The position numbers and the translations under genes were made by a program. A stretch of DNA of 59,755 nucleotides, filler included. It is 6 parts of 6 records of this genome, joined end to end, with 100 filler letters (N's around TTAATTAATTAA, not from the genome) between each part and the next. Parts side by side here need not be neighbours in the genome. Positions count along the whole stretch, not along the records: positions 30,321 to 37,092 come from SRR2962707_422; 5 more parts are not named here. One strand, given 5' to 3'. Below, piece after piece: positions 1 to 59,755 of the stretch. The notes under the pieces were generated by a model. That model saw nothing but the letters and a program-made list of their open reading frames with translations, was not told the DNA's origin and ran no database searches. Within the stretch, counting starts at the first letter, position 1, and every line of letters begins with the position of its first letter.

Positions 1-23
1 AGTGAGTGAGTGAGTGAGTGAGT
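1..23. repeat. (AGTG)n microsatellite at window/contig start
   Basis: agtgagtgagtgagtgagtgagt read directly. Confidence 0.9.
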
Positions 24-246
24 CTTCGTTGGTGAGTTATTTCAAAGTGGTAGGTGTATGTATGCCGTCATCGTGCTTGGTCTATCTTCCCGTCGTGTGT
101 TGTGTGAGTTTGTGTGAGTGAAATCAACTTTGACTTTGATTTTCGAGACCTTTTTCAAGACCTTGTCGACTGACTCTTTTTCACTCTTCGTAAAAGGCAG
201 GAAATAAGCGCAACACAAGTTCGGAAACACAGAACCAACGATCGCC

Positions 247-1761
247 ATGTCCACCGCCGTCAAGTCCACCGCCACAGCCGAGGAATGCCGGGCGCGTGCA
301 GAGAGTCTGGTCGCGTTCTTCAACGCCGCTCCGACCGGCTTCCACGCTGTTGCTGAGGCCAAGAGGCAGCTTTCCGCTGCGGGCTTCGTGGAGCTTTCGG
401 AGCGTGCGGAGTGGGCGCTTGAGGCTGGCGGCAAGTACTTCTTCTCACGGAATAGCAGTGCTCTTGTCGCGTTTGCGGTTGGTGCCAAGTTCAAGCCGGG
501 CAACGGCGCGTTCATGGTGGGTGCTCACACTGACAGCCCGTGCCTCAAGCTCAAGCCAGTGTCCAAGGCGGACTCCGTTGGCGTGCTGGAGATTGCAGTC
601 CAGACCTACGGTGGAGGCCTGTGGTCCACTTGGTTTGACCGTGACCTGGGTGTTGCTGGGCGTGTGCTTGTTAAGGGGGCGGACGGAGCCATTGCGCAGC
701 ACCTCGTCCGCATCGACCGTCCCATCTGCCGCATTCCAATGCTGGCAATTCACATGGCCCGCGGCACAGGGACCAAGATCGAGATAAACCCAGAAGACCA
801 TCTCAAAGCTGTTTTGTGCTCGAGCGTCGAAGAAAGTGTAAACGTCGGAGATGCTGCCAGCACCACCGTCGAGACTTCCGGTGAGGGCGGTGGCGCGGCG
901 GCGGCTGATGCTGAGCCGGGGACCCATGCAAACCAGGCTCACCACGCAGGGCTTGTTCGCGCTATCGCTGCAGAGATTGGAGTGGCCCCGGAGACTATCG
1001 TCGATTTTGAGCTCCAGCTGCACGACACCCAACCCTCTGCCATTGGTGGCCTGTACGACGAGTACATTTTCTCGGGCCGCATTGACAACCTGTCTTCATG
1101 TTATACGTCTCTGGCGGCGCTTCTGGAGTCAACGGCTGAAGCCGACAGCCTGCAAGAAGAGACTGGCCTTCGCATCATTGTGCATTTTGACCACGAGGAG
1201 GTTGGCAGCAACAGTGCTCCTGGCGCCCAGGGTCCACTCATTGAGCACACCCTCAAGCGCGTGACCGATTTTTTCAGTGCAGGTGCATCTTCCACGCAGG
1301 CATACGAGCGAGCTGTTCAGAACTCGTTCATGATCAGTTGTGACTGCGCCCACGCCGTGCATCCCAACTACGTGTCCAGACACGAGGCCGCGCATCGTCC
1401 CAAGATTAACGGTGGCGTTGTCATCAAGCACAACGTGAATCAGCGTTACGCAACCACCTCCGTTGGCGCCTTCATCTATCGTGAGTGCGGCCGCCTCTCC
1501 GGTACGCCGACCCAGGACTTTGTCGTGCGTCAGGACACTGGATGTGGCTCAACCATTGGCCCTATCACAGCGTCGAACGTGGGAGTGAACACTGTTGATG
1601 TGGGCATGCCGCAATGGAGTATGCATAGTGTGCGCGAGACGATGGGATCCAAAGACCCTGAATACTGCACACGCCAGCTTCGCACTTTCTTCGAAACAGC
1701 ATCCTCGCTCGTGCCGTCCGTCGACGTTGACTCTGCTCCGAAGAAACAGCCAAAGATCTAA
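247..1761 (+). CDS. DNPEP: Aspartyl aminopeptidase (peptidase M18 family), intronless, 504 aa
   Basis: M18 motifs GAHTDSP, YGGGLWSTWFDRDL, GRIDNLSS, FDHEEVGS, DCAHAVHPNY, CGSTIGP, SMHSVRE. Confidence 0.93.
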   Translation: MSTAVKSTATAEECRARAESLVAFFNAAPTGFHAVAEAKRQLSAAGFVELSERAEWALEAGGKYFFSRNSSALVAFAVGAKFKPGNGAFMVGAHTDSPCLKLKPVSKADSVGVLEIAVQTYGGGLWSTWFDRDLGVAGRVLVKGADGAIAQHLVRIDRPICRIPMLAIHMARGTGTKIEINPEDHLKAVLCSSVEESVNVGDAASTTVETSGEGGGAAAADAEPGTHANQAHHAGLVRAIAAEIGVAPETIVDFELQLHDTQPSAIGGLYDEYIFSGRIDNLSSCYTSLAALLESTAEADSLQEETGLRIIVHFDHEEVGSNSAPGAQGPLIEHTLKRVTDFFSAGASSTQAYERAVQNSFMISCDCAHAVHPNYVSRHEAAHRPKINGGVVIKHNVNQRYATTSVGAFIYRECGRLSGTPTQDFVVRQDTGCGSTIGPITASNVGVNTVDVGMPQWSMHSVRETMGSKDPEYCTRQLRTFFETASSLVPSVDVDSAPKKQPKI

Positions 1762-2083
1762 ACGGCAACGGCAAATACTGGTGCAGACCACGCTTTTTCC
1801 ACCCCTGTTATTCCGTCACTCCATCAAGGTGCTGCATTTTTTTGCCGCCGAGCGGCGCTCAGGAGTCGCTTTCGAATCTGACGTTTGCACCACGCAGCAC
1901 AACCACAGAACATGAATGCAGATGAAGAAAACTTTCAATGGGCGTGAACTTGTCCTTGCACGTCTGGCGATTTGTAATCTTATGGCACTGGCGAAAGAAT
2001 ATGACCATAAAGAATATAATTTGGGCGCTGAGCAAATTACATTGAACCGCAAACAGCGCGCAAAACACTCTCCAGTCCTATTT

Positions 2084-4034
2084 CTACACAAACGCGATGA
2101 GTTCTTCACAGGCTGCACCTGTGTTGGTACTCGCGCAAAGACATAGGCCCGAGGTTTCTTCGCAAACTCCAGCGTTTGAGCATGGTAAATCCGTGACGTA
2201 GTCCATGTCAACAAGGTCCGTAATTGCGTTGTCCGAGAACAACGTCAAGCCTGGCCAGCTCAAGCCGTTTGACTGCCCCACCAACTTCGCGTGATTGGCA
2301 TTTTGGTCCTCGACAATGAGGTTGAGCTCGGACGCTGTGCCACTGTCAAGATCAAAGCAGAACCCACCGGCGGCTTCATAGGCAGCAACATCATCTTCGT
2401 GAACAAATTCGTTCACAGCAACTCCTGTTGAAGCATCGCGCGACCAGCACAAGTCGTTCAGGCCTGAGCTTTTGGGCGAAGTTCTCCATTCAGGGAGTCC
2501 CACATGAAGGGCAGAGCACGTCGACAGGGCTGAAGATTCGAAACGCGGGCTTGCGCCCGGAGCGTTAGTGTTGTCGCCAATTTGACAACTGAATAAATTC
2601 TTTCGACTTCCACCAACGCCTGGGTCGAAGCTGATGACGAACGCCGCCACTGAGCACTCCTCCAACTCTGCTGTCACGTAGGTAGACGTGAAATCTGTTG
2701 ATGGCACGCAAACGTTTCCTCCAGAATCACATTCGCCTGCTGTGACTTGTGTGTTGGGGCCGCATGAAACGCAATCTGCATCGGTCGTGCAGGGCACTGC
2801 AAACGCCGGGTCATCAACCTCGAAAAGTCCAACGTTACACTTTCTCTCAAAGAACCCTAGGCGGCGTCCCCAAAACGACCCACCAATCGACACTGATTGA
2901 TAGATCCCATCTGGTGTGAAGGAGGAGGCACATTCATCAGTGACAAACTCATCCATGCCATCGGTGACTAAGCAGTCCGAGCCACTTGTTTCCACACAAA
3001 TACCCAAATCGGTTTCGCACACCACAGTGACCCCAGCATCCAACCCGAACTTGGTCTCGCAATCGCTGTCCAGAGTGCACGACGAATCCTTGAACGCATC
3101 ATAGAACCACGTTTCACATGCAAGGTTGCGGAAAGTCCCATCCGTCTCCAAGGTCGAGCCAGCAGTGTAGGAGTCGGAATCACTGGACTCGGTGTAGTCC
3201 TGAAGCGGCCAAATCTTTGCCACTTTGATGTTTGTCAGGGCGTAGCTGGGCAAAGCATAAAGTGCCTGCTGCACGACAAGAGCATCATCCCAAAAATTAA
3301 TCGGCCGAGTGGTTGTCTTGCCGTTGAAGGCATCTGTGAATTGCAAGGAAAAGTAGTTGTCGAACTCCACTGTGGCCATGGTGGCAAAGCTTTTTTCGAA
3401 CGAAACGGTAATAGCTTGGATGTCGTTATGGGACGACATTCCCCCGTCACAGGTTGCCTCAACCATAGAAGATTCTGGGCAAATGCGCACAGAACAGTCG
3501 ATGCCGATAAACCCAGGGTCACACAGGCATTGTGTACTTTTGTCGTGGTCCCAGTACATTTTTTGGTACTGCAGCAGGTTGTTGGCTCCGTATCCGTCCG
3601 GGGCGACCTCAGAACTCTTGACGCAGATGCCGTTGCCACTGCAATCGTTCGGGCAGGTTGCCCTTCGACAGCCAGTGCCACTGTACCCGTCGATGCAGTT
3701 GCAAATCCCCGTTGAGCGATCGCAAGCGCCAACACCTGAACACTCCTCGTAAGCGTGGAGCCCTTTCGGGTAGTTTGGTGTCGCCATGTCAAAAAGATCA
3801 ACCTCGTTCCGGGTCACCCACCCAACGCCGAATGGGCAAATGCGTTCGTTGCAGTTGAATCCGGTCCATTCATCGAAACAGGTGCAGAAATCGCTAGTGA
3901 TCACAAAGCAAACAATGCGTGAAACTGGGGAGTCATGTTGGGCAAGGCACACAGAGACACCGACACTGCCAAAACTGCAATAAAAAAAACGAGCAAACGT
4001 ACTGTGCACCGCAGGTACCGTGGCCGTTGCAAGA
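2084..4034 (-). CDS. EGF-like repeat protein of the tubular mastigoneme (Sig1/Ocm-like) type; exons 4034-4003 and 3893-2084; 5' exon(s) with signal peptide unresolved further upstream
   Basis: Splicing GTACGT...CTAG (intron 4002-3894) gives [33 protein letters not shown]. It is followed by ECSGVGACDRSTGICNC, CPNDCSGNGIC, WDHDKSTQCLCDPGFIGIDCSVRICP and a terminal EGF domain CSNAGVCEETSGLCLCASTNTGAACE. The first ~60 aa of the ORF-track protein are intron read-through. Confidence 0.75.
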
Positions 4035-5683
4035 CTGAGAACAAAAGGCTGATACACCCGGCACAAGGCACGCCGAGACAAGGGAAAGACGCCACATACC
4101 GATGCTGCGTCAACTCTTTGAACAACAATATCAGCCAGTGTACTTCACGCGTTCGATTTGCTGCCAAGTCTAGGCAGCACGGCAGAACATGCCATGCAGC
4201 ACAGAACTTCTTCCCTTCAGTGCGCTTCGTCCAGCAGCAGTTCCAGCAAAGCAACAGTGACTGCCAGGCAAACAATTAAAAAAAAAATACTCGTGTTCAA
4301 GAAAGCCACACATTCACTAGTGCGAAGGAAATTGTGTTCGCCAAGAACTGCGCAGCCGAGGCTCATCGTCACCGACAGCTTCGGATGACCCAGGGGTTGC
4401 CGACTCATGTGTGCGCACAGAGACACTCCTCATTCTCCCACACCACAGAAGATTACTCTCGCAGGCACACTGTACTCCCCTCGCTGCACCCCCTTCTTCT
4501 TTGACTCGGGATTTCGCTCACGACCGCACAAGTAGCTGGCAACCCGTGCTCTGACCAAAACAGCGGGTCGATTGATAGTTGTTTGCGAAGCAATGCCACC
4601 AGGCGCACACCAGGCGCACGTCGTGCACTTGAGCGAGCGAGGTTGTGATCCAACGGAATAACGCACATTACATCAACCGCACCAGCAGGGAATCTCACGC
4701 ATAGCTCGAGAACTCCCCACCTGTACTCATACCAACGGTCTGATAACCAGGCCCTCCGCTCTTCACCCGAACACAGGAGCCTCGCCCGCCGCTAGCTCAG
4801 CGGCTATGCCTTCAAGGGGCGCATCACCAAAGGCAACTTTCTAGGTAGGCAAACTGTTTCTGTTTCAGCGCCATCAACACGACAAATCCAACACATGCAG
4901 TGCATGGCATCAACTGGTATATTCCGCTATCGCAAAAAGTGCGCCAAAAGTCAATATCACCATAGTCGTCGACATTTCGCCGTCACGCACGAACGAATCA
5001 GTGCACATGAATAAGGGGAAAGTTCACATTGCCGGGCGCTGCGAATCGGCTATTTCTTATAACAGGTGGAGGAAAGAAAAACGCCCTCTCACTTTCAAAC
5101 GATAAACGCCTGCTGCTGCAACACACCAATTGCATCTCGGCTGAAAGCCTTGGCCCCGAGAAAAGTTTTGTGTCCGGTAAAACAGAGTGGTAATAGTAAC
5201 CTCACTGCTCACCTTGTCAATAGTCAGCTGACCCCGTGTCGCAGCACTAAGTACTAAAAGGCTAAATTGTCGAGATGGATTGACTGTAGGTATTCAGATA
5301 CTGCAAAAATAACGAACACGAACCACGATTTTCTAGAGAAGGAAATTGGTAAATCAGACTATAACATAGGTGATGAGAGGTGGAAAATGACTATTTAACG
5401 AACGGTAGGTATGTGGACACATGGTTTCTGCCGTTTTTTTTTTTTTTTTGTTCGCAGGTGTGTGTGTTGTTGTGAGTCGTGACTCGTGTGTTGAAGAAGA
5501 AGAAGGCTTGAAAAAGCTTTCAAGCAACATTCTCCAGGACTGGGGAGGTTAATAAGGTTCCGTCTTTTTCCTTGCTGTTGGCGTTCTTGCTGCCGCATCG
5601 GTGTTTCATTTTTTTTTCTTTTTTGTTTCCCAGCTTTTTCCGCGAGGGCAATTAATGAATTGCTGAAACGAAGCAGCGAACTA

Positions 5684-5980
5684 ATGAGCAGCTCTACTGC
5701 AGACCACAAAGCGAGTTGGCTGACCGGGTATCAGTCCTTTGGGATCCACGGGCTCACAAACTACCCAGTCGTAGCGGACTACCCACAGGAGTTGAAAAAG
5801 CAGGTTGTTGACGATGCCATGCAGAACAAAATCAGCATTATGGCGGAGCTTCGAGAGGAACGCCGACGCCAGCGCGATCGTACCCAGGCATCGTCTTTGA
5901 TCCAAAGAGCTTACCGATCGAGACCAACTGGGGTGGATCATGTCATCAACAACAAGACTGCACTTGGGATTCGACCCTGA
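5684..5980 (+). CDS. Small hypothetical protein (98 aa) with a charged helix and IQ-like motif
   Basis: ATG at 5684, protein-like composition, ASSLIQRAYRS resembles an IQ motif; intron-like poly-T/CAG tracts lie upstream. Confidence 0.45.
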   Translation: MSSSTADHKASWLTGYQSFGIHGLTNYPVVADYPQELKKQVVDDAMQNKISIMAELREERRRQRDRTQASSLIQRAYRSRPTGVDHVINNKTALGIRP

Positions 5981-6187
5981 CGTCGCTGGCCCTGTGTGAG
6001 TGTGCGTGCTTTTGTCGAATGTCCACGTTGTCATTCGGCTTCAAACGTTATTTATTAGTTAATAAGCAAGTCAGACTTACCAGCACCGTACCGTTCGCCA
6101 ACATCACCAGCTCAAGTCGGTATGCTGCAGTATTGACAGTCATGTAAACTCGCTCTCCAACACGCGCGCGACATGGCACACTGTGTC

Positions 6188-6769
6188 TCACGAAGCCCAT
6201 TGTGTCCCATTGGCCAGAATGACCTTTTTCTTTCGAAATGCATCGAAAGGGTTCTCTGCCACTTTTGAATCTTTGAGCAGGATGCAAGCGTCGATGCGTG
6301 CCAGCTTTGGGTAGGGCTGGTGCCAAAAGTCAAGAACAGCCAAACAATAGATATAAATCAAATGGAATCCAAACTTCAACCGGCACTTGCACTCTCAGGG
6401 GATGCCCCAGTGACAAAGTGCGAGCAAGTTGGTCCAGAGTGAAACGGGAGGCTCAATGCTGGCAAGGCTTTTCAGTCATTCAAAGGCAATCAACACACGA
6501 ACTGGTTCCGCCTTCCTCCATCTGCCCTTAATGTACTCCTCGAAAGACTCCACCGCCTCCAGCTCACCACAGGCTTCTCCGCGTACCGTTCCTGTGCACT
6601 TCTGCTTCGACGGGTTCTGGGACGGAAGTAAAGTTGTGTTGTCAGTGTTGAAACAGTACCCCGTCACTCCAAAGAACTTTCCCGCTTCGATCACGTGCTT
6701 GCGCATCCACACATTCTGCACCCGACCGTATATTTCGAACTCAATGCATCGAAATCGATTGGCAGCCAT
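6188..6769 (-). CDS. Acylphosphatase-family protein; exons 6769-6503 and 6316-6188 (131 aa)
   Basis: FEIYGRVQNVWMRK (cf. GxVQGVxFR), GVTGYCFN (catalytic Asn), GTVRGEACG. The GTTCGT...CAG intron joins in phase 0 to PYPKLARID...F..F. Confidence 0.75.
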
Positions 6770-7043
6770 GGCACAATCGCCAGGATGGTTCAAAAGGCGT
6801 ACCGAAAGTGCAGAAAAAAACGCAATCGAACGCAAGACAAACAGTCCATTCACAAAACAAAAAAAACAAAAACACACAAAAAAAGAGAACCAACAACAAA
6901 CACACAGACGCAGAAACCAAGCAATGACCGTGTCGGTATCTATCTGCTTGTGCCGGCTTGTCAATCTGCCTGTGGCTGCTCTCATCATCTTTCGACGTTG
7001 GAAGTTCCCATCCGCACGATATCGGCAACGTCTCTACGCGCTG

Positions 7044-7073
7044 CACACACGCGCGCGCGCACACACACACACA
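7044..7073. repeat. (CA)n/(CG)n microsatellite at contig end
   Basis: cacacacgcgcgcgcgcacacacacacaca immediately before the N linker. Confidence 0.85.
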
Positions 7074-7173
7074 NNNNNNNNNNNNNNNNNNNNNNNNNNN
7101 NNNNNNNNNNNNNNNNNTTAATTAATTAANNNNNNNNNNNNNNNNNNNNNNNNNNNNNNNNNNNNNNNNNNNN
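7074..7173. other. Artificial contig linker 1
   Basis: 44 N + TTAATTAATTAA (stops in all six frames) + 44 N; identical to the other four linkers. Confidence 0.98.
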
Positions 7174-8344
7174 CTGCTGCTGCTGCTGCTGATGATGATG
7201 ATGTTGATGATGATGATGGTGATGATGATGTTGATCGTGACGGTGGCAAGAAGCCTGGCGCAACCCGCATGTCCGAGGGCGGGAAGTCGAGCAGCAGCAT
7301 TCGAATCGTTGAGGGCCTTTGGCAGCTTTGCCTTCCAGAACTGGGGAAGTTCGACGCAATATTCATGGACGACTACCCTGTTGGGAATGAAACCTTCAGA
7401 GCCGAGCTTCAGAAACGTTTTCCAGCGTAAGTGGATTTTTTTGGAGAGTCTATTTGCTTCCGAGATCGTGCGTGCGTGCGTGTGTGTGATGCTCGTCGCG
7501 TTTTCTTTTCATGCAGTATCGAGTCTGGAGTGAACCTTTGGAATGCGTGGCTCTCTGCCTGCTGGAAGGTATGCAGATATTTATTTTGGAGCACCGTCTA
7601 AATGGGAGGCGTTTGTGGACATTTGTCTCAACTGGCATCTCCATCCAGGAGGGCGCATAGGTGGCTATATGGTAGTTCCAAAGTATCCCACAAGAGCCGA
7701 TTGCACGGCATATATGTTTCCGTACGAGGCAGTGGTGTCCAAGGTTTGTTTTCTTCTTGCGAAGGAGTGCCAACCACTGATGGTTGTTCTGTAAGGCAAA
7801 CCGCGTCGAGTTCATGACTTTTAAAATTGCATGCTTGTTCAACGATGCGAATTGCTGCGACTGCTTGGGACTTTTTACCTGGCTGCCGCAGACCTGCAAA
7901 TATGTGAGCAACAACCAACCACGGGGCTTTGGATCCGTGCGAATCAGCAATGGCATTGATGAAGATAAATCCGAAGAATGCGAATTGCCCACCCAACACT
8001 TGCCACTGAATGGAAATGGCAATCAGCCCTCGCCAGTGTCGTCCCAGCCAGCGACGCGCACGGGGTCAACCGTGCGGACCATGGTCATACCAAAATTAAT
8101 TTTTACTCCCCAGAACGCTGGCTCCAACTCCTCGCTGGGCGCCGTGCGTCGGAAACAATTTCGGTCTCACGCCTTCAATCACAAAGTGGTTGTGAGCAAT
8201 GCCGATGAAGCATTGAAGGCGTTTCAGCTTCGACAAGCGAAACGAAAGGCGAAAGATGTCGCAGGGAGTGCAAGCAGTGACAGCATTGTTACTAGGGAAA
8301 AAAAAATGCTGAGCGAAGAGAATGTTGAATCAGGAAATATGTAG
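7174..8344 (+). CDS. 5'-truncated SAM-dependent methyltransferase, GAMT/RMT2-like; exons <7174-7426, 7569-7743, 7892-8344
   Basis: Spliced product reads ...IRIVEGLWQLCLPELGKFDAIFMDDYP...KRFPAYADIYF...FVDICLNWHLHPGGRIGGY...VSKTCKY...TMVIPKL. This matches the GAMT/RMT2 pattern (GxWxxxxPxLxxFDxIxxDxYP; LxPGG; CxY..MIxP). Introns GTAAGT...AAG and GTTTGT...CAG are phase-consistent. Confidence 0.7.
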
Positions 8345-8389
8345 TCTCAGACCCAAACTTATATTTATGTCGTCCGGCAAACTTTTTAT

Positions 8390-11300
8390 TTAATAGAACC
8401 GAAAACTAGCGAGAGCCTGGTCGACATCAATGCCACGCTGGGGAAACCAACTTGGGCGTTGGTGAAAGTTTGAGAGGCTGTCCCTGGCGTCCATGGCATC
8501 CTTGCACGCATCTTCAAACGCAAAACAGAGCTTCTTGACCAAATTAGTCCATTTTATAGCAGCAACCATATCTCGACTAGTTGGAATGTTCGGAAAAATG
8601 CAGTGCGGCGGCGGCGGAGCTTCGTGCATGCTGCCCAAAACGTCTCTTGCAACGACCGCCTGCCCAGAATCGCTTTTGTGCGGACTGGGTTCGTGTCTGG
8701 TTGGTTGAAGTGAACTACGTTGTGGAACTATGTACATTCTTGGCCACAAGTACTCATACCACTCTGGCAGTGGAGAGTGCAGACCTTGTATAAGCTGAAC
8801 CCACGCCTCCGGCGTCATTTTTCCGCCAGGGATCGGTGCTAATTGCCTCCTGGCTGCTTCCTCTTCGGCCTGTTGGGCGCGTTCACGTGCTCGGCGACGT
8901 GCCCTGGCGGTTGATGGGCGGGATCCCGAAGAGCGGGGACGTGCAGACACCGAATCCGATGCTTGTGGTGGTCGTCTGTCTCCACTTAAGCAAACACTGT
9001 CAGCGGAGGTTTGAGTTTTGTTTGGGGTTTCATCAGGAGTATCGTGCAACGGTCGTGGTGCGGCACATGCAGATTCGCCAACAGGGCGTCGCGATTCCAA
9101 GGCGACTGTGCCATTGTGATCTTCGCGGTCTCCCAATAGTTCTAGGTCAGTGACCATTTCAACTTCACAGTACCGAACGTTGTCCCACATGACGTCAGCC
9201 ACCACAAAAATTTGACCTTCCGAAATCGCTGTTTGTTGGGCAAAATATTGCGCGAGAGCACCAGAGGAGGTGCTACTCACACCACTCGTGGGGCTGTCGT
9301 CTGTGGCATGGCTTTTGGATTTTGCAAGCTCTGCTGCCCGCCTCCGAAATTCTCGTGATCCTGGAATTTTTGCCTCGTCATCCAGCATTTGTTGGCGTCC
9401 CGGTAAAGCCTCGATGTCGATCTCTTTCTTGGGTTGCCATTCAGCAGCAAAAATGCATCGTACATTCAATACAGTTCCCGTGTTGGCAAACTTCCAAGGG
9501 TGTGGGCGGTCATCAACGCGAACTCCAGGATGGTGGGAATACGTGTTATTCAGAGGACCACAGTACCGCACGCGATCACCCTCCGTGAGACCACATGCGT
9601 CTCTTGTGGTGGAGACGGCTGGAAGGTCACGTGTGGGAGACTCACAGTTTTTTATCCCACGTTGACACAACGCACGTACGTAGAGTAAATGGTGAAACTG
9701 GCGCAAAAAAGCTGGTTCGGAAACTGTCCCGCTTCCGTCGCACATCCTGGCAAAGAGCAGGCTGCACATGCTGACGTTGCAACCTAAAGGCTGACTGGTC
9801 AGCTGATCTGACCCGGTGGCATATGGCTGGGGACCTTCTGGTTGTGCCGTTTTTGCTTCATCGGTCATGAATGGCGAAGCGCTGTCACACAGGTTTCCTC
9901 CCGTCACAGAGCGTGGCAAGCAGAGTTCTTCACGAAGGAAGCGACGAAACTGCGCGAACGACATGCGGGCCATTTGTCTTGCGTCGTCTGCAAGCTCCGC
10001 ACAGCGATAATGCGACCGAAATACCTGCGCTTCTTCCCCACCGTTTTTGGGCAGAGGACGGAGAGGTGCACTTCCTGCGTAGCGTTGGAAAGCGCGCCGA
10101 CCGCGTTTCCGAACCAACCGCTGAACTTGGCCCACAACCCGGTCTTTGTCAACAGCACTGCTGACTCTACGCACCGCGCCGCTGGGAGACGTTGCCTGAA
10201 GCAAATTTTGCACAGAAAAATGGCTGGCAGGAGATTCTGGCTCACTGCTGGTTCCAGCAGTATTTACGGAAACTAGGGCGCCAAAATGCAGTCGAAGTTC
10301 TTGTTCGAGGTCAACGCCACACAGCAAACGAAATTGCTCTTGAATGTTCGTGCGCTGCTCTTCAGAGGGTGCTCTCAGCTGCAAATGAGAATCAAGTGGA
10401 AAGGTCAGCGCCTTGAGTGGTTGGAGCAACTCATCGACGTGGCAGTCAATCAGAAAAGGTTGATTCAAATCGTTTCGACAGATGGCGTAGTAGCGAGACA
10501 ATAAGTCGACCACAACCCCGAGTTCAAATGCCATTGCAGCTGTAAACAAGGCATGCGCTAACATTGGCTGAGAAACGCAGGCTGAGAATGTGCACGTATC
10601 GGACGGCACTTCAGAACTCTCGAATTTATCAAGGTGCTCCTGTTCAGCATTCTGCATCGAGGAATCGAGAACCACAAGTTCATGAACAAGAGCATGATGG
10701 CCGAACACTGCAGCCACAGACAAAAGTGGCAAGTCGGAGAATTGACTGTTCCTGATGTAGCCAACCATTTGCTCTGGCGGAACATTCCCCGTTAAAGCCT
10801 TGAACCCGTCAAGGTCACCGTTTTGCACGACGATTGCGAGTGCACTTAATCGGCGTCGCTGCGCATTTGGCAAGTCAGCAACATCAGAGCAAGATGAACT
10901 CAAATTAGAATTGGTCGCTTCATGAGGAGTGTCCGATGCACCTGAAACGTCGACAGCAAGGTGGGAGCCGACAGCTCGACAAGCTCGAACAAGAGCTGTT
11001 TGCAGGTCCTTCAGATTTGCAGATTGGCGGCAAGTAGCCGCAACCCCAAGCGGAGTGAAACCAGCCGTAAATTCCCTCGCCTGAAGCAGTTCAATCATCG
11101 ATACCTTCACCTGGCCACGACCTTGACAGTCCTCATGCAACGCGGGGCCTTGATCACCGTCTTGTTCGTGACAGGTGCTTTGGGCCAATCCAAAGAGTTG
11201 GTGTTCTGCAATTGGCCCACACAAGATCGATTCTAAGCACCGGGTCGTCTCAGCCTGGCTGCTGTGTTCGGCCGCTTGTGTCGCGCTGCTTATTTGAGCG

Positions 11301-14300
11301 GCAAAATGGAGACAGGTCCAGCCTTTTGCAGTTCGCATGCGAAGAAGAAATTTGGCAACGTCAGAGCCAAACACTGATGCAGTACCATCCAAAAGTTCTT
11401 TCACACATTCGGAGTAACCACGATACGACGCGACAAGCAGTGCCGTTGCGAGTTCACGCAGCGCCGGCACTGTGAGACCTGGCCGCAAAGGCACCAATGG
11501 TTGAATTTCACTGCCCTGTGGCTGCGGAATCAACCACTTGGTGCAGTTGTGGGAACTAAATGTTTGAAAAAAATGCCGAGGGGCCACTTCCAGCACACTC
11601 GGCTCCGAAGCAACGTACTCGGCAAAGGGAATCACTGAGGTTGACAAGTGACTTACATGAACGGGTAGTATGGAACTGTCCAGTTGTTCATGAATTGGCA
11701 AGGTTGCGGTTCCGGAATGACGCCTTCCGTTGCTACTGTCACGAGGAGTGCGACATGGCGATTTTTTACGAACGGCATTTGCAAGCAGTTGAGCAGCTGC
11801 AGTTGCATCGTTGGCATGCGAAAGGACACGTAGAATTAGGCGCACTGTCTTTGGCTGATTTGCAAGAACTGCAGCCCGAAGCGCCGTCGCCCCATCGAGC
11901 TCATTGCAAGCAAAAATATCGTTGGTTGCGCTGGTATCAAGTGCGGTCAAGTGGTTGGATCGGCCATGGACACGATGGCTTTGCCGTTGCTGTTGCTGTT
12001 GAGCCGGTACTGTTGGAGGTGATGGAGATAAAGGGGCAAAGACAGGTACTCCTACGCGCAGCAACTGCCGAAGCACAACACCTCGGTCTCCACAAGCAGC
12101 TGCTCGGATTAATCGCGAACCATCACAGCTAGTCGAACAATTTGTTTCATCGTACTGAATGTCAACTGCGCCCGCAACGACGCTCACACCGCAGATGGAA
12201 CCGGCATAAGCACAACGTTGCACCAGCAACTCGAGGAGGTGCGGTTTGCTCAGTTCTTCATCTGTGGTTGGTCCAAACAACTGCAATGATGCTGCAAGCC
12301 CTCTGCTACCACAGATGGCAGTGCGAGTCCAATCATCAAAAATGGTAGACACCATTTGCTCCCAGTCATTTGAAGCCGCCGTACTTGTGCCTGAGATGCC
12401 ACGCGCTATCAATAATCGTGATCGCACGCTATCTGACAAGCAGCTGAAGGCGCCTGCTGTGCAACGTTGGTCGGCAAAGACGCTCTGATGGTGGACAGCG
12501 CCCCGGAGACGCAGCAATAGATGTCGAATCGTCACGGATACGAAAGCGTGCAACCACTTTGGCCCCAGTCTCTTGCAAATACAAGCCATCACATTTTTTT
12601 CCAAGGTCGTCGGTTGCTCGCCTGTACACGGTGATCCATCTCGCACGTCATTTGAAAAGACACCGCCACGATTGCCACCCTTCTCAACCCCAGGGAGAGC
12701 TTCAGCGGCATCAAAGACAGCCAGCCAGTTCTTCAAAGCATCCTCTGCCCGAATTATGCAGCGGTGCAGGTGTTCGGCAGCTTCGCGGCGAATTTGTTGG
12801 GCTCGTTCCACCCGGAGTTGGTCGGTGTACAGATTTTTGTCCACGTTCCGCTTTTCGTCGAATTCGTGTTGTCGATTGGCCAACTCTGTTGGGGTGAGCA
12901 AATCGTTTAATTCGAGGGATGAGACACTCACAATTTGTGTTGGAACGCGGAGAAGAGCTTGCTGGGCTCTCCAGCAGTTTTGATAAGCAGCAATGAAAAT
13001 ATCACGGGCTTGAGATACTTGTACCGAATCCAGCAAGCGTAGATAGTAAGGGATGGACATGCAAACATCAGCAGGGGTTTCGGAACGCGACTCAGCTGGC
13101 ATTACATCAGAACTGCTTCTGAAAGAAGTGTCTGCAGCAGCAACCACATGGTCTGCTGGGACATGATCAGGGGTGTTGCTGCAACAAAACTTGTTGCCGA
13201 ACCAGAAGTGTTGTTGGTGACTTTCTCGGGGACCATCCACTGAAAAACTGGCGACGGCTGAAGTAGCCGCAATTGGCATCTGAAAAACTTGTTGGCAAAG
13301 TAGCTCCGCAGCAGATCTTGCCGTTGAATCCGGTGGGTACAGTCTCAAAAGAGGCTGCAGCTCACCGAAACGGCATTGAAGGAGTAGCATCTGTAGTGGG
13401 CTCAGAGGGTCACCCAGTGAGCCTGCAGATCCAGCAAGTTGCTCATCAATGATGCCGGGCCACAAAGAGGCATCGTCGTGGTGATCGCCAGAAAATGGAT
13501 GGTGCTTAGTCCGTTGCTTTTGCTGAGGTTCATTTCTTTCGATATAGTTTGCCAACAGTTCAACAACGTCGCCAGCACCTAAAGCTGCGGCAGCGGACAG
13601 TGGGGTTTCTCCGAACGGTCCCACACCAGACGGCAACCTTGGTGCTGGTGCACGAGGTGGCGGCACGTGTGCCTGGCCGTCTAATATTGGGCCGGAACAG
13701 GCGGCCTTTGATGTGGTGATGGATGCTTTCGCTTCGAGCAACAACTTCAGCACTGGTACACAACGACTGCCACCAATAATAGCGACATATACTGGCGACT
13801 CCAAACAGTCGTTGCAAGTGTTAACAAAGTTGCGCAAGCATTGGTCGAAGTTTGGGGATTTTAAAGGCAATGGGGACGGCTGCGCCAGGCCTCCAGAGCC
13901 ACTATGGGAAAGCAGCACACGAACAACCTCGAGTTTGTTGTGACGCACTGCGGTAAGGAGCGGGGTTTCGCCTTCGCCCATGCTGGCGGTGATGAATTTG
14001 GGATCAGCTCGCCATGGTTGCGGTGTGGATGTGATATTAGCCACATCACTGTGATCAGAAGCGTTTGAAAATCCATCCAGCAGAAGTTTTACCAAAGCAG
14101 CATTGCCGCCACGACAAGCCACCATCAAAGGTGTCCATCCTTGGGGTACATCAGCCCAAGTCCGCCAGGCATGGGCGGGGCCGTCATGAACACACTCTAC
14201 ATTGACACTGCATCCCTTAGCTTCAACCAGATGCCGCAATTGACGTTGAGTTTGCGCGATGTCAACATCTTGGCTACAGAGTTCCGGCCACATCTGAGAG

Positions 14301-17300
14301 GATGCGGCTGACACTGTTTGAAAAAGCAGCCGATTATCGAGTGGCTTTGACGTTGTCGCAGCTTCTTGGGCCTTTGCCTTTGCAGTGAGTCGTGATTGAC
14401 GAATTCCTTCTTTTTGAGCCTCAAGTTCTATTCCATGCTGGCGAGAAAAGTTGGCATCGACAATGGCATCCACAGCAGAAAGCAGGCATTGCATCCGGCC
14501 GTCGCTCCAACATGTAATTTCATGAGCACATGTAGTGTCATGGTCCAAGACCGCATGTCGATAGGCACGTTGTATGGTGCTTAAAGCGAGGGACTTTTGA
14601 GGGATACGTGAATGCAACATCATCGGAACGCTCAAATCGCCTCTTGGAGCCATAGGACGCAGAGCAACATGAAAAGCTGGCCATGATAATCCAGGGATAC
14701 GCTTTGTAAACAAGGACGTCGCTTGACGGAGAACGTGATGCTGGTGGTGTACTGCCATTGAGCACCACCGCTTAACGGCATCAGAAAATGACGAGAAAGT
14801 TAGAAGAGACTCATTTGCATAGTCATGCAAATGAAAAAGCATTGCTGCGGCGCACAACAAGTGGTTGCTGGGAACGGTTGAATTGGCGCTTGCGACAGTG
14901 CCCTTGTCAGGCACAGATGTAGTTGCCTGCTCATCCGTGTCTGTGCCACCGTGCTGAAATACAAGCTGAAGAGCAGAGGAAAAGTGCGTCACGTCAACTA
15001 ATCCACGTTTCTGCACCATGTCCATGGCGTCCTGCACTTTAGCTAGCCAAGCACGATGCTTCCGTCGTAAAGCAATCACAGCAACGGGATCTTTGCCGCG
15101 AGTTGCTTTCTCAACTGCAGCTTCTGCATCACGTCGCGCGCGACCAGTGCCACTGCGAATCAATTGGAGTGTTGCATGAGGTACAGGCTCTAGTTGATTT
15201 TCGACGGTGCCGACGTCTGCATCGGTGTGTACTGGGCGCAAAAGTGCGGCTTGCGCAAAAATGTATCGAATGTCGAAACCACGAGCACCGTAATCGTTTG
15301 GCGGCTGCGCTACATTCTGTAAGGCAGTGGTTCTAGCGTTGTTTCCCCGGACACGACTCGCGCCTGAGATTATTGGGATGCTGTCCTGCGGAGACCCCCG
15401 AAGTATCGAGGCTAGGGCCTCCCCAACTGTCACCCTATGACATTTCAGCACAAGACCTTCGACGCTGTGCCCGTCATGATTGCGGGCGCTTAGGTCTGCC
15501 CCAAAGTCGAGTAGGAGTTGTAGTACGACAAAGTCGCCTAACAATGCAGCTGTGTGTGCTTCAGTGTTGCCTAAGACATCGCGAGACCCAAGCGGGGCCC
15601 CATATTCAAGCAACATCTGAACGACCCGGACGCTTCCCCGAACGACTGCAACATGCAGTGTTGAAATACCTTCAGCGAAGAACATACAGACAAGCGAAGA
15701 ACTTGTTCAAATCTAACATTGCGCATCAATAACCTGCCAATATCCAGAGAAATCAACAACAGCAGTGGGAACCCGGTTACCGTAGGATGTAGAACATGCG
15801 ACATCTGCTCCAGCAGCAATGAGCAAAGCGCAGATTCGAGCGTGACCACGCTGCGCTGCTACGTATAGTGCAGTTGCCCCTTTCCGGTTCGAAGCGTTGA
15901 CATTTACCAAAGGCTCCGCAGAAACTGTCGCGCTGAATTCATGAGACGTAATCTTTTTTGGTTGTTCGATGACATGCTGCGCAGCGTCCTGGACAAGAAG
16001 TACTCGCTCTTTCAACAAAACATCCACAATCTCGACATGTCCTGAAAAAGCTCCCACGAAAAGCGGAGTCAGTCCTGCAGCTGTGTGGGCGTTCAGAAGA
16101 GCCGTTCGCTCAAGCTCGGCAATGCGGCGTCGATTTGCGTACCTGACAGGCATCACAACACATGGATGTGTAAACTTTGAGCGTTTGCTGTGAAGTGAAC
16201 TCTTATCTCAACACATGCCAATGAATACTTGGAAGCACCTTTCAAGAGCACATTTTTCCTTTCCAACGATTTGGCGCTGTTTCGCAATGTCTTGGCTCAA
16301 TGTTGATAGCTCAGCAAGTATCGATGCCAGACGAGCGGCGTCGCGCGCACTTTTCTGGCGTGCCAACTCGGTAGCGAGCGCAGCATCCCGTGCAATTCTC
16401 TCCTCCCATTTGCGCGAACTTGTACGTTGCCTGTTCTGAGCCAACCTACGAAGCCGGTCAGCCTCCTGTCTAGCTTCTTCGTCGTCGGACTCTTCCGAAT
16501 CACTAATCAGGCCCGAACTGCCAGGCTGAAGTTCTTTGTGATGCTTGGGACTGGTATTTTTATTTCCATGGTCCTTGTTGAAACAACCCTCTTCCTTTGG
16601 TTGGCGGCCCTCCAAGACTGCTCTTTCATCTTCAAGAGCGTCCTGCCGCGCATGGAGTCCCTCCAAGACACTTGCAAACTGATCCAGGGCATTGCGACAC
16701 GCTTTTTCCCGAGCCACGCAAATTGTCAATTGCCGTTTTGCATGGCCCACGATGGAAACTGCAGCACGAACTAAACCACCACGGCAAGCCAAGTGCAAGG
16801 CCGTCGTGCCGCGGCCTCTGCGAATAAACGGAATACGCGCATCCACCACAGCAAGCCCACGCCCGTTCTCTTTGTCACAATCAACTTGTCCATATGGATG
16901 ATGGTGCTTGCTACGTCTATGTTGATCGCTGCGGGGGTTCGTATCTGTTGCCATTTCTGCCTGCGCGCGTGCTTCTGAACTTCCGAAAAGCGCAACGTTC
17001 GTGGGGTCGTCATAGTTGTCGAGGGGTTCAAAACGGGCAAGTATCTGCAAAGCGATGTCTTCATGGCCATTCGCACACGCAATTGCAAGCGCGGTGGCAC
17101 CGTCACGGTCTACGTAGTTAATCTGAGCTTTCAGCCGAAGTAAAGCCTGGCTGGCCTGGGATGCGCCACACCCAGCTGCAACCATCAAAGTGGTTTTATC
17201 GTTTTCAATTGAGTCGACATCAGTGCCAAAGAGTATGATGCACCGGACAACACCAATCACATCGTTTCTTTCAACAGCTGCATATCTATAGCAGCGCGAG

Positions 17301-20300
17301 CGCGGCAAGCAGAGGGTACACCGTTAATGATTGCACTCAAAGATGGCATGGGCAGTTTGTAATCACTTTCGTGACCTTCCTTGAGCAAGTGACGCATGCG
17401 CACGAATTCAACATACGCACAGCTCAGCGGGCTTCGGGGAGTTGAGAACCATCATTCCCTGCCAACCGCGACTCATACTCGACGACAGTGTTCCCTGATG
17501 TGCACTCCGCGGTCGCGACTCATTTTGCTGCTTTTTTGCCAGAAACTGCGCCACCAATTCAGAATGATGCCTTGCGTATGCAATCAGTGCAGATAACGGC
17601 ATCTCTTTGGCCATCGCCAGTTGATGTTGCGGTGGCCATGAGCGATGGTCTTCAAACGCTCGAGCCGCCTTGGACATTAGATTGTATCTGAACACAGCAT
17701 CGGATCGAACGAATCAGACACCGTATTGCTGTTGGTTGCAGAAAAAAAAACTCCAAAAACACTTTCTGAGTGTCGGTATAGTATATCACGACGCAAACAC
17801 AAACCGGATGTTGCGCAATATCTCCATAATTTTTTCGCGTATCCGCGTGGCAAGACGGCGCAGTGCATTTCGTGCTCGGAGAAGTCCACGCATCGCAAGC
17901 AAATTGTTTACTAACGCTGGCGAATCAGCATCCACGGAGTCCCCGGCCGCCTGCTTGAAGCGCGCCAATGCTTTGTGAAGGTCAATTTCTGAAGGGATTC
18001 CGGGAGTGAGTGAGAGTGAGATGTACCTATCAGGACATTTTGGTACGATTAGCAAGGACATTTGCAACCGTTGATCAAGTGCATTGGGCAGCGCACGGAA
18101 GAAAATAGCTCATACCAGTTGCTGAATTGTTCAAGGGTTGGATTTGTGGGCTTTGGGTTTGTAAACGACGCCGCGGCCACGATGTCCCGTGACGATGCTG
18201 GTTGTCGTAAAAGAGCTTCAAGCTGACCATTACACAAGGCCCGTGCTGTGAGAATCAAGATACACCTTTCGAAAATCCGAAAGAATTGCGAAGCTGATAT
18301 CCACCCATTACGATACACATCTAGTGCATGGAATTGGAGTGATACAAAAAGACGAAACCGATGTCGCAGGAGGGTCGACAGGGATGTGTCATTGCCGATG
18401 ATGTCAAGCACTGACAGTGTGAAAGACTCTCGACCACCAAAGTCAGGGGCTGTGCTCGCTTGCTCATCACCGTCAGACATTTGAGGATGAAGGGAAAATC
18501 GAAACGTGTTGGACAACGCGTGAAAAAACTGCTGCAAAGTTAACCCCATCCCTTTGTCACGATTCAGTAAAAACCCATGACTGCACATTTTGCGATGAAA
18601 CCATACAGATGAAACGCCATACAAGCGCTGTTCGTGAGTGATCGATCTGGCTGCGGTGGTCTGCAGTGATTGTCGGTGACGCGTTTTCCTGTTTCGACGC
18701 AGGTCGCGAGAGCGGGTTCCAAAATTGTCATCCTGCGAGCGATTTCGTTGATTGGGCAAGGTCGTGGAAAACCCCTGAAGATCTTCTGAAAGATTTTGAA
18801 CGTTAACACGTTCCGCAAAACGCATGAACACTGCAGATGCAACTCGAATGAGGGTCGGTGTATGTAGTCGCTTGCGCACGGTGCACAAATTCTCCGAAAT
18901 GTGATGAAGAGTATAGGTGCCACTTTTCATGCTAATTCCGTAAATGTCCCGAAGCAAGTCGCTGACACGCTCTCCTTCGTGGTTACGGTCTTCATAATCA
19001 ATCATTCCTGCTTTTTCTAAGACAGTCAGAGTCGTAAAATCACCAAGAAGCGCTGCGAGCATCGGCACTGTAAACCCGTCTACGTTTCGAACAGTTTTTG
19101 TGTTTCCAAACTCAATCAAAAGCTGTGAAATCGAACGCGTGACCTCACCATTTGGAGCATCCGCTGACAGACGAACAGAGGCTGAGGCTGAGCGCGTGTG
19201 GTTTGATCTGTGCATCGGTCGCGGAAGCGGCTTGGCACTCGACGGTCGCGGACGAAGCTGGCGCAAAACTGGTGATGACAAGGGGTCTTCAGCGCCAGTG
19301 CAAATAGAAATCCCAAGAGCAGTCATGCCAAAGTCAGCGGCACGGTCCACCATTGCACCTGCGTGCACCAGTTGGCGTGCACACTCATAGTGTCCAGCCT
19401 GAGCGGCAGCATACAAGGGAGACGCCCCGCTGCATCCTGCACTGGTGGCATCAACGTCAACTCCTGCGACACGGAGGAAGAGTGCTAGCACTGCATCGTG
19501 GCCCTGAGCTGCCGCAACGAAGACTGGAGTCACGCCAGCCAGTGTTGTTGCTCTGACAAGTGCAGAAGCGTGGTGGTAGTGTTGTGTGATTTGTCGAGCT
19601 CCTGGCAGCAGACCAAAGAATGCCACAGTGTGGGCTAATAGTGCTTGCGACCTGCCATAAGAACAGTGCAAACAGGAGAGACGCGGGGGTGCCGATACCA
19701 TTCGCGTTATCGAAGTGCCCTTCTTGTCAGTAAAACGACGCTCCGTTGCAGCTTCCGCACCGCTGCTTATTGCTACCGAAAGCAACATCCCCAGTTGATT
19801 CAGACGAAACTGCCCCTTGAGCGTTGCGTCAGCAAAGGCGGCCATGTGCAAAGCTGTGACAGTTCCACCACCAAACTGCAATGGCACAGGAGTTTGCAGT
19901 CCAGGCTTTGCACCGAGCAGCAGCAAAGTCTCCACTACACGTGCAGCTCCGATCATCACTGCTACCATGAGCGCGGAAACCACCAAAGCGCCATCGGCCT
20001 GAGTGTCGTCATTAAGGCGCGTTGGGTCTTTGGTGGTACAAGGCTGATCTGCATCAGACTCCTGGCAAAGGCTCGCGTTCCATTCGCGATATGAAAAAAG
20101 GCCATGCGTACTGACATTGCCATTTGGAAGCAGTTCATTCTCGTCATCCACATTGTCTTCGCCCACAGCAACAAATTGCAAGCATACGTTGACATTCGTA
20201 TCCTGAAGCTCCACTAAACGGACAATGCCAACGCAGTCCCCCATCCAAACAGCTCGGAACAGCCCACATGTGTCTGGATGGTGCAATTTGATTGGGTGAG

Positions 20301-22434
20301 CCTTCGCATGCTGCAACAAATCAACGGGGGACAGCTGAGAAACTAACACCTCATCGTTACGCGGCGGCCAGTATCCAGTCTCAAGCGAGACGGAATATTT
20401 TTTTGACCGGCTCCAGGCGTCTGGAGACTGTCGGCCTTTTTCAAGCTTCAACTCAGATTGAGGTATTGTTGCCGCACAAGATGCGGCTGTGTTGTGCATT
20501 TCCAGTTGTTGATTCATGATTTTTTGTCTCAGTTGCTCGACATGAATGCGACGATCCAACGCCCGCTCAACTCGCATTGCTTCTCGAAGATTGCGGCGAA
20601 GTATCGAATCGGGATCTGTTAGTCCATACGTGAGGCGAAGGTTGTCACTTTGAGCTTTTGAGGAAAGTGAACCACCGGCATTCTCTGCACCGCCGTTTTT
20701 CTGCGCTGTCGATGCGCGCCCGGTTGGCAAGAGAACCTTTTGATCAGCAGCGTAGATTTGCACGTGTTGTGGCCGTGCTCCCGCTATTTGCGCATGTGAG
20801 GGATGATGATACTGCGGAGGTGCGAGCTCTTTTACCAGTCGGTCCATTGCAAATTGAATTTTCTGAAACATGGCTCGGAGCGGGTCAACAACGTCCCCTA
20901 TGGGGCGCAGAGGAGAGGATAGAACGTTCCCGGCCCAGCTGGCCGTACTGGCAATGATATCGTTTCCAAGGATGAAAGACGGTTTCGGGGGTTGCATTTG
21001 CTCCTTTGATTCAGGCGCTACACCTTCTTTCGACGATGGTACTGCCGCTTGCAATGTCATGGGCGAAGACTCTTGGTTGATGCCATGTTCACTGCGAGTG
21101 GACCTCATCAAGGATGCTTGCTGCCGTCCCCGCCGTGCTCGAAACCCACTTTGCATTCGAAGTGCAGATTTGCGCATCGCTGACAGTGCACGGGCTTTCT
21201 TGCTAGCAAATATTGGGTCAAGAATCTGCGCAGCGACACTTGGTGGAAGCCATACGTTTGCACCATCTACCTCCTCTGTTGGTTTTTGGCCAGTTTCCTT
21301 GAATTTTTCAGGTCCATATGGCCTGGCGACCGAACCTGAAGAAGCATCGTCAGAATCTCTCTCATTTTTCACACTTGCCCGCACGTCGGTGGAAACGAGC
21401 TCATGAACGTTCTCGATGAATTCTTTCATTGCACTTTTTTCGTGGGGTGCGATTTGATGAGCTAAACCTCGCATGCCCGATATAGGCGGACCACCAGTCG
21501 GGGCGATAGGCGGGACTTGCACCCGGTGAGGTGTTGATTGTGGAGCCACAAACTGTTCCCCTTCAAATAGACGCGTATCCATATGCGCGCCATCTCCATC
21601 TTCAATGTGGCCCTCGCCAGCAGAGGTTGGATTGCCGATAAGCTCATTGCCCGTCTTCATTGATTGTGCTGCGGGGTTCGAGTGGGTTTCTTGGCCCACT
21701 GTACTTCGTGATGCGTTTTTCAGCGTTGTCACTTTCGCAGTTGAGGAGGCGGTAAGGCCTTCGTGCCTTAGCTGAGAGGGCTTCAGCGAGGTGGAGAGAA
21801 AAGTGACTTCGCCCACGAACTCGCTGGGGTCTTTTTTCCAACCATCAGACGTCAACTGAAAACTCCGAACTCGCGAATGACTCGATTCCGCGTTCAAGGA
21901 GGGAAGCTGGGCGAGTTTGGGCTTGACACCTCGGCGACTCCCTGCACGTTTGGAAGTGTGAGTAGTGTCAGCACCAAGAATTATACCGCGACCGTGGGCA
22001 GTGTCGTCATGAGTGGCAACACCGGATGCAGAAACGTTGCCCAAAGCCGCCGCAGGAGTAGCAAAAGAAGCAGAGGCAGGACGCGGAATCACTTTATTTT
22101 GCCTCCACTCCAAACGCTTGGTCCACGCGGCATTGCCGGTCCGGTTGACGCGCCCGAGATCCGGCGCAGCGTCAGTGATTGCGGACGGAGCCCACTGATA
22201 GGTTTTGGACGATTGTAAAGACTTTCTGGATTGGTGTGCTGTGGGAGATCGTTTCTGCCTCGCACGTGACGGGGAGAGCCGGGGCAGAACACTCGTCGCA
22301 CTCGTATCGGCTGCTGTGTCAATCGTTGCTGTCCCAGGATCTGCCCCTCGGTTGCTGGTTATTGGAGGTCGCTTATTGAAGGAGGAGGAGGCGTGACCTG
22401 CTCCGCCACCCTTAATTGGGGACGCGCGCTTCAT
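8390..22434 (-). CDS. Giant ankyrin-repeat / EF-hand-like / IQ-motif protein, one 6-exon gene (22434-18116, 18026-17805, 17687-17421, 17285-16239, 16142-15781, 15669-8390), 4,498 aa
   Basis: Five GT-AG introns (89, 117, 135, 96, 111 nt) join six separate ORFs in consistent phases (2,2,2,2,1) to give a 13,497-nt CDS. Many TPL/TAL..AA..G ankyrin repeats, EF-hand-like FHALDVYRNGWISASQF, IQ-like SALRMQSGFRARRGR. Confidence 0.8.
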
Positions 22435-22675
22435 TGTTCACGTCCTGGTCATGGTTCGGCTTCTCTTGCGTTCATTCCAAGGCCACGCACGCAGATCACC
22501 CAGCCCCCCCTCCCCACACGCACACACACAATGTCATACTAATCAACAACGGAGCAGCAAACCAACGAATGGATTCAGTCTGGATTGTTGGTCGACACAC
22601 GACTGACGTGGCTCATCATCGGCGACAGCGAGCAGGCAGGCCTTTGAGGAAAAAGAAGGCCCAATGAAAGAATGC

Positions 22676-22703
22676 CAAAGAAAGAAAGAAAGAAAGAAAG
22701 AAA
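22676..22703. repeat. (AAAG)n microsatellite at contig end
   Basis: caaagaaagaaagaaagaaagaaagaaa. Confidence 0.9.
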
Positions 22704-22803
22704 NNNNNNNNNNNNNNNNNNNNNNNNNNNNNNNNNNNNNNNNNNNNTTAATTAATTAANNNNNNNNNNNNNNNNNNNNNNNNNNNNNNNNNNNNNNNNN
22801 NNN
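22704..22803. other. Artificial contig linker 2
   Basis: 44 N + TTAATTAATTAA + 44 N. Confidence 0.98.
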
Positions 22804-22910
22804 CAACAACAACAACAACAACAACAAACAATGAACAAACATGGAACAACCACACAACACTCGCTCACACTCACTCACTCACCCACACCCACTCTCTCAC
22901 CCACTCACAG
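22804..22910. repeat. (CAA)n followed by degenerate (CACT)n simple repeats at contig start
   Basis: caacaacaacaac... and cactcactcactcac read directly. Confidence 0.85.
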
Positions 22911-23717
22911 GCCCACGGGCGTTGCAGCGAAAGCCTCAGTGAAAAGCACAATTTTTTAAATTCTCTTATCAACGCTTTCGCTCAACGAAAAAATGTGATT
23001 TTGAACGTAATTCTACTTATCCGGTCAGTTGTTTTCAGTTTCCGTGTGCAGGCTGGTTGGTTTCTGCCTCCACACTAGTTCATCAGATGCTTCTCACTCA
23101 TTTACCCTTTGGCATGACCTGTGATAGCTCTCGCGCGACTGAGGTTTGACAACCGACGCGGTGGTGAGGGGAACTGGAGAAGTGACAACGCGTTTCTTTG
23201 AAATTGTGTACAATTATTTTTAACCGGTACCGGCAGGGGCAGAAACCAATCAACTTCGCTCATGCAGCAGAATCCAACGCACTTTATGCAAGTAGTGAAG
23301 AAGAAGTACTTAAAGTAAATTTTAACAGTTATTGGAAGCTACATAGTATGATTAACTTTTATGAAGTGGTCGCAGGCGTATCCACGCTCTCACACTCTCT
23401 CTGTTCTTTCGTTCTTTCTTCCCGAGTCTCAGAGCGCGCTCCCTCTCTGCTCGTGTTGCTGAGGTGTTCTCGCGGAGTGACTTGGTCGAGAAGATTCGGT
23501 CGCCTCTGTTGAAGGGATTGGACGAGGATGCAGACACTGTCTCATCATGCACGTGTAAACTTCACAACTGTTTTTTGGTTGATTCAAAGCCGTAGGCGAA
23601 CTATTTTCGTGGAAGATCGAAGCGGCAGTCACGAGTAGAGCGCAGTGGGACACAGCAGCAGCCCTTGGAATTTCCGCACAGGCAGCTCGACCGAGCTTGC
23701 ATCGAGGCATCTTCAAG

Positions 23718-25095
23718 ATGCCTCGACAGGGCCAGACACGCGGAAGGAGTGCCGGACCAGCTCTGCTCAAAAGCCTTGTCTTGTCACGTCTTGGCCTCCT
23801 CCTCCTCCTCGTCCTCCTCCTCACTTTGGGTGGAGGGTCTGCTGAGGCGGCTGAAGCGACCCCTGGCGAGAACTGTGATCTTACAGTACAGGGGCCGGTA
23901 TGCCTGATGAACAACCGACGGATTCTCTTGCCAGCAGCCAACCCCAGTGGCCTACAAGGTCACTGGACTTTCGACGATGCCTGGCCCACGGATGCTTCTG
24001 GAAACGGACTCCACTCGCAAACGCCCGCCAACGCAGGAACTGGGGTCGGCCACTCTGGATTTTCGGGGTCGTTCGACCGCTCGGAACAAGGATTTGAGCC
24101 CGTGCATATTGTTGACGATGCTGGGCGCCTCATGTCAACCGATGTGACGGTTACGTTCTGGCTTTTTGTAGTGCGTCCTCCCATTGAATCGTCGAGTTCA
24201 GAGCCATCGGTCTCCCAGGCTGGCGCTGATTGCGCCGTTTTCTTCAAAGGCAACAGCTCTGCTTCAGGGTCATCTGCTGCTGCTGCTGCAGCAGCAGCAG
24301 GAAGCCCCAGTGTTTTCTTGACCAGCAAAAGCCGGCTTGGTTTCTTGGCCAATGGTGTTTTGCAGCATTCTCAGGCTCGCTTGTCGACGGGAAGGTGGAC
24401 GCACGTGAGTCCTTCGCTGCTTCCACGGCCTCGTCGATATTTGAGGGGGGATTTGTTCTCACTGGCCCTTCTGCACATTGCTTCATTCGTACAGGTGGCA
24501 ATCGTTCGACTATCTTCAGAAACATCATTGTATGTCAATGGAGTGCTAGATTCAAAGGTGGCGGAAACAAGCCCAACACAGTCCGTCGGCGGGCCATTGT
24601 ACATTGGCGGCTTGCCTGCGGCGGTCAACCTTGCAACAGAGGGCCAGGAGGGCCTCTGCGACCGCGTCCATGTCATGTTGGACGAAGTCAAATTCTATAC
24701 CGTGGCGCAACCTCCATGGGCAATCGAAGCTGAAGCAAGTCCAGCTCTTGGTAGTGTAGCCCCACGCTTCGCCCGCCTTGGCTGTAGTAGTTGTTCAAGG
24801 CCAGAGGCCCAAGATGCATGCACCACCAACTATCACCTCTGCTCGGAAACTGAGCTTTTTTCTGGAGCACTGCAAATCGCTCGCAGCCTTGGCTACATAG
24901 ATGCAACTACCACAAACATCTGGAGGGTTCGTGTCTGTTTTTATTGTCAGGCCGCTTGTTGCACTCATTGGCTGGGCGTATATTGCCAGGTTCGTATTCC
25001 TGCTGTTTATTGTGTGCTTCGGTGCGTGCCGGTAGGCGTCGCATCATTTAAGCGTTAAAGGCACAGGTGTGGGCATGTGTTGTGCAAACGCGTGA
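23718..25095 (+). CDS. Secreted/membrane LamG (concanavalin A-like) domain protein with Cys-rich C-terminus; exons 23718-24404, 24495-24926, 25036-25095 (392 aa)
   Basis: Hydrophobic LGLLLLLVLLLTLG segment. LamG motifs GHWTFDD, VTVTFWL, GRWTHVAIV (restored by removing the GTGAGT...CAG intron), LYVNGVL, LYIGG, LDEVKFY. Tail LGCSSCS...C...YHLC...GVGMCC. Confidence 0.75.
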
Positions 25096-25237
25096 AATCC
25101 AGACGTCTTTTTTGAAAAATCAATTAAACTTTATGATATGTACGTCAGTGCAAACGCAAGTTTTTGCCCGGAACTCGTCGACCGCGCCCAGATAACTATC
25201 CAAAACGCCTCCTCGACGCTGTCGACCACTGTGAGTC

Positions 25238-28200
25238 TCACCTGTGAACAGCTTTTAGCCGAGGTTTTGGTCGCGCTCGAGCTGGTAACTTGCGCCTCGC
25301 TGAGGCACTGGGCTTTTTTGCAGCTGCTACGGACGATGCTTTATGCGCAGTGGAAGAAGAACTCTGTTTTCCAGGCAGTGGCAGCTTGGAGTAGCTCTTT
25401 TTACGAGCACGAGATGCTGCCGCGGCTGCAGCAGTTGCACTTCCATGCCTTCCACCTTTGCCTCGCTGCACTTGCGATGTATGACTCGAACTTGGGCGTG
25501 GTTTTGTTTGCGGAATCTTTCCCTCTCGTACTTTCTGGGGGAAATTGAAGCAAGGGGGTGACATCACGAAATGCCCGAACAGTTAGCAACGCATCGAAGC
25601 AAACACTGCACTGTGAATCAACTTATCAACCAACGCACCTGGGCATGCAAAATGGCCAACTTGGCTGTGTGTGGTCGACTAGGAGCCTGCACAGCACTGC
25701 TGTCGGAATCGCTTTGATCATCTTCGAAGAGATGGGTGCGAGAAGTTCGTGCAGCAGAGACCAATTCAAAGTCTTCAGGCATTTGACCGAAGCAGTTCGG
25801 CATCAAGAGGGACTGGGGTGGCAAGTGCACACACGGCAAATACATTTAATTTCGGCAAAGCTTTTGTGCTTAGTCGCAGCAATCTCAGAGCACGGGTCTT
25901 CACGAACCTCCTCGGCACCATTCTCAACCAGGAAACGAATCAGTCGCTGCCAACGGTGCTCATTTGATGCTGAATTTTTGGACAGCTTGAGTTTCTCGAA
26001 GGCGTAGTGCATTGCAGTATTGCCATTGTGAATACTGGTGGCAAGCACATCGGCATTCATTTCTTTCACCAAGTACCGCACTACCCGGACATGGCCACCA
26101 TACACAGCATGCATCAATGGGTACCTGCGACAAAAAAGACGATACATAGGGCAAACCCATTCAAAAAAAAATTACAGGAAGATTTTCTGCAACGCAAGTG
26201 TAAAGTAAAGCGAGTGAACTTGCTTCACCAAATAGCCAAACTCACATCCCAAATTTGTCTGGCGCGTGCACATCGCCCATGTTGCTTGCAATGTGGTTTT
26301 TGAGAGCTTTTAGGTCTCCCTCTCGACAAGCCTATCGAGCAATCAAGCCAAATAAAGCAATTGGCGATTGATACGACATCGTCAGTCATGGTTAAGTGAT
26401 TCTGCCCACTCCCACAAACCTTCGAAATCCAATCATCGCCTTTGCCAATATATCCATCCTTCTTTGTGGCTTCGAGTTTTTGATTGTGGAAATCGGCATT
26501 TTTCTTCTTGCGATTGAGCTCGTCGACCACACTCTCTGCTTGTGCTAGAATCTCTTGCAAATACCTGTGTGGCGATAGCCACGTTAAGCCCAAAAAGCAT
26601 GTGCATGTCCCGAATCCGAGTAGTAGTGCGGTCAAAAAAACGTGCTGACTCACGGGCTCTTGCAAAGCTGAATTGGCTTTTTCCCAATAGAGTTTTTGCA
26701 TTTCAGAGATTCATATCCACCGTTCTTGAGGAAAACGTAAATCAGCTCAATATGGTGTTTTTCGGCGGCAAAATGCATCGGCGTATTCAGGCGCCGGTTA
26801 ATGATGTGTACTTTTCCACCAGCCGAGATCAGTCGGTCGATTATTGCAATGTCGCCATTCCATGAAGCGGCCATAATTGCTGTACTGTCATTCTTATCTC
26901 GCCAGTTCACGTCAACACCACGCTGAATTATATCTTCAATTTCAGGCTGCATCAACAGGGAATGCAATGAGAAAAAAGTCGCGGAAGTACACACAAACAC
27001 CCATGTCGGCCCGGCGGAATATACATGTCAAGGTGGATGGCCCAATACTGCACAGCGCACCAATTTGGTCATTCCAGCTTGACACAGTGCCACGAGGCGT
27101 TCACCCAGCGCATTGTTCAACTCCGTATCCCGGAGCATCTTGATGCCTGACAAATCAAGCATCAATCACCAAAATTTACTTGGAGCATGACGATGCAAAA
27201 CAAGCAGGTACTCATCACAGAGGAACTGCTGCAGCGCAACGTGGAGCTCTGTACCTCCAGCCTTTGTGCGCGGTGCAACTTTATGACCCATGTGTGAATA
27301 ATAGACTTTCTTGAAGCCCTCACGAGCAGAATCGACGTCTTCATTAAGCATTGCATCCACAATTTTCGTCCTCTTCATGGAGTGGGTGTAAAGGTCGCGC
27401 ATCAACTTGTTCAATCCGTCTCGGTCGCGGCGATTGCAGCAATCCCGCACAGCCTCTCGCTCAGATTCTAAAAGTGTTGCATCCAACTTCTTGAGCGTCA
27501 CTAAATATCTGCGAAGTAACCAGGAGAAACGCCACAAACGCACGCGAATGATGAATGTGAAGCAATTGAAACAACAAATCATCAAAGAGACTGGCAGCAT
27601 CGTTGCCAAGCACAACTCACGCAACAAGGTCAAAGTGCGAATTCAGCGTTGCCCGAACAATTGGTGGTACTCCGCCAAAGCAGATTGTTTCGCCTCGATC
27701 TTCAATACACGATCGAGCCGCAGGGACGCTCCCCAGGTGGCATGCCTCATCCAAAGACATGATTTTGGAAGAGCCGGCCGCAGCGAGATGCTTGGTCTGC
27801 GCCTGCAGCGTCTTCCTAAGCCAGCATATTTTTGAGGCTGACGGAGTGTAAGCAAAGTCCGTGTGCACGTGGGTACGAAGAATCTCCATTTTACGCTGCG
27901 CACTGGTCTTCGGAGGGGACTCCCTCGCGCCTCGCTGACCTCGGACTGCGGCGGCGAGGCGATACATATTGACGTGAAGATAGTAAGCCACGAATTCTTC
28001 AAGATCGACGCTGTGGTTTCCGTCTGTGTCAATTGTATTGAAGTCCCGCTTGACATACTCAGAAAATTGGCGGAACAGCATGTCACCACCCAAGCCAGCA
28101 TCACGAAGCAGCTTTTTGAATTCTACAAGGTCCAGGGAATCGCTACCGTCTTTGTCGTAGAGTCGAAACAAATCAATCGCCTCCTGGCGCAAATCTTTTG

Positions 28201-28486
28201 CACTCTTCACCCGTGTTTCAGGTATTCGCCGACTCTCACGACTCGGGCCGTTGCGAAGCGACTCCAAACTTACATCGTGCCCGTACAGCATCTGAACTTC
28301 GTTTCGTCGGTCGATGCGTGGCGAGTGATTCCAACGAAGGAAGAGTTCTTCATACTCCCCTGCTTCGTTCCGAACCTTCGTTTCGGTGTTGCGGATAGGC
28401 GGGCTGGCCGAGTGCGGACGATTTCGCTTCGAAGCCGTCTTTGAGTCCACGCCGGCGAATCCCATGAATGGTCGAATAAACGACAT
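25238..28486 (-). CDS. EF-hand pair + ankyrin-repeat protein, 9 exons (28486-27621, 27508-27255, 27146-27061, 26946-26654, 26564-26420, 26331-26246, 26124-25908, 25812-25639, 25534-25238), about 805 aa
   Basis: Canonical EF loops DKDGSDSLDLVE and DTDGNHSVDLEE. Ankyrin repeats GVDVNWRDKNDSTAIMAASWNG, NTPMHFAAEK, YPLMHAVYGGH, GNTAMHYA. All eight GT-AG introns are phase-consistent. Confidence 0.75.
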
Positions 28487-29110
28487 CGTCTTCTTTTGCA
28501 ACAGACAGCCAGACAGACCCTGACGAACACCAACAGCGGCAACAAAAACACCAAACGTGCTTGCCTCAAAGCAAACTGTTGATCAGCGACAGTCGCGACG
28601 GCAGGTGATCACATTACTCACCACGTCAGCAAGCACTGATTCATCCACTCAGGCACCTATTCGCTCACTACCTGACTCCCTCAACACCCACACGTCTCTG
28701 GACTGGCATCCCCAGCAATCTCAGCTGGCAGGTTTGAACAAAGATTCCCCTCACTGAAACAAAACACAAAAAAAGGGAAGACCTTTTCGCTCAACAAACG
28801 CCGTCACCCGCCTGGCCTCCTAGTATTAAGGAACTCGATCTGCTATTCCACGTGCCTCTCGAAGGCAGAAATCTCACGGCACCGCACTCCACCGTAGTGA
28901 GATGTGCCAACAGGAAGCGACGGGATCCGCACGAGAGTCGTCTTGGAAGGTGAGAGTTCCTGCAGTGTGCGAGCGAGTGCATTCCGTCAGTGTGCGAGTC
29001 TTGGGGAGGGGTCTTAGCTCGCTCTGCGTGAGTGAGTCTCCGCGCGATTGGGCGAGGCAGAGGATTGGAAACCTCAAACGACGGTGAGACTAACAACCAC
29101 AAATAAATAC

Positions 29111-29344
29111 CACCGAACACCAAGCACCAAGAAGCGAGCACCGAACACCAAGCACCAAGAACCGAGCACCGAACACCAAGCACCGGACAAACACTGAACA
29201 CCAAGCATTCCAACACCAAGGCACCAAACACCAAGCATCGAACACCAAACACCAAGCACAAGCATCGAACACCCAGCATCGAACAAACACCAAACACCAA
29301 ACACCAAGCACCAAGCATCGAACACTCCAAGCATCGCACCAGGC
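29111..29344. repeat. Degenerate heptamer tandem array, consensus CAYCRAR (CACCAAG/CACCGAA/CATCGAA/CACCAAA), roughly 30 units
   Basis: caccgaa caccaag caccaag aagcgag caccgaa caccaag caccaag aaccgag ... read directly. Confidence 0.9.
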
Positions 29345-30220
29345 AGAGCGAGCTCCCAGAGCCGTTGCGCACGTTCCTCGAAAAAACGGTGCCGTCGACA
29401 AAAGCAAATTCAGCGCTCTCCTAATTTATCTTAAATTCCGTGTTTTTTTTCGCGCACTGTAAACACCCTTCAAAGAAGTCCTAACGCACTATGTACTTTC
29501 CCTTCCTGCCCCCACTTTCAACCACCACGCCTTCCCTTTCCCCCAGAGGCTAATACGTGTAAAAAACACCTCACTTTATCGTTCACTTACACGTATTGAA
29601 GCTGAATGTCACTAACTTGTTGCGACGGTAGTTACAGGTATTTTATGTACAGGCTCAGGCATTTCGTCTCAGCCGTCTTTGCGTTCACGTTTTGAACTTT
29701 TCTAGGCGGTACGTGTGCACCTTTTAAAACCATAGTATTTAACTATAAAGACTGTATACTATGTGTTTTAATGAGACTCTTGAGGACGCCCGAAGTAGCG
29801 ATTTTAAAATACCGGTTTCCAGTCAAAGACTAAATACTCCATAAAAACGACAAAACACAACACCTATAGTTGAAGTGGAAAGCTTAAGACTGTGTCCTGT
29901 AGTTTGTGTATGATAGATGTATTATTGTTGTTTGTACAGGCTGGCTTCAAAAGAGAAAAGAAAAGCAGTGATAAATATAATATTGCATGGTACAAGGATC
30001 ACAAGAGTGGAAATGGGGATATTTTAAGAAAATGTTTCTAGACTCAGCCTGGTGGATGGCCCTTGAGTTGTCATGTCAGGCGCCAACAATGCAGCGCACA
30101 CACACGAGATCTCTCAACACACCACCCAGCAACAACAACAAAAGTCTCTGTTGCTCTCCTTTCTTCAAACTCTCTCCGGTCTCTCGCTCGCTTCTCTCTC
30201 TCCCTCCCGCTCCCTCTCCC

Positions 30221-30320
30221 NNNNNNNNNNNNNNNNNNNNNNNNNNNNNNNNNNNNNNNNNNNNTTAATTAATTAANNNNNNNNNNNNNNNNNNNNNNNN
30301 NNNNNNNNNNNNNNNNNNNN
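30221..30320. other. Artificial contig linker 3
   Basis: 44 N + TTAATTAATTAA + 44 N; flanked by CT-rich and GT/GC microsatellites. Confidence 0.98.
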
Positions 30321-30492
30321 GTGTGTGTGCGTGCGTGTGTGCGTGTGTTTGCGCGCGCGAATTGCCGGCGTTCGCTAGGCGGTTGTTGTTTGTTTGGGTT
30401 GTTGTTGTGGGTTGCCGTGAGGGTTCTTCTCCAGGTGCGTGAGCGCGTGCGGGGTGCGGAGCAACAGCAGGTACGTACGTGGGTGGGTAAAG

Positions 30493-32426
30493 ATGCCGAC
30501 AGGTATCGGAAAGAAAAAGGGCGACCCCGCGCCAGATGGGTACGAGTCGTCTGATGCGAGCGATGGGTACGAGTCCGATCCAGAGTTCGAGGTCGAGTTG
30601 ATGGCGCAGCTGCTCGAAAAAGTGAACAAGTACAAAGTCGAGCTGGGCATGGGCAACTGGAAAACACTGCGGAAGGTGTTCCGGCTCCTCAACCTGTACA
30701 TTCAGCATTACATGCTGAACAAAATGGACGACCTACTGCTCGAGTTTGCAGACACTTGCAAGGGCATGTATGGGTCGCCGTATTACATCAAGTACATTCA
30801 GATGCTTGGGTTTTGTCGCTGGAAACAGCACAGGTTGCGGGAGGCCCTGGCGTTGTTTCACGAGCAGGAGTCGATCATTGGAGACAACGAAATTCTTTGT
30901 GAGAACATCGGCCACACGTACTCCAGCCTTGGTGATTATGAATCGGCCATTGCCTCGTTTCAGAAAGGACTTCACCTGCTCGGGGACACCGGCATGCCCG
31001 GCCGCAAAGCTGGATTTTACTACGGCATTGCTCTCGCCAAAGACCGTCTCGGCAACACGCAGGAGGTGCGTTTACATTATTGAGCTTGCATTGCACTGCT
31101 GACACTTTACCCCCGTTCTGTGCATGCATTGCAGCTGGGTTACTTGATCCTGTCTGTATGGACTGACGTGTCACAATTCTGCCATTGATTGGACATCGGA
31201 AAAACAAAAAAAACAACGCACACACTCACGAAATTGATGCAAATGGTTTCTCTGGCATGTTTCCGCTCGAAATCCAAATCGTTGCGCATCTTCTGCTTCG
31301 TTCAGTCAATACCGCTTCTCCATGCAGCCTTAGATGGGTATCGAAAAGAACGAGTTGACTTAGAGGGTAACCCCATCGACAGCTCCATCCACGCCAAAGT
31401 GCAAATGTCCCTGGGACACATGCACGAGAAGCTTGGAAACCTGGATGAAGCTGTGAAGTTCATGGCCGAGTCGGTACGGTCAACATGATGTTTGGCTTTT
31501 GAACGGCGCGTTGCGGTTTGTGACAGCTCCGGTCGCTTCTGTGCCCCGACGTATGCTGACAAAATTCACCCACTCGCGGCACTGCTGGTTTTGCTATTGC
31601 AGGTTCGTGTCTTTCGCAAGTGTGTCGGGAATCAAAATCCATTAACACACGGGGCACTTGGAAGCCTTGGGAAGGTGAAGCTGGCACAAGGAAAGCACTC
31701 TGATGCCCTCGTGCTGCTCACAGAGGCTTTGGAAGGCGAAGCTTCGAAGGATGCGTTTCAGATTGACGATAGTTTTATGCTTCTCAATAGCATCAAAACG
31801 ATCCTTATTGAGCATCCAGATGCTGCAAAGCACGTAGCTGCCAGCAAAGGGGGAAAGCCGCCTCGCGGCGGCGGCGGCGGTGGTGGCGGCGGGAAAATGA
31901 GTGGGTTTGCTGCCACCTTTAAGCCGTACGTTTTCGAGACAAGCGAGCAAAGGCGAAAGCACATACCACATCCCACAGTCGATTCCTGTCAGTGTGCTAA
32001 TGGCCAGCACTGTGTGTCTGGTTTGTTTCGCCAGGTACCTCCCAGTTTGTAGACAAATCGTCAAACGCTGCACGCCACTCATAAGTACCCCGAAAATGGG
32101 CGATGTGGCAGCCACATTCAAGACCGTTGGGGAGATGCTTATTATGGGTGGTCAATTTCGAGAAAGCATTGCGGTCCTGAACCTAGCACTCGCCATTTTC
32201 CCAAAAGTCACGCAGGTGGACTGCTCCGTAAGTAAAGCGGTTTTTTTTGGCTCATGGGAGCGGCAGCGTGGAGAAACATGGCTTGCGCGCAGCCGACGCT
32301 AAACTGTCAAATGCTTGCTTTGCTTGGTATGTGTATGCAATGAATACCACGTTGCCACACCAGGGACTGATTGCCGGCTGCACTCAATTGCGAGATCTAG
32401 CAAAGACGATGGCGGATAAAAAATGA
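30493..32426 (+). CDS. Tetratricopeptide-repeat protein; exons 30493-31065, 31306-31473, 31603-31925, 32035-32227, 32364-32426 (439 aa)
   Basis: TPR motifs ENIGHTYSSLGDYESAIASFQKGL, MSLGHMHEKLGNLDEAVKFM, GSLGKVKLAQGKHSDALVLL; four phase-consistent GT-AG introns. Confidence 0.8.
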
Positions 32427-32608
32427 CAGAGAGCACGCGTGGAACTTTACAGTCGCCTCTTGAAGTTGAATTTTATACCATGTCCATCCCCAGCGAACAA
32501 GCTCTCGATTGCAAGAAGCTTTAGTTTTTAGCTCAAACAAAATAAAGCAGGCCTCGTGGTCTCGGGTTTCACAACAACATTGATGCCGAATCAATCAAAG
32601 GGCGAAAT

Positions 32609-35600
32609 TCATTGAACTGAGTCAGTCGCTTTTTCAGATACCTTCGTTGGCTCCGCCGCCGACTTCAATCCTCGCTTAGAGCGCTGAGGTTTCTGTTCCT
32701 TTGGCTTCTCCCCAGATTTAAGACTTGGCCCGCTCTTGATTTTGGACTTGCTAGACTTGGCCGAGGGCGTTGCTTTCGCTCCAACGGTGGACCGACTACC
32801 CTTTTGCGCTGCAGCTGTGGACTTGCGCTTGCGGGGAGCGCTGCCCGTGGAGTCGGCTTTTGATTGCTTAGCGGTGCCGCTGCCAGTGGAGTCGGTTTTT
32901 GGTTGCTTAACGCTGCCGCTGCCAGTGGAGTCGGCTTTTTGTTGCTTGGCTGCGGTGCCGTTGAAGTCGGGTTTTGGTTGCTCGGCGCTGCTGGCGCCGC
33001 GTCTACCTTTCGTTGCGAGCGGCGTTGTGCGAGACGTTGGTGTTGCTGCGGCTTTGCCTGTGGTGGCGTTTGTGAGTGTCAACTTGGGCGTTGGGACGGC
33101 AGAATTTGCTTTAGACGCAGCCTTCTTCCTGGTGCTTGATGGACCCCGAGAAGGTTTCTTTGAGGCAGGTGGTGCTCGGTTCATAGACTGGGCGGTGTCG
33201 CCCATTTTTTTTCCGCTTTTTTCCGTCGACGTTTTTCCGAGGTCGTCAATTGTGTCCTTTTTGTCGGTGGCTGGCAGGGTTGTTGATGAGGGATATCCCT
33301 CTTGAGGAGAAGCATGCTTGCTCGGGGAATCACTTGCCGCTCCGCCTGAAGTAACCTCAGTCGGCCGCTGGGCCTTCGGAGTTTTTGGCCGGGATCGCTT
33401 CCTTGCGGGCGGTGCCTGACCTGTGGCCACGAAGTAGTGTTTGCGCAACTTGTCGAAGGCAATCCCATGATACAGTACCTATATTCGTTTCCGCAGAAAC
33501 ACAGAGAAAAGCAGGATTCATTCACAAAGAGAGGCAAGAGCCGGCGCTATGTCTGGAGCGCTGTCGTAGCCCCCCAGGATCCCAATCACCCCGCCCCCCA
33601 ACGTACACTCCTCCATCCATCGTCGGACTGTTTGTTCGCGCAAAGTTGACGCTTGCATGACACACTCCACGCTGTCAAACTGTGGAACACCTCGCCCGAC
33701 TCAGCGTCGACAACGCAACCTGAGGCATAGCATACAAAATCCAAACACGGCAGTGGTGAACCTTTGGCGGCAAATCATCTCATGTGCCGACAGCACGTAT
33801 TGTTGGTCCAACAAGGAATGCGCACCATCTTCGCGCAGATCGCCAACGAAGTCGCGGCCTCGATACGACACTGAAAGGCATCCTTTTCCAGGCACAAAAA
33901 AACCTTGGTCGATTCCCAGCTTCAGTGAAAACTTGATTTCGCCCTTTTTGTTTTTGCGCTTCTTTGGACCAAGCACCATATCAACTTTGGAAATGATGCG
34001 GTCCAAGCATGCCGTCACCGCTTTCATAACTCGCGCTTCAGCAGCTTCTTGGGCGCGCCGCGCTCTTAGCTGTGCAGGGTCCAGCACAGGCTCTGGTTTT
34101 GCCTTTTTGGCTGAAGAGCGCGTTGGAGTTGATCGACCGGATGAGGCGACAGAGGTGGTCGGTGTGAGCTTGTGAGCGCCACCCTCGCCTCCCTTGCCGC
34201 GGGCACCGGCCTTGGCTTTGCGGGCGCGAGCTTTTCGAGCGGCATCGTTGCGCCGTTTTCGCTCCTTAGCTCCCTCCCGCCGTTCGGCAGCCGCACGAGC
34301 TCGCGCTTCCGCGCGCTCAATGCGATCAATGACATGGTCAAGACGGCGGTAAACCGCTCGCATAACAATGCGATCGCGTCCTTGCAGCCCTACAATTGCA
34401 GCGGCGAGCGTTTCATCCAGGTCCTCGGGCTGCTCTTGGGGCGTAGGGGTTGCACCCTGTTTCTTCTTTTTCGGTGCTTTTCTCGAGGATGACGGCGATC
34501 CTGCTGGGGTGCCCCCTCCCGACAGTTGCTTCGCGCGCCTTCGCTTGGCGGCTTCGCGCCTTCGAGCGCGAACACGCTCCATTTCTTCCGGTGTCTTGTT
34601 CTTCTGCACAGCGGGAATTTTGGGCTTGCGCTTGGCGGACGCCTTTTTCTTTTGGGCGGCAGGTGCCTTTTTCTTCCGCGCAGTGGGGATCTTTTTCTTC
34701 GAATCGGCTTTGGTGGCTTTGGTGGCTTTACGTGGCTTTGTGGGTCGCTTCGTCACGGGCTTGGCGATTTTTTTCCCTTTTTTGCTTGTTTTCGCAGCTT
34801 TGGCCGCCCGCAATCCAGATTTCACTTTCGGCTGCTGCCTCCTCTTCTTCGTACTGACGTCAACCTCTTCTGGTCCTTCTGGTAACAAAAAGTAAGGTGC
34901 CTGGCGCCGCTTCCGCAACTTCGTCAGACATTGTATCCTGTGGTGGCGCAAAGGACCATCACGGTTGAGCACACGCGAATTGTGGAAGAATGGCGCCATG
35001 ACCAGCGGAGCGCGGGCTGCACGAGGGCGGCGGAGAGCCGCTTCTAAGTCCGTTGAAGTCGGTGGAGCCAGACCGGAGACCACAGTTGTAGCACCGTTTT
35101 TTTCAGAGATGGCTGAAGCGGTGTCATCGACCTCTGCAGCAGCGACAAGCGCAACATTGGCGGTGGGCGAATCGTTGATGAAGCTGTCATCGACGGAATC
35201 TTTTTCGCCCACAGAATCAGCGACTCCATCATCGCTCGGTTCTTCACCATAATCCTTTGCACACAGAGTTTTATCTGAAAGGTCCTCGATGCTGTGCTCT
35301 TTCAGCTCTGGATCATTGTCCCATGTATCATCGCCCCCTTCAGCACTCGCAGCCGCTCCCGTTGAGGTGGCCGAATGCAAAGGTGCCATCTCGCCACTGA
35401 AAGCCAACCGAGACTGCATTCTGGCTGCCATGCGGGCAAAATCTTCGTCAGTCAGTCCGCGCAAGGCTCGGTACGATATGCGCCATCCAAATTTCCGCAT
35501 CCTCGATGCACACCCTTGCTCCAATTCTTCGCGCGCTAACCGCAGATCGAACTTCGCTGCGGGTAGTGCAGCTGGTTGGGACGACTGCTGATCTGCACCA

Positions 35601-37092
35601 GGACTAGGAAGGTCAAACCCTGTTTTTTCTGGCTTATCGTCATGGAAACAGAAACATCGGCGACGAGCAGACTGCATATCTTTGATTCGAATAGGTTCGT
35701 CGATCCCGGTTTCCTGAAGTCGCAGTGCGGCGATGGCATTCTTGGCGAACACGGGGGAGTCAAGGTCAATGCCTCGAAGTGCAATGAGGCGCCGTGCTAA
35801 CTCCTCGCGCAGACAGTCAGCCTGCGCGCGAAGAACTTTGGCTTCGGGTTCGTTGTAGAAAAGAATGGGCATTCCCGCTGGCAATTTTTCAGCGCCTTCC
35901 GAGGACTCGTTTGAAGAGGAGTCGGACAGGGACGAAGACTCTGAGTCTGAGTCAGACGACAGAGATGAATCCGACGACAGCGATGAGTCCGACGACAAAG
36001 ACGATGAATCCGATGAGTCGGAGTCGGACAACGACGATTCCGATGATTCAGAAGATTCACTATTTTGCTTTTTCCGATTTCTCTTTTTCCGCCGCAGCCG
36101 AAGATTAGCCGCTCGCTTCGCCTTTTGCTTCCGGCGTTTAAGCTCGTCGGCCTTCTTTTTCCGTTTCTGCGCGGCCGTCAGCACTGCTCTTTTGCTCTTG
36201 CGGGCAGGACCCTTTTTTGCTGCCGCAGCGGAGGTCGCCGATCGAGCTGGGACTTTGCGTTTAGCAGGGGACTGAGCTGCAGCGCGCTTTGGTTTTCCCT
36301 TCAGCTGCAAGGGCGTTGGGCGTTTCGGAGTGCTCTTGGTCGTCGTGGCGGGCTTCAAACTTTTGCCTGGCAACAGTCCACCATCGGTGCTATCGCCCGC
36401 CTCTTTGGTGGCATTGCCCAAAGTTGAGCCATTATTCCCACTGTCATTTGATTGGGACAAACTTCGAGGCGTAGTATCAGTTTTTTTGGCCTGCGTTCCG
36501 TCCTCTCGTAGTGAATTTTCTGGAAGATTCGTTGTGACTCCCTTGTCGTTGTCGAGGCGAGCTCTTTTGACTTTAGCGCCAAACGCATCACTCCCGCTAT
36601 CCTCCTGTTCGTCACCTTTGGCGTGATCTTGGGTGACGTTGTTTTTAGTGCCACTCTTGCTTTTTTGGGATCCTGCTGGCTCATTGCCGTCCTGATCACG
36701 ATCGTCTTCACCATCCTCACCTTCACCATTTTGTTCGTTTTCATTCCCGCCGTTGTGTCCTCCAACATCAGCCTCACCATCATTGTTGTTGCCGGCGTCT
36801 TCGCTCTTCGCTGCCGCCTCTTCATCGCCCTCAATCTCCACAGGTCCGCTGTTTTTGCTGTTGTCTTCCTTACCATCGTCATTCTCGCCATCGCCATCGC
36901 CATCGCCATCGCCATCATCATCAGCATCATCACCATCGTCGCCAGCATCATCCTCGCCGTCATTACCGTCATCATCGTCATCGTCATCGTCGTCACCATC
37001 ATCATCATCACCACCATCATCGTCACTACCACCACCACCATCATCGTCGTCGTCGTCGTCACCATCGTCGTCGTCATCATCATCATCGTCAT
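32609..37092 (-). CDS. 5'-truncated low-complexity nuclear-type protein (>1,415 aa) containing a RAMA domain; exons >37092-33826, 33719-33607, 33478-32609
   Basis: Splicing GTGCGC...CAG and GTACGT...TAG gives FSLKLGIDQGFFVPGKGCLSVSYRGRDFVGDLREDGCVVDAESGEVFHSLTAWSVSCKRQLCANKQSDDGWRSVLYHGIAFDKLRKHY, which fits the RAMA pattern of MPND. The rest is D/E-rich, S/D-rich and K/A/R-rich. Confidence 0.8.
32840..32985 (-). repeat. Coding 39-bp tandem repeat (3 copies + 1 degenerate) encoding KQxKxDSTGSGxx
   Basis: gctgccMgtggagtcggYtttt..ttgctt recurring at 32840, 32879, 32918. Confidence 0.85.
36880..37092 (-). repeat. Trinucleotide (GAT/GAC/GGT)n coding repeat, poly-Asp/Gly tract, at contig end
   Basis: cat/cgt/cac triplets on + strand, in frame with the downstream CDS on the - strand. 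Confidence 0.85.
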
Positions 37093-37192
37093 NNNNNNNN
37101 NNNNNNNNNNNNNNNNNNNNNNNNNNNNNNNNNNNNTTAATTAATTAANNNNNNNNNNNNNNNNNNNNNNNNNNNNNNNNNNNNNNNNNNNN
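37093..37192. other. Artificial contig linker 4 (eukaryote/bacterium boundary)
   Basis: 44 N + TTAATTAATTAA + 44 N; intron-containing genes before it, operonic high-GC genes after it. Confidence 0.98.
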
Positions 37193-37420
37193 GGCCCGGC
37201 GCTGGAAACCCCGATCCGCATGGAAATGATCCGCCACGGCATTTCGGGCGGGAACGGCAATGACGTCATGGCGCGGATTCTTGCCAGCGACGAAGGCCAG
37301 CAGGGCCTGATCGCCGGCGAGATGGATGGTGCCGATGCCTGCGACCCGGATTACAGTGGCGCTTACTTCGCCCGGGTCCTGTCGTACTTCACCGACGCAC
37401 AGGTGCGTGGCCCGCGCTGA
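37193..37420 (+). CDS. 3' end of a hypothetical protein (5'-truncated)
   Basis: Open frame from the contig edge with GC-rich third positions, ending TGA 2 nt from the convergent gene; no family recognised. Confidence 0.55.
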   Translation, partial: GPALETPIRMEMIRHGISGGNGNDVMARILASDEGQQGLIAGEMDGADACDPDYSGAYFARVLSYFTDAQVRGPR

Positions 37421-37422
37421 GG

Positions 37423-38601
37423 CTAGAGAGCTTCCACCGCTTCACACAGTTTTTCGATATCTCCGGCATCATTGTAATAGTGCACCGATGCCCGCACGAC
37501 TTCGTCCAGACCGCGATTTTCCATGTCGATGCGGGTCGAGCCCCGCCGTGACACCGAGACGTTGATGTTCTTTGCCGCCAGAGCCGCCTTGATCTCGTCC
37601 GGTGATTTACCGTCCATGATAAAGGTGGTGATGCCGCATTTCTGCGCCCCCAGATCGGTGAGGGTGACGCCCGGAATCGCCGACAGGGACCGGCGCAGGT
37701 CCTCTGCTGTCCCGATGATGCGGGACTGGATGTTTTCCATCCCCCATGCCAGCGCATAATCCACGGCCACGCCCAGCCCGATCACGGCCGCGATATTGAA
37801 TTCCCAGTTTTCGAAACGCTTGGCCGTCGGCAGGATTTCGAAGCTGTCGCGCCCGGTCCAGCTGGCAGCATGCAAATCCAGAAACAGCGGCTCCAGGGAT
37901 TCGATCCGGTTCTTGCGGACATACAGAAATCCGGTACCGCGTGGACCGCGTAGATATTTCCGTCCCGTCACTGATAGCGCATCGCAGCCGATCCGATCCA
38001 CATCCAGCACCAGCTGCCCGCACGACTGGCAGGCATCGAGCAGATAATAGACACCGGCGTCGCGGGCGATCTTGCCGATTTCCTCGGCAGGGTTGACGAG
38101 ACCGCCGTTGGTCGGCACGTGGGTCACCGAGATCATCCGCACCCGGTCATCGATCAGATTCCTCAGCGCCGCCAGGTCAACCGCGCCGTCTTCTCCGCTG
38201 GGGGCAACGACGATTTCCACACCGTGCGACCGGGCGGCCTGCAGATACGAGATATAGTTGGACGCATATTCCGCTTCGACGGTGATGATTTTGTCCCCGG
38301 GGCGGAACTGCCGGAGCATGGCATGGAAGGCCTGCAGCCAGGCGACGGATGCGTTCTCGACAAGGGCGATTTCACTGGCGTCCGCGTTCAGCAGCTCGGC
38401 AACCGCCTGATAGGTCCGCACCCGTTTGTCGTTTGCCAGCGCCGCCGCTTCGTAGCCGCCGATATCGGCTTCCAGCTGCAGGTGCCGGAACTGGGCATCC
38501 AGCACCGGTTGCGGCATCAACCCCGCACCGGCGTTATTGAAATGAACGACGTTTTTCGTTCCCGGCGTGTCGGCCCGCGCGCGTTCAATATCAATCGTCA
38601 T
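37423..38601 (-). CDS. Class V PLP-dependent aminotransferase/C-S lyase (EgtE / selenocysteine lyase-like)
   Basis: HFNNAGAG, LLDACQS, PLP lysine in SVTGRKYLRGPRGTG, VRASVHYYN; ATG at 38601 after GGAGGGG. Confidence 0.88.
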   Translation of the reverse strand: MTIDIERARADTPGTKNVVHFNNAGAGLMPQPVLDAQFRHLQLEADIGGYEAAALANDKRVRTYQAVAELLNADASEIALVENASVAWLQAFHAMLRQFRPGDKIITVEAEYASNYISYLQAARSHGVEIVVAPSGEDGAVDLAALRNLIDDRVRMISVTHVPTNGGLVNPAEEIGKIARDAGVYYLLDACQSCGQLVLDVDRIGCDALSVTGRKYLRGPRGTGFLYVRKNRIESLEPLFLDLHAASWTGRDSFEILPTAKRFENWEFNIAAVIGLGVAVDYALAWGMENIQSRIIGTAEDLRRSLSAIPGVTLTDLGAQKCGITTFIMDGKSPDEIKAALAAKNINVSVSRRGSTRIDMENRGLDEVVRASVHYYNDAGDIEKLCEAVEAL

Positions 38602-38633
38602 TTTCAGCCCCTCCTGTACGTCTGGAAGGTCGT

Positions 38634-39299
38634 TTATCGGCAAGGCAGGCGGGCATAGTAAAGGGATAAATCCGTAATATCCTGTTCACTCAGATGACGG
38701 ACCTGCCCCTCCATGATCGCGGCGCGGCGTTTTTCCTGACCATCCCCTTCCTGCAGCTTACCGGTTTTAAAACTCAGCATTTGCTGTTCCAGATATATAA
38801 AATCCTGCCCGGCAATGTTCGGTATATTTGGATTCTTGGCGTTGCCGTATTTGCCGTGGCAAACCTGACAGCGGGTTTCGACCCTTGGTGGGGGCAGCGG
38901 CGCACCGGTCATAATGGCACGACACGGCTTCGATGAATAATACGCCGCCAGGTCATTGATATCCTCGTCCTTAAGATCGATCACGTAGCTGTCCATGACT
39001 TCGTTTGTCCGCCGAGCCCTCATCATGGTCTTGGCTTCGCTCTCGACATAGGACGTGTATCCGGCCCTCAGCTTCGCGGACGCCCGCATCTCCCGGAGCT
39101 GCTTGACCAGATACTTGGCATGCTGATTCGCCAGGTTCGGAAACCCTTCAATGCGGTTTTCACCTTCCGTGCCATGGCACATCACGCACTTTTCAGCCAG
39201 CACGGCACCCCGTGCCGGGTCACCCTGGGCCCGGACCGGCGACGGCAGAACAAGCGCGATGAAGACGGGAATGAGAAAAAGGGAATTCAGGCGTAACAC
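38634..39299 (-). CDS. Periplasmic diheme cytochrome c (c4/c553 type)
   Basis: Signal peptide, two CxxCH motifs (CVMCH, CQVCH), PNLANQ..YL..QL and PNIAGQ..YL..QM, axial Met in each domain. Confidence 0.88.
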   Translation of the reverse strand: MLRLNSLFLIPVFIALVLPSPVRAQGDPARGAVLAEKCVMCHGTEGENRIEGFPNLANQHAKYLVKQLREMRASAKLRAGYTSYVESEAKTMMRARRTNEVMDSYVIDLKDEDINDLAAYYSSKPCRAIMTGAPLPPPRVETRCQVCHGKYGNAKNPNIPNIAGQDFIYLEQQMLSFKTGKLQEGDGQEKRRAAIMEGQVRHLSEQDITDLSLYYARLPCR

Positions 39300-39364
39300 A
39301 AGAAAGGCTCTCTGGTTGTTTCAATCATTCTCCAGCACGAACCTGACCCTAGCCTGTCGTCCGC

Positions 39365-40408
39365 TCATTTAGCCGAAGGCACACCCTTGGTCGTCGAATA
39401 TTCGAAATGCAGCGCTTTGTCGGGGAACACCCGCGCATAGGCATGATGCGCCGCGAACGCGGCTTCCGAGAAACCGGTCAGGATCAGTTTCAGTTTGCCC
39501 GGATAATCCGATATATCTCCGACGGCATAGATACCGGGGACCGACGTTTCAGCGGTCGCCGGGTCGGCGGGAATGCCGCCCTGCCCCGCCCCCAGACCCC
39601 AGTCCAGGATCGGCCCCAGATTCTGCGACAAGCCATAGAACGCAAGCAGGACATCTGCTTCGATTCGCCGCTCGTTGCCGTCCAGATCGGCGACGATCAC
39701 GGCTTCGAGGTGATCTTCGGTGCCGTCCAGACCCTGCAGTTGATAGGGCGTCACCAGATCGATGCTGCCGTCTTCGGCCAGCACCGTCATCCTGCGCACG
39801 CTCTCCTCCATCGCCCGGAACCGAGCGCGGCGATGCACCACATGGACCTTGTCCGCGATGCCGGAAAGCTGGATGGCCCAGTCGACGGCACTGTCCCCGC
39901 CACCGGCAATGACCACCCGTTTGCCTGCGAAATCCTTGACGGCGCCGACCATGTACTTGACCCCAAGTCCCGGCCCCTGCGCTTCATATCTTTCTATACC
40001 CGGCAGCGGTGGCCGTTTCGGACCGAAGGCCCCGACCCCGGCGGCAATGATCACGGCACGGGCGCTGATCTCGGTGCCCGCCGACGTGGTCAGGAGGAAA
40101 TCACCGGCTTTGCCCGACAACCCGGTGACCTGCTGATTGAGATGTATATGCGGCTCGAACGGGGCCATCTGCCGGTCCAGTGCGCGGATCAGGTCACCCG
40201 CGGCAATTTCGGGCTGCGCCGGAATGTCGAAGATCGGCTTTTCCGGATACAACGCCGCGCACTGCCCGCCGATGTCTTCAAGCGCGTCGATCAACCGGCA
40301 CTTCATGCCCAGCATGCCGCACTGGAATACCGCGAACAGTCCCACAGGCCCGGCACCGATGATTGCGACATCGGTGGAAAAGCGTTCGTTTGCGGGCTCT
40401 ATGGTCAC
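39365..40408 (-). CDS. Ferredoxin--NADP+ reductase, thioredoxin-reductase-like (YumC type)
   Basis: IIGAGPVG, GGQCAALYPEKPIFDIP, GGGDSAVDWA, HRR, GDI..YPGKLKLILTGF.E, C-terminal FEYSTT; no CxxC; GTG start at 40408 after AAAGGA. Confidence 0.9.
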   Translation of the reverse strand: MTIEPANERFSTDVAIIGAGPVGLFAVFQCGMLGMKCRLIDALEDIGGQCAALYPEKPIFDIPAQPEIAAGDLIRALDRQMAPFEPHIHLNQQVTGLSGKAGDFLLTTSAGTEISARAVIIAAGVGAFGPKRPPLPGIERYEAQGPGLGVKYMVGAVKDFAGKRVVIAGGGDSAVDWAIQLSGIADKVHVVHRRARFRAMEESVRRMTVLAEDGSIDLVTPYQLQGLDGTEDHLEAVIVADLDGNERRIEADVLLAFYGLSQNLGPILDWGLGAGQGGIPADPATAETSVPGIYAVGDISDYPGKLKLILTGFSEAAFAAHHAYARVFPDKALHFEYSTTKGVPSAK

Positions 40409-40528
40409 GTCTTCGGGTCCTTTGTCTGACCGTCCCGGCGGATCGGGGAACGGCATCACTAGGATGAGTGCCTGACGGCGGCGGTTCAAGTCTTGTTCGC
40501 CCGCAAAGCGGCATATACAAACGCAGTC

Positions 40529-41020
40529 ATGCACGATCAGACAGACCGCATTGCTGACGTATCCGTTGCCGACGAGGTTGGAACCCGTGACCTCGCCGCC
40601 CGGATCGCGCCCGTTCTGGCGGCGGGTGACGTGATTGCGCTCTCGGGGACACTCGGCGCCGGCAAGACGGCCTTTGCCCGGGCATTGATCAATGCCCTGC
40701 CGGGAGACGCCGAAGATGTCCCGAGCCCGACCTTCACCCTGGTCCAGACCTATCCGCGCGGCGCGCTCGAGATCTGGCATTTCGATCTGTACCGGCTCGA
40801 AGACCCGGATGAAGCCTATGAACTCGGGATCGAGGATGCCTTCGCTGACGCCGTCAGCCTGATCGAATGGCCGGACCGGCTGGGCACGCTGATGCCTGCC
40901 GGGCGGCTGCTCATCGACATTTCCGAAACCCCCGCCGGCCGCCGCTTCGTCATTTCCGGAGATGCCGCCTGGGCGGCGCGGCTTGCAGACGTTTTCGAAG
41001 GAATACTCCCGCATGGATAA
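40529..41020 (+). CDS. tsaE: tRNA threonylcarbamoyladenosine biosynthesis ATPase
   Basis: LSGTLGAGKT, SPTFTLVQTY, HFDLYRL, IEWP. Confidence 0.95.
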   Translation: MHDQTDRIADVSVADEVGTRDLAARIAPVLAAGDVIALSGTLGAGKTAFARALINALPGDAEDVPSPTFTLVQTYPRGALEIWHFDLYRLEDPDEAYELGIEDAFADAVSLIEWPDRLGTLMPAGRLLIDISETPAGRRFVISGDAAWAARLADVFEGILPHG

Positions 41021-42038
41021 ACGTGCCGAACCCCGGATGACGTTTCTGGCCAATGCCGGCTGGGCCGGGGCCAAGGTCAGCGTGCTGGCCGCCGATGCCT
41101 CGTTCCGGAGTTATTACCGGGTGCAGTTGAACGACCGCCAATGCGTGCTCATGGATGCGCCGCCGCCCGAAGAGGATATCCGCCCCTTCGTGACCGTCGG
41201 CCGCTACCTTGCGCAGCTCGGCTTCAGCGCACCGCGAATCCTCGCCGAAGATGAGCGTCGGGGCTTTCTGCTGCTCGAAGACCTCGGCGACGACACCTAT
41301 ACCCGCGTTTTTGAAGCCGGCGGCGATCAGGGACAATTGTACGACGCGGCGATCGATACCCTTGTGCATCTGCATGAACTGTCGTCGGCCAAAACCGCCC
41401 CCGAGGATATTCCCCCTTACGACATGGACCGGTTACTGGCCGAAGCCATGCTGTTTGTCGACTGGTACATGCCCGCCGTCGGCACCCCCGTCGATGACAC
41501 CACCCGCACCGCCTATGAAGAGGCCTGGCGCACCGTTTTCGCCGACATCGCCACACGGCGTGAAACGCTGGTGCTTCGCGATTATCACGTCGACAACCTG
41601 ATGTGGCTGCCCGCGCGAAGCGGCACCGCACGGTGCGGCCTGCTGGATTTCCAGGACGCCCTGATCGGCGCCCGCGCCTATGACCTGATGTCGCTGATCG
41701 AGGATGCGCGGCGCGACGTCGACCATAAACGCGCCGACCGGCTGATCGAACGCTATATCGCGGCCTGCGGCGATATCCGTGAAAGCGATCTCAGACGCGA
41801 TATCGCGATCCTCGGCGCCGGCCGTCATGCCAAGGTGATCGGCATCTTCACCCGGCTCAGCCGACGCGACAGTAAATCCCAGTATCTGGTGCACATTCCC
41901 CGCGTATGGCGCCTACTGGAAAACAGCCTGAGCCACCCGGCCCTTTCCCCGCTGGCCCAATGGTTCGCAGAAAACGTCCCGGCTGGCCTTCGCGTCGTTC
42001 CCGACGCCAATAACAAGAAATCCGGAGCCCCCGAATGA
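41013..42038 (+). CDS. amgK: Aminoglycoside-phosphotransferase-family anomeric MurNAc/GlcNAc kinase
   Basis: DASFRSYYR, LMDAPP, LLLEDLGD, RDYHVDNL, LDFQDA, KVIGIFTRL; lies between tsaE and the nucleotidyltransferase. Confidence 0.85.
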   Translation: MDKRAEPRMTFLANAGWAGAKVSVLAADASFRSYYRVQLNDRQCVLMDAPPPEEDIRPFVTVGRYLAQLGFSAPRILAEDERRGFLLLEDLGDDTYTRVFEAGGDQGQLYDAAIDTLVHLHELSSAKTAPEDIPPYDMDRLLAEAMLFVDWYMPAVGTPVDDTTRTAYEEAWRTVFADIATRRETLVLRDYHVDNLMWLPARSGTARCGLLDFQDALIGARAYDLMSLIEDARRDVDHKRADRLIERYIAACGDIRESDLRRDIAILGAGRHAKVIGIFTRLSRRDSKSQYLVHIPRVWRLLENSLSHPALSPLAQWFAENVPAGLRVVPDANNKKSGAPE

Positions 42039-42781
42039 AAGTTGAGACCCCGAAAATCGCCATGGTGCTTTCCGCCGGATACGGCAAACGCATGCGCCCG
42101 TTGACCGACACCACACCCAAACCAATGCTTGCGCTGAACGGCAAACCACTGATCGGCCATGTGATGGACCGCCTTGCGCATACCGGTGTCGAACGCGCCG
42201 TCGTCAATCTTCACTATCTGGGGGACCAGATCCGCGCCTACCTCGCCGATGAAAAACGGCTGGAGGTCATCTTTACCGATGAGCCGGAATTGCTGGAAAC
42301 CGGCGGCGGCGTGAAGAACGCCCTGCCGCACCTGACCGAATCTGGCACCCAACCGGTGTATGTTATGAATTCCGATGCGTTCTGGCTCGACGGCTACGAA
42401 GACACCCTCGTCCGGCTGGCGCGCGAATGGAAGGATGACACCATGGATGCGCTGTTGCTCTTGCACCAGACCCCGGAAAGCCACGGCTATTCCGGGCGCG
42501 GCGATTTCATGGCCGATCCGCTGGGGCGTCTTCAGCGCCGCCCGGAATCAGAGATCGCGCCGTGGCTGTTCGCCGGCGTGCAGATCCTTCATCCGCGACT
42601 GCTGGACGGCAGTCCTGACGGCGCATGGTCGCTGAACCTGTTATTCGACAAGGCCATCGCCGAAGATCGGCTGTATGGTGTCATCCACGACGGCGAATGG
42701 TTCCATATCGGCACGCCGGACGGTCTCACGGAGGCGGAGGCGTTCCTCAACGAACCCTATGCCGGTGAACGGAAAAGATAG
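42035..42781 (+). CDS. murU: N-acetylmuramate alpha-1-phosphate uridylyltransferase
   Basis: AMVLSAGYGKRMRPLT...PKP, LLETGGG, WFHIGTP; ATGA overlap with amgK. Confidence 0.85.
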   Translation: MKVETPKIAMVLSAGYGKRMRPLTDTTPKPMLALNGKPLIGHVMDRLAHTGVERAVVNLHYLGDQIRAYLADEKRLEVIFTDEPELLETGGGVKNALPHLTESGTQPVYVMNSDAFWLDGYEDTLVRLAREWKDDTMDALLLLHQTPESHGYSGRGDFMADPLGRLQRRPESEIAPWLFAGVQILHPRLLDGSPDGAWSLNLLFDKAIAEDRLYGVIHDGEWFHIGTPDGLTEAEAFLNEPYAGERKR

Positions 42782-42787
42782 GAAGAC

Positions 42788-45751
42788 ATGTTCGAAGGAC
42801 CGGCGCCACGCATAGTCACAATCGATAGCGGCGTCGCCTTTGTGGATTCCCTGGCGGCGCGGCTGATCGATCATGCCGGCGCCGATCCCATGAAACTCGC
42901 GGAAATGCGCATCCTGCTGCCGACGCGACGCGCTTGCCGGGCGCTGGCCGAGGCCTTCCTGCGGCTGGGCGGCGGACGGGCGCAGCTCTTGCCGACGATG
43001 ACCCCGCTGGGCGACATGGACGAGGAAGAACTCTCCATCGCCGAGGCCGGCCTGCCGCCGGGCGCACAGGATGCACTGGGGCTACCGCCCGCGATCCCGT
43101 CATTGCGCCGTCAGTTATTATTGAGCACCGCCGTCATGGCATTGCCAGATCATCGCATGCATCCGGAACAGGCGACCGCGCTGGCATTGGAGCTGGCCAA
43201 GCTGATCGACCGGCTGGCGACGGAAAACTGCAATCCCGAAGACATCCGCAAACTTGTCGGCGACGACAATGACTATGCCGAGCACTGGCAGCACGTGCTG
43301 CGGTTCCTCGAAATCCTGATCGCCGCATGGCCGAACATTCTGGCCGACGAAGGCTGCCTTGATCCGGCACAGCGCCGGAATGCCCTGCTCCACGCCCAGG
43401 CGCGGCTGTGGCGCGAGATACCGCCCTCGACCCCGGTCATCGCCGCCGGGTCGACCGGCTCGATCCCGGCGACCGCCGACCTGCTGGGTGTAATCGCCGG
43501 GCTGCCGCAGGGCATGGTCATTCTGCCCGGTCTCGACAAGGGGATGGCGGACGATGCCTGGAACCTGCTTGGCCCGACGCATCCCCAGTTCGGCCTGAAA
43601 CAGCTACTGGCTCGGCTCGATGTCGCCCGCACCGACGTCGCCGATTTCGGTGCGGCACCGGATACCGCGCGGAGCCGTCTGATATCCGTTGCCCTGACCC
43701 CGGCCCGCGCCCCGGCACCGGCGTTGCCCGGCAGCGATGATATCGAAGCCGCCCTGGCCCATGTGTCGCGCGTCGACTGTCCGGGGCCGAGCGAGGAAGC
43801 CGCCGTCATCGCACTGGCCATGCGCCGCACGCTTGAAACGCCGGAAAAAACCTGTGCGCTGATCACGCCAGACCGCAGTCTGGCCAGACGTGTCGCGGCA
43901 GCCCTGAAACGATGGGGGATCGAGGTCGATGACTCCGCCGGTATCCCGCTGGCGCAGACACCCCCCGGTGCTTTTCTGCGGCTTGTCGCCGATGCCTGCA
44001 CGGAACGGCTGGCGCCGGTCCCGCTGCTGGCCCTTTTGAAGCATCCCCTGGCCGCCGGGGGTCTGGACGCGGGCGATTTCCGTGGACTGGTCCGTGGCTT
44101 CGAGATCAGAGCCCTTCGCGGTCCGCGCCCGGCACCGGGCATTCAGGGCCTGAAATCGGCGCTGGGAGACAGTGCGAAGACCGCACACCTGCGCCCGCTG
44201 ATCGATATCATCGACAAGGCTCTGTCACCGCTGCTCGACCTGCTGTCGCGCGACAGTGTTGATTACAATGAAGTACTGGCCTGTCATGTCGCCGCTGCCG
44301 AAGCGCTCGCAACAGACAGGGAACTTGCCGGTGCGGCACGGTTGTGGGCCGGTGAGGCCGGTGATGCAGCGGCGCGATTCGTCGCCGAGATGGCCGAGGC
44401 GATCGACGTTCTGGGTGCCCAGCCGGGGACGTCCTATGCGGGGATGTTCGACGGTCTGTTGTCAGGCCGCGTCGTCCGCCCCCGCTTCGGCGCCCATCCC
44501 CGTCTGCATATCTGGGGGCTGCTTGAAGCCCGTCTGCAACATGCCGACACCGTCATTCTGGGCGGTCTGAACGAAGGCACATGGCCGCCGGAAGCCGAGA
44601 GCAACCCGTGGATGAGCCGCCCGATGATGACGGAAATCGGCCTTGAGATGCCGGAGCGACGGATCGGCCTGACGGCGCACGATTTCCAGCAGGCCTTTGC
44701 CGCGCCCGAGGTCATCCTGACCCGCGCCGAGCGTCTGGGCGGTGCACCGACGGTGCCGTCACGCTGGCTTTTGCGCATCGACAACCTTTTGGAACGTGCG
44801 GGCAGCAAAACCCGTCTCGGCGGCGATCCGGAAACACCCTGGCTGAAATGGGCCGACAAACTGGACGACGCAGAACCGATCCGGATCCGCGAGCCGAAAC
44901 CCCGCCCGCCGCTGAGCGCGCGCCCGAAACAGCTTTCGGTGACGCAGATCGAAACCCTGATCCGTGATCCCTATGCGGTCTATGCACGCCATGTGCTGGG
45001 ACTGAAAGCCATCGATCCGCTGGATGCCGATCCCGGCGCCGCCGATCGCGGCAGTCTGATCCATGAGGTTCTGGAAACCTTTGTCCGCGAATTTCCCGAT
45101 ACCGTCCCCGACGATGCCGAACGCCGTCTGCTGGAGATCGGCAGAGAGGTCTTCGCCGGTCATCTGGCGCGGCCCGGCGTGCGTGCCTTCTGGTGGCCGC
45201 GGTTCGAGCGCATTGCCGCCTGGTTCGCGGCCTGGCAGCGCCAGCGTCTTGCCGAGGGTTGGCAGGTCAGCTTTGCCGAGGAGATGGGAACCTATCACAT
45301 CGACGCCGTGCCGGCAGGCTTCACCATCACCGCCAAGCCGGACCGCATCGACCACCGGCCCGAGATCGGTCTGTCGATCATCGATTACAAGACAGGCCAG
45401 CCACCGAGCGAAAAGCAGGTCGAAAGCGGTTTCAGCCCGCAGCTGCCGCTGGAAGCCGTGATGGCCCGAAACGGCGCGTTCAAGGGTGTGCCCGCCGGGG
45501 ATGCGGCGGAACTTCTGTACATCCGTCTGTCGGGCGGACGTAAACCGGGTGAACTGAAACCGGTCAAAGCCGATATCCCGGCGCTGATCGACAAGACCCT
45601 GAACGGCGTGCACAAGCTGATCACTCACTATGCCGAACCCGACAACCCGTACCTGTCCGCACCCCGGCCGAAATTCGAAAACCGCTACAGCGATTACGGG
45701 CATCTGGCCCGCATCGCCGAATGGCGCGGCAGCGGCGAGGAAGACGAATGA
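42788..45751 (+). CDS. addB: Double-strand break repair protein AddB
   Basis: LPTRRACR, AAGSTGSIPATA, GLLEARL, LSVTQIETLIRDPY, nuclease motif KPDRID...IIDYKTG, end DYGHLARIAEW. Confidence 0.95.
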   Translation: MFEGPAPRIVTIDSGVAFVDSLAARLIDHAGADPMKLAEMRILLPTRRACRALAEAFLRLGGGRAQLLPTMTPLGDMDEEELSIAEAGLPPGAQDALGLPPAIPSLRRQLLLSTAVMALPDHRMHPEQATALALELAKLIDRLATENCNPEDIRKLVGDDNDYAEHWQHVLRFLEILIAAWPNILADEGCLDPAQRRNALLHAQARLWREIPPSTPVIAAGSTGSIPATADLLGVIAGLPQGMVILPGLDKGMADDAWNLLGPTHPQFGLKQLLARLDVARTDVADFGAAPDTARSRLISVALTPARAPAPALPGSDDIEAALAHVSRVDCPGPSEEAAVIALAMRRTLETPEKTCALITPDRSLARRVAAALKRWGIEVDDSAGIPLAQTPPGAFLRLVADACTERLAPVPLLALLKHPLAAGGLDAGDFRGLVRGFEIRALRGPRPAPGIQGLKSALGDSAKTAHLRPLIDIIDKALSPLLDLLSRDSVDYNEVLACHVAAAEALATDRELAGAARLWAGEAGDAAARFVAEMAEAIDVLGAQPGTSYAGMFDGLLSGRVVRPRFGAHPRLHIWGLLEARLQHADTVILGGLNEGTWPPEAESNPWMSRPMMTEIGLEMPERRIGLTAHDFQQAFAAPEVILTRAERLGGAPTVPSRWLLRIDNLLERAGSKTRLGGDPETPWLKWADKLDDAEPIRIREPKPRPPLSARPKQLSVTQIETLIRDPYAVYARHVLGLKAIDPLDADPGAADRGSLIHEVLETFVREFPDTVPDDAERRLLEIGREVFAGHLARPGVRAFWWPRFERIAAWFAAWQRQRLAEGWQVSFAEEMGTYHIDAVPAGFTITAKPDRIDHRPEIGLSIIDYKTGQPPSEKQVESGFSPQLPLEAVMARNGAFKGVPAGDAAELLYIRLSGGRKPGELKPVKADIPALIDKTLNGVHKLITHYAEPDNPYLSAPRPKFENRYSDYGHLARIAEWRGSGEEDE

Positions 45752-48700
45752 GCAGCGCCGACTTCAAAATCCGCAAACGGACGGGCCAGCAGATCACCGC
45801 AGCCGCGCCCGAAGCCTCGGTCTGGGTGTCAGCGAACGCGGGCACCGGCAAGACCGGCGTGCTCGTCGACCGGATATCCAGATTACTCCTGGCGGGGGTT
45901 GAGCCGGAACGCATCCTTTGCCTGACCTTCACCAAGGCCGCCGCCGCAGAAATGGCCAACCGGCTCGCGGAACTGCTCGGCAAATGGTCGGCCATGCCCG
46001 ACGATGTGCTGCGCATGGAACTGCAGGCGCTGGGCGAAACCCCCGACGATCCAGATTTGCTGATCCGTGCGCGGCAGCTGTTCGCGATGACCCTCGAAGC
46101 ACCGGAAGGTCTCCGCATCCGCACCATTCATGCGTTCTGCGAATCCCTGCTCGGCCGGTTTCCGCTGGAGGCCCGTATCGCCCCCGACTTCCGGGTCATG
46201 GACGACCGCGACCAGCGCGAATTGCAGTTGCAGGCCCGCGACAGCGTGCTCGCCGATGCCGCATCAAGGGGGACTGGGCTGGCCGACGCGCTTTCCGCCG
46301 TCGCCGCTCTGGTCAACGAGGAACAGTTCGCAGAACTGATGAAGGAGCTGGACGGCACCCGGGCCAAATTCCGGGGTGCGCTCAGCAAATACGGCGGGCC
46401 GGATCAACTGGCGGACGCCGTCTATGGCGCCCTTGGCCTTGATCCGAACATCACTGCAGATGATGTCATCCGCGATGCCTGCATCATCGATGACGAGACC
46501 CGTGCCATGCTCGAGCGGCTTTGCACCGCCTGGGACGAAGGGGCTTCACAGAACAACGGCTTTGCCCGTGATACGCGGCAATGGCTGGCGATGCAGCCCG
46601 AACAACGGCACGGCTGCTGGCATGATCTCTATAAGTCGATCTTCATCAAGAAGGACGGCGGCCTGAAAGCCGAAAAAACACTGATGTCGAAGGGGGCGCT
46701 GAGCTTCGATCCGGACGCGCTCTCCCTGGCGATTGAACTGGGGGAACGCTGCCTCAGGACCCTCGATCTGCTCAAGCAGATCAGTGTCGCCAGCGCCACG
46801 GGCAACCTGATCCGCATCGGCGCGGCTCTGATCGATGCCTATGAAGGCATCAAGCAGCGCCACGCCCGGCTCGATTACGATGACCTGATCCAGCATGCCT
46901 CGGCACTGCTGAGTTCCGCATCGGGAGTCAGCTGGGTACACTACAAACTCGACGGCGGCATCGAGCATGTGCTGGTTGATGAAGCGCAGGACACCAGCCC
47001 CGAGCAGTGGCAGGTCGTAGAAGAAATCGCATCCGACTTTTTCTCGGGCGCAAGCCGCTATGAGGAAACCGCCGAACGACCGCGCACCATGTTCGCCGTC
47101 GGCGATGAGAAACAGTCGATCTACAGTTTCCAGGGCGCCGACCCGGTAATGTTCGGCACCATGAAGAACCGCTTCGGCGATCAGGTGCAGACCATCGGAC
47201 AGGTCTGGAAGCCGGTCGCCATGGCCGAGAGCTTCCGGTCCGCCCCGGCAATTCTGGATATCGTCGACAAGGTCTTCGAAGACGCAGATGCCGCGCGTGG
47301 ACTCAGCTTCGACGGCCAAAGGGTCGATCATATCTCGGCACGTCAGGGTCAGGCCGGACGTGTCACGCTCTGGCCCAAGGAAGTGCCCCAGGAAGACGAC
47401 GGCGAGGAAGACCCCTGGTACGTACCCCTGGATCACGTCAGCGCCGACAGCCCGCTGGCCCGCGTCGCGATCCGCATCGCCGACACCGTCAAGGGCTGGC
47501 TCGACAACGAGGAAATCCTGCCTGCACAGGGCCGCCCGGTGCGCCCGGGGGACGTACTGATACTCGTCCAACGCCGCCGCCGCATGGCGGAAACCCTTGT
47601 CGCAGCGCTGAAGGAACGGGGCATTCCCGTTTCCGGACGGGACCGGATGATCCTGCCCGACCAGCTCGTCATTCAGGACCTGATCGCGCTGGGCCGGTTG
47701 ACGCTGCTTGCGGATGACGATTTGAACACCGCGACGGTGCTCAAAGGCCCGCTGCTGGGTTTGAACGAGGAACAACTGTTTGCCCTCGCCTATGAGCGGC
47801 CCGGCACCCTGCTCGATGCGCTACGCGACAAACGCACTGAGGATGCGGCCTTTGCCCATGCCTGGGACAGAATCACCGCATGGCGCAATCGCGCCGATTT
47901 CATGCCGCCGTTCGAATTTTTCTCGAACGTGCTGAATGCCGACGGCGGGCGCCGACAGCTGCTGGCACGGCTCGGGCCGGACGCGGCGGATCCAATCGAT
48001 GATTTCCTCGCCGCCGCACTGGATTTCGAAGCCGATCACGTTCCCTCCATGGAAGGCTTCCTGCACTGGCTGGAAATCGGCGGCACCGAAGTGAAGCGCG
48101 ACCTCGAACAGGGCCGGAACGAGGTCCGCGTGATGACCGTTCACGGCGCCAAGGGCTTGCAGGCGGAAATCGTTTTTCTGGCCGATGCCTGTTCCGTGCC
48201 CGCGCCGCAGACCGACGACAGGATCAGGTGGCCCGACGGCGATATCCCGATGTGGCCCGGCATCAAGGACAACGAGACCGAGGCCCTGCTGGATCTGAAA
48301 CTGCAAAAGCGTGCACAGGCCCTGGAGGAATATCGCAGGCTTTTGTATGTCGGCCTGACCCGCGCCAAGGATCGGCTGTATGTCACCGGCTTTACGACGG
48401 CCCGATCCGGCAACGAACCGTCCTGGTACGACATGATCGAACGCGCCATGGACGAGGTCGCCGTCCCGGAGACCGAGGCCGACAGCCGCATCCGGCTTGT
48501 CTATGACAAACCGCAGACGGCGGAGCCGGACGGCGCCAGGGTGGCCGAAAGCGACCGCGCCGCGGACAGCCCCTTGCCCGGCTGGGCCACCGCCGCGCCC
48601 GAACGTGAACCGCTGCCGCCGAAACCGCTCAGCCCGTCGCGCCCGGATGACGAGGAGCCGCCGGTGCGCTCTCCGCTCAGCGGCGATGACGGCCAGCGCT

Positions 48701-49200
48701 TTAAACGCGGTAATGTGGTGCATGCGCTGATGCAGACTTTACCGGAGCTTGCCCCGGCGCTCAGGCGCGAGGCCGCCAAAAGCTATATCGCCCGCCCGGC
48801 GCACGGATTCGATACGCATATGCAGAGTGCTCTGCTGGATGAAGTCATGGCGGTTCTTGAAGACCCGGCGTTTGCCGCCGTGTTCGGTCCCGGGTCCCGT
48901 GCCGAGGTTCCGGTTACGGGCACCATCGAGACTGGGGACGGTCCCCGCGTCATTTCCGGGCAGATCGACCGGCTGGTGCACACCGGCACGGAACTGATGA
49001 TTGTCGACTTCAAGACCAACCGACCGCCCCCGGCGCTGGCCCGGGATGTGGCGCCGCTGTATCTCAAACAGATGGCGACGTACCGCGCCGCGCTCAGGCG
49101 GATATTCCCGGATTTACCGGTCCGCGCGTTCCTACTGTGGACAGATGGTCCCAAGTGCATGGAATTACCGGATGAATTACTGGTGCCTTTGGCACCTTGA
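45748..49200 (+). CDS. addA: Double-strand break repair helicase-nuclease AddA
   Basis: ANAGTGKT, LTFTKAAAAEM, VDEAQDT, VGDEKQSIYSFQGA, MTVHGAKGL, LYVGLTRA, GQIDRL...VDFKTN; ATGA overlap with addB. Confidence 0.95.
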   Translation: MSSADFKIRKRTGQQITAAAPEASVWVSANAGTGKTGVLVDRISRLLLAGVEPERILCLTFTKAAAAEMANRLAELLGKWSAMPDDVLRMELQALGETPDDPDLLIRARQLFAMTLEAPEGLRIRTIHAFCESLLGRFPLEARIAPDFRVMDDRDQRELQLQARDSVLADAASRGTGLADALSAVAALVNEEQFAELMKELDGTRAKFRGALSKYGGPDQLADAVYGALGLDPNITADDVIRDACIIDDETRAMLERLCTAWDEGASQNNGFARDTRQWLAMQPEQRHGCWHDLYKSIFIKKDGGLKAEKTLMSKGALSFDPDALSLAIELGERCLRTLDLLKQISVASATGNLIRIGAALIDAYEGIKQRHARLDYDDLIQHASALLSSASGVSWVHYKLDGGIEHVLVDEAQDTSPEQWQVVEEIASDFFSGASRYEETAERPRTMFAVGDEKQSIYSFQGADPVMFGTMKNRFGDQVQTIGQVWKPVAMAESFRSAPAILDIVDKVFEDADAARGLSFDGQRVDHISARQGQAGRVTLWPKEVPQEDDGEEDPWYVPLDHVSADSPLARVAIRIADTVKGWLDNEEILPAQGRPVRPGDVLILVQRRRRMAETLVAALKERGIPVSGRDRMILPDQLVIQDLIALGRLTLLADDDLNTATVLKGPLLGLNEEQLFALAYERPGTLLDALRDKRTEDAAFAHAWDRITAWRNRADFMPPFEFFSNVLNADGGRRQLLARLGPDAADPIDDFLAAALDFEADHVPSMEGFLHWLEIGGTEVKRDLEQGRNEVRVMTVHGAKGLQAEIVFLADACSVPAPQTDDRIRWPDGDIPMWPGIKDNETEALLDLKLQKRAQALEEYRRLLYVGLTRAKDRLYVTGFTTARSGNEPSWYDMIERAMDEVAVPETEADSRIRLVYDKPQTAEPDGARVAESDRAADSPLPGWATAAPEREPLPPKPLSPSRPDDEEPPVRSPLSGDDGQRFKRGNVVHALMQTLPELAPALRREAAKSYIARPAHGFDTHMQSALLDEVMAVLEDPAFAAVFGPGSRAEVPVTGTIETGDGPRVISGQIDRLVHTGTELMIVDFKTNRPPPALARDVAPLYLKQMATYRAALRRIFPDLPVRAFLLWTDGPKCMELPDELLVPLAP

Positions 49201-49297
49201 CGGGGTCATGGCAGCTACCTAGATTCCATTAACACAGTCGTTGCGTGGCTGAGCAGTGCCGCCATCGATTACAGCTTTTTTTGAAGGGATACACCTT

Positions 49298-49615
49298 ATG
49301 CCCAAGCAAGTTACCGACAGCTCGTTTCAACAGGACGTCCTTGGCGCATCCGGCCCCGTGGTCGTGGATTTCTGGGCCGAATGGTGCGGTCCGTGCAAGC
49401 AGATCGCGCCGGCTCTTGAAGAGATTTCGGCGGAAATGGGTGACAAGGTCACCATTGCCAAGATCAATATCGACGACAATCCGGAAACGCCCAGCAACTA
49501 TGGCGTCCGCGGGATTCCGACGCTGATGCTGTTCAAGGACGGCGAGGTCGCGGACACCAAGGTCGGTGCGCTGCCGAAAAGCCAGCTGGTCCAGTGGATC
49601 GAACAGAATCTGTAA
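49298..49615 (+). CDS. trxA: Thioredoxin
   Basis: [16 protein letters not shown]; conserved position after addA; RBS GAAGGGA. Confidence 0.96.
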
Positions 49616-49645
49616 TCCCGCCCAACGGGGTCATATCAGGTTTCC

Positions 49646-49679
49646 GGACCCCGCCCGCAACGGCGGGGTTCGTTTTTTT
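49646..49679 (+). terminator. Intrinsic terminator after trxA
   Basis: ggaccccgcc-cgcaac-ggcggggttc hairpin followed by a T7 tract. Confidence 0.8.
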
Positions 49680-49702
49680 CAGGGAATAGACAGGGGTAAA
49701 CG

Positions 49703-50473
49703 ATGAGCAAACTCGACATCAGGCAGATACCGGTGCTCAACGACAATTACGTGTATCTGGCCCATTGCCCGGAAACCGGCGCCACCGCCGTTGTCGACCC
49801 TGCCGTTGCCGGCCCGGTGCTCGATACCCTCAAGGAAACCGGCTGGTCCCTGACGCATATCCTGAACACGCACCACCACAACGACCACACCGGCGGCAAC
49901 ATGGAACTGAAGAACGCCACCGGGTGCACCATCGTCGGCCCGAGTGCCGATCGCGACCGGATTCCCGGCATCGATGTCGAAGTCGGCGACGGTGATACGT
50001 ATCAAGTCGGCAATGCAGAGGCCGCAGTCTTTGACGTCCCCGGCCATACCCGTGGTCATATCGCCTACTGGTTCGCGGGCTCGGACGCACTGTTTTGCGG
50101 CGACACCCTGTTCGTCATGGGCTGTGGGCGGTTGTTCGAAGGCACACCGGCGCAGATGGTGAACTCGCTTTCGAAGTTCGACAGCCTGCCGGGTGAGACG
50201 CGGGTTTACTGCGCACATGAATACACCCAGTCCAACGGCCGCTTTGCGCTCAGCGTCGAGCCCCATAACGATGATCTGATCCGCCTCATGAAGGACGTCG
50301 ACGACAAACGGGCCAAGGGTATTCCGACCGTGCCGTCGACCCTGGCGCAGGAACGCAAAACCAACCCGTTCCTCCGCCCCGACAGCGCCGATATTCAGGC
50401 GACGCTGGGCATGCAGGGGGCTGACATCGTCGATGTCTTCGCCGAAGTGCGGAAGCGTAAAGACAGTTTCTAA
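49703..50473 (+). CDS. gloB: Hydroxyacylglutathione hydrolase (glyoxalase II)
   Basis: DNYVY, THHHNDHTGG, PGHTRGH, FCGDTLF..GCGR, CAHEYT, TNPFLR. Confidence 0.95.
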   Translation: MSKLDIRQIPVLNDNYVYLAHCPETGATAVVDPAVAGPVLDTLKETGWSLTHILNTHHHNDHTGGNMELKNATGCTIVGPSADRDRIPGIDVEVGDGDTYQVGNAEAAVFDVPGHTRGHIAYWFAGSDALFCGDTLFVMGCGRLFEGTPAQMVNSLSKFDSLPGETRVYCAHEYTQSNGRFALSVEPHNDDLIRLMKDVDDKRAKGIPTVPSTLAQERKTNPFLRPDSADIQATLGMQGADIVDVFAEVRKRKDSF

Positions 50474-50488
50474 TTATTTTACTTACAA

Positions 50489-50538
50489 ATATGATCCTAT
50501 TGAATTACTCTTTTCAGAGGAAATTAATAGGGTCATAT
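50489..50538 (+). promoter_or_regulatory. 23-bp-arm inverted repeat covering the translation initiation region of the Abi-like gene
   Basis: 50489-50511 pairs with 50516-50538: 19 Watson-Crick, 2 G-U, 2 mismatches, 4-nt loop; ends 5 nt before the TTG. Confidence 0.55.
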
Positions 50539-50543
50539 AACCT

Positions 50544-51368
50544 TTGAGCGAAAACAAACCCTCTCAAACGTCCCTAAAGACGGCGGCAATATTAACTGGC
50601 ATTATTGTGGTTGGTTTGATTGCAGCCTACGCCGTCTTGATTATTTCTCTGTCTTGGCCAGTACAATTCGGAAACATTGATAAAGCTGGCACATTTGGTG
50701 ACAGTTTTGGAATATTAACATCACTGTTCTCTGGTCTAGCATTTGCCGGGATCGTTTTTACAATCCTGTTGCAGCGCCAAGAACTTCAGCTACAACGCCG
50801 AGAGCTAGAACTCACCAGAAGAGAACTAGCTAGCCAGAACGAAACAGCCAAGCGTCAGAATTTTGAAAGTACTTTTTTTCAAATGCTTCGGCTGCAGAAT
50901 GACATTTTAAATTCTATTGACGAGACTCAATCATCGTCTGCTGGAATTGAAATCTTCTCAGGAAGGGATTGTATCACGAGGTTTTACGGTCAACTGGGCA
51001 AACAATATAAAAACACTAAAAAAAACAATCCAAATCTTACTGAGTTGGAAGTCGTCAATAATTCATACGATGTGTTTATAAAAGGCTACTCAAGGGAGCT
51101 AACACACTATTTTCGTTACATTTTTACAATATTTAGATTTATCAATAATAGCGATGTTGAAAACAAAAAATTTTATACTGATATAGTCAAAGCTCAACTT
51201 TCAGACGACGAACGACTGCTACTTTTTTACAACTGCATTCACCATACAAGGGAGGGTACATCGAAAGTTTTAATCGAAAAATATGGTTTATTAAGAAATA
51301 TTCCTTTCGACCGGTTGCTTGATAAATCTCATCGTGAAATTTTCTACGCAAAAACTGCATTCAATTAA
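50544..51368 (+). CDS. Putative phage abortive infection protein (putAbiC-like): 2 N-terminal TM helices + coiled coil + C-terminal domain
   Basis: GTFGDSFG...LFSGLAF...TILLQRQELQLQRRELELTRREL, QNFESTFFQML, HYFRYIF, KFYTDIVKAQLSDDE..LLFYN, LIEKYGLL; markedly AT-rich compared with the flanking genes. Confidence 0.8.
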   Translation: MSENKPSQTSLKTAAILTGIIVVGLIAAYAVLIISLSWPVQFGNIDKAGTFGDSFGILTSLFSGLAFAGIVFTILLQRQELQLQRRELELTRRELASQNETAKRQNFESTFFQMLRLQNDILNSIDETQSSSAGIEIFSGRDCITRFYGQLGKQYKNTKKNNPNLTELEVVNNSYDVFIKGYSRELTHYFRYIFTIFRFINNSDVENKKFYTDIVKAQLSDDERLLLFYNCIHHTREGTSKVLIEKYGLLRNIPFDRLLDKSHREIFYAKTAFN

Positions 51369-51449
51369 TTTAGATTTTTTATCAGCCCAACGCCTCGCCC
51401 CAAACTTTTCTTACGCCACACGAATTCTAGTTCTACATCACGGAGCAGC

Positions 51450-51535
51450 CGTCACCCTGAACTCGTTTCAGGGTCCATACCTTCACGCTGAGACTGTGCC
51501 GGGAACATGGGTCCTGAATCAAGTTCAGGACGACG
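51450..51535. repeat. REP-like palindromic element (two inverted 29-nt arms, each self-palindromic)
   Basis: cgtcaccctgaactcgtttcagggtccat ... atgggtcctgaatcaagttcaggacgacg; the contig ends exactly at the element's edge. Confidence 0.75.
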
Positions 51536-51635
51536 NNNNNNNNNNNNNNNNNNNNNNNNNNNNNNNNNNNNNNNNNNNNTTAATTAATTAANNNNNNNNN
51601 NNNNNNNNNNNNNNNNNNNNNNNNNNNNNNNNNNN
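51536..51635. other. Artificial contig linker 5
   Basis: 44 N + TTAATTAATTAA + 44 N. Confidence 0.98.
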
Positions 51636-51780
51636 GCACAATGCCGCGCTGGTCGAGGAAACCAATGCGGCCATCGAGCAGACCGAAGTCCAGGCCCGCC
51701 AGCTCGACGAGATTGTCGAGATCTTCCGCGTTTCGGACGGTAACGCCGACCGCGCGCAGCCGAGGGTTCGGGCCGCCTAG
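51636..51780 (+). CDS. C-terminus of a methyl-accepting chemotaxis protein (5'-truncated; not in ORF track)
   Basis: Frame from 51637 reads HNAALVEETNAAIEQTEVQARQLDEIVEIFRV...*, a typical MCP methylation helix. Confidence 0.85.
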
Positions 51781-51814
51781 CCACAGGCGGCGCGCGCTAC
51801 TGCCCATGGCAAAA

Positions 51815-51897
51815 CCAAATCCCCTGTGCAGCCTGCCCAAGCCTTAGGCAATTGGTTGGGCTTGCACAGGATTTGGCATTTTTTACTTTACAGTCAA
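51815..51897 (+). promoter_or_regulatory. Regulatory region of the ABC operon: long hairpin/possible terminator, NtrC-like palindrome (51834-51850) and RutR-like palindrome (51882-51897)
   Basis: ccaaatcc..tgtgca / tgcacaggatttgg stem followed by a T tract; TGCCCAA-gcc-TTAGGCA; TTTACtttacaGTCAA. Confidence 0.4.
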
Positions 51898-51947
51898 AAA
51901 TCGCCGCGCTTCTATCATCCTTGGCAAAACCAAGGGGTACATCCATC

Positions 51948-52979
51948 ATGCTTAACCGCAGAATGTTCACGCTGGCCGCCGGGTCGCTGGTTCTGGGCGC
52001 CGGCCTTGCAGCTCCGGTAATGGCGCAGGACCTGACGCCGGTCCGCTTCACGCTCGACTGGCGCATCGAAGGTCCGGCCGCCGGCTTCATGCTGGCCCGC
52101 GACAATGGCTATTTCGCAGAAGAAGGGCTCGATGTGACGTTCGACGTCGGCAACGGGTCGGTCGAAGTCATCCCGCGCGTCGCCACCGGTGCCTATGACA
52201 TGGGCTTTGGCGATATCAACTCGCTCATCAAGTTCCTCGATGAAGATGCCAGCCAGCCGATCAAGGCGATCATGATGATCTATGAAACCCCGACCTTCTC
52301 GGTCGTGGGCCGGTCGTCCCTCGGCATCACCGAAGATCCCGCCTCGCTCGAAGGCAAGACGCTGGGCGCGCCGCCGCCCGATGGCGCGTTTGCCCAGTGG
52401 CCGGCGTTCGTTGAGGCTTCCGGCATCGACACGTCCGACATTACCATCGAATCCATCGGCTTCCCCGTGCGTGAGCCGATGCTCGCGCAGGGCGATGTGG
52501 ACGCTGTGTTCGGGTTCGCCTTCTCGGTGATCCTCAATCTCAAGGCGCAAGGCGTACCTGACGAAGACATCGTGCCGATCATGATGGCCGATTACGGGCT
52601 TGAGCTCTACGGCAACTCGATCATGGTCAACACCAACTTCGCCGAGGAAAATCCCGAAGTGGTCGAAGCCATGCTGCGCGCGCTGGCCAAGGGCTTTGCC
52701 GATGCGGTGGCCGATCCTGCTGCCGGTGCGGCAGCCGTGGTTGCCGCCAATGACATTCTCGATATCGGCATCGAAACCGAGCGCCTGACCATGGCCAACG
52801 AGATGAACATCAATACCGCTTACGTTCAGGAGAACGGGTTCGGCGGCATCGATTTCGACCGTCTCGACCGCGCCATCGCTCAGTTGGGCACCTCGATCGG
52901 CATTTCGTCCGACATCTCGGCTGCCGATGTGTTCGACGACAGCTATCTGCCGCCCGCCGAAGAGCGCATGTTCGAGTAG
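51948..52979 (+). CDS. ABC transporter substrate-binding protein, NMT1/THI5 (NitT/TauT) family
   Basis: Signal MLNRRMFTLAAG...AMA, FTLDWRIEGP, GYFAEEGLDV, LELYGN; very acidic mature protein. Confidence 0.9.
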   Translation: MLNRRMFTLAAGSLVLGAGLAAPVMAQDLTPVRFTLDWRIEGPAAGFMLARDNGYFAEEGLDVTFDVGNGSVEVIPRVATGAYDMGFGDINSLIKFLDEDASQPIKAIMMIYETPTFSVVGRSSLGITEDPASLEGKTLGAPPPDGAFAQWPAFVEASGIDTSDITIESIGFPVREPMLAQGDVDAVFGFAFSVILNLKAQGVPDEDIVPIMMADYGLELYGNSIMVNTNFAEENPEVVEAMLRALAKGFADAVADPAAGAAAVVAANDILDIGIETERLTMANEMNINTAYVQENGFGGIDFDRLDRAIAQLGTSIGISSDISAADVFDDSYLPPAEERMFE

Positions 52980-52989
52980 TTGACGCAAT

Positions 52990-53020
52990 CCCGGCCGGAC
53001 CGATCAACGGCCCGGCCGGG
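52990..53020 (+). promoter_or_regulatory. Intercistronic GC-rich stem-loop after the binding-protein gene
   Basis: cccggccggaccg-atcaa-cggcccggccggg, no U tract. Confidence 0.55.
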
Positions 53021-53045
53021 CCAGACTTGGGGGCAGGGGCTGACC

Positions 53046-53837
53046 ATGAGCAAACCGCTCGTTGAAATCGACAATGTCGACATGCGCTATGGCGGCGCCG
53101 ATGGCACATTGGCCGTGTCGGGTCTCGACATGGCCGTCGCCAAGGGCGAATTCGCCGCTGTGGTCGGGCCGTCAGGGTGCGGAAAATCGACACTGATGAA
53201 GCTGGTCACCGGCCTGCAAATCCCGCAGACCGGGGTGGTGACGGTGGCGGGCAGCTACGTCACCAAGCCGGTCTCCATCGTCGGCATGGCGTTCCAGAAC
53301 CCCACAATGCTGCCCTGGCGTACTACGCTGGACAATATCCTGCTGCCGCTCGAGATCGTCGAAAAGCACCGCCACCGCCTGCGCCGGCACAAGGCCGAGT
53401 ATGTTGCCAAAGCCGAGGCGCTGCTTGAAACTGTTGGGCTCAAAGGCTTCGGCTCGAAATTTCCCTGGCAGCTCTCGGGCGGCATGCAGCAGCGGGCCAA
53501 TCTGTGCCGCGCGCTGATCCACGAGCCCGAGCTTTTGATGCTCGACGAGCCGTTCGGGGCGCTCGATGCGTTCACCCGCGAGGAGCTCTGGCAGGTGATC
53601 CGCGATCTGCACGCCGCGCAGGGTGTTACCATTGTGCTGGTCACTCACGATCTGCGCGAAGCGGCGTTTCTGGCCGACACTATCCACGTGATGAGCGCGC
53701 GCCCGGGCCGGGTGGTCAACGTCCACAAGGTGCCGTTCGCGCGGCCGCGCGCGCTCGATGTGATGTACGAGCCGGCGTTCAACGAGATGGTTCACGCATT
53801 GCGGGCCGAGATCGCCGAAGCGAGGGCAGTGGCATGA
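53046..53837 (+). CDS. ABC transporter ATP-binding protein (NitT/TauT family)
   Basis: GPSGCGKST, LSGGMQQR, LMLDEPFGALD, VTHD. Confidence 0.93.
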   Translation: MSKPLVEIDNVDMRYGGADGTLAVSGLDMAVAKGEFAAVVGPSGCGKSTLMKLVTGLQIPQTGVVTVAGSYVTKPVSIVGMAFQNPTMLPWRTTLDNILLPLEIVEKHRHRLRRHKAEYVAKAEALLETVGLKGFGSKFPWQLSGGMQQRANLCRALIHEPELLMLDEPFGALDAFTREELWQVIRDLHAAQGVTIVLVTHDLREAAFLADTIHVMSARPGRVVNVHKVPFARPRALDVMYEPAFNEMVHALRAEIAEARAVA

Positions 53838-54652
53838 CCGACAATCCCGCCCCCGCCGTAACCGTCAGCCAGCCGATTGCCAAAAAGCCGTTCAACTGGC
53901 TGCCGTGGATGCCGTGGATCTATACAGTCGCGCTGTTTGCCATCTGGGAAGTCGGCGTGCGGCTTTCGGGCTTACCCCACACTGTATTTCCGGCGCCCTC
54001 GCGGATTTTCGAGGCGATCATCCAGTATTGGCCGGCCATCCAGCGCCATTCGATCCAGACGCTCTATACGACCACCCTGGGGTTCATCCTCGCCGTGGTC
54101 GGTGGGCTGGCGCTGGGGCTGTTGATCGGCTGGTCGCGCACCATTTATGCCGGGCTTTACCCGATCATGGTGGGGTTCAACGCCATCCCCAAGGTCGCGC
54201 TGGTGCCCATCCTCGTCATCTGGTTCGGCATCGGCACGGTGCCGGCCGTGCTGACGGCATTCCTCATCGCCTTTTTCCCCATCGTCGTGAACGTCGCGAC
54301 GGGGCTTGCCACCATCGAGCCGGAAACCGAGGACGTGTTGCGGGCGCTGGGGGCCAAGAAGATGGACATCATGCTCAAGGTGGGTATCCCGCGCTCGATG
54401 CCGTACTTCTTCGGTTCGCTCAAAGTGGCGATCACCCTGGCGTTCGTCGGCTCGGTGATTTCCGAAACCGTCGCCGCCAATTCCGGCCTCGGCTACATGA
54501 TGAGCGCCGCCCAGAGCCAGTTCAACGTGCCGCTGGTCTTTGCCGGGCTGGTGATGCTGGCCGTCGAAGGGATCATCATGTACGCGCTCATGGCCTGGAT
54601 CGAAAAGCGCACCACCGGCTGGGCGCACCGCTCGACCACGATGGCGGGGTAG
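53834..54652 (+). CDS. ABC transporter permease (NitT/TauT family)
   Basis: Six hydrophobic segments, IPKVALVPILVIWFGIG, EAA-type loop LRALGA; ATGA overlap. Confidence 0.92.
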   Translation: MTDNPAPAVTVSQPIAKKPFNWLPWMPWIYTVALFAIWEVGVRLSGLPHTVFPAPSRIFEAIIQYWPAIQRHSIQTLYTTTLGFILAVVGGLALGLLIGWSRTIYAGLYPIMVGFNAIPKVALVPILVIWFGIGTVPAVLTAFLIAFFPIVVNVATGLATIEPETEDVLRALGAKKMDIMLKVGIPRSMPYFFGSLKVAITLAFVGSVISETVAANSGLGYMMSAAQSQFNVPLVFAGLVMLAVEGIIMYALMAWIEKRTTGWAHRSTTMAG

Positions 54653-54670
54653 CGCGGCCCCTCTGCGCTG

Positions 54671-54750
54671 CCCCGGTGAAAACCGGGGTCCATGGGCACA
54701 TCCTCGGGCAACAGCGCAAGGCGCCATGCTGCTGGCCCCCGGTTTTCACC
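54671..54750. repeat. REP-like inverted-repeat element between convergent genes
   Basis: ggtgaaaaccggggtcca (54675-54692) vs tggcccccggttttcacc (54733-54750), 17/18 complementary; the left arm is also a hairpin ccccggt-gaaa-accgggg. Confidence 0.65.
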
Positions 54751-54754
54751 TCGA

Positions 54755-55756
54755 TCATGGCATCTCGATAATCACGTCGCCCGCCTTGGTTTCCTGTTCG
54801 ACGTAGCGGTGCGCTTCGGCGATGGCGTCGAGCGGCATCACACGGTCGATAACGCCATGCAGGACGCCCTGTTCGACCAGTTGGGCCAGTACCAGCATGT
54901 CCTTGGCCTTCTCGGGCAGGGCGCGCAGACCAGTGGTTGCCAGCTTGCCGCGTTTACCTTGCGCATCCTTGCCGCGCAGCATGGCCCACAGGATGGCGAG
55001 CGAAGGTGTTGTCGTAAGGTAGATGCCGCCGGGCTTCAGCGCCCTGCGGCATGCCAGAAAGCTGCTTTTACCAACCACGTCAAAGATCACGTCATAGGCC
55101 GCGTTTGCCGTGGTGAAGTCGGTGGTGCGGCGGTCGATGATTGTATCGGCGCCAAGGCCGGACACCAGCTCGGCGTTGCGCGCACTGCACACCGCCGTCA
55201 CCCGGGCGCCCATGTGGCGGGCCAGTTGTACGGCCACGGTGCCGATGCTGCCCGCCGCGCCGTTGATGAGGATCGACTGGCCCGGCTGGAGTTTGGCCTC
55301 GTCACGCAGAAATGGCATGGCCGTCAGAAAGCTGTAGGTCAGGCCCGCCGCTTCGCCGAAATCGAGCGCGTCGGGCATGATGGCGAGCGGCGCATCCTCG
55401 GCAATGGCGACGTACTGGGCCATAGCGGAGGGCTCGGGGTCGGTGGTGCCGAACACGCGATCGCCGGGCGAAAACCGGGTGACATTTTCACCCACGGCTT
55501 CGATTTCTCCGGCCACCGCGCCGCCTGGAATTGGCGATTTGGGACGGAACAATCCTGTGAAAAACCGCACGATGAAAGGGTCTGCGGCCCGGAAGGCGCA
55601 ATCGGGCAGGGTGACGGTCGAAGCGCGCATGCGGATCAGCACGTCGTTGGCCCCGATAACCGGCATTGCGGTTTCGCGCACGGTGATCACTTCGGGAGGG
55701 CCGTAGCGCTCGATCCATGCAGCCTTGATCTTGTAGGGGGTTACGGACTGGGTCAT
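54755..55756 (-). CDS. NAD(P)-dependent medium-chain dehydrogenase/reductase (quinone oxidoreductase-like)
   Basis: YGPPEV, AGEIEAVG..V..F.PGDRV, INGAAGSIG, YDVIFDVVG, AEAHRY. Confidence 0.9.
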   Translation of the reverse strand: MTQSVTPYKIKAAWIERYGPPEVITVRETAMPVIGANDVLIRMRASTVTLPDCAFRAADPFIVRFFTGLFRPKSPIPGGAVAGEIEAVGENVTRFSPGDRVFGTTDPEPSAMAQYVAIAEDAPLAIMPDALDFGEAAGLTYSFLTAMPFLRDEAKLQPGQSILINGAAGSIGTVAVQLARHMGARVTAVCSARNAELVSGLGADTIIDRRTTDFTTANAAYDVIFDVVGKSSFLACRRALKPGGIYLTTTPSLAILWAMLRGKDAQGKRGKLATTGLRALPEKAKDMLVLAQLVEQGVLHGVIDRVMPLDAIAEAHRYVEQETKAGDVIIEMP

Positions 55757-55980
55757 TGGATGTCCTCGTCGTATTGGAACGCCTCTTCGAGCGGAACGCT
55801 GAAGGCGCGCGCTATCCGGAAGGCGACTTCAAGAGAGGGCGAATAGCGCCCCTGTTCGATGGCCACCACCGTCTGGCGGGTCACGCCGACCTTTTCGGCC
55901 AGCGCCGCCTGGGTCATTTCCCCGGCATGGAAGCGCAGGGTGCGGATGGTGTTGGAGATCTTTGGTTTTCCCTTGCCCAT
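55753..55980 (-). CDS. XRE-family HTH transcriptional regulator
   Basis: MTQAALAEKVGVTRQTVVAIEQGRYSPSLEVAFRIA. Confidence 0.93.
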   Translation of the reverse strand: MGKGKPKISNTIRTLRFHAGEMTQAALAEKVGVTRQTVVAIEQGRYSPSLEVAFRIARAFSVPLEEAFQYDEDIQ

Positions 55981-55985
55981 CCGAT

Positions 55986-56414
55986 CTATCCGATCCGGTA
56001 GTAGACGAGCTGGGATGCCGCAAAAACGCCGCCGGCCAGCATGGAAATACCGAACAGCACATGGGGCACCATTACCGTGTCGAGGCCCAGCGCCAGTGCG
56101 ACGATGACGCCGGCGGTGGCCACCGAGAGCACGCCGTACCCGTTGCGCATGGCGCGGGCGCCAACCGCCAGATCGCGTTCGTCCCCGGCCTCATCGACCA
56201 GTTCCTCGCGCTGGATGATGCTGACCACGATTGTGACGAGGATGGATGCGACGATGTTGAAGATAATGACATAAAATATGGCCCAGAGCATTTGCCAGGC
56301 TCCGGCGGACACGTCGGCCGGAGGGCCGTCATTTATGAGCCGCCAGCCCACCCATGCCGAAAAGATGAGAGCACTCGTTACCATGATGGCAGCGTTCCAT
56401 TGTTTGTAGCTCAT
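55986..56414 (-). CDS. Four-TM membrane protein with DERD motif (type commonly paired with XRE regulators)
   Basis: Four hydrophobic helices, GDERD between TM2 and TM3, C-terminal YYR; 5 nt upstream of the XRE gene. Confidence 0.8.
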   Translation of the reverse strand: MSYKQWNAAIMVTSALIFSAWVGWRLINDGPPADVSAGAWQMLWAIFYVIIFNIVASILVTIVVSIIQREELVDEAGDERDLAVGARAMRNGYGVLSVATAGVIVALALGLDTVMVPHVLFGISMLAGGVFAASQLVYYRIG

Positions 56415-56467
56415 TTGGCTTTTCCCGTTCTTGTGTGCGGCGAGGAATAGGGCTCAAATTCGCATAA

Positions 56468-56498
56468 GTCAAGTTTTTTTGACATAGAGTCAAAAAAA
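56468..56498. promoter_or_regulatory. Overlapping palindromes, probable operator of the XRE regulator
   Basis: GTCAA-N6-TTGAC (56468-56483) and tttttttgac-ataga-gtcaaaaaaa (56474-56498), 55-85 nt upstream of the operon start. Confidence 0.55.
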
Positions 56499-56631
56499 CC
56501 GGATTACGAGTCGTGTTTACCGGACCTGTTGCCATGCGTGCCGTATTTCACTGACGGGCCGGATTTTGTCGGGCATGGTTGTCGGAAACCCGTCCGGTGG
56601 GCCGTCTTAATGACAGGCAGGGAGAACGGCG

Positions 56632-57300
56632 ATGACCATTACGATTACCGCTTTTGAAAGCTCGCCCGATGGCGGCAGGGGCCTGGCGCGGGACATGCGG
56701 GTGCGCTGGGCGCTTGAAGAGGTGGGCCGGCCCTACGCGGTTCGCCTTGTTTCGTTCAAGGAAATGAAGGAGCCCAGCCACCTCGCCCTGCATCCGTTCG
56801 GGCAGATTCCGACCTATGAGGAGGACGATCTCGTCCTGTTCGAAACGGGGGCGATCGTGTTTCACATCGCCCAACACAACAAGGGTCTGTTGCCGGAGGA
56901 TGGAAATGGCAGGGCGCGCGCCATCGCCTGGATGTTTTCGGCGCTCAACACTGTGGAGCCGCCGATCGTCGAGCGCGAACAGTCCCGGTTCATTGTGGGC
57001 GACAAGCGCTGGTACGGCGAGTTGCTGCCCATCCTCGAAGATCGCGTTCGCGTGCGGCTCGATCAGCTTGCCGATCGGCTCGGCGATGTGCAATGGCTGG
57101 ACGGCGCGTTCAGCGCGGCCGATCTGATCATGGTTCTGGTGCTGCGCAGGCTGGAGCGGTCGGGCCTATTGGAAGAGTACCCCAACCTCTGCGCCTATAT
57201 CGCCCGCGGCGAGGCGCGGCCCGCCTACAAGCGTGCGTTCGAGGCGCAGCTAGCGGTCGCCAATCATGATCGAGGCGCCAAAGATGCCAAGCGCCAATAG
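56632..57300 (+). CDS. Glutathione S-transferase family protein
   Basis: RVRWALEE, HPFGQIP, LFETGAI, FSAADL, ARPAYKRA; RBS GGAGA. Confidence 0.92.
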   Translation: MTITITAFESSPDGGRGLARDMRVRWALEEVGRPYAVRLVSFKEMKEPSHLALHPFGQIPTYEEDDLVLFETGAIVFHIAQHNKGLLPEDGNGRARAIAWMFSALNTVEPPIVEREQSRFIVGDKRWYGELLPILEDRVRVRLDQLADRLGDVQWLDGAFSAADLIMVLVLRRLERSGLLEEYPNLCAYIARGEARPAYKRAFEAQLAVANHDRGAKDAKRQ

Positions 57301-57522
57301 GCCGAAGCCGAAGATCATGACGATGTTGGGATTGTGCACCCAGCCCATGGGGGCGAAGCGGCCAAGCCAGACCGGGTGATAGATCGCCACGCCGAAACCC
57401 GACCAGCCGCCCGCAAACACCGAATACAGCCGCTCGCGCCATTTCGCGCTGGGCAGCAGCCCCTTGATTGCGGCGACGAGGATCATCAGTCCGGCGACGG
57501 GGACGAGCAGGGTCTGGAGCAT
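57250..57522 (-). CDS. Small hypothetical membrane protein (90 aa, about 3 TM)
   Basis: MLQTLLVPVAGLMILVAAIKGLL...NIVMIFGFGLLALGIFGASIMI; GC-rich third positions; overlaps the GST 3' end. Confidence 0.55.
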   Translation of the reverse strand: MLQTLLVPVAGLMILVAAIKGLLPSAKWRERLYSVFAGGWSGFGVAIYHPVWLGRFAPMGWVHNPNIVMIFGFGLLALGIFGASIMIGDR

Positions 57523-57632
57523 GGCGCGCAGTTTCCGGTTGGACAACGCCGCTATACGCCCATCCGCGCGGCTTCGCCAGAGCGGTGATGTCACAGGTTG
57601 GGGGCTGAATTTGCCTGCCTTTGCCTTTGCCT

Positions 57633-58055
57633 TTAATCGCGCTTTTGCGTCAGCGCCATGCCGGCAATGATCATCGTCACCCCGATGGCGCTGGCGAGAA
57701 GGTTTTCGGTGTTGCCGCGCGCCAGATCGAGCAGGACGCCTGAAATCATCTGGCCGCCGATGACCAGCATGGCGGTGTTGATGGCGCCGATGCGGGCGAT
57801 CAGCCAGCTGCCCGAGGCAACGAAAACCACCCCGATCGTGCCGCCCAGATACGCATACCACGGCGCGCTCAATGCGCCTTCGGGCCACAATCCGCCGAGG
57901 ATCAGACCCAGGACCGTGAGCACGGCAAAGCCGACGACGTGGTTCCAGTAGGAGGCGATCAGCGCCGTTGTGGACAGGGCGAGCCGCCCGTTCAATTGCC
58001 GGGAAAGCGAAACGAGGATGCCCGCCAGCAGGGCGAAAAGGATGGCCGTGGTCAT
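57633..58055 (-). CDS. DMT-superfamily transporter, YdcZ/DUF606-like
   Basis: QLNGRL, APWYAYLGGTIG, GQMISGVLLD; ATG at 58055. Confidence 0.85.
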   Translation of the reverse strand: MTTAILFALLAGILVSLSRQLNGRLALSTTALIASYWNHVVGFAVLTVLGLILGGLWPEGALSAPWYAYLGGTIGVVFVASGSWLIARIGAINTAMLVIGGQMISGVLLDLARGNTENLLASAIGVTMIIAGMALTQKRD

Positions 58056-58057
58056 CG

Positions 58058-58543
58058 TCACCCCTGTCCGAAGATGATGATCATCGAGCCGGCAAAGATC
58101 AGCGCCAGCGCAGCGAAATCCTTGAGCCGGGGGATGCGTTTGGGCAGGCCGAACAGGCCCCAGCGGTCGGCGGCCAGCGAAAACAGCACTTGCCCGGCAA
58201 GACCCAGCGCAAGGGTTCCCGACAGCGCCAGCGGAGTGTTGACCGTGGTCGAGGTCAGCATCACCGTTACCGCGCCCGAGACGCCTCCGAGATAAGCCCA
58301 GAGCGGGGCGTGGGGCTTTTCGGTCGGCTTGGATCGCGGACCCAGGCGCAGCAGCGCCAGAAAGATCAGCGCGGCCACCGTGCCGGTGCCATGGGCCACC
58401 CACGAGGAATACATGGCCCCGCCGTGAAGCCCGACCAGCCCGTTGAAATCGACCATAAGGGTCAAAAGTCCGCCGCTGGCGAAGGCCAGAAGCAGGTGGA
58501 TCGGGGCGGGGCGCAATGCCGATGATGACGAGAGCGATGACAT
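58058..58543 (-). CDS. DMT-superfamily transporter, YdcZ/DUF606-like
   Basis: APLWAYLGGVSG, GQVLFSLAADRWGLFG; five hydrophobic helices. Confidence 0.85.
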   Translation of the reverse strand: MSSLSSSSALRPAPIHLLLAFASGGLLTLMVDFNGLVGLHGGAMYSSWVAHGTGTVAALIFLALLRLGPRSKPTEKPHAPLWAYLGGVSGAVTVMLTSTTVNTPLALSGTLALGLAGQVLFSLAADRWGLFGLPKRIPRLKDFAALALIFAGSMIIIFGQG

Positions 58544-58614
58544 GGCGAATCGTCCAGTGGGCGATACAATGGCTATAAGCGCAATCGCTCAGCCGCCAAA
58601 GGCAAAGTCTGGAC

Positions 58615-59109
58615 ATGACATCAACGCCGCCCATTCTCAAAACCGAGCGCCTGGTGCTGCAGGCCCCCAAAATGGCCGATTTCGAGGAATACGCGGCGTT
58701 GATGCAATCGGAGCGGGCCGTGCATATGGGCGGGCCGTTCGACCGCGAGGGTGCGTGGTACGCCTTCTGCCACGACACGGCCCAATGGCTACTGATGGGG
58801 CATGGGGCCCTCATGGTGGAAGCGGATGGCCAGACCGTGGGGCAGGTGGCGATCAATTTTGGGCCGCTGTTTCCCGAGCATGAATTGGGCTGGCTGGTCT
58901 ATGCGGGAGCCGAGGGCAAGGGCTACGCTCTGGAGGCGGCGCAGTGCCTTAAGGATTGGGCGCTCGATACCTTGGGGCTGCCCTCGCTGGTCAGCTATGT
59001 CGATCACGACAATCACCGCTCGCGGCGGCTCGCCGAACGGTTGGGCGCGGTGCTCGACGCTGACGCTGCGCGGCCCGATCCCGACGATCTGGTGTACCGG
59101 CACTGGTAG
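58615..59109 (+). CDS. GNAT N-acetyltransferase, RimJ/RimL-like
   Basis: LKTERLVL, ELGW, EGKGYALEAA, NHRSRRLAERLG. Confidence 0.9.
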   Translation: MTSTPPILKTERLVLQAPKMADFEEYAALMQSERAVHMGGPFDREGAWYAFCHDTAQWLLMGHGALMVEADGQTVGQVAINFGPLFPEHELGWLVYAGAEGKGYALEAAQCLKDWALDTLGLPSLVSYVDHDNHRSRRLAERLGAVLDADAARPDPDDLVYRHW

Positions 59110-59194
59110 CCGATAGCGAGAAACACTGTTGCGCGGCGATCTGTTGCCAGTCCCGCCCGCCGTGCCCATACTCGCTGCGAGGAGATTTGACGTT

Positions 59195-59755
59195 ATGCCG
59201 CATTCGCACCAGACCGTCGGTGGGGGCCCCAAGAAGGTCCTCTATACGCTGCAGACCGTGGCCCGCATGGGCGTGGGCAAGGCAGCCAAGGCGCTGACGG
59301 CAAAGAACACCTGCAAGGCCTGCGCCTATGGGATGGGCGGGCAGATGGGCGGCATGACCAACGAGCTGGGCGAGTTTCCCTCGGTCTGCAACAAGTCGGT
59401 TCAGGCGCAATCGACCGATGTGCAACCCCCCATTCCGCACGCCGTCTTTACTCATGAGCTTGACGACCTCAAGGAATTGACCGGCAAGGAGATGGAGCAT
59501 CTGGGACGGTTGGGCGACCCGGTTTATAAAGCCGCCAATTCGGACCGCTATGAAGTGGTCGAATGGGACTGGGCGCTCGATCACGCCGCCAAGCGGCTGC
59601 TGGCCACGGTGCCGGACCGGACGTTCTTTTATTCCTCGGGACGGTCATCGAATGAGGCGGGGTTTATCTTCCAGCTTCTGGCGCGGACCTTCGGCACCAA
59701 CAACGTCAACAACTGCTCGTATTTCTGCCATCAGGCGACCAGCGAGGGGCTGGCC
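59195..59755 (+). CDS. FdhF/YdeP-family molybdopterin oxidoreductase, N-terminal part (runs off window; not in ORF track)
   Basis: RBS GAGGAG; MPHSHQTVGGGPKK...CKACAYGMGG...FPSVCNKS...LGRL...FYSSGRSSNEAGF...FGTNNVNNCSYFCHQATSEGL. Confidence 0.9.
   Translation, partial: MPHSHQTVGGGPKKVLYTLQTVARMGVGKAAKALTAKNTCKACAYGMGGQMGGMTNELGEFPSVCNKSVQAQSTDVQPPIPHAVFTHELDDLKELTGKEMEHLGRLGDPVYKAANSDRYEVVEWDWALDHAAKRLLATVPDRTFFYSSGRSSNEAGFIFQLLARTFGTNNVNNCSYFCHQATSEGLA

Follow-up and report, generated by a model that had tools for sequence, protein, structure and literature searches.

Background

The RAMA domain takes its name from the N6A methylases and restriction nucleases to which it is fused. The passages on this domain in the survey of Iyer et al. 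(2015-16, PMC4738411) propose that it acts as an m6A discriminator, describe it from animals, chlorophytes, stramenopiles, rhodophytes and large DNA viruses in chromatin-type architectures, place it in eukaryotic lineages with predicted or known m6A, and report frequent fusion of the eukaryotic copies to JAB or further chromatin domains. Regarding experimental work on RAMA, all the papers that we found deal with animal MPND and MYSM1 or with bacterial CcrM, and, judged by title, none of the papers listed in a literature search is on a protist RAMA chromatin protein.

According to the sections of the MPND structural study that concern RAMA (PMC9963953), the fold consists of three helices, two long antiparallel strands and four short strands, and the MPN domain is located C-terminal to it. 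The domain binds double-stranded DNA via the backbone, independently of the sequence: residues S113, S115 and W135 touch the backbone, and mutation of any of them to alanine nearly abolishes binding. Furthermore, these sections ascribe to the acidic regions of MPND an inhibitory effect on DNA binding and a favourable one on histone binding, and they report that the RAMA domain of CcrM also contacts DNA backbones, with no base-specific contacts.

Even in the case of MPND, the reading of N6-methyladenine (6mA) is contested (PMC6591016 versus PMC9963953). In the pull-down part of the former paper, the isolated MPND RAMA was selective for a 6mA duplex and the MYSM1 RAMA was not, whereas in the binding data and the complex described in the latter, 6mA had no effect and no base contacts were seen. 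In the relevant part of a 2024 paper (PMC11037411), the preference for 6mA could not be confirmed.

Here we compare with these systems a gene from a microbial eukaryote, found in the window, which is the whole stretch of 59,755 nucleotides of DNA that was analysed.

Gene structure and splicing

The gene is on the minus strand and its three exons, once joined, stay open in a single frame over 1,415 codons, starting at the contig edge and reaching the TGA at 32611-32609 (Table 1). Without splicing, the frame of exon 1 runs into a stop within intron 1. A contig of run X2 (4,328 letters) omits exactly 33720-33825 and 33479-33606 (CT..AC on the plus strand), the cut positions having been corrected by offsets of +2 and +4. 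The same contig is colinear with exon 1 across 33824-36873 without a joint, and no further joint was found anywhere in 32531-36873. By comparison, the DNA contig 7 of run X1 (33325-34773) is colinear through both introns. The two GT-AG introns and the 113-nt exon that the first-pass annotation had read from the letters are thus upheld by the sequence and by what the X2 contig omits relative to the X1 DNA; both introns are real, and the RNA-like contig uses both junctions exactly.

We call X2 RNA as a guess only, and no sequencing run among those listed is recorded as RNA. X2 looks like cDNA because a second X2 contig also omits four GT..AG introns of the neighbouring gene on the plus strand. 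GT(A/G)(C/A)G...YAG ends are common to all six introns on the contig. We also considered a giant-virus origin of the contig and rejected it, because six spliceosomal-type introns of two convergent genes are spliced out in the RNA-like contigs.

At the 5' side of the gene, the frame is still open at 37092, where the contig gives way to an artificial spacer (N44-TTAATTAATTAA-N44). Positions 36874-37092 were treated as a repeat; contigs from X1 as well as X2 add just 219 letters there and end within it. As had been claimed earlier, the N-terminus of the RAMA gene is really missing from the contig.

Table 1. Features of the RAMA gene, in positions of the window; aa, residues of the visible protein
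Feature	Positions	Strand	Details
Exon 1	33826..37092	-	Visible aa 1-1088 and first base of codon 1089; 5' end lost at contig edge
Intron 1	33720..33825	-	106 nt; GT 33825-33824, AG 33721-33720
Exon 2	33607..33719	-	113 nt; middle of the RAMA domain
Intron 2	33479..33606	-	128 nt; GT 33606-33605, AG 33480-33479
Exon 3	32609..33478	-	289-aa product: end of RAMA, then 270-aa basic Ser/Thr/Pro/Lys tail; TGA 32609-32611
3' untranslated region	32531..32608	-	Down to the end of the RNA-like X2 contig (record 10) at 32531
RAMA, N-terminal part	33827..33964	-	aa 1043-1088, end of exon 1; PF18755 positions 8-53, 21.2 bits, E 2.8e-4
RAMA, middle	33607..33719	-	Exon 2; PF18755 positions 58-85, 20.1 bits, E 6.1e-4
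RAMA, C-terminal part (inferred)	33422..33478	-	aa 1127-1145, start of exon 3; from hhalign of the spliced peptide only
Poly-Asp/Gly acidic tract	36611..37092	-	Visible aa 1-160; 75 D+E, 8 K+R; by composition
Ser/Asp-rich tract	35894..36055	-	aa 346-399; 34 S+T, 13 D+E, no K/R; by composition
Lys/Ala/Pro-rich basic tract	34451..34855	-	aa 746-880; 53 K+R, 22 A, 12 P; composition like a histone H1 tail
Three 13-aa tandem repeats	32837..32956	-	C-terminal tail, about aa 1301-1340; DSTGS at the centre of each

Identity of the RAMA domain

For the Pfam searches, the exon-1 tail (52 aa) and exon 2 (37 aa) were scored as separate queries, and PF18755 (RAMA) was the sole family listed at E <= 10 for each of them. 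The matched profile positions are colinear (Table 1). Neither exon peptide by itself attains the gathering score of the family, which is 35.2 bits, and the two separate scores add up to 41.3 bits. Taken by themselves, the first 40 residues of exon 3 matched neither RAMA in Pfam nor MPND, and the whole 1,088-aa product of exon 1 had no family listed by Pfam. Since each ORF piece alone stays under the gathering score, ORF-based annotation would miss RAMA, which is what the first-pass annotation had said of the ORF track. Per-exon or ORF-based calling is therefore blind to this domain, found only after both short introns were removed.

Among solved structures, the best and only clear match was the MPND RAMA chain 7ydt_A. 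Exon 2 matched its residues 100-141 (E 4.8e-5) and the exon-1 tail its residues 70-99 (E 0.067), so that the two matches adjoin without a gap, with identity at 29 of the 72 aligned residues as counted from the HMMER midlines. In this gap-free alignment Ser1102, Thr1104 and Trp1124, all of them encoded by exon 2, face S113, S115 and W135 of MPND; chain indices run one above the residue numbers, an offset that fits the three residues.

We also compared the spliced peptide with bacterial RAMA sequences, collected by genome searches that matched 4/4, 80/301, 0/5, 18/401 and 17/401 genomes. The CcrM-type profile was built from 33 of 34 loci (L088 was left out, the motif filter having found no segment in it) and the diverse profile from 18 loci, leaving out L121-L123 (flagged unpublished) as well as L129-L132, L138, L139 and L141-L149 (partial, below the cut-off or stop-containing). 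Using hhalign, the spliced peptide aligned to an alignment of 50 bacterial RAMA sequences with a score of 33.5 (P 2.2e-5, 88 columns) and a probability of 69-76%, and this alignment spans all three exons and template columns 28-119 of 130. Leaving the introns in lowered the score to 24.1 and leaving out exon 2 lowered it to 26.2, the separate parts scored 17.6 and 14.2, and none of 200 shuffles came up to 33.5 (mean 11.8, SD 2.4, maximum 20.2). On the same bacterial alignments hmmsearch is less sensitive than hhalign, and it gave the spliced domain 6.2 bits with the 33 CcrM-type sequences and 7.6 and 7.8 bits with the sets of 50 and 18 sequences. With these home-made profiles the spliced domain ranked first of 1,074 targets, a result that is not significant by itself. 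As a chance control, 120 short ORFs drawn at random from the window's eukaryotic contigs were searched; RAMA was matched by 0/120 of them, and any family at E <= 0.01 by 1/120.

Pfam, 7ydt_A, hhalign and the X2 junctions thus support an MPND-type RAMA domain split over three exons, as originally proposed.

The rest of the protein

Over the 1,415 visible aa, Pfam listed no family besides RAMA. Judging from the sequence, RAMA is the sole recognisable folded module, in line with the earlier claim, and it is placed near the C-terminus. Downstream of RAMA no JAB/MPN domain was found: Pfam lists nothing for the exon-3 product at E <= 10, and the RNA-like contig contains the stop codon and the 3' UTR, which bears out what had been said about this side of the protein. 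By Pfam at E <= 10, neither the exon-1 product nor exon 3 has a linker-histone globular (winged-helix) domain, and AT-hook cores (RGRP, GRP) are absent from the visible protein.

The acidic, Ser/Asp and Lys/Ala tracts already remarked upon are present in the composition tables. The acidic ones are at aa 1-160 and 571-680, and the stretches next to RAMA are net basic. The DSTGS motifs of the tail are at 1309, 1322 and 1335. An AlphaFold2 model of aa 400-760, predicted without an alignment, has a few isolated helices, with a mean pLDDT of 42.3 and a pTM of 0.19, and speaks neither for nor against a second folded module.

Regarding homologues, none was found for aa 560-1088, aa 400-1088 had 0 matches at E <= 0.001 among 1.84 billion representative proteins, and a search for longer proteins with exon 2 plus three read-through codons returned no candidate. 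As these searches were empty, there is no evidence of conservation. An exact scan of JGI metagenome contigs for 41 bases of exon 2 and an Rfam search of the whole window gave 0 matches each.

Comparison with described RAMA proteins

The domain has Ser/Thr/Trp where the MPND RAMA (PDB 7YDT/7YDW; PF18755) has its DNA-contact residues S113/S115/W135, so that one contact residue is Thr here and Ser in MPND. However, the proteins around the domain are different. MPND and MYSM1-like deubiquitinases have an MPN/JAB domain C-terminal to RAMA and this protein has none; RAMA is near the C-terminus here and near the N-terminus in MPND; and the length is at least three times that of MPND, most of it of low complexity. 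Both have acidic tracts, but these flank RAMA in MPND and are hundreds of residues away from it here. Also unlike MPND, this RAMA comes from a protist host and is split by two introns.

Bacterial RAMA domains (the C-terminal domain of CcrM-type adenine methyltransferases, and those in Actinomycetota and Bacteroidota ORFs of varied length) belong to the same Pfam family, although they resemble this domain far less than MPND does (6-8 bits by hmmsearch). The alpha-proteobacterial ones end open frames of about 365-420 aa, which we read as putative CcrM-type methylases, whereas no enzyme domain is visible here. Aa 746-880 and the C-terminal tail are like the tails of linker histone H1 in composition; the differences are the missing globular domain and the motifs, with only 4 [ST]P.[KR] and no [ST]PKK.

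The survey passages of Iyer, Zhang and Aravind on eukaryotic RAMA proteins without JAB (PMC4738411) describe chromatin-type proteins of algae, stramenopiles and other protists, and our protein is of the same class. The partner domains named in those passages are DAM, ankyrin, SET, PHD, Chromo, Tudor, Bromo, BRCT, ARID, TAM/MBD, PARP zinc finger, AT-hook and RING, none of which is found here by Pfam, and a RAMA-only architecture may already be catalogued in the same survey. Calling the factor undescribed, as the first-pass annotation did, was too strong, given that RAMA chromatin-type proteins had already been reported in protist lineages (PMC4738411). With this gene a class that had been predicted gains a further example, an incremental addition, since such algal and stramenopile proteins were predicted in 2015-16 in the portion of PMC4738411 cited here.

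Possible functions

We read this as an expressed, correctly spliced nuclear gene of a microbial eukaryote, encoding a mostly disordered RAMA protein of at least 1,415 aa, which is probably a chromatin protein that binds double-stranded DNA. By analogy with the described proteins, the most likely function would be that of a chromatin protein binding double-stranded DNA without sequence preference. The Ser/Thr/Trp surface of RAMA would grip the sugar-phosphate backbone independently of the sequence, as in MPND and CcrM, and the Lys/Arg/Ala-rich tracts may add non-specific affinity for DNA and nuclear targeting. The poly-Asp and Ser/Asp tracts, if they behave like the acidic regions of MPND, would bind histones or damp the DNA binding. 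The sum of these properties would be a protein associated with nucleosomes or linker DNA and carrying no enzymatic domain in its visible part. The DNA binding, the histone binding and the nuclear location of the protein are all inferred by analogy. As the gene holds an MPND-type RAMA and its visible part has no deubiquitinase domain, a DNA-binding role could be studied here free of the enzyme.

A first alternative is that RAMA selectively recognises N6-methyladenine and that the charged tracts link 6mA-marked DNA to chromatin. The domain is of the MPND type, the MPND RAMA was the one that selectively bound the 6mA duplex in the pull-downs (PMC6591016), and RAMA has been proposed as an m6A discriminator that occurs in m6A lineages (relevant passages of PMC4738411). 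Nevertheless, the DNA-binding sections of the MPND structure paper describe binding independent of sequence, without base contacts and without any effect of 6mA (PMC9963953), the MYSM1 RAMA showed no 6mA selectivity in the same pull-downs (PMC6591016), the statement in the 2024 paper does not confirm the preference (PMC11037411), and a scan of 15 large ORFs of the window turned up no methyltransferase. We consider this alternative unlikely, and the label of predicted 6mA reader given to the domain at first was overstated, for it is the original hypothesis of the family and the reported results on MPND are in conflict (PMC6591016, PMC9963953, PMC11037411). If the host turns out to be rich in 6mA, the reader hypothesis could be tested in it. 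A more specific form of it, that this lineage-specific protein is the dedicated, non-enzymatic 6mA-to-nucleosome adaptor of its host, with RAMA on methylated linker or promoter DNA and poly-Asp holding histones, is speculative and to our minds rather improbable; if true, it would make a clean natural system to settle 6mA reading by MPND-type RAMA domains.

The second alternative concerns the missing end of the protein. The visible part might be the non-catalytic tail of a larger enzyme, with a JAB/MPN, SET or PHD-like domain beyond the poly-Asp tract and RAMA targeting it to DNA. The frame is open at the contig edge, the X1 and X2 contigs end in the same repeat, and fusion to JAB or chromatin domains is frequent for eukaryotic RAMA in the survey passages (PMC4738411). 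However, the MPN domain of MPND is C-terminal to RAMA in the architecture given by PMC9963953, and that side is complete and empty here; moreover, the 1,040 visible residues N-terminal of RAMA have no Pfam family. Such an enzyme is quite unlikely in our opinion, and the non-enzymatic chromatin protein remains our preferred explanation.

Finally, a decayed or chance similarity to RAMA in a generic charged disordered (e.g. nucleolar) protein with no DNA-binding role would fit the exon peptides that score under the Pfam gathering score, the empty homologue searches and the weak hmmsearch scores with bacterial profiles, but it is very improbable in view of two independent, colinear and adjoining matches to one family and one solved chain, the 0/120 control ORFs with RAMA, the 0/200 shuffles at the hhalign score, the contact residues that are kept and the frame that is intact over two introns in the RNA-like contig.

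Host lineage

The host had been labelled a probable stramenopile, a label that finds no support here. The one conserved marker encoded on another contig of the window is an M18 aminopeptidase; among its best 120 matches, the named proteins all come from Viridiplantae, at about 48-53% identity. The M18 contig and the RAMA contig may be from different organisms, because the window also joins bacterial contigs. The aminopeptidase has, in addition, two relatives without a name at 73% and 66% identity.

Gene structure and splicing

In its visible part, the RAMA gene consists of three exons, whose coordinates are given in the table together with those of the other features. With both introns removed, 1,415 codons are read without a stop; with them left in, the frame meets a stop 42 codons into intron 1. 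The first-pass annotation had proposed that two GT-AG introns hide a 113-nt exon, and these junctions are actually used in a contig of 4,328 letters from X2 (a run guessed to be RNA), which covers 32531-36873 and skips exactly both introns and nothing else, while a contig from X1 (DNA sequencing of the same organism) is colinear through both. A second X2 contig lacks the four introns of the neighbouring TPR-repeat gene, which after splicing can be read for 463 codons without a stop; this contig and that of the RAMA gene end 39 bases apart. Since six introns are removed and all of them have common end motifs, X2, whose RNA label is a guess, behaves as cDNA.

Compared with the window, X1 has single-base deletions at 32241, 33205, 33570, 36213 and 36661, each within a stretch of 6-8 identical bases; these are likely to be homopolymer sequencing errors. 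At the three sites within its reach (33205, 36213 and 36661, all coding) X2 is identical to the window, and therefore the open frame is supported. The frame is open to 37092, and the X1 and X2 contigs both break off in the repeat coding for poly-Asp, where 219 more letters of each are identical to the window, so that the N-terminus is cut by the contig edge, as had been suggested.

Coordinates of the features (aa are counted along the visible spliced protein from the contig edge)
Feature	Position	Strand	Remarks
RAMA gene, exon 1	37092-33826	-	long open frame entering from contig edge
Intron 1	33825-33720	-	106 nt, GT..AG
Exon 2	33719-33607	-	113 nt
Intron 2	33606-33479	-	128 nt, GT..AG
Exon 3 (last)	33478 to TGA at 32611-32609	-	
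Poly-Asp/Gly tract	aa 1-160		75 acidic, 8 basic residues; by composition
Basic Lys/Arg/Ala tract	after poly-Asp/Gly tract		by composition
Ser/Asp tract	after basic Lys/Arg/Ala tract		by composition
Two ordinary-composition stretches	aa 400-570, 681-745		second acidic stretch between
Lys/Ala/Pro-rich tract	aa 746-880		H1-tail-like composition
Helical basic region	between aa 746-880 tract and RAMA		
17-residue motifs	about 34319-34369, 33983-34033	-	aa 908-924, 1020-1036
RAMA domain	about aa 1043-1145		
Basic Ser/Thr/Pro tail	C-terminal to RAMA		270 residues, three 13-residue repeats
TPR-repeat protein gene	30365-32492	+	convergent to RAMA gene
TPR gene introns	31066-31305, 31474-31602, 31926-32034, 32228-32363	+	GT..AG
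M18 aspartyl aminopeptidase gene	208-1758	+	intron-less; first contig
Teneurin-like EGF-repeat open frame	2087-4144	-	686 aa
Ankyrin-repeat open frames	8393-15706, 16211-17323, 18052-22437	-	uninterrupted; 2,438, 371, 1,462 aa (first and third very long); second contig
Artificial spacers	7074-7173, 22704-22803, 30221-30320, 37093-37192, 51536-51635		N44-TTAATTAATTAA-N44

Identity of the RAMA domain

The exon pieces were searched separately, and the spliced peptide was assembled and compared as a whole with hmmsearch and hhalign. The 52 residues at the end of exon 1 matched positions 8-53 of the Pfam RAMA family PF18755 (21.2 bits, E 2.8e-4) and the peptide from the 37 complete codons of exon 2 matched positions 58-85 (20.1 bits, E 6.1e-4). 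These matches are colinear and adjoining, and RAMA was the sole Pfam family at E <= 10 for either peptide. Scored apart, each piece is below the gathering score of 35.2, and their summed bits are 41.3. Against the solved structure of the animal protein MPND (7ydt_A), the exon-1 tail matched residues 70-99 (E 0.067) and the exon-2 frame residues 100-141 (E 4.8e-5), which puts the intron precisely at the boundary between residues 99 and 100 of that chain; 29 of the 72 aligned residues are identical (midline count). The first 40 residues of exon 3 alone had no RAMA or MPND match in Pfam or the solved structures. As a chance control, 120 random ORFs were drawn from 452 short ORFs on the eukaryotic contigs; none matched RAMA and one matched any family at E <= 0.01.

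Bacterial RAMA domains were gathered by genome searches (matches in 4/4, 80/301, 0/5, 18/401 and 17/401 genomes), leaving out three loci flagged as unpublished and the partial or interrupted loci. With profiles of this set, hmmsearch gave the spliced domain 6.2 to 7.8 bits, below significance though ranking first among 1,074 targets (872 ORFs from the window together with 200 shuffled sequences and 2 spliced forms). Against the same alignments, hhalign gave 33.5 for the spliced peptide (P 2.2e-5, probability 76%), with 88 aligned columns that begin in exon 1, take in exon 2 and extend into exon 3. The unspliced read-through scored 24.1, a form lacking exon 2 26.2, and the separate parts 17.6 and 14.2; none of 200 shuffles reached 33.5 (mean 11.8, SD 2.4, maximum 20.2). 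Because the alignment runs through all three exons and outscores the controls, the predicted domain is complete only once both introns are spliced out. Its resemblance to animal MPND is much stronger than that to the bacterial domains. The observation of a RAMA domain split across three exons is therefore confirmed, and the interpretation that accompanied it is supported in part.

Architecture of the visible protein

As previously claimed, RAMA is the only recognisable module, since Pfam found no other family in the visible protein, and it lies among acidic, Ser/Asp and H1-like Lys/Ala tracts that are seen in the composition. The absence of a downstream MPN/JAB domain also holds in the Pfam search, on a C-terminal side that is complete, with the stop within the X2 contig. 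There are no AT-hook cores in the visible protein; protein homologue searches found no homologues of the non-RAMA parts, and a word search found none of exon 2. For aa 400-760, AlphaFold2 run on the single sequence gave a mean pLDDT of 42.3, too low to inform. Upstream of RAMA there are two mutually similar helical motifs of 17 residues (local score 37 against 22.4 +/- 4.2 for shuffles, 7 of 1,000 reaching 37), which, by their sequence, may be a small internal duplication.

The factor had been called undescribed. This does not apply to the class, because RAMA transfer to eukaryotes is already stated in the available part of the work of Iyer, Zhang and Aravind (PMC4738411), and the gene adds to this predicted class. 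What stands is the particular architecture, RAMA alone amid low-complexity, charged sequence for which no relatives were detected. Judging by titles, no paper among those listed by a full-text literature search on this domain concerns a protist RAMA chromatin protein; one of these papers, in the part available, mentions a Toxoplasma gene with a RAMA domain in passing.

Putative function

The gene product is probably a non-enzymatic chromatin protein, by analogy with MPND, because of the behaviour of the MPND RAMA domain and the alignment with its contacts. According to the available part of PMC9963953, that domain binds dsDNA and not ssDNA, whatever the sequence; S113, S115 and W135 make hydrogen bonds to the DNA backbone, and binding is almost lost when any one of the three is replaced by Ala. 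At the same positions of a gap-free alignment, opposite these backbone contacts, exon 2 has Ser1102, Thr1104 and Trp1124. The same part reports that the acidic regions of MPND inhibit DNA binding and promote histone binding. By analogy, the RAMA domain and the basic tracts would hold DNA, and the acidic tracts would engage histones.

It had been proposed instead that the domain reads 6mA (N6-methyladenine in DNA), as the genomic associations of the RAMA family suggest (PMC4738411, in the part available) and also one pull-down in which MPND RAMA selected 6mA DNA (PMC6591016, likewise). However, we consider this unlikely: MYSM1 RAMA did not select 6mA DNA in that same pull-down, a later paper states, in the part available, that it was not possible to confirm this preference (PMC11037411), and MPND binding is reported to be unaffected by 6mA (PMC9963953).

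Host lineage and make-up of the window

The host had been called a probable stramenopile, which is not borne out by the only conserved marker, the M18 aminopeptidase: no stramenopile is among the named proteins in its best 120 matches, where the best named ones are Viridiplantae (plants and green algae, about 48-53% identity) and two unnamed relatives have 73% and 66% identity. This is the signal of one gene, on a contig possibly from another organism than the RAMA gene.

The 59,755 bases are not one molecule but six contigs joined by five artificial spacers, and adjacency across the spacers is without meaning because they join separate contigs. The fourth contig (30321-37092), bearing the RAMA gene, has a GC content of about 0.53. 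The last two (37193-51535 and 51636-59755) have about 0.63 and bacterial genes, which encode a class-V aminotransferase, an AddAB-like PD-(D/E)XK protein and UvrD helicase, and NMT1/THI5-like and YdcZ-like proteins. The aminotransferase is 97% identical to its counterpart in a Rhodospirillales MAG. Eukaryotic and bacterial contigs thus occur together with at least one bacterium represented, and the assembly is a eukaryote mixed with an associated alpha-proteobacterium.
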